DNA from: Heteronotia binoei
Lineage: Eukaryota
Direction: 5' to 3'
Assembly: GCF_032191835.1 (NCBI RefSeq)
Contig: NC_083235.1
Coordinates: 15,500,001-15,564,000 of the forward strand
DNA length: 64,000 bases
Made by a program: the position numbers and the translations under genes. The notes beneath the pieces are model-generated. The model searched no databases, was not told the DNA's origin, and was given only the letters and a program-made list of their open reading frames with translations. Positions 1-64,000 of this stretch are shown here, one piece after another; positions within the stretch are counted from its first letter, which is position 1; the number at the start of each line of letters is the position of its first letter.

Positions 1-425
1 TCAGGGTCATCAGAAAGCAGGGGGGGGGGAAGTGTCTGATGGGCATTATTCCCTACGGAGAATGATTCCCATAGAGGATAATGGAGAATTGATACGTGGG
101 TATCTGGGGAGGCTGTATTTTGAGGTGGAGGCACCAACTTTGCAGCATAACATCTCATGGCTTTCCTCCAAATACCCTCCAAGTTTCAAAAGGATTGGAC
201 CAGGGGGTCCAATTCTTTGAGCCCCCAAAGAAGATGCCCCTCTCCATTATTTCCAAATGGAAGGAAGGCATTTAAAAGGCATGTGGTCCCTTTCAATGTG
301 ATGGCCAGAACTCTCTTTGAGGTTCAGTGATGCTTGTCACACCCTTGCTCCTGGCTCCACACCAATCTCTCTGGCCCCACCCCCAAAGTCCCCAGATATT
401 TCTTGAATTGTACTTGGCAACCCTA
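1..425. mobile_element. Right part of a long TAGGGTTGCC-family MITE
   Basis: Ends in GGCAACCCTA (416-425); homologous to 7589-8028, 18511-18812, 45820-46142, 50712-51194 and 59705-60219. Confidence 0.7.
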
Positions 426-744
426 GTTTCTAATATTTTTTCCATCAGTTTTTGCTTTTTTGGCATTCCTGGTTGTTTCCAGTTTTTTGCAATTAAAATC
501 TTTGCTGCCATATGCAGGTCAGGGCCACTCCCAGAGCTTTTTTTGAGCAGGAACACACAGGAACGCAATTCCTTCTGGGCTTTTTCTACAAAAAAAAGGC
601 CCCGGCCAGTCCAAACCTCTTAAGGTACTGCTGGACTCAAAACTAGCTGTTCTACTACAAACCAACATAGCTACCCACTGAAACTTTTCATCCTGGCATG
701 ACTGTTACATGTTCCACCCATTTTATTTTCTCCCCAGCTGGACC

Positions 745-1683
745 ATGGAGCACGGGAATCAAACTTTTGTTCCAGGATTCATCTTGCAAGAGCTCTTCAA
801 CCGAGAGGGACACGAAGGCCTCATCTTCTTCATCCACCTCTTCATGTATCTGCTGATCCTCTTGGGCAACCTGCTGATCGTCCTTCTGATCTGCTGTGAC
901 GCCCATCTCCTCCACACACCCATGTACTTCTTCCTCAGCTACCTCTCTCTGGCTGATATGTGTTTTGCGTCTTCCACTATCCCCATAATGCTGCGTAACC
1001 TCATTTCCCAGGACAAGGTCATCTCCTATAGTGGCTGCTTGTCTCAGATTTATTTTTTCCTGGCCTTTGGCAATAGTGACAACTTCCTGCTTGCCGCCAT
1101 GGCCTACGATCGCTACCTGGCGATCTGCTGTCCACTGCACTACACTTCCTTGATGAACACCAAGCGTTGCCTCTTGATGGTTTCTGGGTGTTGGCTCCTG
1201 GCCCTTTTCCAGTCTACGCTGTACACCTCCCTGCTCTCCTCCGTCTCCTTCTGCGCATCCCAGGAGATCCCCCATTTTTTCTGTGAGTTCTACCCCGTGC
1301 TAGGCCTTGCCTGCTCCGACACCACAGCTGTCAAGCTGGTGGTGCTGACAGAAGGTGTGCTCGATATTCTGGGGCCGTTTGTCTTCATCGTGGCCTCCTA
1401 CGTGCGCATCTTCCTCACCGTTGTGAAGACTTCATCGTCCACCAGCAAACGCAAGGCCTTTTCCACATGTGGTTCTCACCTAGCCGTGGTTATCCTCTTC
1501 TATGGCACCCTCTGCTGGATTTATACGCAGCCTACCTCTGACAATACACAGGCTTCTCTCATGCATACTGTGGTGACTCCTATGCTCAACCCTTTCATCT
1601 ACAGCCTGAGGAACAATGAGATGAAAGGAGCTCTGAGGAGACTTCTTAGAAGGATGAGAGTCAATTGTATGAACTGGAAGTAA
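745..1683 (+). CDS. Olfactory receptor A1 (class II, 312 aa), intact
   Basis: 7TM OR motifs GN, LHTPMYFFLS, MAYDRYLAIC-PL-Y, KAFSTCGSHL, PMLNPFIYSLRN and N-terminal NQT sequon. Start placed at ATG 745, 7 nt after a polypyrimidine-CAG acceptor (AG 736-737), not at the track's 709. Confidence 0.95.
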   Translation: MEHGNQTFVPGFILQELFNREGHEGLIFFIHLFMYLLILLGNLLIVLLICCDAHLLHTPMYFFLSYLSLADMCFASSTIPIMLRNLISQDKVISYSGCLSQIYFFLAFGNSDNFLLAAMAYDRYLAICCPLHYTSLMNTKRCLLMVSGCWLLALFQSTLYTSLLSSVSFCASQEIPHFFCEFYPVLGLACSDTTAVKLVVLTEGVLDILGPFVFIVASYVRIFLTVVKTSSSTSKRKAFSTCGSHLAVVILFYGTLCWIYTQPTSDNTQASLMHTVVTPMLNPFIYSLRNNEMKGALRRLLRRMRVNCMNWK

Positions 1684-1730
1684 CTGATCAGTCACCTGGT
1701 ATTGGGACATTATGTTGCAGTGAGTGGGAT

Positions 1731-2311
1731 TGTCGTGATCTGTGCTGTGCTGTGCTGTGAGACAGAGGCCTAGTGGGCCTAGGGAGCCTGTGAGGCCTGT
1801 GTCGCAGTAGAGATAGTGCCTACAATCAACAGAATGCTTGGCGCTGGTTTTAGCCAATCGGCATCCAAGTAGGCTCTGAGGAGAATGGCTTAAAAGCTCT
1901 CTCGAGGGACAAATGAGGTTCTTTCCTCCTGAGAGGTCAAGCAGGCACGATGGCTGCTGTTTAGGAGGAAGACCTTCACTCTGAGGGAGGGAGTGAACAG
2001 GCCAAGGCCTAGTGGCCTAACAGACAAGGGACAGTTCAGTCTAGTCGCGTTAGGGACTTTATGTTTATTTTCCTTCACCCATGTTACTTTATAGTTTTAA
2101 AGCACCTTATCTGTTCACTTGCCCTTATTGATTTTCCTGTTTAAAATAAATCTTTTTATTGTTCTTTGTTCCTCTGCCTGGTCTACACACCTATTTTCTT
2201 GGCCAAAGCAAGGGAGATCTGAAGGGCTTGGGAGGGTACTTGGAGCCTCCCTGTGACCCTAATTCCAGAGTGGTGGCAGTGTCAGGTGGCACCCCCATCT
2301 GGGTCATGACA
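1731..2311 (+). mobile_element. Solo LTR (581 bp), 5-bp TSD
   Basis: Ends TGTCGTGA...TCATGACA, flanked by GGGAT on both sides; AATAAA at 2145-2150. Confidence 0.8.
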
Positions 2312-2342
2312 GGGATAGATGACAAGATTGCATAGAGATAAG

Positions 2343-2647
2343 CAGGGGTGGAATTCAAGCAGGAGCTCCTTTGCATATTCGGCCACACACCCCTGATGTA
2401 GCCAATCCAACAAGGCTCTTTTTTGTAAGCTCTTAGAGTAGGGGTGGCCAACGGTAGCTCTCCAGTGGTTTTTTGCCTACAACTCCCATCAGCCCCAACT
2501 ATTGGTCATGCTGGCTGGTGCTGATGGGAGTTGTAGGCAAAAAACATCTGGAGAGCTACCGTTGGCCACCCCCGTCTTAGAGGATTGGCTACATTGGGGT
2601 TGTGTGGCCTAATATGCAAAGGAGCTCCTGCTAGAATTCTACCCCTG
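2343..2647. mobile_element. hAT-type MITE with a second MITE nested at its centre (2439-2574)
   Basis: TIRs CAGGGGTGGAATTC; 8-bp TSD GAGATAAG; inner element has 8-bp TSD TCTTAGAG. Confidence 0.85.
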
Positions 2648-3086
2648 GAGATAAGGAAAATTTAGTTTCCCAAACAACCTTTACTGCAAGTGTGGCTCCA
2701 GAAAAAGTGAGCTGGTCCTGAAGAACCTCAGCCTGACTTCTTTCTTTCTTTCTAATTTAAATTTATAGACAGCCCTACCCCTGAATACACACGGCTGAGG
2801 GCAGTAAACAACATAGCAAGAAAACATTACTAGATGAAAAAAGCAATTTATATAATACATAGATAAAAACAGTCTCAGATGGTGTTAACACCATGAATTC
2901 CAATTATATCACTGCCCTGTGAGTAGATGGAAAGAGGCAGGAAGAAAAGGGGGTGGGGGCTGAGGACAATTATATGTAGATAAACCTATAATGTAGTTGA
3001 GATGAAGGACTGCATCTGTTGTTGGACATCTCCATCCCTGTTTTTTGGGCAGGCCTTATCATTATCCCCCAAATGGTGCCTTTTTA

Positions 3087-3693
3087 AACATAAGAACATA
3101 AAAAGAGTCTTGCTGGATCAGACCATCTAGTCCAATATCTTGGCCTCTGGAGGGCCAACAACACGACAGAGAGACTGAGGCCTTCATAAAAACATAAGAA
3201 GAGCCCTGCTGGATCAGGCCAGTGGTCCATCTAGTCTACTATCCTGTTTCACACAGTGGCTGACCAGTTCCTCTGGAAGGCCAATGACAGGGCAGAGAGA
3301 CCAAGGCCTTCATGTGAACATAAGAAGAGCCCTGCTGGATCACACCAAGTGGCCCATCTAGTCCAGCATCCTGTCTCACACAGTGGCAAATCAGTTCCCC
3401 TGGGTGTAGGGTTGCCAGATCTGTATTGGAAAATACCTGGAGACTTTGGGGGTGGAGCCAGGAGAGGGCAATGTTTAGGGAGGGGAGGGGCCTCAGCATG
3501 GTACAATGCCACAGAATCCACCCTTCCAAGCAGCCATTTTCTCCAGGGGAGTTGATCTCTGCCAGCTGGAGATCAGGCATAAAAGTGGGAGATCTCTGGG
3601 TCCCACCTGGAGGCTAGCAACCCTATCTGGAAGGCCAAGAACAGGGCATGGAGGCTGAGGCCTTCATGAGAACATCAGAAGAGCCTTTCTGGA
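3087..3693 (-). repeat. Tandem ~96-126 bp CR1-tail-like units, interrupted by a MITE (3407-3625) and the L1
   Basis: Repeated ACATAAGAAGAGCCCTGCTGGATCA...CCATCTAGTCC; resumes at 6631-6760; unit II copy at 33320-34020. Confidence 0.65.
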
Positions 3694-5295
3694 TGTTTTC
3701 TTTAAACAATGCAGATTTGGTAAGCTTTAAATTTTGACTCCAAATTTCCCCCCAGTATTCTATTTCAACGCTATACCCAAAGTCTCGCAACCACTTGACC
3801 CAACTTTCTTTAACCACTTCGTCCAATAATTTAATTTCTAAGAGCCAATTGTATAGTTTGGAAATGAGCTTCTGCTTCCCCTCTATTACGTTGTCAAATT
3901 CATAGGATGTTTTAACGAAGCCTATTTCTTTACCTCGCTGAAATTTAGATTTGATTTGATTTTTCATCCACCAGTCCAGTTTCACATTCTCTTCCAAGTT
4001 TAAATTACAGTCCGGATCTAATAGGTTTCTCTAGTTGTGGCTGGTATCCCAACCATATAGATTTGGGTGACTGGAGGCTTCTATTGGGGATAGCCAGAGA
4101 GGTGTTTTAGGATAAATCACATTTTTGAACTCTATCCAAACTTTGTATAGCGACTTCCTAATTTCGTGTCTATGAAATATATTATCTCTGCTTGGAGGGG
4201 AGTACCACAAATAGTGGTGCCAACCTCTGCTTAGTCCGATACCTTCTAATGTTAATAATCTCTTGTTTTCCAATGAAACCAATCTGACATCCATACCAAG
4301 CAACAGGCCTTATAATATAAATTCCAGTCGGGTAAAGCGAGTCCTCCTCTGGAGACGCTATCTTGTAATATTTTTAATTTAATTCTGGGCTTTTTATTTT
4401 GCCATATAAATGTGGTGATGAGCTTATTCAACTGGACAAAAAAGGATCGAGGGAGAATAATTGGAATTGTTTGGAATAGAAATAGAACTTTTGGCAGGAT
4501 ATTCATTTTAATAGAAGCTATTCTCCCAATCAGAGAAATCTGTAGATCTTTCCATTTACTTAAGTCTGTTCGGATTTCTGTTAAAATCTTATCATAGTTG
4601 TCTCTTTGAAGAGTTTTTAAGTCATTGGAAAAGAAAATACCTAAATATTTAATTCTTTTCTCATAGTTGAAACCTGACTTCTTTTCTAATAGCTCTGTCT
4701 CTGCCTTGGTCATGTTCTGCGCCAGGAACTTGGTTTTCTGTAAATTAACTTGAAAACCGGAGATTTTCCCGTATTCTTCCAATACTTTCATTAAATAGTC
4801 TATTGAGGTCACTGGATCTTCAAGCGTAAGGAGTAGGTCGTCCGCGTATGCCCGAACTTTATATTTTTCTCCCTTGATGTTAGCCCCTCGTATTCCATCT
4901 TCCTCTCTTATTTTTGTTATTAATAATTCCAATGTTAGGATAAATAACAAGGGGGACAGTGGGCATCCCTGTCTAGTCCCCCGTTCAATTCTAATCATAT
5001 CCGAAAGGTTTCCATTGATGTTGATCCTGGCACTTTGCTTGGAGTAGATAGCTCGGACTAATTTCGTAAAGTTCGGGCCACATCCCATGTTCTCTACTGT
5101 TTTCACAAAAAGGTTCCAATTAACGTTATAAAACGCTTTTTCGGCATCCAGGGCAATTCCAGCAAACCGCTTCCCAGGGTGCGACCGATAATATTCTAGA
5201 ATATCTATAAGAAGTCTTGTGTTCTGCCGTAAAGCTCTGCCTGGAACAAACCCTGTTTGGTCTTCATCGATAACTGTGTAAACAATCTTTTTCAA
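3694..5295 (-). pseudogene. L1 ORF2 reverse-transcriptase fragment (inverted part)
   Basis: DQTGF, DAEKAF, GTRQGCPLSPLLF, YADD and KYLG motifs; one frameshift near 4270 and one in-frame stop at 4031-4033. Confidence 0.92.
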
Positions 5296-5296
5296 G

Positions 5297-5758
5297 ATGA
5301 TATACAGATGGTATCTAACACCAGAAAGATTAAGTAAGATCTACCCCAATTACTCCAACACCTGCTGGAAATGTAGAAAGGTGAAAGGTTCTCTCTATCA
5401 TATCTGGTGGAATTGTGAAATAGCAAAAAAATATTGGGCTGTAGTTAACATGTGGACTCAGAAAATATTAAAAATTAAAATTTGACATACCCCTGAAATG
5501 TATTTATTAAATGTATGTAAAGAAAATTTACCCAAACACGATAAAAAATTATTGCTACATGTAATTACTATCGCGAGAATCCTCTATGCTAAATATTGGA
5601 AAACCTCCCAAATACCAGTTAGAAACGAATTTGTACAGAAATTGTTAGAGGCTGCAGAGATGGATTCTCTCACTGTAAGACTAAGAGGAGGAAATTTGGA
5701 AGAGTGCAGAAAGACCTGGAATAAGTTATACCAATGGATAAATAATATAGATAGATAA
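5297..5758 (+). pseudogene. L1 ORF2 C-terminal Cys-rich fragment (non-inverted part)
   Basis: YRWYLTP...CWKC...HIWWNC zinc-knuckle-like motif; in-frame TGA at 5483-5485. Confidence 0.85.
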
Positions 5759-7014
5759 GGAAATAAGTTGTATATTAGAAACTATCCTAGATGCTCCTTG
5801 GTGGAGGGTGGTGGAGGGTGGTGTTGGGTGTTTGGATTGGTGAGGGTCAGGTTTTCTTTTTATGACTTATGTATAATACAATACGTTGTTAGCTATTATT
5901 TATGGAACTGTGGTATGTCAATTACACCTGTTCTTTAAAAAGAAAAGAAAAGAAAGGCCAAGTTGGTTTTAGGAATGAAGGAGATTTGTAGAATAGAAGT
6001 CTTGCTTTGCCCTTCTGGCCATTTAACGTGGTTTTGCAATTGCCTGGAACTGAGCAGCCTGTAGTCAGCAGCTACGTTTACTGACAAGCTGCATAATAGC
6101 TGGCACCACAAGTCCCACTCAAACATTGCTCAGCAGTATTATGGTTGGTGGGATGAAGACTCCATCTCCTATCTCTGTTAGTGTAATATAGCATGCAGGA
6201 TATATGTAAAATCAAGGTTTACTGGCAATTTAGATGTGCTAGTGTCATATTATTCTTAAGAATCAAGAAAAACATAACATAAACAATGGCTGGTGTCTCT
6301 TCTACTTTTATTAGCATTAAGGATCATGTAATTTGAGAGAACAGAAGAATCTCATTATATGGGCTGAGAATTAATACTGAACACCAAAAATAAATATCAA
6401 ACAGAGAGTTCAATGTATACATAAAACACAGAAGGTTAATTTAACATTGTACCAGTTCCATCCAAAATCTGTTCTATGTAGTCGCTTCATACCTACAAAA
6501 TTGGCTTTATATGTTCCACAGAATTTATTTTTATGTTTTGCAGTGGGAAAATGCTATAATGAGCTCTAAGTGTAAGAACAGAGCAAACAAAAAATTAAAA
6601 ATAAATGATACATCAAAAAAAAGAAAAAAAAGAAGAGCCTTTCTGGAACAGACCAGTGGCCCATCTAGTCCAACATCGTGTCTCACACAGTGGCCAACCA
6701 GTTCCTCTGAAGGGCCAATAACAGGCCATAGCCAAGTCGTTCATGAGAACATAAGAAGAGGGGGAAGATTTAAGGAGGCTCCTCTTTCTGCATGCCCCAG
6801 CCCCAGTCCAGATGATTCCCATGTTCACTTGGGATGTACAGAACATCAAATTTCATTACTAAAGAGGGTCCAGGGTACCCTTGGTTAAAACGTAAGGTAT
6901 AATTTGTACCCTGAGTAAAGCAGATTCAAGCAAATGGGCTAAAGTAACAATAGCTACTTATGGAGGTGGCATAAGAGGGGATCTTCTTCAGAGTTCCAGT
7001 CTGAAATAATAAAA

Positions 7015-8100
7015 CAGGGGTGTCAAACTCATTTGTTATGAGGGCCAGATCTAATATAAGTGAGGCCTTGTTGGGCTAGGATGTGTGTCATAAAATATAA
7101 TGCCAGGTTGTGGATATATAAACTTTATAAAGGACATAAGCAAAATTATATATATATTAAAAACCCCTAAAACATGTTTAAGATTAGTGCTCTTGCAATA
7201 TTTTGTTTATTTAACAGTTTCTGATAACTGACACCTCTTGTTCTGAATTATTGTATCAAAATCTGGAGACAATATCTGTGCTGTAGCAATCTTGAGTAGG
7301 CTGTCCAGGTGTTGTTCAGGTGGAAACTGCAAACCTACTTTTGATTTATTGACATTCATTACAGAAATCTCCTGGTCAATGGTTTGAGCCTAAGACCCAG
7401 GGGGAAACGTGAAAAGGCTGGGGATTGTGAGCTTTTGTACGTAAGTTTTTTCGTTGTCTAGTCAGCCAATGGAGAAAATAAAGCTTTGCTTTGTAGCTCC
7501 TATGCGATTGAGCAAGCCTGGCAAAGCAAGCTATGATGCAGAAAGAAGCAAGAGAGAGAGAAGGAGGCAGATGACCGTGAGTTGCTCATAGGGTTGCCAA
7601 TCCCCAGGTGGGGGCAGGGGATCCCCCGGATTGGAGGCCCTTCCCCCACTTCAGGGTCATCAGGAAGCGGGGGGAGGGGAGGGAAATGTCTGCTTGGAAC
7701 TCTATTATTCCCTATAGAGACATTCTCATAGGAAATAATGGAGAATGGAACCTTGAGTATCTGGGACTCGGGGTGTGTGTGTGTTTTTTGAGGTAGATGT
7801 ACTGAATTTTCAGCATAGCATCCACTGCCTCTCCCCAAAAGACCCGCCAAGTTTCAAAAAGATTAGACCAGAGGATCCAATTCTATGAGCCCCCAAAGAA
7901 GGTGCCCCTATCCTTCATTGTTTCCTATGGAAGAAAGGCATTGAAAAGGTGTGACATCCAGAACTTCAATGATGCTTGCTCCTGGCTTCACTCCCAAAGT
8001 CTCCTGGCTCCAGTCCCGAAGTCTCCTAGTTGCTCGTGGGACTGATAGAAGCCCTCTGGGGGTCTGATCTGGCCCTCGGGCCACATGTTTGACACCCTTG
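7015..8100. mobile_element. hAT non-autonomous element with nested TAGGGTTGCC-family MITE (7589-8028)
   Basis: CAGGGGTGTCAAAC...GTTTGACACCCTTG termini; TSD TAATAAAA; inner TSD GTTGCTCA/GTTGCTCG. Confidence 0.82.
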
Positions 8101-9545
8101 TAATAAAAAGTTTGTATTGCAAAGTCGTATTGTTTCCACTACTAAGCCTTCATGTTCTTTAAACCCCATCTAGGGAAATATAGACTGCAAGAGAAGAATG
8201 CTTTGGTTAACTGGTCCCAACTGTGCAAACTCCTGTCTCTGGGGTCCGCCTTCCAACCTAATGAAAAAGGCTCAGGTTGACTCAACCAGGCTTCTCTTCT
8301 CCACAGGCAGACGTGGGCCTGCTCTTCTGTCTACCAAGTAGGGCACGGCAGGATTGCTGTCTAGTAAGTTCAGGGAAAGAAGGGACAATGTAAGCCTATT
8401 ACTCACTAGATCAGGGCGAACTAACTGGTAATTCTGGCACAAAGACCAAGTCCTTGTAATGAATGGGGTGTATATTACCTTCGGTATGTGCAAGTCTGCG
8501 TTCCTGTGCATTTTTAGTTAGGGCGAAGCCCCGCGGAATACAGTAGGATTTGTGCCCAAGTAATCATGCCTCAGAGCCATGCGTTGGATTGATGTTGAGC
8601 TCCCCCACTCAGAAAACCTCTTAAAAATTGTATGACTATTTAGTGAGGGAATCTAGCCGTATTGCTTCTGTATTTGCTGGCTGCTGTCACATTATCTCAA
8701 CACATTCTTTAATCGTTGGGAACGGAACATCTGGAAATGATGCACTTCTTTCTGTTACTGCAGCACTGGTGACTTCTAGCCAGGTGAGCTCCATTGTCCT
8801 CAGTACATTTTTAAAAGTCCTTGCCTATCTTTGTTGGGCTCCTATGCACCACAGCAGAGTCCTCCTAGAGAGAGACAACTTCCCTGCCCTCCTTCTCTTG
8901 CCACACCTCGATTGGCTCCCTGAAATGGTGCTTCCTCGGCTCAGTGGAGCTAAAGGAACAGTGCTGGAGACATGTTGAAGCAACAGGGGGGAACTGGATA
9001 AACAAGCTGTCCTCCTGCCCACAGATGGGAATGCAGCTATGGGTTGCTGCTGTACCAGTAGAATGGCACCATAAGATCCAAGTCCTGTAGCTGCAATCAA
9101 AGAGTATTCATATTATATTCCGCTTTTTTTTTTCTTAAAGAAAGCTCAACGCAGCTTAGGTGGAACCAATGTTCCTTCTTAGCTGCAGTCTTGTGACCAA
9201 AAATTCTACTTTGAGAAACCTATTGCACAGAAATTGGTTCAGTGGTACTTCATTCTACCATGGAGAATGTGGATATTAATTAGCTCATCCTGATCCTAAT
9301 TTGGGGATCTCCAGCTTTATTTCACCCCACCCCACAAACAAAATAGAATTCCTTTTATTTGTGTCACAATGAGAATATGAATTAGAGACATAGCTGTCTA
9401 GTCTTTTGGATATTACACTCTGTTTTTATAACTAAAAAAAAAAAAAATCCTCCCAATTAAGAATCCTGGTCGCCCACTCAAAACTACTCTGGATTTGAGC
9501 ATCTCACATCTTACAACCAAATTTGAGTCCAGTAGCACACTAAAG

Positions 9546-10100
9546 CAGGGGTGTCAAACATGCGGCCTGAGGGCTTGATCAGGCCCCCAGAGGGCTCCTA
9601 TTAGGTCTGAGAGCAACTCACTGTCATCTGCTTCCTTTTCTCTCTTGGTTCCTTCTGCATCACAGCTTGCTTTGCCAGGCTTGCTCAGTCACACAGGCGC
9701 TACAGAGCAAAGCCTCTATTTTCTCCATTGGCTGACCAGCACACGAAGCAACTTATGCGCAAAAGCTCACAATGCCCAGACATTTCATATTCTCCCCTGT
9801 GTCTTAGGCTCAAAGCTATTGCATATGAGATTTCTGTAATGAACGTCAATAAATCAAAAGTAGGTTTGCAACTTACAGATACCCACCTGAACAACACCTG
9901 AACAGCCTACTAATGCTTTAAACAACCAATGTTTTAAACATGTATTAAGTTTCTTAAAAAATCTTTGTGTTTGTCTGTGTCTTTTATAAAGTTTATATCT
10001 CCTTTACCGGCATTACATTTTATGACACACATGGCCCGACCCAACAAGCTCTCAGTTAAGTCATATCCAGCCTTCACAACAAATGAGTTCGACATCCCTG
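9546..10100. mobile_element. hAT non-autonomous element (CAGGGGTGTCAAAC family)
   Basis: TSD CACTAAAG/CACTAGAG; duplicated at 37884-38441. Confidence 0.78.
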
Positions 10101-11112
10101 CACTAGAGCATAGAGACCAGTGAAGTTTTCCAGGGTATAAGCTCTTCTGCATCAACCTCACTTTGTCAGGTATGTAAGAAAGCAAGCCTTAACTCATGAA
10201 AGCTTGATCCATCTGAATCACAACTGGTATCACTTACTCCAGGGGTGGCCAACGGTAGCTCTCCAGATGTTTTTTGCCTACAACTCCATCAGCACCAGCC
10301 AGCATGGCCAATGGCTGGGGCTGATGGGAGTTGTAGGCAAAGAACATCTGGAGAGCTACCGTTGGCCACCCCTGAGTCTTACTCCATGGATCAACATCTC
10401 GGTGCAAGTGAGGTAGCTATTCGTATTTTATTAATTTCAAAAATGTAAATTAATTTTATTTCCCATCAAACACTGAGCTAATTATTGCTTATTTTTCCTT
10501 CTTTTTTTCTGGTTTCAGGTCTATTCTTTGTATGGTCAGTTTTCTGTATTTAATTGTCATGTTTATGGAGTGCTCAGTGTGTGTCGAAACATGCTTAGTA
10601 TTGGTTTTTGCACATGGAGACAATATGTTCTTTTAAACCTGTAGTTTTATAAATTGACATTTGTCTTAATACTGGGATTTGGTATTTATATGCTGAACCA
10701 CATGACTGTATTTTTAATCATATTTTAGCATTTCTAAATACCACTGTTTTGTACAATTGTACTACATTCGTAGTGATATGTTAATCTTTTTTTTCTTTGT
10801 TCCAACCGCTTTGGTCGCCCTTCTTGTGCAAGGCTGGGATTTTCTCCCCCTTTTTGGTTGCATCCGGCCTCCGTATAGCAATCTTTGACTTCCTTGATGG
10901 TCTTCCATCTGCAGAGCTTTTGTTGTAGCAGGAGCTCCTTTGCCTATTAGGCCACACACCCCTGATGTAGCCAATCCGACTGGACCTTACTGGGCTCTTC
11001 ATACAGGGCCTGCTGTAAGCTCCAGGAGGATTGGCTACATCAGAGGTGTGTGGCCTAATATGCAAAGGACCTCCTGCTACAAACAAAGCCCTGCCCATCG
11101 GAGTACTAACTA

Positions 11113-11385
11113 GAGAGAGCCAGTTTGGTGTAGTGGTTAAGACTGGTGGACTCTAATATGGAGAACTGGGTTTGATTCCTCTCCATGCCACATGCAGCTG
11201 CTGGGTGACTTTGGGCCAGTCCTAGTTCTCTCAGAGCTGCTTTCTCTAGAGCAGTTCTCTCAGAGCTCTCTCAGCCCCACCTACCTTACAGAGTGTCTGT
11301 TGAGGGGAGAGGAAGGGAAGCAGATTGTAAGCCACTCTGAGAACCCAAGTGAAGGGTAGGGTATAAATCCAGTTCTTCTACTTCT
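11113..11385 (+). mobile_element. Squam3-like tRNA-derived SINE
   Basis: GAGAGCCAGTTTGGTGTAGTGGTTAAG head and TTCTTC tail; copies at 39424-39696, 21211-21736, 52316-52674 and 59129-59365 (minus). Confidence 0.7.
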
Positions 11386-12897
11386 GACTAGGGCCCACCC
11401 TGCTTAGATTCTGAGACCAATTTCCCACAAGCCTTATGTCGCTCTCACTCTCCTCTTCTCCACGAGGCTCCTGTTGGATTTCGCACTGTCTGCCCCGGAG
11501 CTGCAACTTGATCCGCCTCTTTCATGCAGCAAACAAGATCCTCTAAAAACCGGTTGTTGTTTGCCACGCGAAAAAGACGAAGCTAATTGCAGCCCCAGGG
11601 CAGATAGTGTGAAATCCGACGGACGTCTGGAGGAGAATAGGAGCATGAGAGCGGCATAAGGCTAGTGGGGAATCGGTCAGAGATTTACCAAGATCGAGCT
11701 AGCTTGTCCATCCAGGTCAGGACATGATGCATTTGTCCCTATGAATTCCCAGCTTTGAAAACATTCAGTGTACTAAAGCCAGGGCAGAGTCCTCTGTAGG
11801 CAAGACGGTTCAGTCATGAATGATGGAGCTTGAAACCAGGGCTTTTTTTTCGGGGGGGGGGGGGGGAGTGCCCCAGAATGAAGTTTCAAAACCTCTTTGT
11901 GGAAACAAAATTCTCAAAAAATGTTTAAAGTTTCATGAGGGACACGGGGAATATGATGTCAATTGCGAAAGGGAATTTCCCCAAATGAACCTGACAGTCG
12001 CTCTAGAAAAGTCCTCCTTGTCAGTCAAAACCAGGAGTGGCCAAATTATGGCTCAGGAGTCTCTTCCACACATTTCAAAGCCCTCACTGCCCCGTCAGCT
12101 GGCTTGGAGAAGGCATTTGTCTCTTCAAATCACTTCTCCAAGCCAAGCCGGCCAGCAGTTTGGAGAAGGCATTTAAAGCTGCTTTCTTTCCACCTCTCCT
12201 CCAATCTATTTGCCTCCGTCTTTCCCTCCCTCCCTGGCTGTCTTGCAGCTCTCAAACATCTGACATTTATTCTATGTGGCTCTTACGTTAAGCAAGTTTG
12301 GCCATGTTATTGGTCAAAACCATAACATCTTTGTTATTTATAAAAATGGTTGGGCTCCTCTTAACAGTCCTTGATTTGACAAAGTATGTAACAACATAGT
12401 TGCTTGAAGGTCGTCATTCAGCCTAAAGGCACCAAAAAGAAAGACCTGAAAAAGAAAGGAGGAAGTTGTTGACATGTCTAAAGTTTGGAAATTGCTTTAA
12501 AGTATCAGTAAGTCTGCAGCACATTCAAATAATATTGTTTCAAGGAATCCAGTGTGTTTCTCCTTCATTTCACTCCTGAGAGTTCCAGCACCTCTTTTTC
12601 CAGAAAAAAAGACCTTAAAGTCCTTGCTTTTTAAATTTTTTAAAATCTTAATTTATTTAATTTATTAAGATTGTGCAAAAGATGATACAATAATTAAAGG
12701 GGATATACATTATATGGTTGTAGAATCGTTGCATACAGAGTACTTCAGTTTAAAAAGACTGGAACTTGCAGTGGTCAATTTGAAATAACCAAAGATACCA
12801 AATATAAATGCAGTAATCACTAAAATAGGGAAATAGAGTATATTGTAAAAAGACTCTAAAAAATACCTGGGCGATGCGGCATCACCCCAGAGTCAGA

Positions 12898-13450
12898 ATT
12901 ATTATTATTTATTTCTGTAATTTATAGTCCGCCCTTTTCCATGGTGGGCTCAGGGCAGATTCCAACATGGTAAAACAATTAAAACTAACAATAAACAATC
13001 AAGCAGACAAATAATAAAACAATCAAACCGTTAAAACAGATTTTAAAATTAAAACAGTTAAACCATGGCTCAGAATTAATTTAAGGCAGCATGGATGGGG
13101 TGGACACATCAATTAAGACATACTTGTCACAGCTTAGGTGTCCAAAAGATGTCAACTGTATTGGCCTGATTTTGAGCAACGAGTGCAGGGAGGCCTATAA
13201 GATGGTGTAATAGGATAAGGACGCCCGCCCGCCTCAGCCAAAGGCCTGGCGGAACAGCTCCGTCTTACAAGCCCTCTGGAATGGCAACAAATCCGGTAGG
13301 GCCCGAACCTCCATAAGAAGCTGATTCCACCAGGTTGGGGCCAAGAATGAGAAAGCCCTGGCCCTGGTCGAGGCAAGCTGGACGTCCCTTGGGCCGGACG
13401 TCCCTTGGTCAGGAGATGTTGACTGGCCGATCGTAATGACCTCCGGGGCT
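12898..13450 (-). mobile_element. L2-type LINE 3' fragment upstream of each B gene
   Basis: RAFSFLAPTWWNQL...PFQRACKTELFRQAF on the minus strand; copies at 28482-29035 and 41222-41708. Confidence 0.78.
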
Positions 13451-13765
13451 GGTGCTTGCACTGGGAAAACGACTGGCGTTTGCACAGGGGAATTGCCTTT
13501 ACTTTACAAAAAACCAATATTTCATCTCATCCTATGTATCAGTCAAACCAACTCTGTTGTCTAATTGTGAGTGTGAAAAAAGGAAGATGTGTGAGTATAT
13601 GTTGAAAATAAGAGGTATACTGAAATATGTGGAATTGTGGGAGCTGATGTTATTAGAGGAGATGTAACTCAACAAAAGGAAGTCATTTTCCTGTGAAGTT
13701 TGTTTGTTTGGGGGTAAATTTCTGATTGTTGAAGACATCTCTCTCCCCCACTCTTCTTCCCAGCC

Positions 13766-14698
13766 ATGGCTTTTCAGAGCAACACAACTTGTTACTATGG
13801 ATTCATCCTACAAGGTCTCTCCAATCAGCCGGAACATGAGCGTCTCTTCCTCCCCATCTTCTTCTTCTTCTACCTGATGATCCTTCTAGGCAATCTGCTG
13901 ATCACTCTCCTTATCTACTACAATGCCCGCCTCTACCAGACCCCCATGTATTTCTTCCTCAGCCATCTCTCATTGGTTGATGTGGGGCTTTCCTCCTCTA
14001 CCATTCCCAAGTTGCTGCATAACCTACTGACTCATACCAAAAGCATATCCTATGGTGGGTGCCTGTCTCAAATGTTCTTCTTCTTGGGCTTTGGAATCAC
14101 AGAAAGTTTCCTCCTGTCCTCCATGGCCTATGATCGGTACGTGGCCATCTGCCACCCATTTCGTTACGCCATTCTGATGAATCTGAGGAATTGTCTGCTC
14201 TTGGCTTCCGGCTGTTGGCTTTTGGGTTTCCTCAACTCCCTGCTCTACACTGTGCAGATGTCTCGTCTTTCCTTCTGTGGCTCCCGGGAGATCCCCCACT
14301 ATTTTTGTGACCTCCATCCTTTAATCAAGCTCTCCTGCTCTGACACCTCAGCCATTCAGATGACCACCCTCACCGAGGGGACGGTGACCATGGTGGGACC
14401 CTTTGCAGTCACCATCCTCTCTTACTCCCTCATCTTCTACAAAGTTCTCAGGATCCCATCAGCAGCTGGGAAGCGTAAAGCCTTTTCGACCTGCAGTGCC
14501 CATCTCACCTCGGTGGTTCTGCTTTTTGGGACAGTGATTGCTGTATATCTCCATCCCACCGCCACGTATTCCAGCCCCAAGGTCCGGGTGATGTCCGTAG
14601 CCTACACAGTTGTGACGCCCATGCTCAACCCTTTCATCTACAGCCTGAGGAACTCTGAGATCCAGCAGGCTCTGAGGAAGTGCCTAGGGGTCATCTGA
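13766..14698 (+). CDS. Olfactory receptor B1 (310 aa), intact
   Basis: QTPMYFFLS, MAYDRYVAICHP, KAFSTCSAHL, PMLNPFIYSLRN, NTT sequon; acceptor ctcttcttcccAG at 13762-13763 followed by ccATG. Confidence 0.95.
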   Translation: MAFQSNTTCYYGFILQGLSNQPEHERLFLPIFFFFYLMILLGNLLITLLIYYNARLYQTPMYFFLSHLSLVDVGLSSSTIPKLLHNLLTHTKSISYGGCLSQMFFFLGFGITESFLLSSMAYDRYVAICHPFRYAILMNLRNCLLLASGCWLLGFLNSLLYTVQMSRLSFCGSREIPHYFCDLHPLIKLSCSDTSAIQMTTLTEGTVTMVGPFAVTILSYSLIFYKVLRIPSAAGKRKAFSTCSAHLTSVVLLFGTVIAVYLHPTATYSSPKVRVMSVAYTVVTPMLNPFIYSLRNSEIQQALRKCLGVI

Positions 14699-14798
14699 AG
14701 CCCCAGTTCTGTGGTGGCCTTTTCCCATGGCTCTGTGCCCTAGTTCAGGGATGGCCAAACTTGCTTAAGAGAAAGAACCACTTAGAAGAAATGTCAGA

Positions 14799-16684
14799 NN
14801 NNNNNNNNNNNNNNNNNNNNNNNNNNNNNNNNNNNNNNNNNNNNNNNNNNNNNNNNNNNNNNNNNNNNNNNNNNNNNNNNNNNNNNNNNNNNNNNNNNNN
14901 NNNNNNNNNNNNNNNNNNNNNNNNNNNNNNNNNNNNNNNNNNNNNNNNNNNNNNNNNNNNNNNNNNNNNNNNNNNNNNNNNNNNNNNNNNNNNNNNNNNN
15001 NNNNNNNNNNNNNNNNNNNNNNNNNNNNNNNNNNNNNNNNNNNNNNNNNNNNNNNNNNNNNNNNNNNNNNNNNNNNNNNNAGGGAAGAAAAGAACAGAGG
15101 GAGGGAGGGAAGGAAGGAAGGAACAGAGGGAGGGGAGGGAAGGAAGGGAGGAACAATGGGAGGGAAGGATGGAAGTAAAGAAGGAACAGAGGGAGGGGGA
15201 GGAAAGGAAGGAAGGAACAGAGGGAGGGAAGGAAGGAAGGAAGGAACAGAGGGAGGGAGGGAAGGAAGGAAGGAACAGAGGGAGGGGAGGGAAGGAAGGG
15301 AGGAACAGTGGGAGGGAAGGATGGAAGTAANNNNNNNNNNNNNNNNNNNNNNNNNNNNNNNNNNNNNNNNNNNNNNNNNNNNNNNNNNNNNNNNNNNNNN
15401 NNNNNNNNNNNNNNNNNNNNNNNNNNNNNNNNNNNNNNNNNNNNNNNNNNNNNNNNNNNNNNNNNNNNNNNNNNNNNNNNNNNNNNNNNNNNNNNNNNNN
15501 NNNNNNNNNNNNNNNNNNNNNNNNNNNNNNNNNNNNNNNNNNNNNNNNNNNNNNNNNNNNNNNNNNNNNNNNNNNNNNNNNNNNNNNNNNNNNNNNNNNN
15601 NNNNNNNNNNNNNNNNNNNNNNNNNNNNNNNNNNNNNNNNNNNNNNNNNNNNNNNNNNNNNNNNNNNNNNNNNNNNNNNNNNNNNNNNNNNNNNNNNNNN
15701 NNNNNNNNNNNNNNNNNNNNNNNNNNNNNNNNNNNNNNNNNNNNNNNNNNNNNNNNNNNNNNNNNNNNNNNNNNNNNNNNNNNNNNNNNNNNNNNNNNNN
15801 NNNNNNNNNNNNNNNNNNNNNNNNNNNNNNNNNGAAGGAAGAAACAGAGGGAGGGAAGGAAGAAAGGAAAAGTGGGAGGGAAGGAAGGAAGAAACCGAGG
15901 GAAGGAAGAAACCGAGGGAAGGAAGGAAGGAACAGTGGGAGGGAAGGAAGGAAGAAACAGAGGGAGGGAAGGAGGGAAGGAACAGAGGGAGGGAGGGAAG
16001 GAAGGAAGGAACAGTGGGAGGGAAGGAGGAAACGGANNNNNNNNNNNNNNNNNNNNNNNNNNNNNNNNNNNNNNNNNNNNNNNNNNNNNNNNNNNNNNNN
16101 NNNNNNNNNNNNNNNNNNNNNNNNNNNNNNNNNNNNNNNNNNNNNNNNNNNNNNNNNNNNNNNNNNNNNNNNNNNNNNNNNNNNNNNNNNNNNNNNNNNN
16201 NNNNNNNNNNNNNNNNNNNNNNNNNNNNNNNNNNNNNNNNNNNNNNNNNNNNNNNNNNNNNNNNNNNNNNNNNNNNNNNNNNNNNNNNNNNNNNNNNNNN
16301 NNNNNNNNNNNNNNNNNNNNNNNNNNNNNNNNNNNNNNNNNNNNNNNNNNNNNNNNNNNNNNNNNNNNNNNNNNNNNNNNNNNNNNNNNNNNNNNNNNNN
16401 NNNNNNNNNNNNNNNNNNNNNNNNNNNNNNNNNNNNNNNNNNNNNNNNNNNNNNNNNNNNNNNNNNNNNNNNNNNNNNNNNNNNNNNNNNNNNNNNNNNN
16501 NNNNNNNNNCGGAACAGAGAGAGGGGNNNNNNNNNNNNNNNNNNNNNNNNNNNNNNNNNNNNNNNNNNNNNNNNNNNNNNNNNNNNNNNNNNNNNNNNNN
16601 NNNNNNNNNNNNNNNNNNNNNNNNNNNNNNNNNNNNNNNNNNNNNNNNNNNNNNNNNNNNNNNNNNNNNNNNNNNNNNNNNNNN
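14799..16684. repeat. Polypurine (GGAA/GAGG/GGAACAGA) minisatellite, largely N-masked
   Basis: Visible islands of GGAAGGAACAGAGGGAGGGA-type units, inside a hAT MITE (14746-16858, TSD about GCCTAGT(T/G)). Confidence 0.85.
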
Positions 16685-17111
16685 GAAAGAAAGCAATTTT
16701 AACTTTAATCCATTCTCCAAGCTGCTGGCTGGCTTGGCTTGGAGAAGCTCTTTAAAGAGAGAATGCATACTCCAATGGGGTGGCAGGGGCTCTGAGACCC
16801 ACACAGTACATGTGAAAGAGCCACATGTGACCCCCGGGCTGCAGTCTGGCCACCCCTGGCCTAGTGTATACTGAACCCATGGTTCCAGGAAAACTGGCAA
16901 CTTTTATCTATGCCAAGTTAACCACCAAGCTGGAGCCCATCGGAGCAATGAGATGAATTCAACCATGAAGACAGCCATCTGGGAACTGAAACTTCAGGAC
17001 ATTCCAAGTTCAGGGTCATATATTTTTGCTGTTCTAAGCTTTGCTTTTAAGTCCCTTGCATCTTTGTAAAATAAACAACATTTTAAAATCCTTCTGACTA
17101 CGTAGTGAAGG

Positions 17112-17310
17112 AAAGTGCTGTCAAGTCATTACTGGTGACCCTGTTGGGGTTTTGAGGCAAGAGATGTTCAGAGGTGGTTTCCCATAGCTGCTTCCACGTC
17201 CCAACCCTGGTATTCCTTGGACGTCTCCCATCTAAAGAATAGCCAGGGTCAACCCTGCTTAGTTGCTGAGATCTGATAAGATTGGGCTAGCCTGGACTAT
17301 TCAGGTCGGG
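17112..17310 (-). mobile_element. 5S-derived SINE
   Basis: Reverse complement of the 61896-type element; duplicated at 43799-43998; + strand copy at 56520-56665. Confidence 0.7.
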
Positions 17311-19559
17311 GCTTAGAATACATACAAGCAGGGCTTTTTGTGTAGCAGGAACTCCTTTGCATATTAGGCCACACACCCCTGATGTAGCCAATCCTCCTGG
17401 CGCTTACAGTAGGCTCTGTATGAAGAGCCCTGTAAGGTCCAGTCGGATTGGCTACATCAGGGTGTGTGTCGCCTAATATGCAAAGGGGTTCCTGCTACAA
17501 AAAGCCCCGCATGCAGGTGTCTTATACGGAAGCAGATTGCTGGTCCATTTAGTCTGGTATCTGTCTCCAACAGTTTCCTCCAGAAATGTGTCCTAGCTAA
17601 GGTTCTTTGGACTGGAATGGCCAAGGAATGAATCTGCCATCTTGTGTACACAATAACTATTTTGTAACCAATGAGCCGTGGCTGTACCTCTTTGTCCTAC
17701 AGTTGTACCAGCTTTTAACCAGGTTTGGTTCCTCACTCCTCCACATGCACCTGATGATGTGACCTTGAGCCGGTCACAAATTCTTGCAGCTGTCCTGTTT
17801 CTTTCAACAGCAGTTTCTGTCAGAGCTCTCTCAGCTCCACCTACCTCACAGGGCCCCTGTTGTGGGGAGGGGAAGGGAAAGGAGATTGTAAACTGCTCTG
17901 GGTAGTGAAGGGAGGGGCAGAAATCCAATCTCTTCTTCTTCTAATATCCTGGCAGACGTATTTTATTTTATTTAACCATGATTTTTACCCAGCCTTTCTC
18001 TCCCCAAGCAGCCACCGGGGAAGCTGACAATTTAAAATGCAAAAATTAAAATCTCATCATAAAAAACCATTGAAAGTGACATACAAACACAGTACATCAT
18101 TAAAACATTTTTAAAACAGCGTAAATGCAAAAGATAAAAAAAAACAACATTGGGGAGGAAAGAGGGATCACTGAGAGACAGCCAAATGAAACAAAACAGT
18201 CTTCACCTGCTGGCGGAGGATGACAATAGAAGGGGAAAGACAAATCTCCCTGGGGAGAAAGTTCCAGAGTTTTGGGTCCACTACTGACAAAGCCCTATCT
18301 TGGGCTGGCACATGCCTAATTTTAGGAGGCAGGGGCACCACAAGCAGGGTCTCTGAGGATGACAGCAGTGGTTGGGTAGGTTCATAAGGGAATTGGCAGT
18401 CCTTCAGGTTAACACATGGTTAACAGAGCATGCTTGAGGTAGTAGAACATAAAAGAAGTCATGTGGGATCAGGCCGATAGCCCATTCAGTCCAACACTCT
18501 GGGTCACACTTTGGGGGTGGAGCCAGGAGCAAGACTGTGACTGGCATAATTGAACTCCAAAGGGAGTTCTGGCCATCACATTTAAAGGGACCACACACCT
18601 TTTAAATGCCTTCCCGCCACTGGAAATAATGAAGGATGGGGCGCCTTCTTTTTGGAGCTCATAGAATTGGACTCCCCTATCAGTCTCCGTAGGGAATAAT
18701 GGAGTGCCCAGCAGACATTTCCCCCCCCCCCTGCTTTCTGATGACCCTGAAGTGGGGGGAGGGCTCCAAACCAGGGGATCTCCTGCCCCCCATCTGGGGA
18801 TTGGCAACCCTATTTGGAGGGCACCAGCAGCTGAAACCCTGAATTGGGTAGTAAGAACCTGGATGATAAAAACAATGGGGGAAAAAAATCTCTTCACAGC
18901 TTCTGGTAGAACTACCACATAGTCTCCACACCTGATGCGAGACAGTGTATCGGACTGTCTCTCACACCCCTGAAACCGCCTTACACTGAATCAGACCATT
19001 GGCCCATCAAGGCCAGTGCTGTCTACTCAGATTGGCTGCGACTCTCCAGGACTTCAGGTAGACCCTGTATTTCCCTGATGGCTTCCAGATGTCAGGAGGG
19101 GGTATTTCTTCGTGACCCAAATGGCAGTGATCTTAGTGTGGTCTTCTAAGAGAGAAATATGGAAGGGGCAGTGGCGGATTAAACCCTGTGGAGGCCCCTG
19201 GGCAGTTGAAATCTTGGGGGTCCCCTTGCAAATTATCTTAGAGTCTGAGAGTTCGCCCCACCTCCGTCCCCTGCAGCATTCTTTAAAACTCCTTTTACTA
19301 AGCTGCAAGGGAGACGCAGAGAGAGGCAAACTTGGTGAGGACACCAGCAGCAGCCGCTCCAGGCAAGTCAGGCAAAGAGCAGCTCAGTTGCTGGCTGTGT
19401 GTGCAGGCTGAGAGGGGAAGGGGAAATGGGGGGTGGGCGGGGAAGCTGGTTCGGGGCCCCTAAAGGCGTGGGGCCCCATAGGCCAGTGCCTTCTTGACCT
19501 AACTGTTAATCCAGCTCTGGGAAGGGGGCAACTCTGCATGCTCGCTCTGGTTGTAGCAA

Positions 19560-19933
19560 GTCCCTTTTGGGTTTTCTTGAAGTCACTCCATGAAGGCGGG
19601 GAGGATCAGGAGTGTTTGCTTGCTGTCAACACTAGGCTAATTTGCCAAGCCCTTGAGGTGCTTTGTCTGAACTAGTCCACAGAGAATCTCTCAAGAGGGA
19701 ACCAGGCTGAGTCGTCCTCTGTCCCTATGTTCTGGGTGTCGTAGCTCCCAAGAGTCCAAAGGCATGAAGAAAAGCTGGCGGTACCCTTGCAGCACTGCCT
19801 TCTGATGCTGCAGCAAAGGATGCACCACATCTGTTCCACAGGAGCTCCCGGTGCGAAGCTCCCTGCATCTTTCAGTTCAGCAACTTCGACGACACGTGTG
19901 CGGTTCTAACTCTTGCTAATCAGTTGGGTAAGC
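19560..19933 (+). promoter_or_regulatory. Candidate promoter and non-coding first exon of C1
   Basis: Four YYYCARRRR (O/E) matches at 19574, 19650, 19689 and 19746, TAATTT at 19638, donor G|GTAAGC at 19928; conserved in a diverged paralog at 61.5 kb. Confidence 0.5.
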
Positions 19934-20127
19934 AGGGGCACTGTGTGCATTGTAAGAGTTCTACTGTCCAATAAGCGTATCAAAGTGTTCCTTCTCTGAG
20001 TCCTCTCTAATGTACTCTCTACAAAGGACAACCTTTTGGAAACTTCAGGAAATTTGCAGCCACATTGATGGCAAAATTCTACTGGCAAATAGATGTTTTG
20101 CACTGATTAAGATTAATGTTCCCTCAT

Positions 20128-20423
20128 AAGAACCCCATGGCGCAGAGTGGTAAAGCTGCAGTACTGCAGTCCTAAGCTATGCTCATGACTTGAGTTTGAT
20201 CCCTGCAGAAGCTGGGTTCAGTTAGCCCGACGAGGTTGACTCAGCCTTCCATCCTTCCGAGGTCAGTAAAATGGGGATCCAGCTTGCTGGGGGGGACAGT
20301 GTAGATGACTGGGGTAGGCAATGGCAAACCACCCCATAAAAAGTCTGCCATGAAAACGTGATGTGACGTCACCCCAGATTCGGAAACAATTGGTGCTTGC
20401 ACAGGGGACTACCTTTACCTTTA
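20128..20423 (+). mobile_element. Sauria SINE
   Basis: tRNA-like head GGCGCAGAGTGGTAAAGCTGCAG, GGCAATGGCAAACCAC body, (ACCTTT)n tail; copies at 47471-47770 and 49715-50190. Confidence 0.8.
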
Positions 20424-20887
20424 CTCCCTCTAAGCTGCAAAGTCTTGTACTTTGTGAGCTAGTAGCATTGGAATTGTGAGCTACTGGCATTTAAGTTGTG
20501 GGCTACTGCATAAATTAATGTGCTCTGGGGTCATCCTTCCTGAGCTAAGACAAAAATGCGTGAGCTGGAGACTAAAAATATGTGAGCTAGCGCACACTAC
20601 CTCAGCTTAGAGGAAACACCGATTAAGACATAAGAAAGAATTAAGGCCCAGGAGGTCTTTACATGACTTGTCACCAGTGTTCCATCGAAGCTGAGTTAGG
20701 GTGAGCTAGCTCACAGTTTTTTTAGCCTCTGGCTCACACATTTTTGTCTTACCTTAGGGAAATTTGCCCCAGAGCAAACAAATAATTTATGCAGATAGAT
20801 CCAAGTGGGCAGCCTTGTTGGTCTGAAGTAGTTGAAGAGAGCAGGAGTCAAGTTTCACCTTTAAGACCAACCAAGTTTTATTCAGAA

Positions 20888-20928
20888 CGTAAGCTTTCGT
20901 GTGCTCTCTAAGCACACTTCATCAGACG
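20888..20928 (-). ncRNA. Minimal type I hammerhead-like motif (unit I copy)
   Basis: Identical to 48240-48280. Confidence 0.6.
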
Positions 20929-21345
20929 AGGGGATGAAGTATTGTGGGCTGAAATACAAGCAGTTTGTTGATTAAGTATGCAGACTGATCACATGGTAAA
21001 CCAGTGTGGCTCGGCCATTTGGTCTGGATAGCCATAAAAGGTAATAAAGTCCTCTGCTGATTGGCCTTTCTGTAAACCTAGGTGAATCACAAAAGGACGT
21101 GTATTTCCTAGTTGTAGTCCACCTAATTTACTTGATTGATGTTGATAAGTAAATTAGGTGGACTACAACTAGGAAATACACGTCCTTTTGGTGTAGTGTG
21201 CGATAAGTCTGAGAGCCAGTTTGGTGTATTGGTTAAGTGCGCAGACTATTATCTGGGAGAACCAGGTTTGATTACCCACTCCTTCACTTGCAGCTGCTGG
21301 AATGGCCTTGGGTCAGCCATAGCTCTCACAAGCATATTTACAAAC

Positions 21346-21413
21346 ATATTTACAAAATGTGATTCATACATGGAAAAAAGTGCCATTCAGCAACCTCATT
21401 ATTTTACATACCG

Positions 21414-21453
<40 letters not shown>

Positions 21454-21523
21454 AACGGTATGTAAGATGATAAGGTTGCTGAATGGCACTTTTTTTTTTG
21501 TATGAATCACATTTTGTAAATAT
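21346..21523. repeat. Hairpin with ~68-bp arms around a (GT)n loop
   Basis: 21346-21413 and 21456-21523 are near reverse complements; (GT)n at 21416-21448. Confidence 0.75.
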
Positions 21524-21908
21524 ATTTTTCAGAGTGGTTTTGATTTATTTGGTAGCAACTTCATTCCTCTGTGTAGTCTATAGTGTATCTTCACATAGCT
21601 CTCACAAGGGCAGTTTCTCAGCCCACTTACTCCACCGTGTATTTGTTGTGGGGGAGGAAGATAAGGGAGATTGTGAGCTGCTCTGATTCAGAGTGGAGGG
21701 TGGGATATAAATCCAATATCCTCCTCCTCCTCCTCCATCATCGTTGCATCCTACCAAACTAGTGGGCTTGCAGGACAGTTCCATTCCAATTTCCAATCCA
21801 AGCTGCAATAGGTAGCTAGTAAAGGAATGTATGCCATTGCCTTGGAAACTACCAGCCAAAACTTCCGCAGTGGTTATCTCACTTTCTTGTTATCTCACCC
21901 CTACAGCA

Positions 21909-22850
21909 ATGGATCACAGGAATGTCACTCAGGTCTCCGAATTCCTCATCCGTGGCTTCACTTCCCAACCCGAACTCCAGAAGATCCTTTTCCCCTTCTT
22001 CCTCTTCATGTATCTGCTCACCCTCCTGGGGAACGTCACCATCATCTTTGTGATCCACTCTGATGAGAAGCTTTTCCAAACCCCCATGTACTTCCTCCTC
22101 AGCTTCCTTGCAGTATGCGATTTGGGGTTTTGCAGCAACATCATCCCCAAGGCGATTGTAAACTTGGTGTCTCAGAAAAAGACCATCTCCTACCATGGCT
22201 GTCTGACACAGATATTTTTCGCAATCTTTATTGGCAATGCAGACAGCTACATCCTGGCTTCCATGGCCTATGACCGTTTTGTGGCCATCTGCCGCCCGCT
22301 CTACTATTCTGCCATGATGAGCTACAAGCGTTGCATTCAATTGGCAGCCATATCCTGGACCATCCCCTTCTTCCACTCTGTGCTTTACACCGTGATGATG
22401 TCTCATGTCGAGTTCTGTAACCCTGGGGAGATCGCTCAGTTTTTCTGTGACCTTTACCCTGTTCTGGATGTTTCTTGCTCTGACTCAAGCATTATAGATT
22501 TAGTCTTGATGACAGAGGGGTTAGTGGAGATCCTGGGGCCATTTGTGCTCATTCTCATTTCATACATCTTCATTTTCTATACCATCTTGAAGATTCCGTC
22601 AGCCGTTGCCAAGCGCAAGGCATTCTCGACATGCGGGTCCCACATTTGTGTGGTGCTCATGTACTTTGGTGGGATAAGTTTTATTTATTTCAAGCCAAAT
22701 GCCAATCACCCAGAGTACAAGGACACAGTGGCAGGTGTTATGTGCACCCTGGTAACCCCCATGTTGAATCCTTTCATCTATACCCTCAGGAACAATGAGA
22801 TGAAGGCAGCCATGAAGAGGGCCTACAAGAAGTATTTTCATAGATCTTGA
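21909..22850 (+). CDS. Olfactory receptor C1 (313 aa), intact
   Basis: QTPMYFLLS, MAYDRFVAICRPLYY, KAFSTCGSH, PMLNPFIYTLRN, NVT sequon; ATG 21909 follows acceptor AG at 21905-21906. Confidence 0.95.
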   Translation: MDHRNVTQVSEFLIRGFTSQPELQKILFPFFLFMYLLTLLGNVTIIFVIHSDEKLFQTPMYFLLSFLAVCDLGFCSNIIPKAIVNLVSQKKTISYHGCLTQIFFAIFIGNADSYILASMAYDRFVAICRPLYYSAMMSYKRCIQLAAISWTIPFFHSVLYTVMMSHVEFCNPGEIAQFFCDLYPVLDVSCSDSSIIDLVLMTEGLVEILGPFVLILISYIFIFYTILKIPSAVAKRKAFSTCGSHICVVLMYFGGISFIYFKPNANHPEYKDTVAGVMCTLVTPMLNPFIYTLRNNEMKAAMKRAYKKYFHRS

Positions 22851-23065
22851 AGGGTGAAACTAGAGGTATCTGGGAGATCTGTAACTGAATATACCAAGAG
22901 TTACAGATTCTGTCAGACACATTTGAAGAGTTCCCATTCCATTTACTGAACTGCCCTGACACTGATCTCCTTACATATTTGTTTGAGAGTGATTGCCTCT
23001 TTAGAAGGTAGATGTTTCCAAAAATGCAATTTCTTTTATATTAATTTTAAAAGTGCTTTTACCCC

Positions 23066-23290
23066 TCAAAAGGGGATTGGATAAACATATGGAGCAGAGG
23101 TCCATCAATGGTTATTAGCCACAAAGTATAGACGGAACACTTTGTCTAGGGCAATGATGCTCTGTTTTCTTGGTGTTTTAGGGGCAACAGTGGGAGGGCT
23201 TCTGGAGTTCTAGCCCCACTGGCGGACCTGGTGATGGCGCCTGGGTTTGGGCCACTGGCCTGATTCAACATGGCTTCGCTAATGTTCTCC
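23066..23290 (+). mobile_element. CR1 3' fragment downstream of C1
   Basis: KRGLDKHMEQRSINGY-type end; duplicated at 53998-54222; minus-strand fragment at 57338-57458. Confidence 0.7.
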
Positions 23291-23359
23291 TCCTAAGTGG
23301 TAATAAAAAATGTTTTCCTCTGCCCAAAGTCTCCCAGCAGATTGCCTAGAAGGAGTCTG

Positions 23360-23950
23360 TTATTGGGCCTCCCAAGATGGGGGCACATTCGGCCGGGTCT
23401 TCGGGCTCTGCACTGGCTCCCAATAACATACCGAGTCCGGTACAAGGTGCTGGTCATTACCTTTAAAGCCCTATATGGCCTGGGACCTGCCTACCTGAAG
23501 GACCGTCTCTCCCCACATGTTCCCCAGAGAGTACTGAGGTCGGGAACTCAGAACCTTCTCACCATCCCCAGGCCTAAAGAAGTCCGTCTTAAGATAACCA
23601 GAGACAGGGCCCTTTCCATAATGGCCCCTACATGGTGGAACCAGCTGCCGGAGGAGGTGAGGGCCCTGCGGGACCTTACTCAGTTCCGCAGGGCCTGCAA
23701 GACAACCCTCTTCCGGCTAGCCTACATCTGACTGGGAAATTAATGTAGCTTATTAGACTCCTGTTAATTATATTGTATAGATTTGATGTTAAGATTTTAA
23801 GGTTTTTAGGTTTTAAATGTTCTGACTTTTTAAATGTTTATATATGTAAATGTCAATTTAAATGCTGTTTTATTGTCTGTTGTGAGCTGCCCTGAGCCAT
23901 TTTTATGGGAAGGGCGGGATACAAGTCATAGAATAAATAAATAAATAAAA
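23360..23950 (+). mobile_element. L2-type LINE 3' fragment
   Basis: HIRPGLRALHWLPITYRVRYKVLVITFKALYGLGPAYL is typical of the L2 ORF2 C-terminus; (AAAT)n tail. Confidence 0.82.
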
Positions 23951-25007
23951 TATGGTATTATAGTCCTAGAGTAGGCTTTTCATCTAATATTTCCTGCTTT
24001 ACTTGCCACCAAATCCCATTTTCGCTGGTAGAGAGATCTCACGATACTTGACGTACTTCCTGTGTTGACTGTGTATGCTGTAGGTCTGTGACGATGGTGC
24101 TCTTTTTTCAAAACCGCAAGTAGACCAAACAATAAATTCCTTCTGACTTTTTAGCACTGTCCTTTAAATTTAAAAAGTCCAAATTTCACCTCTTCTTCCC
24201 TTCTTCCAAGCTTTCTAAATTTAATTCCCCACCTTTTGAATTTATTCTGTTTAACTTTAAATAGTCCCGGAATGAAAAATAGTAATCTGTACCTTTTCTG
24301 CAAATTATCCAGATCCACACCGGTCTTGTGTAGCTTTAGATGTTTAGTAATGTCCAAGAAGGTTAGGATTCTGTCGAGTTTATGTCAAATAAATGACTCT
24401 GGAAGCTTCTGCAGATGATGAAAATGCAACTCTTCTCCGGAGACCCCTCAAAGCCTCAAAGGAGCCCCCCCCCCCGGGACTCCCTTTTAGCCAAGGTAAA
24501 TTTCCTCAAAATTTTCTGCGCATATCTTGGACTAATCTCTGTCTGAGAAAAGTAGGCTGTAGGCATTAATTTGCCTTCCACTACCCCGAACAGAAGTTCC
24601 AGCCTGCTCCTTTTATTAGAAGCAGCTCAGCTTGGCATTTTCCTACCCCGGAAGTCAGTCCCCAGATATTTCTTGAATTGTACTTGGCAACCCTAGTTTC
24701 TAATATTTTTTCCATCAGTTTTTGCTTTTTTGGCATTCCTGGTTGTTTCCAGTTTTTTGCAATTAAAATTTTGCTGCCATATGCAGGTCAGGGCTACTCC
24801 CAGGGCTTTTTTTGAGCAGGAACACAGAGGAACACAATTCCTTCTGGGCTTTTTCTATAAAAAAAGGCCCCGACCAGTCCAAACCTCTTAAGGACTCAAA
24901 ACTAGCTGTTCTACTACAAACCAACATAGCTACCCACTGAAACTTTTCATCCTGGAAGGCATGACTGTTACATGTTCCACCCATTTTATTTTCTCCCCAG
25001 CTGGACC

Positions 25008-25940
25008 ATGGAGCACGGGAATCAAACTTTTGTTCCAGGATTCATCTTGCAAGAGCTCTTCAACTGAGAGGGACATGAAGGCCTCATCTTCTTCATCCTC
25101 CTCTTCATGTATCTGCTGATCCTCTTGGGCAACCTGCTGATCGTTCTTCTGATCTGCTGTGACGCCCATCTCCTCCACACATCCATGTACTTCTTCCTCA
25201 GCTACCTCTCTCTGGCTGACATGTGTTTTGCATCTTCCACTGTCTCCATAATGCTGCGTAACCTTATTTCCCAGGACAGGGTCATCTCCTATAGTGGCTG
25301 CTTGTCTCAGATTTATTTTTCCCTGGCCTTTGGAAATAGTGACAACTTCCTGCTTGCCACCATGGCTTACGATCGCTACCTGGCGATCTGCTGTCCACTG
25401 TCCACTTCCTTGATGAACACCAAGTGTTGCCTCTTGATGGTTTCTGGGTGTTGGCTCCTGGCCCTTTTCCAGTCTACGCTGTACACCACCCTGGTCTCCT
25501 CCATCTCCTTCTGCGCATCCCAGGAGATCCCCCATTTTTTCTGTGAGTTCTACCCCGTGCTAGGCCTTGCCTGCTCCGACACCACTGCTGTCAAGCTGGT
25601 GATGCTGACAGGTGTGCTCGATATTCTGGGGCCATTTGTCTTCATCGTGGCTTCCTACGTGCGCATCTTCCTCACCCTTGTGAAGACTTCTTTGTCCACC
25701 AGCAAACACAAGGCCTTCTCCACATGTGATTCTCACCTAGCCGTGGTTATCCTCTTCTATGGCACCCTCTGCTGGATTTATACGCAGCCTACCTCTGACA
25801 ATACACAGGCTTCTCTCATGCATACTGTGGTGACTCCTATGCTCAACCCCTTCATCTACAGCCTGAGGAAGAATAAGATGAAAGGAGCTCTGAGGAGACT
25901 TCTTAGAAGGATGAGAGTCAATTGTAGGAACCAGAAGTAA
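25008..25940 (+). pseudogene. OR A2, pseudogenised copy of A1
   Basis: Aligns to A1 from ATG 25008. Codon 20 is CGA>TGA at 25065-25067. Two 3-nt deletions (PLHYT>PLST; loss of E in LTEG), plus TPMY>TSMY and CGSHL>CDSHL. Confidence 0.92.
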
Positions 25941-25987
25941 TTGATCAGTCACCTGGTATTGGGACATTATGTTGCAGTGAGTGAGAT

Positions 25988-26563
25988 TGTCATGATCTGT
26001 GCTGTGCTGTGAGACAGAGGCCTAGTGGGCCTAGGGAGCCTGTGAGGCCTGTGTCGCAGTAGAGATAGTGCCTACAATCAACAGAATGCTTGGCGCTGGT
26101 TTTAGCCAATTGGCATCCAAGTAGGCTCTGAGGAGAATGGCTTAAAAGCTCTCTCTCAAGAGAGACAAATGAGGTTCTTCCCTCCTGAGAGGTCAAGCAG
26201 GCACGATGGCTGCTGTTTAGGAGGAAGACCTTCACTCTGAGGGAGGGAGTGAACAGGCCAAGGCCTGATGCCTAACAGACAAGGGACAGTTCAGTCTAGT
26301 CGCGTTAGGGACTTTATGTTTATTTTCCTTCACCCATGTTACTTTATAGTTTTAAAGCACCTTATCTGTTCACTTGCCCTTATTAATTTTCCTGTTTAAA
26401 ATAAATCTTTTTATTTGTTCTTCTGCCTGGTCTACACACCTATTTTTTTTGGCCAAAGCAAGGGAGATCTGAAGGGCTTGGGAGGGTACTTGGGGCCTCC
26501 CTAAGTGACCCTAATTCCAGAATGGTGGCAGTGTCAGGTGGCACCCCCATCTGGGTCATGACA
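25988..26563 (+). mobile_element. Solo LTR, duplicated copy of 1731-2311
   Basis: TGTCATGA...TCATGACA termini; TSD decayed (GAGAT/GGAAT); AATAAA at 26400-26405. Confidence 0.78.
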
Positions 26564-26594
26564 GGAATAGATGACAAGATTGCATAGAGATAAG

Positions 26595-26900
26595 CAGGGG
26601 TGGAATTCAAGCAGGAGCTCCTTTGCATATTCGGCCACACACCCCTGATGTAGCCAATCCAACAAGGCTCTATTTTGTAAGCTCTTAGAGCAGGGGTGGC
26701 CAACGGTAGCTCTCCAGATGTTTTTTTGCCTACAACTCCCATCAGCCCCAACTATTGGCCATGCTGGCTGGGGCTGATGGGAGTTGTAGGCAAAAAACAT
26801 CTGGAGAGCTACCGTTGGCCACCCCTGTCTTAGAGGATCGGCTACATTGGGGTTGGGTGGCCTAATATGCAAAGGAGCTCCTGTTAGAATTCCACCCCTG
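26595..26900. mobile_element. Duplicated nested hAT MITE pair (inner 26691-26827)
   Basis: Same TIRs and TSDs as 2343-2647. Confidence 0.85.
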
Positions 26901-29350
26901 GAGATAAGGAAAATCTAGTTTCCCAAACAACCTTTACTGCTAGTGTGGCTCCAGAAAAAGTGAGCTGGTCCTGAAGAACCTCAGCCTGACTTCTTTCTTT
27001 CTTTCTAATTTAAATTTATAGACAGCCCTACCCCTGAATACACACGGCTGAGGGCGGTAAACAACATAGCAAGAAAACATTACTAGATGAAAAAAGCAAT
27101 TTAAATAATGCATAGATAAAAACAGTCTCAGATGGTGCTAACACTATGAATTCCAATTATATCACTGCCCTGTGGGTAGATGGAAAGAGGCAGGAAGAAA
27201 AGGGGGTTGCTGGATCAGACCATCTAGTCCAATATCTTGGCCTAGATCTTTCTGTTTGCCACACGAAAAAGGTGAAGCTAGTTGCAGCCCTGGGGCAGAT
27301 AGTGTGAAATCCGACGGAAGCCCAGAGGAGAAGAGGAGCATGAGAGCAGCATAAGGCTAGTGGGAAGCCAGGGCAGAGTCCTCTGTAGGCAAGACGGTTC
27401 AGTCATGAATGATGGAGCTTGAAACCAGGGCTTTTTTTTCGGGGGGAGTGCCCCAGAATGATGTTCCAAAACCTCTTTGTGGAAACAAAATTCTCAAAAA
27501 ATGTTTAAAGTTTCATGAGGGACTTAGGGGGAATATGATGTCAATTGCGAAAGGGAATTTCCCCAAATGAACCTTACTGTCGCTCTAGAAAAGTCCTCCT
27601 TGTCAGTCAAAACCAGGAGTGGCCAAACTATGGCTCGGGAGTCTCTTCCACACATTTCAAAGCCCTCGCTGCCCCGCCAGCTGGCTTGGAGAAGGCATTT
27701 GTCTCTTCAAATCATTTCTCCAAGCCAAGCCAGCCAGCAGTTTGGAGAAGGCTTTTAAAACTGCTTTTTTCCACCTCTCCCTCCCCAATCTATTTGCCTC
27801 CGTCTTTCCCTCCCTCCCTGGCTGTCTTGCAGCTCTCAAACATCTGACAGTTATTCTATGTGGCTCTTACGTTAAGAAAGTTTGGCCATGTTATTGGTCA
27901 AAACCATAACATCTTTATTGTTTATAAAAATGGTTGGGCTCCTCTTAACAGTCTTTGATTTGACAAAGTATGTTACAACATAGTTGCTTCAAGGTCATCA
28001 TTCAGCCTAAAGGCACCAAAAAGCAAGACCTGAAAAAGAAAGGAGGAAGTTGTTGACATGTCTAAAGTTTGGAAATTGCTTTAAAGTAGCAGTAAGTCTG
28101 CAGCACATTCAAATAATATTGTTTCAAGGAATCCAGTGTGTTTCTCCATTTCCCTCCTGAGAGTTCCAGCAACTCTTTTTCCAGAAAAAAAGACCTTAAA
28201 GGCCTTGCTTTTTAAATTTTTTAAAATCTTAATTTATTTAATTTATTAAGATTGTGCAAAAGATGATACAGTAATTAAAGGGGATATCCATTATATGGTT
28301 GTAGAATCGTTGCATACAGAGTACTTCAATTTAAAAAGACTGGAACTTGCAGTGGTCAATTTGAAATAACCAAAGATACCAAATATAAATGCAGTAATCA
28401 CTAAAATAGGGAAATAGGGTATACTGTAAGAAGACTCTAAAAAATACCTGCGCGATGCGGCATCACCCCAGAGTCAGAATCATTATTATTATTTATTTCT
28501 GTAAATTTATAGTCCGCCCTTTCCAATCGTGGGCTCAGGGCAGATTCCAACATGGTAAAACAATTAAAACTAACAATAAACAATCAAGCAGACAAATAAT
28601 AAAACAATCAAACCGTTAAAACAGATTTTAAAATTAAAACAGTTAAACCATGGCTCAGAATTAATTTAAGGCAGCATGGATGGGGTGGACACATCAATTA
28701 AGGCATACTTGTCACAGCTTAGGTGTCCAAAAGATGTCAACTGTATTGGCCTGATTTTGAGCAACGAGTGCAGGGAGGCCTATAAGATGGTGTAATAGGA
28801 TAAGGACGCCCGCCCGCCTCAGCCAAAGGCCTGGCGGAACAGCTCCGTCTTACAAGCCCTCTGGAATGGCAACAAATCCGGTAGGGCCCGAACCTCCATA
28901 AGAAGCTGATTCCACCAGGTTGGGGCCAAGAATGAGAAAGCCCTAGCCCTGGTCGAGGCAAGCTGGACGTCCCTTGGGCCGGACGTCCCTTGGTCAGGAG
29001 ATGTTGACTGGCCGATAGTAATGACCTCCGGGACTGGTGCTTGCACTGGGAAAACGACTGGCGTTTGCACAGGGGAATTGCCTTTTCTTTACAACAAACC
29101 AATATTTCATCTCATCCTATGTCTCAGTCAAACCAACTCTGTTGTCTAATTGTGAGTGTGAAAAAAGGAAGATGTGTGAGTATATGTTGAAAATAAGAGG
29201 TATACTGAAATATGTGGAATTGTGGGAGCTGATGTTATTAGAGGAGATGTAACTCAACAAAAGGAAGTCATTTTCCTGTGAAGTTTGTTTGTTTGGGGGT
29301 AAATTTCTGATTGTTGAAGACATCTCTCTCCCCCACTCTTCTTCCCAGCC

Positions 29351-30283
29351 ATGGCTTTTCAGAGCAACACAACTTGTTGCTATGGATTCATCCTACAAGG
29401 TCTCTCCAATCAGCCGGAACATGAGCGTCTCTTCCTCCCCATCTTCTTCTTCTTCTACCTGATGATCCTTCTAGGCAATCTGCTGATCACTCTCCTTATC
29501 TACTACAATGCCCGCCTCTACCAGACCCCCATGTATTTCTTCCTCAGCCATCTCTCATTGGTTGATGTGGGGCTTTCCTCCTCTACCATTCCCAAGTTGC
29601 TGCATAACCTACTGACTCATACCAAAAGCATATCCTATGGTGGGTGCCTGTCTCAAATGTTCTTCTTCTTGGGCTTTGGAATCACAGAAAGTTTCCTCCT
29701 GTCCTCCATGGCCTATGATCGGTACGTGGCCATCTGCCACCCATTTCGTTACGCCATTCTGATGAATCTGAGGAATTGTCTGCTCTTGGCTTCCGGCTGT
29801 TGGCTTTTGGGTTTCCTCAACTCCCTGCTCTACACTGTGCAGATGTCTCGTCTTTCCTTCTGTGGCTCCCAGGAGATCCCCCACTATTTTTGTGACCTCC
29901 ATCCTTTAATCAAGCTCTCCTGCTCTGACACCTCAGCCATTCAGATGACCACCCTCACCGAGGGGACGGTGACCATGGTGGGACCCTTCGCAGTCACCAT
30001 CCTCTCTTACGCCCTCATCTTCTACAAAGTTCTCAGGATCCCATCAGCAGCTGGGAAGTATAAAGCCTTTTCGACCTGCAGTGCCCATCTCACCTCGGTG
30101 GTTCTGCTTTTTGGAACAGTGATTGCTGTATATCTCCATCCCACCGCCACGTATTCCAGCCCCAAGGTCCGGGTGATGTCCGTAGCCTACACTGTTGTGA
30201 CGCCCATGCTCAACCCCTTCATCTACAGCGTGAGGAACTCTGAGATCCAGCAGGCTCTGAGGAAGTGCCTAGGGGTCATCTGA
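29351..30283 (+). CDS. Olfactory receptor B2 (310 aa), intact, ~99% identical to B1
   Basis: Same motifs as B1; about 10 nt differences by eye; acceptor AG at 29347-29348. Confidence 0.93.
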   Translation: MAFQSNTTCCYGFILQGLSNQPEHERLFLPIFFFFYLMILLGNLLITLLIYYNARLYQTPMYFFLSHLSLVDVGLSSSTIPKLLHNLLTHTKSISYGGCLSQMFFFLGFGITESFLLSSMAYDRYVAICHPFRYAILMNLRNCLLLASGCWLLGFLNSLLYTVQMSRLSFCGSQEIPHYFCDLHPLIKLSCSDTSAIQMTTLTEGTVTMVGPFAVTILSYALIFYKVLRIPSAAGKYKAFSTCSAHLTSVVLLFGTVIAVYLHPTATYSSPKVRVMSVAYTVVTPMLNPFIYSVRNSEIQQALRKCLGVI

Positions 30284-30310
30284 AGCCCCAGTTCTGTGGT
30301 GGCCTTTTCC

Positions 30311-33165
30311 AGAGGGAAAAGAACAGAGGGAGGGAAGGAAGGAACAGAGGGAGGGAAGGAAGGAAGGACAGAAGGAAGGAAAAGAGGGAGGGAGGAGGGA
30401 AGAAAGGAAGGAACAGAGGAAGGGAAGGAAGGAACAAAGGGATGGAAGGAAGGAAAGAAGGAAGGAACCGAGGAAGGGGGGAGGGAAGAAAAGAACAGAG
30501 GGAGGGAGTGTAAGCCTAAATGCCCTCAAAACGAGGTTTGGGAATTAGTTAGGTGGGCACCTGGCTCACTAGGAATCTTTTTACCAACTGTATACCAGGC
30601 TCAACCAGACAGAAAGTGATGCTCAATAAAAAGGATTCTAATTTAATAAAACCAATTGTAATTTATTGTGAAAAATACAGTTCTTTCATACAAGATAAAA
30701 ATACAACCACACATTCACACAGTCCTAAGAAAATACAGATAGATGGATAGGGAAACATATAAGGGTAGACACACAGGGTAATATTTACCATCGAAGTCTT
30801 CGAGGAAGGTTCCAATGGCGACATAAGAGGACAGGGGAAATGGACCCAAAACTGTGGCCAGAATTGGGGATGGATCTAGACAGCGGAACTGGGATAGTGT
30901 TAGATGCACACATGAGTGGAGTTGGGTCAGAGGTTATAAGGACTCTCTTGGACCCTCAGGGGCTGGGAGGTCGGAGGGAGGAGAAAGGGGAGGCTCTGTG
31001 ATGACCATGAAGGCTGGACATTAGCAGAGCCAATGGTGAGTCCATGGGTGGCATCTAATTGGGTGTCTGCTTTGACCAATGAACTTCACCTTAGTCCAGG
31101 GCAACCTGAAAGAATTTTCCTGCTTAGAACAGGCCATGGGGTAGCTCCGACATGAGAGATGGGAAAATGAATAGAAGTGATTACTAGGTGGGGAACACTT
31201 ACGATTAGATGGACTTATATGAAAAGGTGACAATAGGGAATCAAATACTGGCCTAGGTATCACCCGGGTTAGACAAAGACTTGGCTCATGCAGGAGATGG
31301 TCTTCCTCTTCCTTATCTTTTTCCTGGCACCCGTCTTTGTTCTGGGTTTCCTTAGACAAAAGGCTTGAGTGGTCTGGCAGGGTATGCTTGGATAAGCTTG
31401 ATCGCCTTATGCAAAAGCTGAAGCAGATGCTGGAGATGGAATCAGGAAAGGAAGATGGATTCTGGTGGTGTTAGCCTTTGGTTCATGGAAACAGGCTGGA
31501 AACATGGTGGCCTGGCTTCTTCCACTGCAGCGGCCAAGGCTGGGCACACAAGGAGTAGCTGGCAGCTCATCTGTAGTTCTGGCTAACACCAATCCAGAGA
31601 TGTAGAATGCAGCTGCAAAGCTGAGGCTTATAGTATCCACATAAGCCTTAGAAACTGTAAGCAAAGTCCACTTCTTAGAGCAGATGTGTGAGAGTCAACT
31701 CCAGGCACCCTGGCAACCATACTGGTGATCACGATGTCCATATGTATGAAAAGTAGGGGGCTTTTTCCTCACAGGAGGGAAGGAAGGAAGGAACAGAGGG
31801 AGGGAAGGAAGGAAGGAACAGAGGGAGGGGAGGGGAGGGAAGGAAGGAAGGAACAGTGGGAGGGAAGGATGGAAGNNNNNNNNNNNNNNNNNNNNNNNNN
31901 NNNNNNNNNNNNNNNNNNNNNNNNNNNNNNNNNNNNNNNNNNNNNNNNNNNNNNNNNNNNNNNNNNNNNNNNNNNNNNNNNNNNNNNNNNNNNNNNNNNN
32001 NNNNNNNNNNNNNNNNNNNNNNNNNNNNNNNNNNNNNNNNNNNNNNNNNNNNNNNNNNNNNNNNNNNNNNNNNNNNNNNNNNNNNNNNNNNNNNNNNNNN
32101 NNNNNNNNNNNNNNNNNNNNNNNNNNNNNNNNNNNNNNNNNNNNNNNNNNNNNNNNNNNNNNNNNNNNNNNNNNNNNNNNNNNNNNNNNNNNNNNNNNNN
32201 NNNNNNNNNNNNNNNNNNNNNNNNNNNNNNNNNNNNNNNNNNNNNNNNNNNNNNNACAGAGAGAGGGGGGAGGGAAGGAAGTAAGGAACAGAGGGAGGGA
32301 GGGAAGGAAGGAAGGAACAGAGGGAGGGAGGGAAGGAAGAAAGGAACAGTGGGAGGGAAGGAAGGAAGAAACGGGGGGAGGGAAGAAACGAAGGAACAGA
32401 GGGAGGGAGGGAAGGAACAGAGGAAGGGAGGAAAGGAAGGAACAGAGGGAGGGAAGGAAGAAAGGAACAGTGGGAGGGAAGGAAGGAAGAAACCGAGGGA
32501 AGGAAGAAACCGAGGGAAGGAAGGAAGGAACAGTGGGAGGGAAGGAAGGAAGAAACAGAGGGAGGGAAGGAAGGAACAGAGGGAGGAAAGGAAGGAACAG
32601 AGGGAGGGAAGGAAGAAAGGAACAGTGGGAGGGAAGGAAGGAAGAAACCGAGGGAAGGAAGAAACCGAGGGAAGGAAGGAAGGAACAGTGGGAGGGAAGG
32701 AAGGAAGAAACAGAGGGAGGGAAGGAAGGAACAGAGGGAGGAAAGGAAGGAAGGAACAGTGGGAGGGAAGGAGGAAACGGAGGGAAGGAAGGAACAGAGG
32801 GAGGGAAGGAAGAAAGGAACAGTGGGAGGGAAGGAAGGAAGAAACCGAGGGAAGGAAGAAACCGAGGGAAGGAAGGAAGGAACAGTGGGAGGGAAGGAAG
32901 GAAGAAACAGAGGGAGGGAAGGAAGGAACAGAGGGAGGAAAGGAAGGAAGGAACAGTGGGAGGGAAGGAGGAAACGGANNNNNNNNNNNNNNNNNNNNNN
33001 NNNNNNNNNNNNNNNNNNNNNNNNNNNNNNNNNNNNNNNNNNNNNNNNNNNNNNNNNNNNNNNNNNNNNNNNNNNNNNNNNNNNNNNNNNNNNNNNNNNN
33101 NNNNNNNNNNNNNNNNNNNNNNNNNNNNNNNNNNNNNNNNNNNNNNNNNNNNNNNNNNNNNNNNN
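30311..33165. repeat. Polypurine minisatellite behind B2, split by the solo LTR
   Basis: Same units at 30311-30508 and 31774-33165. Confidence 0.85.
30509..31773 (-). mobile_element. Long solo LTR (1265 bp), 4-bp TSD, specific to B2
   Basis: TG...CA ends with GGAG on both sides (30505-30508, 31774-31777). TATA-like site near 30935 and AATAAA at 30662-30667 on the minus strand. Not seen in the visible B1 or B3 flanks. Confidence 0.78.
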
Positions 33166-34272
33166 GAAAGAAAGCAATTTTAACTTTAATCCATTCTCCA
33201 AGCTCCAATTGGGTATCACGGGCTCTAAGACCCACACACTACATGTGAAAGAGCCACATGTGACCCCCGAGCTGCAGTCTGGCCACCCCTGGCCTAGTCA
33301 ATACTGAACCATTGGGGGTTGCTGGATCAGACCATCTAGTCCAATATCTTGGCCTCTGGAGGGCCAACAACACGACTGAGAGACTGAGGCCTTCATAAAA
33401 ACATAAGAAGAGCCCTGCTGGATCAGACCAGTGGTCCATCTAGTCTACTATCCTGTTTCACACAGTGGCTGACCAGTTCCTCTGGAAGGCCAATGACAGG
33501 GCAGAGAAACCAAGGCCTTCATGTGAACATAAGAAGAGCCCTGCTGGATCACACCAAGTGGTCCATCTAGTCCAGCATCCTGTCTCACACAGTGGCAAAT
33601 CAGTTCCACTGGGTGTAGGGTTGCCAGATCTGTATTGGAAAATACCTGGAGACTTTGGGGGTGGAGCCAGGAGAGGGCAGTGTTTAGGGAGGGGAGGGGC
33701 CTCAGCATGGTACAATGCCATAGAATCCACCCTTCCAAGCAGCCATTTTCTACATGGGAGTTGATCTCTGCTAGCTGGAGATCAGGCATAAAAGTGGGAG
33801 ATCTCTGGGTCCCACCTGGAGGCTAGCAACCCTATCTGGAAGGCCAAGAACAGGGCATGGAGGCTGAGGCCTTCATGAGAACATCAGAAGAGCCTTTCTG
33901 GAACAGACCAGTGGCCCATCTAGTACAACATCGTGTCTCACAAAGTGGCCAACCAGTTCCTCTGAAGGGCCAATAACAGGCCATAGAGGCCAAGTCGTTC
34001 ATGAGAACATAAGAAGAGGGGGAAGATTTAAGGAGGCCCCTCTTTCTGCATGCCCCAGTCCCAGTCCAGATTATTCCCATGTTCACTTGGGATGTACAGA
34101 TCATCAAATTTCATCACTAAAGAGGGTCCAGGGTACCCCTGGTTAAAACGTAAGGTATAATTTGTACCCTGAGTAAAGCAGATTCAAGCAAATGGGCTAA
34201 AGTAACAATAGCTATTTATGGAGGTGGCATAAGAGGGGATCTTCTTCAGATTTCCAGTCTGAAATAATAAAA

Positions 34273-35406
34273 CAGGGGTGTCAAACTCATTTGTTATGAG
34301 GGCCAGATCTAATATAAGTAAGGCCTTGTTGGGCTAGGATGTGTGTCATAAAATATAATGCCAGGTAGTGGATATATAAACTTTATAAAGGACACAAGCA
34401 AATTTTAATATATATATATTAAAAACCCCTAAAACATGTTTAAGATTAGTGCTCTTGCAATATTTTGTTTATTTAACAGTTTCTGATAACTGACACCTCT
34501 TTTTCTGAATTTTTGTATCAAAATCTGGAGACAATATCTGTGCTGTAGCAATCTTGAGTAGTCTGTTCAGGTGTTGTTCAGGTGGAAACTGCAAACCTAC
34601 TTTTGATTTATTGACATTCATTACAGAAATCTCCTGGAAAATGGTTTGAGCCTAAGACCCAGGGGAAAACGTGAAAAGGCTGGGCATTGTGAGCTTTCGT
34701 ACGTAAGTTGCTTCGTTGTCTAGTCAGCCAATGGAGAAAATAAAGCTTTGCTTTGTAGCTCCTATGCGATTGAGCAAGCCTGGCAAAGCAAGCTATGATG
34801 CAGAAAGAAGCAAGAGAGAGAGAAGGAGGCAGATGACCGTGAGTTGCTCATAGGGTTGCCAATCCCCAGGTGGGGGCAGGGATCCACCGGATTGGAGGCC
34901 CTTCCCCCACTTCAGGGTCATCAGGAAGCGGGGGGAGGGGAGGGAAATGTCTGCTTGGAACTCTATTATTTCCTATAGAGACATTTTCATAGGAAATGAT
35001 GGAGAATGGATCCTTGAGTATCTGGGACTCGGTGGGGGGGCTGATTTTTGAGGTAGATGTACTGAATTTTCAGCATAGCATCCACTACCTCAACCCAAAA
35101 GACCCGCCAAGTTTCAAAAAGATTAGACCAGAGGATCCAATTCTATGAGCCCCCAAAGAAGGTGCCCCTATCCTTCATTGTTTCCTATGGAAGAAAGGCA
35201 TTGAAAAGGTGTGCGGTCTCTTGAAGTGTGACATCCAGAACTTCAATGATGCTTGCTCCTGGCTTCACTCCCAAAGTCTCCTGGCTCCAGTTCCGAAGTC
35301 CCCAGATATTTCTTGAATTAGACTTGGCAACCCTAGTTGCTCGTGGGCCTGATAGAAGCCCTCCGGGGGTCTGATCTGGCCTCGGGCCACATGTTTGACA
35401 CCCTTG
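34273..35406. mobile_element. Unit II copy of the nested hAT elements (inner 34851-35335)
   Basis: Same TIRs and TSDs as 7015-8100. Confidence 0.82.
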
Positions 35407-38400
35407 TAATAAAAAGTTTGTATTGCAAAGTCGTATTGTTTCCACTACTAAGCCCTCATGTTCTTTAAACCCCATCTAGGGAAATATAGACCGCAAGAGA
35501 AGGACGCTTTGGTTAACTGGTCCCAACTGTGCAAACTCCTGTCTCTGGGGTCCGCCTTCCAACCTAATGAAAAAGGCTCAGGTTGACTCAACCAGGCTTC
35601 TCTTCTGCACAGGCAGACGTGGGCCTGCTCTTCTGTCTACCAAGTAGGGCACGGCAAGATTGCTGTCTAGAAAGTTCAGGGAAAGAAGGGACAATGTAAG
35701 CCTATTAGACGCACTAGATCAGGGCGAACTAACTGGTAATTCTGGCACGAAGCCCAAGTCCTTGTGATGAACGGGGTGTGTATTACCTTCGGCATGTGCG
35801 AGTCTGCGTTCCTGTGCATTTTTAGTTAAGGCGAAGCCCCGCTGAATACAGTAGGATTTGTGCCCAAGTAATCATGCCTAAGAGCCATGCGTTGGATTGA
35901 TGTAGAGCTCCCCCACGCAGAAAACCTCTTAAAAATTGTATGACTATTTAGTGAGGGAATCTAGCCGTATTGCTTCTGTATTTGCTGGCTGCTGCCACAT
36001 TATCTCAACACATTCTTTAATCGTTGGGAACGGAACATCTGGAAATCATGCACTTCTTTCTGTTACTGCAGCACTGCTGACTTCTAGCCAGGTGAGCTCC
36101 ATTGTCCTCAGTACATTTTTAAAAGTCCTTGCCTATCTTTGTTGGGCTCCTATGCCACCACAGCAGAGTCCTCCTAGAGAGAGACAACTTCCCTGCCCTC
36201 CTGCACTTGCCACACCTCGATTGGCTCCCTGAAATGTTGCTTCCTCTGCTCAGTGGAGCTAAAGGAACAGTGCTGGAGACATGTTGAAGCAACAGAGGGG
36301 AACTGGATAAACAAGCTGTCCTCCTGCCCACAGATGGGAATGCAGCTATGGGTTGCTGCTGTACCAGTGGAATGGCACCATAAGATCTAAGTCCTGTAGC
36401 TGAAGTCAAAGAGTATTCATATTATATTCCGCTTTTTTTTTTTCTTAAAGAAAGCTCAACGCAGCTTAGGTGGAACCAATGTTCCTTCTTAGCTGCAGTC
36501 TTGTGACCAAAAATTCTACTTTGTGAGCTACTGGCATTAAAACTGTGAGCTACTGGCATTAAAGTTGTAAGCTACTGCATAAATTATTGTGCTCTGGGGC
36601 CATTTTTCCTGAGCTGAGGCAAAAATGTGTGAACTGGAGGCTAAAAATCTGTGAGCTAGCTCACGCTAACTCAGCTTAGAGGGAACACTGGGTGTTACTC
36701 CAAAGGACTCACTGGACAAGTTAGGGGCAGCCACATTCATCATGCATGGTTCTCTTTCACATCTACTTTTTACCCCCAAAAGGGAGCTCTGAACTGACTC
36801 CTGCTTGAATTCTCTACCACTTCACCTCCAGGGTCCCTCTGCTTACAGGCGCCTTTTGTCCAACCTGACCCCATTGCTGGATGTGAACTGAGAAGAAAAG
36901 GGCTTCAAGGGATGGTACAGGGAGATAAGTTGAGGGTGGCTTTCTCTCTCCCCACCCTCTTGCCCCTTTGGGTCTATACTAAAAGTCCCTTCTGCCGTTG
37001 TACGTGTGAACAGGCTGTAGAGCTATTTTAAGATCTCAGAAGTCAAAGCACAGAGGGACCAGAGATTATCCTGCTCAGGGTTTTTTTTTAACAGGAGAAG
37101 CCCAGCAGGAACTCATTTGCATATTAGGCTACACCTGTTGACACCAAGCCAGCCGGAACTGTGTTCCTGCTCAAAAAAAGCCCTGATCCTGCTTTAGATG
37201 TGAGCAATGCTCCCTCTAAGCTGTGGAGTCTACTTCATGAGCTGCTGGCATTAAAGTGGTGAGCCAGTTATTTGGCTACTGCACAAGTTAGTTTGCTCTG
37301 GATCCATTCTTCCTGAGCTAAAACAAAAATGTGTGAGCCGGAGGCTAAAAAACTGTGAGCTAGCTCACACTAACCTAGTTTAGAGGGAACACTGGATGTG
37401 AGTCTGTTGACAGGTTCATAACAGAAGCGTCAATCTGCTCTCTTTCTGCTAGGACTCTTAACAGTGCTATCTTAAGCAGAGTTCTGGCTTTCTGAGCCTG
37501 TTGACTGGAGTGAACTTTAAAAGGGTTTGGGATGGCATTGCAAGCCTCTTTGAGAAACCTATTGCATAGAAATTGATTCGGTGGTACTTCATTCCACCAT
37601 GGAGAATGTGGATATTAATTAGCTCACCCTGATCCTAATTTGGGGATCTCCAGCTTTATTTCACCCCACCCCCCAAACAAAATAGAATTCCTTTTATCTG
37701 TGTCACAATGAGAATATGAATTAGAGACATAGCTGTCTAGTCTTTTGGACATTACACTCTGTTTTTATAACTAAAAAAAAAATCCTCCTCCCAGTTAAGA
37801 ATCCTGGTCGCCCACTCAAAACTACTCTGGATTTGATCATCTCACATTTTACAACCAAATTTGAGTCCAGTAGCACACTAAAGCAGGGGTGTCAAACATG
37901 CGGCCTGAGGGCTGGAGCAGGCCCCCAGAGGGCTCTTATTAGGTCTGAGAGCAACTCACTGTCATCTGCTTCCTTTCTCTCTTGGTTCCTTCTGCATCAC
38001 AGCTTGCTTTGCCAGGCTTGCTCAGTCACACAGGCACTACAGAGCAAAGTCTCTATATTCTCCATTGGCTGACCAGCACACGAAGCAACTTATGCACAAA
38101 AGCTCACAATGCCGAGACATTTCATATTCTCCCCTGGGTCTTAGGTTCAAAGCTATTGCATATGAGATTCCTGTAATGAACGTCAATAAATCAAAAGTAG
38201 GTTTGCAACTTACAGATACCCACCTGAACAACACCTGAACAGCCTACTAATCCTTTAAACAACCAATCTTTTAAACATGTTTTAAGTTTCTTAAAAAATC
38301 TTTAATTGTGTTTGTCTGTGTCCTTTATAAAGTTTATATCTCCTTTACCGGCATTACATTTTATGACACACATGGCCCGGCCCAGCAAGCTCTCATTTAT

Positions 38401-38580
38401 GTCAAATCCAGTCCTCATAACAAATGAGTTCGACATCCCTGCACTAGAGCATAGAGACCAATGAAGTTTTCCAGGGTATAAGCTCTTCTGCATCAACCTC
38501 ACTTTGTCAGGTATGTAAGAAAGCAAGCCTTAACTCATGGAAGCTTGATCCATCTGAATCACAACTGATATCACTTACTC

Positions 38581-38716
38581 CAGGGGTGGCCAACGGTAGC
38601 TCTCCAGATGTTTTTTGCCTACAACTCCCATCAGCCCCAGCCAGCATGGCCAATGGCTGGGGCTGATGGGAGTTGTAGGCAAAAAACATCTGGACAGCTA
38701 CCGTTGGCCACCCCTG
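38581..38716. mobile_element. 136-bp palindromic hAT MITE (CAGGGGTGGCCAACGGTAG family)
   Basis: Near-perfect fold-back; TSD ACTTACTC/ACTTATTC; other copies at 10240-10374 and 56666-56801. Confidence 0.8.
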
Positions 38717-41700
38717 ACTTATTCCATGGATCAGCATCTCGGTGCAAGTGAGGTAGCTATTCGTATTTTATTAATTTCAAAAATTTCAAATAAGCTAATT
38801 ATTGCTTATTTTTCCTTCTTTTTTTCTGGTTTCAGGTCTATTCTTTGTATGGTCAGTTTTCTGTATTTAATTGTCAAGTTTATGGAGTGCTCAGTGTGTG
38901 TCGAAACATGCTTAGTATTGGTTTTTGCACATGGAGACAATATGTTCTTTTAAACCTGTATTTTTGAAAATTGACATTTGTCTTGATACTGGGATTTGGT
39001 ATTTATATGCTGAACCACATGACTGTAGTTTTTAATCATATTTTAGCATTTCTAAATACCACTGTTTTGTACAATTGTACTACATTCGTAGTGATATGTT
39101 AATCTTTTCTTCTTTGTTCCAACCGCTTTGGTTGCCCTTCTTCTGCAAGGCTGGGATTTTCTCCCCCTTTTTGGTTGCATCTGGCCTCCGTATAGCAATC
39201 CTGGATGATGGTCTCCCATCTGCAGAGCTTTTTTTGTAGCAGGAGCTCCTTTGCATATTAGGCCACACACCCCTGATGTAGCCAATCCTCCTGGAGCTTA
39301 CAGGGCTCTTCATACAGGGCCTGCTGTAAGCTCCAGGAGGATTGGCTACATCAGAGGTGTGCGGCCTAATATGCAAAGGAGCTCCTGCTACAAACAAAGC
39401 CCTGCCCATCGGAGTACTAACTAGAGAGAGCCAGTTTGGTGTAGTGGTTAAGACTGGTGGACTCTAATATGGAGAACTGGGTTTGATTTCTCTCCGTGCC
39501 ACATGCAGCTGCTGGGTGACCTTGGGCCAGTCCTAGTTCTCTCAGAGCTGCTTTCTCTAGAACAGTTCTCTCAGAGCTCTCTCAGCCCCACCTCCCTTAC
39601 AGAGTGTCTGTTGAGGGGAGAGGAAGGGAAGGAGATTGTAAGCCACTCTGAGAACCCAAGTGAAGGGTAGGGTATAAATCCAGTTCTTCTACTGCTGACT
39701 AGGGCCCACCCTGCTTAGATTCTGAGACCAATTTCCCACTAACCTTATGTCGCTCTCACTCTCCTCTTCTCTGCGGGGCTCCTGTTGGATTTCACACTGT
39801 CTGCCCCGGGGCTGCAACTTGATCCGCCTCTTTCTTGCAGCAAACAAGATCCTCTAAAAACCGCTTTCTGTTTGCCACGTGAAAAAGGCGAAGCTAATTG
39901 CAGCCCCAGGGCAGATAGTGTGAAATCCGACAGAAGTCCGGAGGAGAATAGGAGCATGAGAGCGGCATAAAGGTGAAAGAGATTGAGAGTGATTGCTGCT
40001 GATTGCTTAGGAGTGCCTCTGCTCCACCCTCTTTGCATTTTAAGCTGTGCCTTGCCAAAGGCTGAGCACATCTCACAGAGGTCTGAGAGCAGCAAACAAG
40101 ATCCTCTGTTTCTGTTTGCCACACGAAAAAGGTGAAGCTAGTTGCAGCCCTGGGGCAGAAATCCGACAGAAGCCCAGAGGAGAAGAGGAGCATGAGAGCG
40201 GCATAAGGCTAGTGCGGAATCGGTCAGAGATTTACCAAGATCGAGCTAGCTTGTCCATCCAGGTCAGGACATGATGCATTTGTCCCTATGAATTCCCAGC
40301 TTTGAAAACATTCAGTGTACTAAAGTAAGGGCAGAGTCCTCTGTAGGCAAGACGGTTCAGCCATGAATGATGGCGCTTGAAACCAGGGCTTTTTTGGGGG
40401 GGGAGTGCCCCAGAGTCACTCTAGAAAAGTCCTCCTTGTCAGTCAAAACAAGGAGTGGCCAAACTGTGGCTCGGAAGTCTCTTCCACACATACCGAGAGG
40501 CTTTCAAAGCCCTCACTGCCCCGTCAGCTGGCTTGGAGAAGGCATTTAAAGCTGCTTTCTTTCCACCTCTCCCTCCCCAATCTATCTGCCTCCGTCTTTC
40601 CCTCCCTCCCTGTCAAACATCTGACAATTATTCTATGTGGCTCAAAACCATAACATCTTTATTGTTTATAAAAATTGTTGGACTCTTCTTAACAGTCTTT
40701 GATTTAACAAAGTATGTTAAAACATAGTCGCTTCAAGGTCATCATTCAGCCTTAAGCACCAAAAAGCAAGACCCGAAAAAGAAAGGAGGAAGTTGTCGAC
40801 ATGTCTAAAGTTTGGAAATTGCTTTAAAGTAGCAGTAAGTCTGCAGCACATTCAAATAATATTGTTTCAAGGAATCCAGTGAGTTTCTCCTTCATTTCCC
40901 TCCTGAGAGTTCCAGCACCTCTTTTTCCAGAAAAAAAGACCTTAAAGGGCTTGCTTTTTAAATTTTTTAAAATCTTTATCTATTTAATTTATTAAGATTG
41001 TGCAAAAGATGATACGATAATTAAAGGGGATATACATTATATGGTTGTAGAATCGTTGCATACAGAGTACTTCAGTTTAAAAAGACTGGAACTTGCAGTG
41101 GTCAATTTGAAATAACCAAAGATACCAAATATAAATGCAGTAATCACTGAAATAGGGAAATAGAGTATACTGTAAAAAGAGTCAAAAAATACCTGGGCAA
41201 TGCAACATCACCCCAGAGTCAGAATTATTCCAACATGGTAAAACAATTAAAACTAACAATAAACAATCAAACAGACAAATAATAAAACAATCAAACCGTT
41301 AAAACAGATTTAAAAATTAAAACAGTTAAACCATGGCTCAGAATTAGTTTAAGGCAGCATGGATGGGGTGGACACATCAATTAAGGCATACTTGTCACAG
41401 CTTAGGTGTCCAAAAGATGTCAACTGTATCGGCCCGATTTTGAGCAATGAGTACAGGGAGGCCAATTAGATGGCGTAATAGGATAAGGACGTCTGCCTAC
41501 CTCAGCCATAGGCCGGGTGGAACAGCTCCGTCTTACAAGCCCTCCGGAATGGCAACAAATTTGGTAGGGCCCGAACATCCATAGGAAACTGATTCCACCA
41601 GGTTGAGGCCACGGCTGAGAAAGTCCTGGTTGAGGCAAGCTGGATGTCCCTTGGGCCAGGGATGGTCAGGAGATGTTGACTGGCCGATCGTAATGACCTC

Positions 41701-42021
41701 CGGGGCTGGTGCTTGCAGTGGGAAAACGACTGGCGTTTGCACAGGGGAATTGCCTTTACTTTACAACAAACCAATATTGCATCTCATCCTATTTCTCAGT
41801 CAAACCAACTCTGTTGTCTAATTGTGAGTGTGAAAAAGGGAAGATGTGTGAGTATATGTTAAAAATGAGAGGTATACTGAAATATGTGGAATTGTGGGAG
41901 CTGATGTTATTAGAGGAGATGTAACTCAGCAAAAGGAAGTCATTTTCCTGTGAAGTTTGTTTGTTTGGGGGTAAATTTCTGATTGTTGAAGACATCTCCC
42001 CCCCCACTCTTCTTCCCAGCC

Positions 42022-42954
42022 ATGGCTTTTCAGAGCAACACAACTTGTTGCTATGGATTCATCCTACAAGGTCTCTCCAATCAGCCGGAACATGAGCGTC
42101 TCTTCCTCCCCATCTTCTTCTTCTTCTATCTGATGATCCTTCTAGGCAATCTGCTGATCACTCTCCTTATCTACTACAATGCCCGCCTCTACCAGACCCC
42201 CATGTATTTCTTCCTCAGCCATCTCTCATTGGCTGATGTGGGGTTTTCCTCCTCTACCGTTCCCAAGATGCTGCATAACCTACTGACTCATACCAAAAGC
42301 ATATCCTACAGTGGGTGCCTGTCTCAAATGTTCTTCTTCTTGGGCTTTGGAAACACAGAAAGTTTTCTCCTGTCCTCCATGGCCTATGATCGGTACGTGG
42401 CCATCTGCCACCCGTTTCGTTACGCCATTCTGATGAATCCGAGGAATTGTCTGCTCTTGGCTTCTGGCTGTTGGCTTTTGGGGTTTCTCCACTCCCTGCT
42501 CTACACCGTGCAGATGTCTTGTCTTTCCTTCTGTGGCTCCCGGGAGATCCCCCACTATTTTTGCGACCTGCATCCTTTAATCAAGCTCTCCTGCTCCGAC
42601 ACCTCAGCCATTCAGATGACCACCCTCACCGAGGGGACGGTGACCATGGTGGGACCCTTCGCAGTCACCATCCTCTCTTACGCCCTCATCTTCTACAAAG
42701 TTCTCAGGATCCCATCAGCAGCTGGGAAGCGTAAAGCCTTTTCGACCTGCAGTGCCCATCTCACCACGGTGGTTCTGTTTTTTGGGACAGTGATTGCTGT
42801 ATATGTCCGTCCCACCGCCACGTATTCCGGCACCAAGGTCCGGGTGATGTCCGTAGCCTACACAGCTGTGACGCCCATGCTCAACCCCTTCATCTACAGC
42901 CTGAGGAACTCTGAGATCCAGCAGGCTCTGAGGAAGTGCCTAGGGGTCATCTGA
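42022..42954 (+). CDS. Olfactory receptor B3 (310 aa), intact
   Basis: B-type OR motifs; ATG 42022 after acceptor AG 42018-42019; about 18 aa differences from B1. Confidence 0.95.
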   Translation: MAFQSNTTCCYGFILQGLSNQPEHERLFLPIFFFFYLMILLGNLLITLLIYYNARLYQTPMYFFLSHLSLADVGFSSSTVPKMLHNLLTHTKSISYSGCLSQMFFFLGFGNTESFLLSSMAYDRYVAICHPFRYAILMNPRNCLLLASGCWLLGFLHSLLYTVQMSCLSFCGSREIPHYFCDLHPLIKLSCSDTSAIQMTTLTEGTVTMVGPFAVTILSYALIFYKVLRIPSAAGKRKAFSTCSAHLTTVVLFFGTVIAVYVRPTATYSGTKVRVMSVAYTAVTPMLNPFIYSLRNSEIQQALRKCLGVI

Positions 42955-43070
42955 AGCCCCAGTTCTGTGGTGGCCTTTTCCCATGGCTCTGTGGCCTAGT
43001 TCAGGGATGGCCAAACTTGCTTAATAGAAAGAACCACTTAGAAGAAATGTCAGATGTTTGAGAGCAGCAA

Positions 43071-43419
43071 GGCAGGCAGGCAGGCAGGGAGGGAGGGAGG
43101 AAGGGAGAAAGGAAGGAACAGAGGGAGAGAAGGAAGGAAGGAACAGAGGGAGGGGGTAGGGAAGGAAGGAAGGAACGGAGGAAGGGAAGGAAGGAACAGA
43201 GGGAGGGAAGGAAGGAAAGAAGGAAGGAACAGAGGGAGGNNNNNNNNNNNNNNNNNNNNNNNNNNNNNNNNNNNNNNNNNNNNNNNNNNNNNNNNNNNNN
43301 NNNNNNNNNNNNNNNNNNNNNNNNNNNNNNNNNNNNNNNNNNNNNNNNNNNNNNNNNNNNNNNNNNNNNNNNNNNNNNNNNNNNNNNNNNNNNNNNNNNN
43401 NNNNNNNNNNNNNNNNNNN
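43071..43419. repeat. Short polypurine minisatellite behind B3
   Basis: Same units inside MITE 43002-43545. Confidence 0.85.
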
Positions 43420-44592
43420 GAAAGAAAGCAATTTTAACTTTAATCCATTCTCCAAGCTCCAATGGGGTGTCAGGGGATCTGAGACCAACACACTACATGT
43501 GAAAGAGCCACATGTGACCCCCGGGCTGCAGTCTGGCCACCCCTGGCCTAGTGTATACTGAACCCATGGTTCCAGGAAAACTGGCAACTTTTATCTATGC
43601 CAAGGTAACCACCAAGCTGGAGCCCATCGGAGCAATGAGATGAATTCAACCATGAAGACAGCCATCTGGGAACTGAAACTTCAGGACATTCCAAGTTCTG
43701 GGTCATATATTTTTGCTGTTCTAAGCTTTGCTTTTAAGTCCCTTGCATCTTTGTAAAATAAACAACATTTTAAAATCCTTCTGACTACGTAGTGGAGGAA
43801 AGTGCTGTCAAGTCATTACTGGTGACCCTGTTGGGGTTTTGAGGCAAGAGATGTTCAGAGGTGGTTTCCCATGGCTGCCTCCACGTCCCAACCCTGGTAT
43901 TCCTTGGACATCTCCCATCTAAAGAATAGCCAGGGTCAACCCTGCTCAGTTGCTGAGATCTGATAAGATTGGGCTAGCCTGGGCTATTCAGGTTGGGGCT
44001 TAGAATACATACAAGCAGGGCTTTTTGTGTAGCAGGAACTCCTTTGCATATTAGGCACCCCCCCCTGATGTAGCCAATCCTCCTGGAGCTTACAGTAGGC
44101 CCTGTACTAAGACCCCTGTAAGCTCTTGGACGATTGGCTACATCAGGGTTTGTGTAGCCTAATATGCAAAGGGGTTCCTGCTACAAAAAAGCCCCGCATG
44201 CAGGTGTCTTATATGGAAGCAGATTGCTGGTCCATTTAGTCTGGTGTCTGTCTCCAACAGTTTTCTCCAGAAATGTGTCCTAGCTGAGTTTCTTTGGACT
44301 GGAATGGCCAAGGAATGAATCTGCCATCTTGTGTACACAATAAATATTTTGTAACCAATGAGCCATGGCTGCACCTCTTTGTCCTACAGTTGTGCCAGCT
44401 GTTAACCGGGTTTGGTTCCCCACTCCTCCACATGCACCTGCTGATGTGACCTTGAGCAGGTCACAAATTCTTGCAGAGCTGTCCTGTTCTTTCAAGAGCA
44501 GTTTCTGTCAGAGCTCTCTCAGCTCCACCTACCTCACAGGGTGTCTGTTGTGGGGAGGGGAAGGGAAATGAGATTGTAAGCTGCTCTGAGAC

Positions 44593-45204
44593 TAGGGTTG
44601 CCAAGTCCAATCCTAGAAATATCTGGGGACTTTGGGGGTGGAGCCAGGAGACTTTGGGGGTGGAGCCAGGAGATACTGGGGTGGAGCTAGGGGGGAGGGG
44701 GGGAAACGGCGCCGGGGAGCGTGGCGAGCCCATCTTGGAGGAGCAGCTGTGGTGGGGCGGGGGGGGGGGGGTGGCAGCAGCGCGGCGGCCTTGCCCGCTC
44801 TGCCTCTGGGGTGGAATCAGAGGGGGGGTGGAGGCGGGCCGGGGGCGTGGCGAGTCGCGAGTCCAGGTCCTAGAAGGGCCCGGATTCGCGGCTCGCCATG
44901 CTCTTGGCCTGCCTCCGCCCCCCCCTTCTCTGGTTTTGCCTCGCTGGTTTTGCCTGTGCTGCTGCCACCTCTTGGCTGCTCCTCCGTGATGGGCTCAGCC
45001 TGGGCCCATCTCGGAGGAGCAGCTGCGGTGGGCGGGGAGGGAGCGGCGGCGGCGCGGTGGCCTCGCCCGCTCTGGGATGGGGCGGCTCGCCATGCTCCTT
45101 GGCGCCGTTTCCCTTCTCTCCCCCACTTCCATTTTTTTGGGGAGCGGGGGAAGAGGCTGGAAATCCTGGGGTCCCCCGCCAGGGCGGAAGGGTTGGGAAG
45201 CCTA
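44593..45204. mobile_element. GC/CpG-rich TAGGGTTGCC-family hAT MITE inserted in a SINE
   Basis: Perfect 8-bp TSD TCTGAGAC (44585-44592, 45205-45212); absent from unit I. Confidence 0.8.
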
Positions 45205-46899
45205 TCTGAGACTCCTTTGGGTAGTGAAGGGAAGGGCAGAAATCCAATCTCTTCTTCTCTTAATATCCTAGCAGACATATTTTATTTTATCTAACCGTGA
45301 CTTTTACCCAGCCTTTCTGTTCCCAAGCAGCCACTGGGGAAGCTGACAATTTAAAATGCAAAAATTAAAATCTCATCATAAAAGACCATTGAAACTGACA
45401 CACAAACACAATACATCATTTTAAAACAGCTTAAATGCAAAAGATTAAAAAAAAAAACACTGGGGAGGAAAGAGGGATCACTGAAAGACAGCCAAATGAA
45501 ACAAAACAGTCTTCACCTGCTGGCGGAGGATGACAGTAGAAGGGGAAACACAAATCTCCCTGGGGAGAGAGTTCCAGAGTTTTGGGGCCACTACTGACAA
45601 AGCCCTACCTTGGACTGGCAAATGCCTAATTTCAGGAGGCAGGGGCACCACAAGCAGGGACTCTGAGGATGACAGCAGTGGTTGGGTAGGTTGATAAGGG
45701 AATTGGCAGTCCTTCAGGTTAACACATGGTTAACAGAGCATGCTTGAGGTAGTAGAACATAAAAGAAGTCATGTGGGATCAGGCCAATGGCCCATGAAGT
45801 CCAACACTCTGGGTCACACTTTGGGGGTGGAGCCAGGAGACATTGAGGTGGAGCCAGGAGCAAGACTGTGACAAGCATAACTGAACTCCAAAGGGAGTTC
45901 CGGCCATCCCATTTAAAGGGACCACACACCTTTTAAATACCTTCCCACTGCTGTAAATAATGAAGGATGGAACACCTTTTTGGGGCTCATAGAATTGGAC
46001 TCCCCTATCAGTCTCCATAGGGAATAATGCAGTGCCCAGCAGACATTTCCCTCCCACCCCCTGCTTTCTGATAACCATGAAGTGGAGGGAGGGCTCCAAA
46101 CCAGGGGATCTCCTGCCCCCCATCTGGGGATTGGCAACCCTATTTGGAGGGCACCAGCAGCTGAAGCCATGAATTGGGTGGTAAGAGCCTGAGTGATAAA
46201 AACAATGGAGGAAAAAAATCTCTTCACAACTTCTGGTAGAACTACCACATAGTCTCCACACCTGATGCGAGACAGTGTATCGGACTGTCTCTCACACCCC
46301 TGAAGCCGCCTTACACTGAATCAGACCATTGGCCCATCAAGGCCAGTGCTGTCTACTCAGATCGGCTGCGACTCTCCAGGACTTCAGGTAGACCCTGTAT
46401 TTCCCTGATGGCTTCCAGATGTCAGGAGGGAGTATTTCTTCCTGACCCAAATGCCAGTGACCTCGAGTGTGGTCTTCTAAGAGAGAAATATGGAAGGGGC
46501 AGTGGCGGATTAAACCCTGTGGAGGCCCCTGGGCAGTCGAAATCTTGGGGGTCCCCTCGCAAATTATCTTAGAGTCTGAGAGTTCGCCCCACCTCCGTCC
46601 CCTGCAGCATTCTTTAAAACTCCTTTTACTAAGCTGCAAGGGAGACGCAGAGAGAGACAAACTTGGTGAGGACGCCAGCAGCAGCCGCACCAGGCAAGTC
46701 AGGCAAAGAGCAGCTCAGTTGCTGGCTGTGTGTGCAGGCTGACAGGGGAAGGGGAAACGGGGGTGGGGGGGGCGGGCGGGGAAGCTGGTCTTGGGCCCCT
46801 AAAGGCGTGGGGGCCCATAGGCCAGTGCCTACTTGACCTAATTGTTAATCCAGCTCTGGGAAGGGGGCAACTCTGCATGCTCGCTCTGGTTGTAGCAAG

Positions 46900-47275
46900 T
46901 CCCTTTTGGATTTTCTTGGAGTCACTCCATGAAGGGGGGGGGGGGAAATCAGGAGGGTTTGCTTGCTGTCAACACTAGGCTAATTTGCCATGCCCTTGCG
47001 GTGGTTTGTCTGAACTAGTCCACAGAGAATCTCTCAAGAGGGAACCAGGCTGAGTCGTCCTCCATCCCTATGTTCTGGGTGTCGCAGCTCCCAAGAGTCC
47101 AAAGGCATGAAGAAAAGCTGGCGGTACCCTTGCATCACTGCCTTCTGATGCTGCAGCAAAGGATGCACCACATCTGTTCCACAGGAGCTCCCGGTGCGAA
47201 GCTCCTGCATCTTTCAGTTCAGCAACTTCGACGACGCGTGTGCGGTTCTAACTCTTGCTAATCAGTTGGGTAAGC
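46900..47275 (+). promoter_or_regulatory. Candidate promoter and first exon of C2
   Basis: Duplicate of 19560-19933; TCTCAAGAG at 47032-47040; donor GTAAGC at 47270. Confidence 0.48.
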
Positions 47276-48148
47276 AGGGGCACTGTGTGCACTGTAAGAG
47301 TTCTACTGTCCAATAAGCGTATCAAAGTGTTCCTTCTCTGAGTCCTCTCTAATGTACTCTCTACAAAGGACAACCTTTTGGAACTTTCAGGAAATTTGCA
47401 GCCATGTTGATGGCAAAATTCTGCTGGCAAATATATGTTTTGCACTGATTAAGATCAATGTTCCCTCAGAAAGAGCCCCATGGCACAGAGTGGTAAAGCT
47501 GCAGTACTGCAGTCCTAAGCTGTGCTCACGACCTGAGTTCAATCCTGGCGGAAGCTGGGTTCAGGTAGCTGGCTCGAGCTTGACTCAGCCTTCCATCCTT
47601 CCGAGGACGGTAAAATGGGGATCCAGCTTGCTGGGGGGAAAGTGTAGATGACTCGGGAAGGCAATGGCAAACCACCCCATATAAAGTCTGCCATGAAAAT
47701 GTCGTGATGTGACGTCACCCCAGATTCGGAAACAACTGGTGCTTGCACATGAGACTACCTTTACCTTTACTCTCTCTAAGCTGCAAAGTCTTGTGAGCAA
47801 AAATTCTGCTTTATGAGCTACTGGCATCGGAGCTACTGGCATTTAAGTTGTGGGTTACTGCATAAATTAGTGTGCTCTGGGGTCATCTTTCCTGAGCTAA
47901 GACAAAAATGTGTGAGCTGGAGACTAAAAATATGTGAGCTAGCGCACACTACCTCAGCTTAGAGGAAACACCGATTAAGACATAAGAAAGAATTATGGCC
48001 AAGGAGGTCTTTACATGACTTGTCACCAGTGTTCCCACAAAGTTGTTAGGGTGAGCTAGCTCACAGTTTTTTTAGCCTCTGGCTCACACATTTTTGCCTT
48101 ACCTTAGAGAGAAATTGGCCTCAGAGCCAACAAATAATTTATGCAGAT

Positions 48149-48876
48149 AGATCCAAGTGGGCAGCCTTGTTGGTCTGAAGTAGTTGAACAGAGCAGGAGT
48201 CAAGTTTCACCTTTAAGACCAACCAAGTTTTATTCAGAACGTAAGCTTTCGTGTGCTCTCTAAGCACACTTCATCAGACGAGGGGATGAAGTATTGTGGG
48301 CTGAAATACAAGCAGTTTGTTGATTAAGTATGCAGACTGATCACATGGTAAACCAGTGTGGCTCGGCCATTTGGTCTGGATAGCCATAAAAGGTCATAAA
48401 GTCCTCTGCTGATTGGCCTTTCTGTAAACCTAGGTGAATCACAAAAGGACGTGTATTTCCTAGTTGTAGTCCACCTAATTTACTTGATTGATGTTGATAA
48501 GTAAATTAGGTGGACTACAACTAGGAAATACACGTCCTTTTGTGATTTACCTAGATTTACAGAAACACCGATCGGCAGAGGACTTTATTACCTTTATGGC
48601 TATCCAGACCAAATGGCCAAACCACACTGGTTTACCATTGGGATCAGTCTGCATACTGAATCAACAAACTGCTTTCCATGTAGAAAATCCAAGTGGGCAG
48701 CCATGTTGGTCTGAAGTAGCTGAACAAAGCAGGAGTCAAATTCAGCTTTGAGACCAACCAAGTTTTATTCTGATCCCCTTGTCTGATGAAGCGTGCTTAG
48801 AGAGCACACAAAAGCTTACGTTCTGAATAAAACCTGGTTGGTCTTAAAGGTGAAACTTGACTCCTGCTTTGTTCAA
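48149..48876. mobile_element. Penelope-like element remnant forming a ~730-bp fold-back
   Basis: Arms of ~300 bp in inverted orientation around a 13-nt loop (48486-48498); flanked by AATTTATGCA (48136-48145, 48879-48888); truncated copy at 20797-21190. The Penelope assignment rests on recalled reptile pLTR ends. Confidence 0.7.
48240..48280 (-). ncRNA. Minimal type I hammerhead-like motif
   Basis: Minus strand CGT-CTGATGA-A-GTGTGC-TTAGAGA-GCACAC-GAAA-GCTT-ACG: core boxes, 6-bp stem II, palindromic AAGCTT in place of stem III, 3-bp stem I. Confidence 0.6.
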
Positions 48877-49768
48877 ACAATTTATGCAATAGCTCACAAC
48901 TTTAATGTCAGTAGCTCACGAAGTAGAATTTTTGCTCACCAGACACCACAGTTTAGAGGGATTTTTGCTTGTCACATGGGGATGCTACACTGTCCGCTGA
49001 TGCCCATTTTATATTCTTGGTAGTCTGTTAAATCCCACCCCCAACTTCTTCCTAGATTCCCCACCCCCCTGCATTTTTTCATTCAACCAGAGGGCAAACA
49101 GGGACTTTTTCAGACATGCAGGTTTCCCCAAACATGTTCTTATTGCAGAGGGGCTGTGAGCAGTGGGATTGCATTTTGTAGCATGTAGGTAGAAGCTGCT
49201 GCCAATGTTCCTTCCAAGCTGTGGAGTTTTGTAAGCAAAAACTCTACTTCATGAGCCACTGGAATTAAAGTTGTGAGCTCCTGCATAAATGAGTTTGCTC
49301 TGGGGCCATTTTTCCTGAGTTAAGACAAGAATGTTTAAGCTGGAGGCTAAAGAACTGTGAAGTCCAACACAGACCTGGCAACCCTATCCCCAAATGGAGG
49401 GAAGGAGGTGGGAGGGGTGTTGCAAAGAAGGGAATTAGAATGCAAAAGTGCAGTGCAAAATATAACCGGCTTGATTAGAACACGGGAGAAATGCTCAGGA
49501 GCAGCAAATTAGGATCTTTGGTGAGATAAAAACCCTCTCCCTATTCAGCCCTGGGGGGGTTCATTGTTCTGAAGTTGTGAGTGAACTCAGACTCAGCAAT
49601 CTCCCGTTGAAATCTCCCTGCGAAGCTTCTCTGTTTGAGGACTGCCAGTTTTAGGTCAGCAGTGGAGTGTGCTCTGGAAGTTTAAAACGTTCTCCCAGTG
49701 GTTTTTGAGTGTTGTAAGTGGTGCAGAGTGGTAAACTGCAGTACTGCAGTCCGATTTCTGCTCACAAC

Positions 49769-49962
49769 CAGTGTTCCCTCTAAGCTGAGGTAGTGTAAGC
49801 TAGCTCACAGATGTTTAGCCTCCAGCTCACACATTTTTGTCTTAGCTCAGGAAGGATGACCCCATAGCACACTAATTTATGCAGCTGCTCAGAACTGTAA
49901 TGCCAGGAGCTCACAAAGTAGAATTTTTGCTCACAAGACTCTGCAGCTTAGAGGGGATGTTG
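49769..49962. mobile_element. hAT MITE (CAGTGTTCCCTCTAAGCTG family) inside a Sauria SINE
   Basis: 8-bp TSD CTCACAAC; related copies near 20115-20620, 36510-36690, 37205-37395 and 47455-47975. Confidence 0.78.
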
Positions 49963-52847
49963 CTCACAACTTGAGTTCAATCCTGGCAGAAGTTGAGTTC
50001 AGGTAGCCGCCGGCTCAAGGTTGACTCAGCTTTCCATCCTTCTGAGGGCAGTAAAGTGTAGGTGACTGGGGAATGCAATTGCAAACCACCCTGTAAAAAG
50101 TCTGCCCCAAAAAGTCATGATGTGACATCACCCCATGGGTCAGTAACGACTCAGTGCTTGCACAGGAGACTACCTTAACCTTTTACCTTTTTAATTAATG
50201 TCAGATATCCATTTATTCTTTTGCATGGTGACTGACCCGTTTGTCAGTGTAGAGAGTGGAAGGACATTGATGACACTTGATGGCATGTAGAACATTTCTT
50301 TTCTACTGCAGACCGACACAGACACCCGTCTGAAATGAAAAAGTTTAAATCAATTTAGTGGTCACAGTTTCCCCCAATGATTCCTGGCTATTGTGTTCTT
50401 GTGAAGACCTTTAGAATTTCCCTTTTAAAATTCTTTTTCAAAAGAAAAAAGGGAGTACAGAAGGAAAAAGGGGAAGGGGGAAGTATAGATGCATCAATAT
50501 TTCTCAAATTGTATGAATAGTTACATACAAGTAAAATCCAGTAAAACCAACTGTTTTAGAGAAAACACAGAATTCGCATGTGAGCAAGACCCTTAGAATT
50601 TCCAAGCCATGTCACAGAACTGGCTTCTAGGTTTCCTTAGTTTCTCATGGTACTTAAATTTGAAACGGGTTTAAATCTGCGGTGTAAACAACACCCTGCC
50701 CAGGTACAGATTAGGGCTGCCAAGTTCAATTCAAGAAATATCTGGGAACTTTGGGGGTGGAGCCAGGAGCAAGGTTGTGACAAGCATAACTGAACTCCAA
50801 AGGGAGTTCTGGCCATCACATTTAGAGGGACGGCACACTTTTTAAATGCCTTCCTTCCATTGGAAATAGTGAAGGATAGGGGCACCTTCTTTGGGGCTCA
50901 TAGAATTGGACCCCCCTGGTCCAATCCTTTTGAAACTTGGAGGGTTTTTGAGGAGAGGCACTGGATGCTATACTGCAAATTTGGTGCCTCTACCTCAAAG
51001 AACAGCCACCCCAGAGCCCCAGATATCCACAGATCAATTCTCCATTATTTCCTATGGGAATCGGTCTCCTTAGGGAACAATGCAGTGGCCAGCAGAAATT
51101 CCCCACCCAGCCCCGCTTTCTGATGACCCTGAAGTGGGTGGAGGGCCTCCAAACTGGGGGATCCCTTGCCCCCACCTGGGGATTTGCAACCCTAGTATGG
51201 GAGGGTAGCTTGGGGTGGCAGCCCCCCAGTGCGGAAGTCAGCCGGAATAAAGCAAAGCCCCCAAGGCAACCAGACGGAGTGCGGCCTGCTGCCGGAATGA
51301 GCCATGTGCACCCTGGAGGAGCAGTCACACTGCTCACACCACCGGCTTTCTGGCCATTCAGACAGCCGGGAAAGGCACCGCAGAAGCACTTGGGCAATTT
51401 GTTACCACTTCCAATGTGGTAGCTTTTTGGAGCGGCATGGTGACGGTGAGGAATATGGTAAAGGCGGCAGTGGGGTGGGACCCAGATGTGCACGTTTGAA
51501 TGCACCTTTTTGGCCTGGACCTCAGCCGTTCCTGTGGCAGCTTATACTGGCCATTTAAATTCAGCCCCTGTTACCTCGTCACTGCACTAAGCAGGTTGGG
51601 TGAAAAAAAATCATCCATATGAATACTGTCATGAAGCTGCTTAAACAAAAATGAACAGGTGGCAGTGTTCCCTCTAAGCTGAGTTAGCGTGAGCTAGCTC
51701 ACAGTTTTTTAGCCTGCATCCTGGTGCTTCTGCAGACATTCTCAAAAGATTTTAGACACACACAGATATATACACAGGGCTTTTTTTGAGCAGGAACGCA
51801 CAGGAATGCAGTTCTGGCTGGCTTGGTGTCAGGGGGTGTGGCCTAATATGCAAATGAGTTTCTGCAGGGCTTTTTTCCCTTAAAAAATGCCCTCTGTGAA
51901 ATAATGGTTACATCATGGAGTGTGGCCTAATACGCAAATGAGTTCTTGCTGGCTTTTTCTATTTAAAAAGCCCTGTGTGTGTGTGTGTGTGTAAAATCAA
52001 AGTAGTATTTTTTGGTGCTTTTTGTGATCAGGCTTGAAATAAGTTTAGCTAGACAAGTTTGCCTTACTCTTGGCAAATAGACTGAATCATCTGAAGGCAT
52101 AGCAAGAACATCTGAGCTCAGAAAAAAATGGCCCCAGAGCAAACTCATTTCTGCAGAAGCTCACAACTTTAATGCCAGTAGCTCATGAAGTTGAATGTTT
52201 GCTCACAAGACTCCATAGCTTACAAGGGGTATTGACAGAAGGGCAGCGTTTTGCATCCCCCCACCCCTTGCAATATTAGGTCTGCTCAAAGTTTGGTGTA
52301 GTGTGAGTTAAGTCTGAGAGCCAGTTTGGTGTATTGGTTAAGTGCACAAATACTTATCTGGGAGAACCGGGTTTGATTTCCCACTCCTTCACTTGCAGCT
52401 GCTGGAATGGCCTTGGGTCAGCCATAGCTCTCACAAGCATTTTGTGACAAAAATATTTACAAAATGTGATTCCTACAAGAAAAAAAGTGCAATTCAGCAA
52501 CCTCATCATTTTACATACCGCATGTGCATATTTATGCATATATATATATATATATCCCACCTACCCCACAGCATATTTGTTGTGGAGGAGGAAGATAAGG
52601 GAGATTGTGAGCTGCTCTGAGATTCAGAGTGGAGGGTGGGATATCAATCCAATATTCTGCTCCTCCTCCTCCTCCATCATCGTTGCATCCTACCAAACTG
52701 GTGGGCTTGCAGGACAGTTCCATTCCAATTTCCAATCCAAGCTGCAATAGGTAGCTAGTAAAGGAATGTACACCATTGCCTTGGAAACTACCAGCCAAAA
52801 CGTCCGCAGCGGTTATCTCACTTTCTTGTTATCCCACCCCTACAGCA

Positions 52848-53789
52848 ATGAATCACAGGAATGTCACCCAGGTCTCCGAATTTTTCATCCGTGGCTTCAC
52901 CTCCCAACCCGAGCTCCAGAAGATTCTTTTCCCCTTCTTCCTCTTCATGTATCTGCTCACCCTCCTGGGGAACGTCACCATCATCTTCGTGATCCGCTCT
53001 GATGAGAAGCTCTTCCAGACCCCCATGTACTTCCTCCTCAGCTTCCTTGCAGTATGCGATTTGGGGTTTTGCAGCAACATCATCCCCAAGGCGATCGTGA
53101 ACTTGGTGTCTCAGAAAAAGACCATCTCCTACCATGGCTGTCTGACACAGATATTTTTCGCAATCTTTATTGGCAATGCAGACAGCTACATCCTGGCTTC
53201 CATGGCCTACGACCGTTTTGTGGCCATCTGCCGCCCGCTCTACTATTCTGCCATGATGAGCTACAAGCGTTGCCTTCAATTGGCAGCCATATCCTGGACC
53301 ATCCCCTTCTTCCACTCTGTGCTTTACACCGTGATGATGTCTCATGTCGAGTTCTGTAACCCTGGGGAGATCGCTCAGTTTTTCTGTGACCTTTACCCTG
53401 TTCTGGACGTTTCTTGTTCTGACTCAAGCGTTATAGATTTAGTCTTGATGACAGAGGGATTAGTGGAGATCCTGGGGCCATTTGTGCTCATTCTCATTTC
53501 ATACATCTTCATTTTCTATACCATCTTGAAGATTCCGTCAGCCGTTGCCAAGCGCAAGGCATTCTCGACGTGCGGGTCCCACATCTGTGTAGTGGTCATG
53601 TACTTTGGTGGGATAAGCTTTATTTATTTCAAGCCAAATGCCAATCACCCAGAGCACAAGGACACAGTGGCAGCTATTATGTACACCCTGGTAACCCCCA
53701 TGTTGAATCCTTTCATCTATACCCTCAGGAACAATGAGATGAAGGCAGCCATGAAGAGGGTCTACAAGAAGTATTTTCATCGATCTTGA
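52848..53789 (+). CDS. Olfactory receptor C2 (313 aa), intact
   Basis: Paralog of C1 with the same motifs; ATG 52848 after acceptor AG 52844-52845. Confidence 0.95.
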   Translation: MNHRNVTQVSEFFIRGFTSQPELQKILFPFFLFMYLLTLLGNVTIIFVIRSDEKLFQTPMYFLLSFLAVCDLGFCSNIIPKAIVNLVSQKKTISYHGCLTQIFFAIFIGNADSYILASMAYDRFVAICRPLYYSAMMSYKRCLQLAAISWTIPFFHSVLYTVMMSHVEFCNPGEIAQFFCDLYPVLDVSCSDSSVIDLVLMTEGLVEILGPFVLILISYIFIFYTILKIPSAVAKRKAFSTCGSHICVVVMYFGGISFIYFKPNANHPEHKDTVAAIMYTLVTPMLNPFIYTLRNNEMKAAMKRVYKKYFHRS

Positions 53790-54474
53790 AACTAGAGGTA
53801 CCTGTGAGATCTGTGACGGGATATACCAAGAGTTGCAGATTCTGTCAGGCACATTTGAAGAGTTCCCATTCCATTTACTGAACTGCCCTGACACTGATCT
53901 CCTTACATATTTCTTTGAGAGTGATTGCCTCTTTAAAAGGCAGATGTTTACAGAAATGCAATTTCCTTTACATTAATTTTAAAAGTGCTTTTACGCCTCA
54001 AAAGAGGATTGGATAAACATATGAAGCAGAGGTCCAACAATGGCTCTTAGCCACAAAGTATAGACGGAACACTCTGTCTAGGGCAATGATGCTCTGTTTT
54101 CTTGGTGTTTGAGGGGCAACAGTGGGAGGGCATTTGGAATTCTAGCCCCACTGGTGGACCTCGTGATGGCACCTGGGTTTGGGCAATTGGCCTGATTCAA
54201 CATGGCTTCTCTAATGTTCTCTTCCTAAGTAGTAATAAAAAATATATTCCTCTATCCTATAAAATGTGTTTCTTTCATCCCCCAAGTATTAAAAAGTATT
54301 TTCACTCTCTAAGAAGTTTTTTCTCCATCAAACCATTCACCCAGAAGTGAGATCACAATGTCTGCAGCACTTGCCTTATCCCCAGCTCTGCCTCTCAAAG
54401 CTTCCAGGATTGGCCAGATAAGCCTGGCAACCAGTGGGGAGGGCTGGGCGGAGAGACACGAGGAATGACATTGG

Positions 54475-55118
54475 CAGGGCTTTTTTTTGGTAGAAAAAGC
54501 CCAGCAGGAACTCATTTGCATATTAGGCTACACCCCCTGACACCACCAATGCTCCACACAGGCCTTTTTGAAGAAAAAGCCCAGCAGGAGCTCATTTGCA
54601 TATTAGGCCGCACATCCCTGATGCCAAGTCAGCAGGAACTGTGCTCCTGTGTGCTCCTGCTCAAAAAGAGCCCTGGATGTTGATGCGGTTGCTGATGTCA
54701 CCACCAGGTACAACCCAGAAATGGCAAAGAGGGGTTTACCCCTCTACAGAGTGGGCGCTAGATCAGGACTTTTTTTTGCAGAAATAGCCCAGCAGGAACT
54801 CATTTGCATATTAGGCCACTCCCCCTGATGTCACCACTGTTCCACACGGGGCTTTTTGTAGAAAAAGCCCAGCAGGAACTCATTTGCATATTAGGCCACT
54901 CCCCCGATGTCACCATTGTTCCACAAGGGGCTTTTTTTGTAGAAAAAGCCCAGCAGGAACTCATTTGCATATTAGGCCACTCCCCCCCTGATGTCACCAT
55001 TGTCTCATACAGGGTTTTTTTTGTAGAAAAAACCAGTCAGGAAATTATTTGCATATTCAGCCACACCCTCTAACACTAAGCCAGTGGGAACTGCGTTCCT
55101 GTTTAAAAAAAATCCCTG
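54475..55118. repeat. MITE-derived ~80-bp tandem units, each with an octamer motif
   Basis: ATTTGCAT at 54514, 54594, 54802, 54882, 54963 and 55047, within two CAGGGCTTTTT-type elements (second is 54764-55118, TSD CGCTAGAT/CACTAGAT). Confidence 0.75.
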
Positions 55119-57731
55119 CACTAGATAATAATTAGCAGTACTGGTGCTACACACCAGGACTTGGGATGTGCTGGCAGTGGGGGAGAGGGTCTTAGGACTG
55201 GGGTGTTGGTCACAGATCACACATCCCTGGTTATGGATAGGTTGGAAGAAACATGGAGGTTTGAAGAAATCTCATCTCAAACCTATCATTATAAACCCGT
55301 TCTGTTTTGATCCAACTTGCTGCTCTCAATTCTTTTATCACCTCCTGCTGCATCCACACTATGTTGATCTTTTTACCACATGGATTAGTCACACAGGTGA
55401 TCCTAGCCAGCCAGGAGTCACAGAGCAAATAGGCTGTTGTCAGGCTCTATACGGGCGTTGTGATGACATCAGTGAGTGCGTCCAGCCAATCCAGAAGAAG
55501 AGCAATACTTTCTGCATAAGTGGCATATGTGAGCCCCACCAGTCAGGGATCATATAGTTCAGGGGTGGCCAAACTGTGGCTTGGGAGCTACATGTGGCTC
55601 TGTCACACATACTGTGTGGCTCTCGAAGCCCCCACTGCCCTGACAGCTGGCTTGGAGAAGGCACCACACCGTAAAAAGTCTGCCGTGAAAATGTTGCGAA
55701 AGCAACGTCACCCCCAGAGTCGAAAACGACTGCTGCTTGCACAGGGGACTACCTTGACCTTTTAAATTCAGATTGAGGGTACTTTTCCCTAACTTTCAAG
55801 CCCATTTGAAGAAAACACTGGATACTATTCCAGAAAACTATTGCTTCTTTGAGATCCCTGCTATTTAAAATATATCTTTCTACATGGGAATTCCCAGGAT
55901 ACCTATTATCCTTCTTTGTGTGTGTTTGTGTGCTTAGGTGGTTGTTCTAGCAAACAAAAAAAGGAAACCACCTCAATAATCATAAATATGCAAGGCAGAG
56001 AGAAAATAAGTGGCAATTAGAATTTAATGACCTATTCCCAACAAATTTCAGTGGCTTCAGATAGGGAATTTATTCAGGGGTTAGTTAAACACAAAGCAGA
56101 TCCTTGGCTAATATGTGCAGAGAAGCAATCCCTGAGATTTCTCCTCTTTTGTGGGGAGGCAGTTTTATGTATGGTAGTGGATTGAGTGTGGCTCTGTGTA
56201 GTCCCAGGAGATTCAAGAGGCACTGAAGTTCTGTCTCCGCCACCCTTTTCTCTTATCTTTCTTCTCCACTTACTTCTACAAGCAATATATGGATGTGCCT
56301 ATTTTTTAAATCCCCGAGCTGCAGGGGTGGAATTCTAGCAGGAGCTCCTTTGCATATTAGGCCACACATCCCTGATGGAGCCAATCCGCCAAGAGCTTAC
56401 AAGGCTCTTTTTTTTGCAATCTCTTGGCGGATTGGCTCCATCAGGGGTGTGTGGCCTAATATGCAAAGGAACTCCTGCTAGAATTCCACCCCTGCTGAGC
56501 TGGATAGGCCAGCTAGCTGGATCTCTTCAGATTTAAAAAGCTAAGCAGGGTCAGCCCTGGTTAGTAGTTGGATGGGAGAGACCACCAAGGAAGTGCAGGG
56601 TCGTGACCCAGAGCTAAGCAATGGCAAACCACCTCTGAATGTTTCTTGCCTTGAAAACCTTATGGCAGGGGTGGCCAACGGTAGCTCTCCAGATGTTTTG
56701 TGCTTACAACTCCCATCAGCCCCAGCCAGCATGGCCAATGGCTGGAGCTGATGGGAGTTGTAGGCAAAAAACATCTGGAGAGCTACCGTTGGCCACCCCT
56801 GCCCTATGGTTCCACTGTAAGTCAATGGAGTGGCTGGACACTTCCCACTATAATGTTTTAAATAGACAAAACCATATAAGGCGCAAATAGTAGCTCTTCC
56901 TGCACTTATGACCTAATGTGGTAGTGACGGCCTTCCTATCCTCCCATGCCACCTCACCATGGCCCGCTGGGGGCAGGGTTTCTTTCAATTTTGTGGCCTC
57001 CAATTCACTGGCACAGGATTGGCCAGTGGGGGGAGCCCCACCCCTGCAGAGCTCTGTCAGCACATGATGTGCTTGGCACAATGACGTCATCCGGAAGTGA
57101 TGCGCTAGCATTTTGGCAAAAACTCTGTGGCTTTAGGATTGGCACCACAGAGGTTTTTTTTTTACCAAGATGCTAGATTGCCCCCATGTGATGTGCCCAG
57201 CATGATTACATCACTTTTGGGTGACGTCATTGCGCTGCAGGTGCAAGAAAGATCTGGCAACCTTATTCTTGCGGCAAGACAACACATTCAGCGAAGGTGT
57301 CCGTCATGGAGTAGTTAAGGCACATACGACTGGCCTGTCTTCCACTGATGGACCTCTGCTCCATATTTTTATCCAATCCCCTCTTGAAGCTGGCTATGCT
57401 TGTAGCCGCCACCACCTCCTGTGGCAGTGAATTCCACATGGTAATTAACCTTTGGGAAGATGGTTATTCTCAGGGTGGGCTGATATCAGCAAGAGAAGAA
57501 GACTGCAAATCTATACCCCACCCTTCTCTCTGAATCAGAGTCTCAGAGGGGCTTATGATCTCCTATATCTTCTCCCCACACAAGTTCCACCCCGTTCCGC
57601 AAGGCCTGTAAGACTGTTCTCTTCCGGCAGGCCTTCAACCTTCTGTAGGAGAATTCTGGAATAACCGCCATCCTGGAACTATGAGGAACATCTAATGTGT
57701 TAGCACCAAGCTGTATATTGTTTTAATCTAT

Positions 57732-58988
57732 GGCCGTTTTCGCACTAGCGTTTGCTCCGGCGTAGCGCCCCATTTACCTCCGGATCTTCTCTTGGATTTC
57801 GCACATGTTGCTCCGGCGCTGCGCTTTGCTCCGGCGCTTCAGGGATTTTACACCGGAGTATGTTTTTCAGCATGCTGCTGGAGTTTCCGAAAACCTCCGG
57901 ATGCACTCAGGATCCGCTCAGCGGAGTTTGCTGTGCGAAATCCATCCACGCCGGATTGACTGCTTTGTGGGCGTCACCCTCTCCCTTTCCGTCCTCCCAC
58001 CCCATCCACCCGCTTGGCCAATCATCAGCCTTTCGCGGCGCTTCCCCAAAGTGCCGGCACGGCCATTTTTTTTTTAAAACTTCACAGTTTTGCGTAATAG
58101 TGATATTTCGAAATTAACAAATAGAAAAAAAAAAACCCTCCTGGAATAGCCTCAATTGCCACTTCAATTGGTTTCGTTAGAATTTTTTTTTATTATTATT
58201 GACTTTAGTTGCGTTATTTCGCTGTTGCGTTATCTCGATAATGCGAAAACGACCATTGTTGGGGGGGGGGGAATCTAGTGCCGGTGCGGGCCAAAGCGCT
58301 CATGTGTGTGTGTTTTAAAAAGGGAATGCCTCCCTCAGCTGTGCCACCAGGATTTCTGGACCTGCACAAAATCGCCATGTATAAAATGGGAAGTTGGAGT
58401 CCTGCATTCTTCTCCCTGGCTACATTCCGCTCGGTTAGAAAATAGACGCGAGCTCGCTCTTCACACGCGCCACAGAAGGGGAAGGAGAGAATGGGGCGGG
58501 GGGGGGGGAGCTCTGGCAGCAGGAATCAGTCAGGTCCCCGTTGCAAGCGCCAGCCGGGGAGGGTAAAGAGAGCGGAGGAAATTGGGGGGGGGGGATCTAG
58601 TGCTTCAGAATTTGGGGGGGGGGAATCTAGTGCTAGGATTCTCCACTGTGAATGCTTCCGTTAATACATAAAGGGCTGTGGAGGATTCTACAGCTGCAGC
58701 CAATCCATAAGCAGCAGCAGCACATGTGATGCGGTTTGTCCAAGAAAAGAAGGGGAGGGAACAGCTCGATGTTACGTTAGTACGTCATTACGCAACCAGA
58801 CTTGCGCTTAAAAAAAAAAAGATTGACAGGGCATCGAACTCAAGCCGATGCCAGTGGGAAAACGATTTGAGCCGGGGCTTCAGGGAAGGCGACTCCGCAA
58901 AGAGTCACTAGTGGGAAAATGAGAAAAATGATCCGGACATAATTGCGCCGCGGAATAAGGGGAGCAAACGCTAAGTGCGAAAACGGCC
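57732..58988. mobile_element. Non-autonomous TIR DNA transposon, probably PIF/Harbinger-like
   Basis: TIRs GGCCGTTTTCGCACT(T)AGCGTTTGCTCC at both ends (27 of 28 nt match); CpG-rich interior; no convincing ORF; TSD not recognisable. Confidence 0.65.
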
Positions 58989-60561
58989 TGTGTGTTTTAA
59001 CATATATTTAATTGGTTTTATTGTTTTTATGACTGTGATCATAGCATGCTATGACTCTGATGTAAGCTGCCCTGAACCCGCCTTGGTGGAGAGGGCGGGG
59101 TACAAATCGAATTAAACATAAACAAACACAACAGACACTCTATGAGGTGGGTGTGACTGAGAGAGAATTAAACATAAACAAACACAACAGACACTCTAGG
59201 AGGTGGGTGTGACTGAGAGAGTTCTCCCAGAAGCTGCCCTTTCAAGGACAACTCCGAGAGCTATGGCTGACCCAAGGCCATTCCAGCAGCTGCAAGTGGA
59301 GTGGGGAATCAAACCCGGTTCTCCCAGATAAGAGTCTGCACACTTCACCACTACACCAAACTGGCAGTTCCAGCTGTGGTATTTGGGGCATGGGTCCTCC
59401 TGTTGTCTATTGCCAGCCTTTCCTCAATTCCCTTTTCCCTGTACTACCGGATTTCAGGGGCCCTGAGGTCCTCAAAGTAACATACTGGTTTGGAGGGGAT
59501 AAGATACCTGCTGGGGTTGTTGTCCCCTTTTGGAACAGGCCCCTACCAACTTTACCCCCTTCCAAGATGACTGAAGAGGAGCAGAGCACCTGGTTCCAAG
59601 CGGCTGGGGCTGAACTCAAAGTGAACTGTTCCAAACACTATTAGTTCTACAGCTTGCCCCTTGGAATGTGTCTTGGGCCTTGCTCAGAAGAGAAAGTTGG
59701 CTTTAGGACTGGCAACCTCCAGGTAGGTTCAATTCAATAAATATCTGGGGACTTTGGGGGTGGAGCCAGGAGACATTGGAGGTGGAGCCAAGAGCAAGGT
59801 TGCAACAAGCATAATTGAGCTCCGAAGGGAGTTCTGGCCGTCACATTTAAAGGGACCGCACACCTTTTAAATGCCTTCCCTCCATTGGAAATAATGAAGG
59901 ATAGGGGCACCTACTTTTGGGGCTCATAGAATTGGTCCCACTGGTCCAACCTTTTTGAACCTTGGAGAGGCTTTTGGGGAGAGGCATCAGATGGTATGTT
60001 GCAAATTTGGTGCCTCTGCTTCAAAAAACAGGCCCCTCCTGAGCCCCAGATACCTGCAGATAAACTCTTTGTTATACTGTATGGGAATTGGTCGCCATAG
60101 GGGATAATGGAGTGCCCAACAGGCATTTCCTTCCCCCCCACTTTTTGATGACCCTGAAGCAGGGGGAGGGCCTTAAAACTGGGTGATCCCCTGCCCCCAC
60201 CTGGGGATTGGCAACCCTACCTCCAGCATGTCCTGGAGATCTCCCAGAATTACTTTCAGTCTCCAGGCTACAGAGATCTGTTCTCCTGGAGTATATGGCT
60301 GCTTTTGCAGGTGGACCTTATGGCATTGTACCCTGCTGAGGTCCTTCCCTACCAGTCCTTTCCTTGCTTGCTCAGCTGTGAGCGCTCCATCATTCATGCT
60401 TCCAGCTGCATACACCACTCACTGCCACCAGGGAAAGGGCTGCAAGCAGTACAGATGGCTATGAACATGGGCAGTTGGAGGGTGAGTGGGTGGGATCTCT
60501 CCCAGAGGCCTGCAAAATCTGTAACTGGCCCCAGTCCTGGCCTGCGTGTTGGGGTGGCCTC

Positions 60562-61448
60562 TGTAAATGGAGCTGTGGCAGCGGCTACAAGTACAGACAG
60601 CTTCAAGAGGGGACTGGATAAACATATGGAGCGGAGGTTCATCAGTAGCTAATAGCCACAAGGTACAGATGCAACACTGTCTGGGGCAGGGATGCTCTGT
60701 CTTCTTGGTGCTTGGGGGGCTTCTGGAGTTCTGGCCCTGCTGGTGGATCTTCTGATGGCCCCTGGGTTTTGGCCATTGTGTGACAAAGAGTGTTGGACTG
60801 GATGGGCCAATGGCCTGATCCAACATGGCTTCTCTTATATTCTGAAAGCTGCTAGTGGACCTCCTGATGGTCCCTGGGTTTTAGCTATTGTGTGACACAG
60901 AGTGTTGGACTGGACAGGCCATTGGCCTGATTCACCATGGCTTCTCTTATATTCTGAAAGCCGCTGGTATACTTCCTGATGGCCCCTGGGTTTTGGCCAT
61001 TGTGTGACACAGAGTGTTGAACTGAACGGTTCATTGGCCTGGTCTAACATGGCTTCTCTTATATTCTGAAAGTTGCTGGTGGACCTCCTGATGGTTCCTG
61101 GATTTTGGCCATTGTGTGACACAGAGTGTTGGACTGGACAGTCCATTGGCCTGGCCTAACATGGCTTCTCTTATATTCTGAAAGCCGCCCGTGGACCTCC
61201 TGATGGTTCCTGGATTTTGGCCATTGTGTGACACAGAGTGTTGGACTGGACAGGCCACTGGCCTGATCCAACATGGTTTCTCTTATATTCTGAAAACCGC
61301 TGGTGGACCTCTTGATGGCTCCAACATGGCTTTTTTTATATTCTGAAAGCTGCTGGTGGACCTCCTGTTGCCTCTGGATTTTGGCCACTGTTGAGACACA
61401 GAGTGCTGGACTGGATAGGCCTGATCCAAAATGGCTTCTCATGTTCTT
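60562..61448 (+). mobile_element. CR1-type LINE 3' end with a tandemly amplified 112-bp terminal unit
   Basis: DSFKRGLDKHMERR C-terminus; ATTCTGAAA anchors at 60839, 60951, 61063, 61175, 61287 (period 112) and 61340. Confidence 0.78.
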
Positions 61449-61532
61449 AATTAAGGATAATGTGACTGGAGTGCGCACGGTCCCTTCCCTAGGTGTGTAT
61501 TTGCCTTTTGTGATTGCAGAATGGGACTCAGA

Positions 61533-61862
61533 TTCCCTTTGCTGGTTTCCTTAAGACATCTTGCTGCAAACATATTCTAAGTCCTTGAGGGGGTGTCTCT
61601 GAGCTAGTCCCTAGAGAATCTCTCAAGAGAAAACCAAAGTTCATCCCTGTGTTCTGGGTATTGCAGCCCTTAAGGACTTGGAGACATGAAGAAAAGCTGG
61701 TGGTGCCTTTGTGCCTTTCGTATAGAATGTGTCACATCTGTGCAGCTGAACAATCTCCCTGCATTCTTCCTATTGGCAACATCGACAACACCTGCACAGT
61801 TTCTGTTCTTCCATCCTCAGACTGAAAGCATATTTTGGGCTGTATACACCAGCTGGGTAAGT
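61533..61862 (+). promoter_or_regulatory. Diverged third copy of the C-type promoter and first exon
   Basis: AGAGAATCTCTCAAGAG and CCTTGAGG retained; donor G|GTAAGT at 61857. Confidence 0.45.
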
Positions 61863-61895
61863 AGGAACACTTCAAGCAATGTAAGGAGTCTACCT

Positions 61896-62433
61896 CCCTG
61901 ACCTGGATGTCCCAGGCTAACCCAATCTCATCAGATTTCAGAAGCTAAGCAGGGTTGACCTTGGTTAGTACTTGGATGGGAGACCACCAAGGAAAACCAG
62001 GGTCACTATGTAGAGGCAGACAAACCACCTCTGTTTGTCTCTGCCCTACCTTGGATGGCTCAGACTAGCTTGAACTTGTCAGTTTTCCAAAGCTAAGCAG
62101 GGCTGGCTCTGTTTGGACCGGGATGGGAGACCACCAAATAAGTCCAAGGTTCCTATGCAGAGACAGGCCATGGCAAACTACCTCTCTCTACCCTGTCCTG
62201 GATAGCAAAGGCTAGCCTGATCTCGTCAGGTCTTGGAAGGTGAGCTGGGTCGACTGTGGCTGATACATGGATGGAAGACCACCAAGGAAGTCCAGGGTTC
62301 CTATGCAGAGGCAGGCAATAGCAAACCACCTCTGTTCATCTCTTGCCTTGAAAAGTCTATGGGTTTGCTGAAAGCCGGCTGTGACTTGATGGCACTTTGC
62401 ACCACCATCACCACCTCCACCTCCATCTCCACC
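61896..62433 (+). mobile_element. Three head-to-tail 5S rRNA-derived SINE units
   Basis: First head GAAGCTAAGCAGGGTTGACCTTGGTTAGTACTTGGATGGGAGACC matches the 5S box A to box C region; only the last unit has the 3' tail and a (CAC)n end. Confidence 0.75.
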
Positions 62434-62446
62434 AAAGGGTTCTACC

Positions 62447-62618
62447 CAGGGGTAGAATTCTAGCAGGAGCTCCGTTGCATATTAGGTCACACACCCCTGA
62501 TGTAGCCAATCCTCCAAGAGCTTACAAAAAAGAACCTTGTAAGCTCTTGGAGGATTGGCTACATCAGGGGGTGTGTGGTCTAGTATGCAAAGGAGCTCCT
62601 GCTAGAATTCCACCCCTG
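62447..62618. mobile_element. Palindromic hAT MITE (GAATTC-TIR family)
   Basis: Perfect TSD GTTCTACC; sister copy at 56322-56494 (TSD CCGAGCTG/CTGAGCTG). Confidence 0.85.
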
Positions 62619-64000
62619 GTTCTACCATCAAATGAGCCTACTGAGGTCTCCTTTCCTTTGTCCGAATGCTACTTAATGTGCTCTTTACAAAGGACAACCT
62701 TTTAAAACTGTCTGATGACAAGACAAAATTTGCAACCACATTGGTGACTTTGTGGGTTCTTTGTGTTGATTAAGGAGACTGGAGAGAGTTACGGCAAAGG
62801 AGTTCTTTAGCTCTAGGTGAGCTAAGGGTAACATCTGGAGATGCTATAGTGCAGGGGTGGCCAAACTTGCTTAATGTAAGAGCCTCGCAGAATAAATATC
62901 AGATGTTTGAGAGCCACAAGACATGAACATTAGATGTTTGAGAGCTGCAAGGAAGGAAAATAGGATATAAATTTGGGGGGAGAGAGTGGTGGAAAAAAGC
63001 AACTTTACTTTAAATGCATTCTCCATCTGGCTTGGCTTGGAGAAGTGATTTAAAGAGACAAATGCCTTCTCCAAGTCAACCAATGGGGCAGTTAAAACAG
63101 AGGATACCAGTTTATTTTCTTGGTGGTCTGTTATAGCCCTCCCTCATTGCCTTTCTATATTTCTAGGCAGGGAAACCAAGGACATTGTCGGACACTAGAG
63201 CAGGACAGGAGAATCGTATTTCTTTGCATCAGAACTCATTGGTATAGTTGGTTAATATAGAAGAGTTTTGCCCAGTCCCAGAAGTGTAATACTGAGTGCA
63301 GTAAATAAATCTCCCAAGAGGTATATTTCAGAAAGGTACGTTTATTCAAGTAGATCCAGTTCACATCCAGCTTGTAAAGAAAGGAAGAGAAAGAATCCTA
63401 AGTTAAGAGTACTTTCTTTATCACAAACGGCCAGCTTGTCTGGCATCATGTGTGTGGGAGTATGAGGGTGCTGTCTCTACAAGAGAGACCTGCAGAGATG
63501 TGAGTCTCCAACGGAAGGCCATGTGAAGGCAGAGTGAGAGGACAAAGGGAGACAGAGGAGGGGGGGGGGAATCAGAGGGCAGCTCCCAGGTTAAGTCAAA
63601 GATAGGCATTCCATTCAAGGAGATAACACCTATATACACTTACATACTAGAATCCCTCCCCAATGTCCAGGCTTGCTCAGTTGCTCACTCCTTTGTCTAG
63701 AAAATGTGCACGCCACCTCTCTCAAGACCTGCTATGAGAACTTCACAACTAAAATAAAATTACACAGCCATCAAAACTAACTTTTTTAAACATCAGAAAA
63801 ACTATCACTCCTTATATAACCACCATCTTTCCCCTTCTGCCAGACGACACAGGGTAGTGGTATCGTTTGTGCGGCACGTTGGAAGAAATGTGCAAAGTTT
63901 CAGAGGGTAGCCTTGTTGGTTGGCAACAGAGAAGCTAAATTTGTGCCCAGTAGAACCTAAGAGACCAACAAGATTTTTGGGGCATGAGTTTTCAAGGGTC

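Follow-up and report, generated by a model that had tools for sequence, protein, structure and literature searches.

How did a complete olfactory receptor (OR) gene come to lie between two identical 42-bp direct repeats, inside a unit that elsewhere lacks it at that place? The question is raised by an OR cluster of Heteronotia binoei. The window, i.e. the whole stretch of 64,000 nucleotides that was analysed (contig NC_083235.1, positions 15,500,001 to 15,564,000), carries a unit of approximately 24 kb twice (units I and II). Segments of the unit are labeled A (before the 42-mer), B (after it), C (the middle OR segment) and D (after C). The sequences that define the site are as follows.

27244–33313, + strand: inserted block, with the middle OR segment (C) in its third copy, nominally 6,070 bp including 567 estimated N (5.5 kb of read letters)
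27202–27243, + strand: left copy of the 42-bp repeat, in which five G (the end of unit II segment A) precede 37 bp from the head part of a SINE-like element
33314–33355, + strand: right copy, the same 42 bp as on the left, followed by the remaining SINE-like element and unit II segment B
3105–3146, + strand: unoccupied, undeleted ancestral target site in unit I, with 39 of 42 bases identical to the 42-mer
2955–3109, + strand: 155-bp stretch kept in unit I and absent from unit II (self-BLAST and alignment)

The 42-mer is found exactly twice in the window with no mismatch, and dinucleotide shuffles give an expectation of 0.00. Its length is exactly 42 bp, as the flanks of the two copies are unrelated on both sides (identity 0.27 and 0.28). 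The left copy spans the junction of the 155-bp deletion, which is specific to unit II. The right copy carries the same junction, and both begin with the five G located to the left of the deletion. In the unit I copy all three mismatches fall within the first five bases, thus 3105–3146 represents the undeleted ancestral site. A preliminary description of this DNA had reported the identical repeats and the deletion junction that unit I lacks, and both are seen here.

Self-BLAST pairs unit I 387–2954 with unit II 24657–27207, and unit I 3110–3693 with unit II 33319–33902. Excision of 27244–33313 together with one repeat leaves unit II collinear with unit I 387–3693, apart from the older 155-bp deletion, in agreement with the collinearity first proposed for this locus. 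The pre-existing sequence that is restored consists of a transposable element and a paralogous unit. The arrangement of the junctions shows that unit II lost the 155 bp prior to the arrival of the block. The reverse history, an ancestral block lost from unit I by recombination between 42-mers, is rejected because unit I retains the 155 bp and so never had the deletion junction. The identity of 33319–33902 to unit I (98.3%) does not mark this stretch as special; 10 substitutions in 584 positions, compared with approximately 2.9% elsewhere, are not significant on substitutions alone.

The block itself can be divided into the following parts.

27244–27248, + strand: five left-junction bases, which match the donor palindrome loop; the next 5 donor bases are missing and there is no microhomology with the 42-mer
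27249–27364, + strand: first donor-derived stretch, the right arm of a quasi-palindrome, of 'beta' type (alignment to units I and II)
27365–30310, + strand: block core, 97.5% identical to unit I 11776–14725 and approximately 95% identical to unit II
29351–30283, + strand: intact olfactory receptor open reading frame of 310 aa (Pfam 7tm_4, E = 2.5e-56), untouched by gaps
30312–32978, + strand: GGAA-rich tandem array 3′ of the gene, interrupted by a gap (31876–32255) and followed directly by a second gap (32979–33165)
33166–33313, + strand: right end of the block, matching unit I 16685–16877 and unit II 43420–43564; an indel of 48 bp lies at unit I 16724–16771

Thus the block contains approximately 2.1 kb of upstream flank, the OR open reading frame, the GGAA-rich array and 148 bp of downstream flank, the last 100 bp of which are a fragment of an interspersed repeat (approximately 33220–33295 covered). 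Identity is 97.5% over unit I 11776–14725 and 95% over unit II 41227–42981. The OR sequence shows 98% identity to that of unit I (13766–14698) and 94% to that of unit II (42022–42954). A protein cluster at 90% identity consists of exactly the three ORs of this record, which gives no support to a fourth close paralogue as donor of the gene (unannotated pseudogene copies fall outside that count). The upstream module of other ORs (19560–19933) gave no BLAST match upstream of the C-type genes. The block also displays its own substitutions and indels, including deletions of 106 bp and 56 bp, and it is therefore a distinct paralogue and not a misplaced duplicate of another contig. By its predicted content it provides a third OR gene, intact and accompanied by flanks of its own.

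Ends of the block display none of the hallmarks of mobile elements that were looked for. There are no terminal inverted repeats, the only inverted matches being low-complexity purine/pyrimidine runs; no poly(A) or poly(T) was found at either end; and the target bears no resemblance to an L1 endonuclease-type site in either orientation. A processed retrocopy or L1 transduction is rejected on the missing A/T run and because the block brings with it 2.1 kb from upstream of the gene and, downstream, a long tandem array. A TIR DNA transposon or Pack-TIR capture is rejected for want of terminal inverted repeats, and a 42-bp duplication fits no known TIR superfamily. The gene with both flanks, neither a retrocopy nor a recognisable transposon, is as the preliminary description had it.

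The likely source of the block is found within the same cluster, where two segments are equivalent to it.

11553–16877, + strand: donor-equivalent segment of unit I, closest relative of the block core, 10.3–15.7 kb upstream of the target
40099–43564, + strand: donor-equivalent segment of unit II, closest relative of the first ~115 bp of the block, 6.7 kb downstream of the target
11410–11683, no strand assigned: quasi-palindrome with 132-nt arms, 76% complementary, and a 10-nt spacer

Both donor-equivalent segments are intact in this haplotype. The left breakpoint of the donor is the centre of the quasi-palindrome. The left junction is a blunt join with 0 nt microhomology and a loss of 5 donor bases. 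The right junction shows a 2-nt microhomology, GG, shared by the 42-mer and the donor, and because this GG is common to both, the duplicated target stretch is 40–42 bp. Local alignments of target flanks with donor flanks give scores within the range of shuffled sequences, the sole excess being an AT-rich 29-nt match located 130 bp from the junction. With no breakpoint homology between target and donor flanks, unequal crossover (NAHR) is rejected; a crossover between longer homologies, named earlier as an explanation that could overturn a templated insertion, does not explain the junctions.

The block is a mosaic. Its first 51–115 bp are unit-II-like (the first 51 bp of 27249–27364 are identical to unit II 40109–40159), the sequence that follows is unit-I-like, and the right end is unlike both. 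After position 27364 there is a skip of 106 bp relative to both units (unit I 11670–11775), at the place where the resemblance shifts from unit II to unit I. Template switching could account for this coincidence, and so, equally well, could a deletion at a later time combined with gene conversion. The distance of the core to unit I is 3.9% in 27600–28460 versus 0.94% in 28600–30300, and the lower value points to a later gene-conversion tract covering the gene. Gene conversion is pervasive in this cluster and makes it harder to tell which segment was the donor and how old the event is.

Substitutions unique to the block cluster beside the right junction, where 143 aligned sites contain 7 of them; the core has 19 in 2,400 (Fisher p = 4e-4). 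At six of these seven positions the base on the + strand is a G (p ~0.001). This strand-biased cluster fits error-prone synthesis or damage of single-stranded DNA in break repair. Break repair is reported to be error-prone, and so are replicative template-switch processes, which are facilitated by inverted repeats (PMC4352052).

The best single explanation, with a probability of roughly 0.45, is a one-step duplicative templated insertion at the DNA level, in which unit II was broken within the head of the SINE-like element and the break was repaired. The order of events can be read from the sequence: the 24-kb unit was duplicated to give units I and II, 155 bp were then lost from unit II, and the middle OR segment, in a version closest to that of unit I, was copied to the deletion site, with 40–42 bp of the target left on both sides of the block. 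Gene conversion later homogenised the gene and approximately 750 bp upstream with unit I. For the insertion step, the 3′ end to the right of the break may have primed on the donor via the GG microhomology. Repair synthesis (SDSA or MMBIR-like) would have proceeded leftwards through the array, the gene and the upstream flank and stopped at the centre of the quasi-palindrome, and the new end would have been joined to the left side of the break with no microhomology. The target duplication would reflect either a stagger in the break or a return to the target 42 bp behind the place that had been left. A replicative origin and SDSA would be indistinguishable on sequence alone.

A fuller account combines these elements into a one-step birth of a complete OR gene: break-repair synthesis primed on a paralogue 10–16 kb away, a stop at a quasi-palindrome, a strand-coordinated cluster of mutations at the junction where synthesis was primed, and a return to the target 42 bp behind the break. 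It is put forward tentatively, at less than even odds. Counting against the one-step explanation are the size of the block, the length of the target duplication, the mosaic ancestry and the two internal gaps. The microhomologies of 0 and 2 nt also count against it, and are weak for MMBIR.

The same final structure could arise in two ordinary steps, a history that the preliminary description overlooked and that would fit the structure equally, though it appears unlikely. A non-homologous tandem duplication of 11553–27243 (unit I segments C and D, and unit II segment A through the 42-mer) would create a single new junction, the present left one, and a later deletion of approximately 10.3 kb (16878–27201 of the second copy) would create the present right one. 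The 42-mer would then be the leftover of the duplicated end and not a target-site duplication. A mirror version is possible as well, with a tandem duplication from the 42-mer through unit II segment C followed by deletion of B from the first copy. Worked out from coordinates, the two steps reproduce both junctions and the block exactly, and they predict that the block is sister to unit I segment C, as is seen in the core. Duplications and deletions made by end joining typically show 0–2 nt of microhomology at their junctions, and OR clusters are rich in duplications and deletions; those in this window include the 155-bp deletion, the 106-bp deletion and the duplication of the 'beta' arm. However, two independent rearrangements are required at one place, the deletion must stop no more than 42 bp from the edge of a duplicated segment of 15.7 kb (approximately 0.3% for a random breakpoint), and no remnant of D or A is found between 33313 and 33314. 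A single event would naturally land 42 bp or less from where it departed; two independent events would do so by coincidence. Capture of a free fragment is considered improbable. Here a linear piece of approximately 6 kb would be end-joined into a staggered break, the piece being derived either from a sister chromatid or homologue broken at the centre of the palindrome or from an extrachromosomal circle that had been linearised. The blunt left join lies exactly at the palindrome centre, where cleavage of a hairpin or cruciform would make an end, the right junction shows just 2 nt of microhomology, and fill-in of a staggered break accounts for the target duplication. But the block is collinear with the donors and not circularly permuted, so that a circle must reopen exactly at its point of closure; the strand-biased mutation cluster is better fitted by synthesis or long-lived single-stranded DNA than by ligation; and both possible donors are intact in this haplotype. 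A templated insertion, as suggested initially, remains the best single explanation, and its variant with a reintegrated circle is unsupported by the collinear, unpermuted block.

There is a similarly small chance that the arrangement is an artefact of assembly or scaffolding, with the block belonging elsewhere, or contigs mislinked among the three paralogues across the array gaps, and A joining B in reality. The two N runs of the block (31876–32255 and 32979–33165) both lie inside the GGAA-rich array, and the same array is gapped in unit I (four N runs, 14799–16684) and in unit II (43240–43419). Sequence restarts after the gap at the same homologous base in all three copies (16685, 33166 and 43420), so that the sequences flanking the gaps agree with the paralogues in order and orientation; continuity through the gaps is presumed. 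In each of the three C copies the sequence restarts with the same 39 bp, so that linkage across the gaps is by mate pairs alone, which favours an artefact, as does the position of the mutation cluster at a contig edge. The right junction is likewise close to a contig start, with just 148 bp of the gap-free stretch 33166–43239 before it. However, it is within gap-free sequence, and so is the left junction (16685–31875). A graph assembler can make false joins only where words are shared, and the 42-mer has none in common with the natural flanks of the donor. Re-ordering of contigs keeps both junctions and gives a less parsimonious structure. In addition, the substitutions and indels of its own that the block carries, and a 90%-identity cluster that leaves no known fourth source locus, argue against misplacement. 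Sequencing reads speak for neither side. A run search with the 122-bp stretch across the left junction sampled 9 words only, and no run had half of them. Reads over 33166–34665 (three raw WGS runs of one sample and one contig run) gave a unique depth of a few reads per run and hundreds in repeat bins; among the rows listed, none marked a loose end or joint at 33313/33314. Reads that seemed to confirm the block-specific letters at 33263 and 33279 are rejected as evidence, as these variants are the letters of other copies of the interspersed repeat (approximately 33220–33295).

If the one-step insertion is true, it is a templated insertion approximately 10 times the size of those catalogued in vertebrate germlines and an extra route of OR family growth. 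If confirmed, break-repair capture can make complete, potentially functional chemoreceptor genes, and the known size range of vertebrate repair-mediated duplications is extended. It would also provide a natural case in which a breakpoint centred on a palindrome can be read jointly with a mutation cluster beside a junction. The advance would be incremental, as the mechanism class is known and the two-step alternative is ordinary.

Unequal crossover is the usual route of OR family growth and adds whole tandem units. The block is similar in that an intact OR gene is added inside its own cluster from a neighbouring paralogue. However, its junctions are in unrelated sequence and not in homologous repeats, and the new copy is interspersed within a unit instead of forming a whole new one. 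MMBIR is known to produce templated insertions. With FoSTeS/MMBIR the block shares two switches within approximately 16 kb (one leaving the original template, one returning to it), one breakpoint at an inverted repeat, and point mutations clustered near a junction. It differs in the microhomology, which is expected at every switch and is only 0 and 2 nt here, and in being an old, fixed or assembled structure of the gecko germline and not a de novo human CNV. Pack-TIR and Pack-MULE elements (PMC8277862), and L1 retrocopies and transductions, also produce a host gene segment flanked by a target direct repeat, but the block has neither TIRs nor poly(A)/poly(T), and it includes the promoter-side flank and a tandem array.

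The closest similarity is with repair-mediated duplications, in which nearby chromosomal DNA is captured at double-strand breaks in transposable elements (Pace, Sen, Batzer and Feschotte 2009; PMC2671141). These display microhomology, filler and short target duplications and are found in vertebrates, including non-primate species; longer events are conceivable but atypical (PMC2671141). As in the block, a nearby donor on the same chromosome is copied into a transposable element and retained, no poly(A) is present, and the junctions show small microhomology and filler or minor deletions; some events also duplicate the target site. Acceptors chimeric from two donors are reported as well (PMC2671141), and the block is likewise unit-II-like and then unit-I-like. 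The differences are of scale. The block, at approximately 6 kb, is about 10 times larger and outside the published range, where the maximum is 619 bp for proximal and 3,424 bp for distant donors; the donor is 6.7–15.7 kb away, compared with mostly <5 kb; the target duplication is 40–42 bp, compared with 4–21 nt, or twice the maximum; and the copied unit is a whole gene with flanks and not an exon-sized piece (PMC2671141). Thus the route of OR birth described as unusual in the preliminary description is not new in kind, given these duplications (PMC2671141) and MMBIR insertions, but the size of the block and the length of its target duplication are unusual.

The window lies within a cluster of gecko olfactory-receptor (OR) genes, and a single 83-Mb record carries all three C-type OR proteins. 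Self-comparison shows a unit of ~24 kb that is found twice, as unit I (~387–23321) and unit II (~24657–54253). BLAST identity between the units is 93–97% with gaps included; substitutions alone amount to ~2.9%. The features of unit I that are used here are as follows:

387–2954, segment A, collinear segment with an OR at 709–1683
3110–11659, segment B, collinear segment
11553–16877, segment C, with an OR at 13766–14698 and a GGAA-rich array
16770–23321, segment D, with an OR at 21831–22850
11410–11541 and 11552–11683, 132-nt arms of a quasi-palindrome, 76% complementary, 10-nt spacer

The segment order in unit II is A, block, B, C, D, where the block (27244–33313) is an inserted OR gene segment. 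The OR at 24972–25940, the unit II counterpart of 709–1683, lies directly upstream of the insertion. Codon 32 of this OR is an in-frame stop and the gene has two 3-bp deletions; it is probably a pseudogene or is N-terminally truncated to a 277-aa open reading frame at 25107–25940. Unit I also displays ~2.9 kb (3694–6630) without a counterpart in unit II, containing a reverse-transcriptase open reading frame on the minus strand (4252–5295; RVT_1, E = 2.7e-27).

Segment C is present a third time as the block, which measures 6,070 bp, 567 of them estimated N. Its core, 27365–30310, has 97.5% identity to unit I 11776–14725 and ~95% to unit II. The preliminary description of a gene carried with both flanks holds: the block consists of ~2.1 kb of upstream flank, the OR, the array and 148 bp of downstream flank, with no TIRs at its ends and no A or T runs at either end. 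The OR, at 29351–30283, is intact (310 aa, 7tm_4 E = 2.5e-56) and shows 98% identity to the OR of unit I and 94% to that of unit II. Private substitutions, together with private deletions of 106 bp and 56 bp, set the block apart as a paralogue in its own right, so that it is no duplicate contig put in the wrong place.

The block is bounded by direct repeats of 42 bp, which were correctly described as identical; the two mismatch-free occurrences are at 27202–27243 and 33314–33355, with none expected by chance. A third copy in unit I (3105–3146) matches except within the first five bases. Unit I retains 155 bp (2955–3109), including the head of a SINE-like element, that are missing from unit II, and the 42-mer is made of the five G that end before this deletion and the 37 bases that start after it. 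Both copies therefore hold a junction found only in unit II, as had been proposed. Sequence beyond the 42 bp is unrelated on either side, thus the repeat length is exactly 42 bp. Once 27244–33313 and one repeat are taken away, unit II aligns collinearly with unit I, again as described (387–2954 with 24657–27207, and 3110–3693 with 33319–33902). Since both 42-mers carry the deletion junction, the order of events is unit duplication, the 155-bp deletion in unit II, and then arrival of the block. Loss of the block from unit I is rejected because unit I never underwent the deletion.

On the left side, five bases matching the donor hairpin loop come straight after the 42-mer, five donor bases are missing, and the donor arm then begins; this junction has no microhomology. 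The donor position of this junction is the centre of the quasi-palindrome. At the right junction donor homology continues up to 33310–33313, corresponding to unit I 16877 and unit II 43564. The final donor GG overlaps the G run, giving a microhomology of 2 nt and a target duplication of 40–42 bp. Unequal crossover between longer homologies, the alternative raised at the outset, fails for both junctions, as no homology was found between target flanks and donor flanks. At 39971–40219 unit II also has a second copy of the right arm ('beta'), ~10% diverged, which begins within ~10 bp of the palindrome centre, the same centre that is the left breakpoint of the block. The 118 bp preceding it are unmatched elsewhere in the window, and the arrangement has the appearance of a short duplication that includes filler.

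Three-way site patterns among unit I, unit II and the block show that the block is a mosaic. Its distance from unit I is 3.9% in 27600–28460 and 0.94% in 28600–30300, with private changes of unit II steady at 3.1–3.6%; this indicates a later gene-conversion tract with unit I over the gene and ~750 bp upstream. Over its first 51 donor-derived bases the block is identical to unit II 40109–40159, and past the 106-bp skip a further 82 bases agree fully with unit I 11776–11857. Unit II has two arm copies ('alpha' and 'beta', ~10% apart, with the 118 unrelated bp between them), unit I has one, mostly 'alpha', and the block has 'beta'. The 106 bp missing from the block show 99% identity between the units and lie in a 114-bp patch (11665–11778 and 40212–40325) with this same identity; the adjoining arm reaches only ~90%, and the patch is likely a short gene-conversion tract. 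The data fit a donor that was an ancestral unit I segment C still holding 'beta', with later deletions and conversions, and also fit a chimera of two donors. As gene conversion is rife in the cluster, a donor switch is not regarded as established.

The right end of the block carries 7 block-unique substitutions in the last 143 aligned sites versus 19 in ~2,400 core sites (Fisher p = 4e-4), in a post hoc test on a stretch that is both a contig edge and part of an interspersed repeat. Plus-strand G is the affected base in six of the seven (binomial p ~0.001; core control 7/19). This strand-biased cluster, at 33210–33300, is within ~100 bp of the right junction, which itself shows small changes. 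A strand-coordinated cluster by a breakpoint is the pattern expected from error-prone repair synthesis or from damage to single-stranded DNA that persists; BIR and MMBIR have been described as error-prone (PMC4352052).

A GGAA-rich tandem array with periods of 21, 25 and 46 follows every C-type OR (14799–16684, 30312–33165 and 43055–43419). The assembler failed to cross it in all three copies, thus each of the seven N runs in the window is in or beside an array. Just past the array, 48 bp (16724–16771) are found in unit I but are missing from unit II and the block. The N runs of the block, 31876–32255 and 32979–33165, are both inside the array, far from the OR reading frame, and the equivalent array is gapped in unit I (four N runs, 14799–16684) and unit II (43240–43419). 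Linkage across the gaps in the block rests only on assembler mate pairs, among three look-alike copies. Sequence restarts at the equivalent homologous base in each copy (16685, 33166 and 43420), thus the order of core, array and end pieces matches the paralogue prediction; the first 39 post-gap bases are the same in unit I and the block. A search of sequencing runs with 122 bp spanning the left junction, based on 9 sampled words, found no run that contained half of them. Three raw WGS runs from one sample, and one contig run, were mapped on 33166–34665, with a depth of few reads per run in unique bins and hundreds in repeat bins. Whole-genome read depth at 33366–33715 and 34266–34315 is hundreds-fold over the unique baseline, marking very abundant interspersed repeats; these include the SINE-like family whose truncated head supplies 37 of the 42 repeat bases. 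For the block end piece just two variants are listed (33263 and 33279), and both show the bases of another copy, at 55560–55660 on the minus strand, of the repeat family to which this piece belongs, thus many reads on it originate elsewhere.

These internal gaps, and reads too mixed to speak for or against the right junction, keep an assembly or scaffolding error in play, but both junctions are within contigs, in gap-free sequence (a contig starts just 148 bp from the right one), and a graph assembler is unable to join sequences without shared words. Alternative orders of the four contigs retain both junctions and give a less parsimonious map. Such an error is considered improbable.

The leading reading, with a probability of about 0.45, is a one-step templated insertion by break repair, as the preliminary description had suggested from sequence. 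Repair synthesis would have been primed at the right junction, where the mutation cluster sits, would have copied the donor and stopped at the quasi-palindrome centre, and would have returned to the target within 42 bp of its point of departure. Such an event explains a duplicated target that includes the earlier deletion junction, joins between non-homologous sequences, a stop at the palindrome centre, mutations clustered at the putative priming junction, and re-entry no more than 42 bp from the departure. A two-step history, which was not considered originally, yields an identical final sequence: non-homologous tandem duplication of 11553–27243, then deletion of 16878–27201 from the second copy, with the 42 bp as a leftover. 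Duplications and deletions of these types are both frequent in OR clusters, but the deletion would have to stop no more than 42 bp from the boundary of a 15.7-kb duplicate, an estimated ~0.3% chance for a random breakpoint, and this history appears rather unlikely. If a free fragment or a reopened circle had been ligated in, the blunt left end at the palindrome centre would fit, but the mutation cluster and the collinear, unpermuted structure would fit less well. This route is given a low probability, and the reintegrated circle offered earlier is not favoured.

Templated insertion of this kind is already known. Catalogued repair-mediated duplications are insertions into transposable elements with the donor nearby on the same chromosome, and display microhomology of 2–9 nt, filler, target duplications of 4–21 nt and occasional two-donor chimeras (PMC2671141). 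The block is larger (~6 kb versus 619 bp and 3.4 kb), and its donor distance and target-duplication length are both above those catalogued. If real, it would be a large member of this class that produced an intact OR gene.
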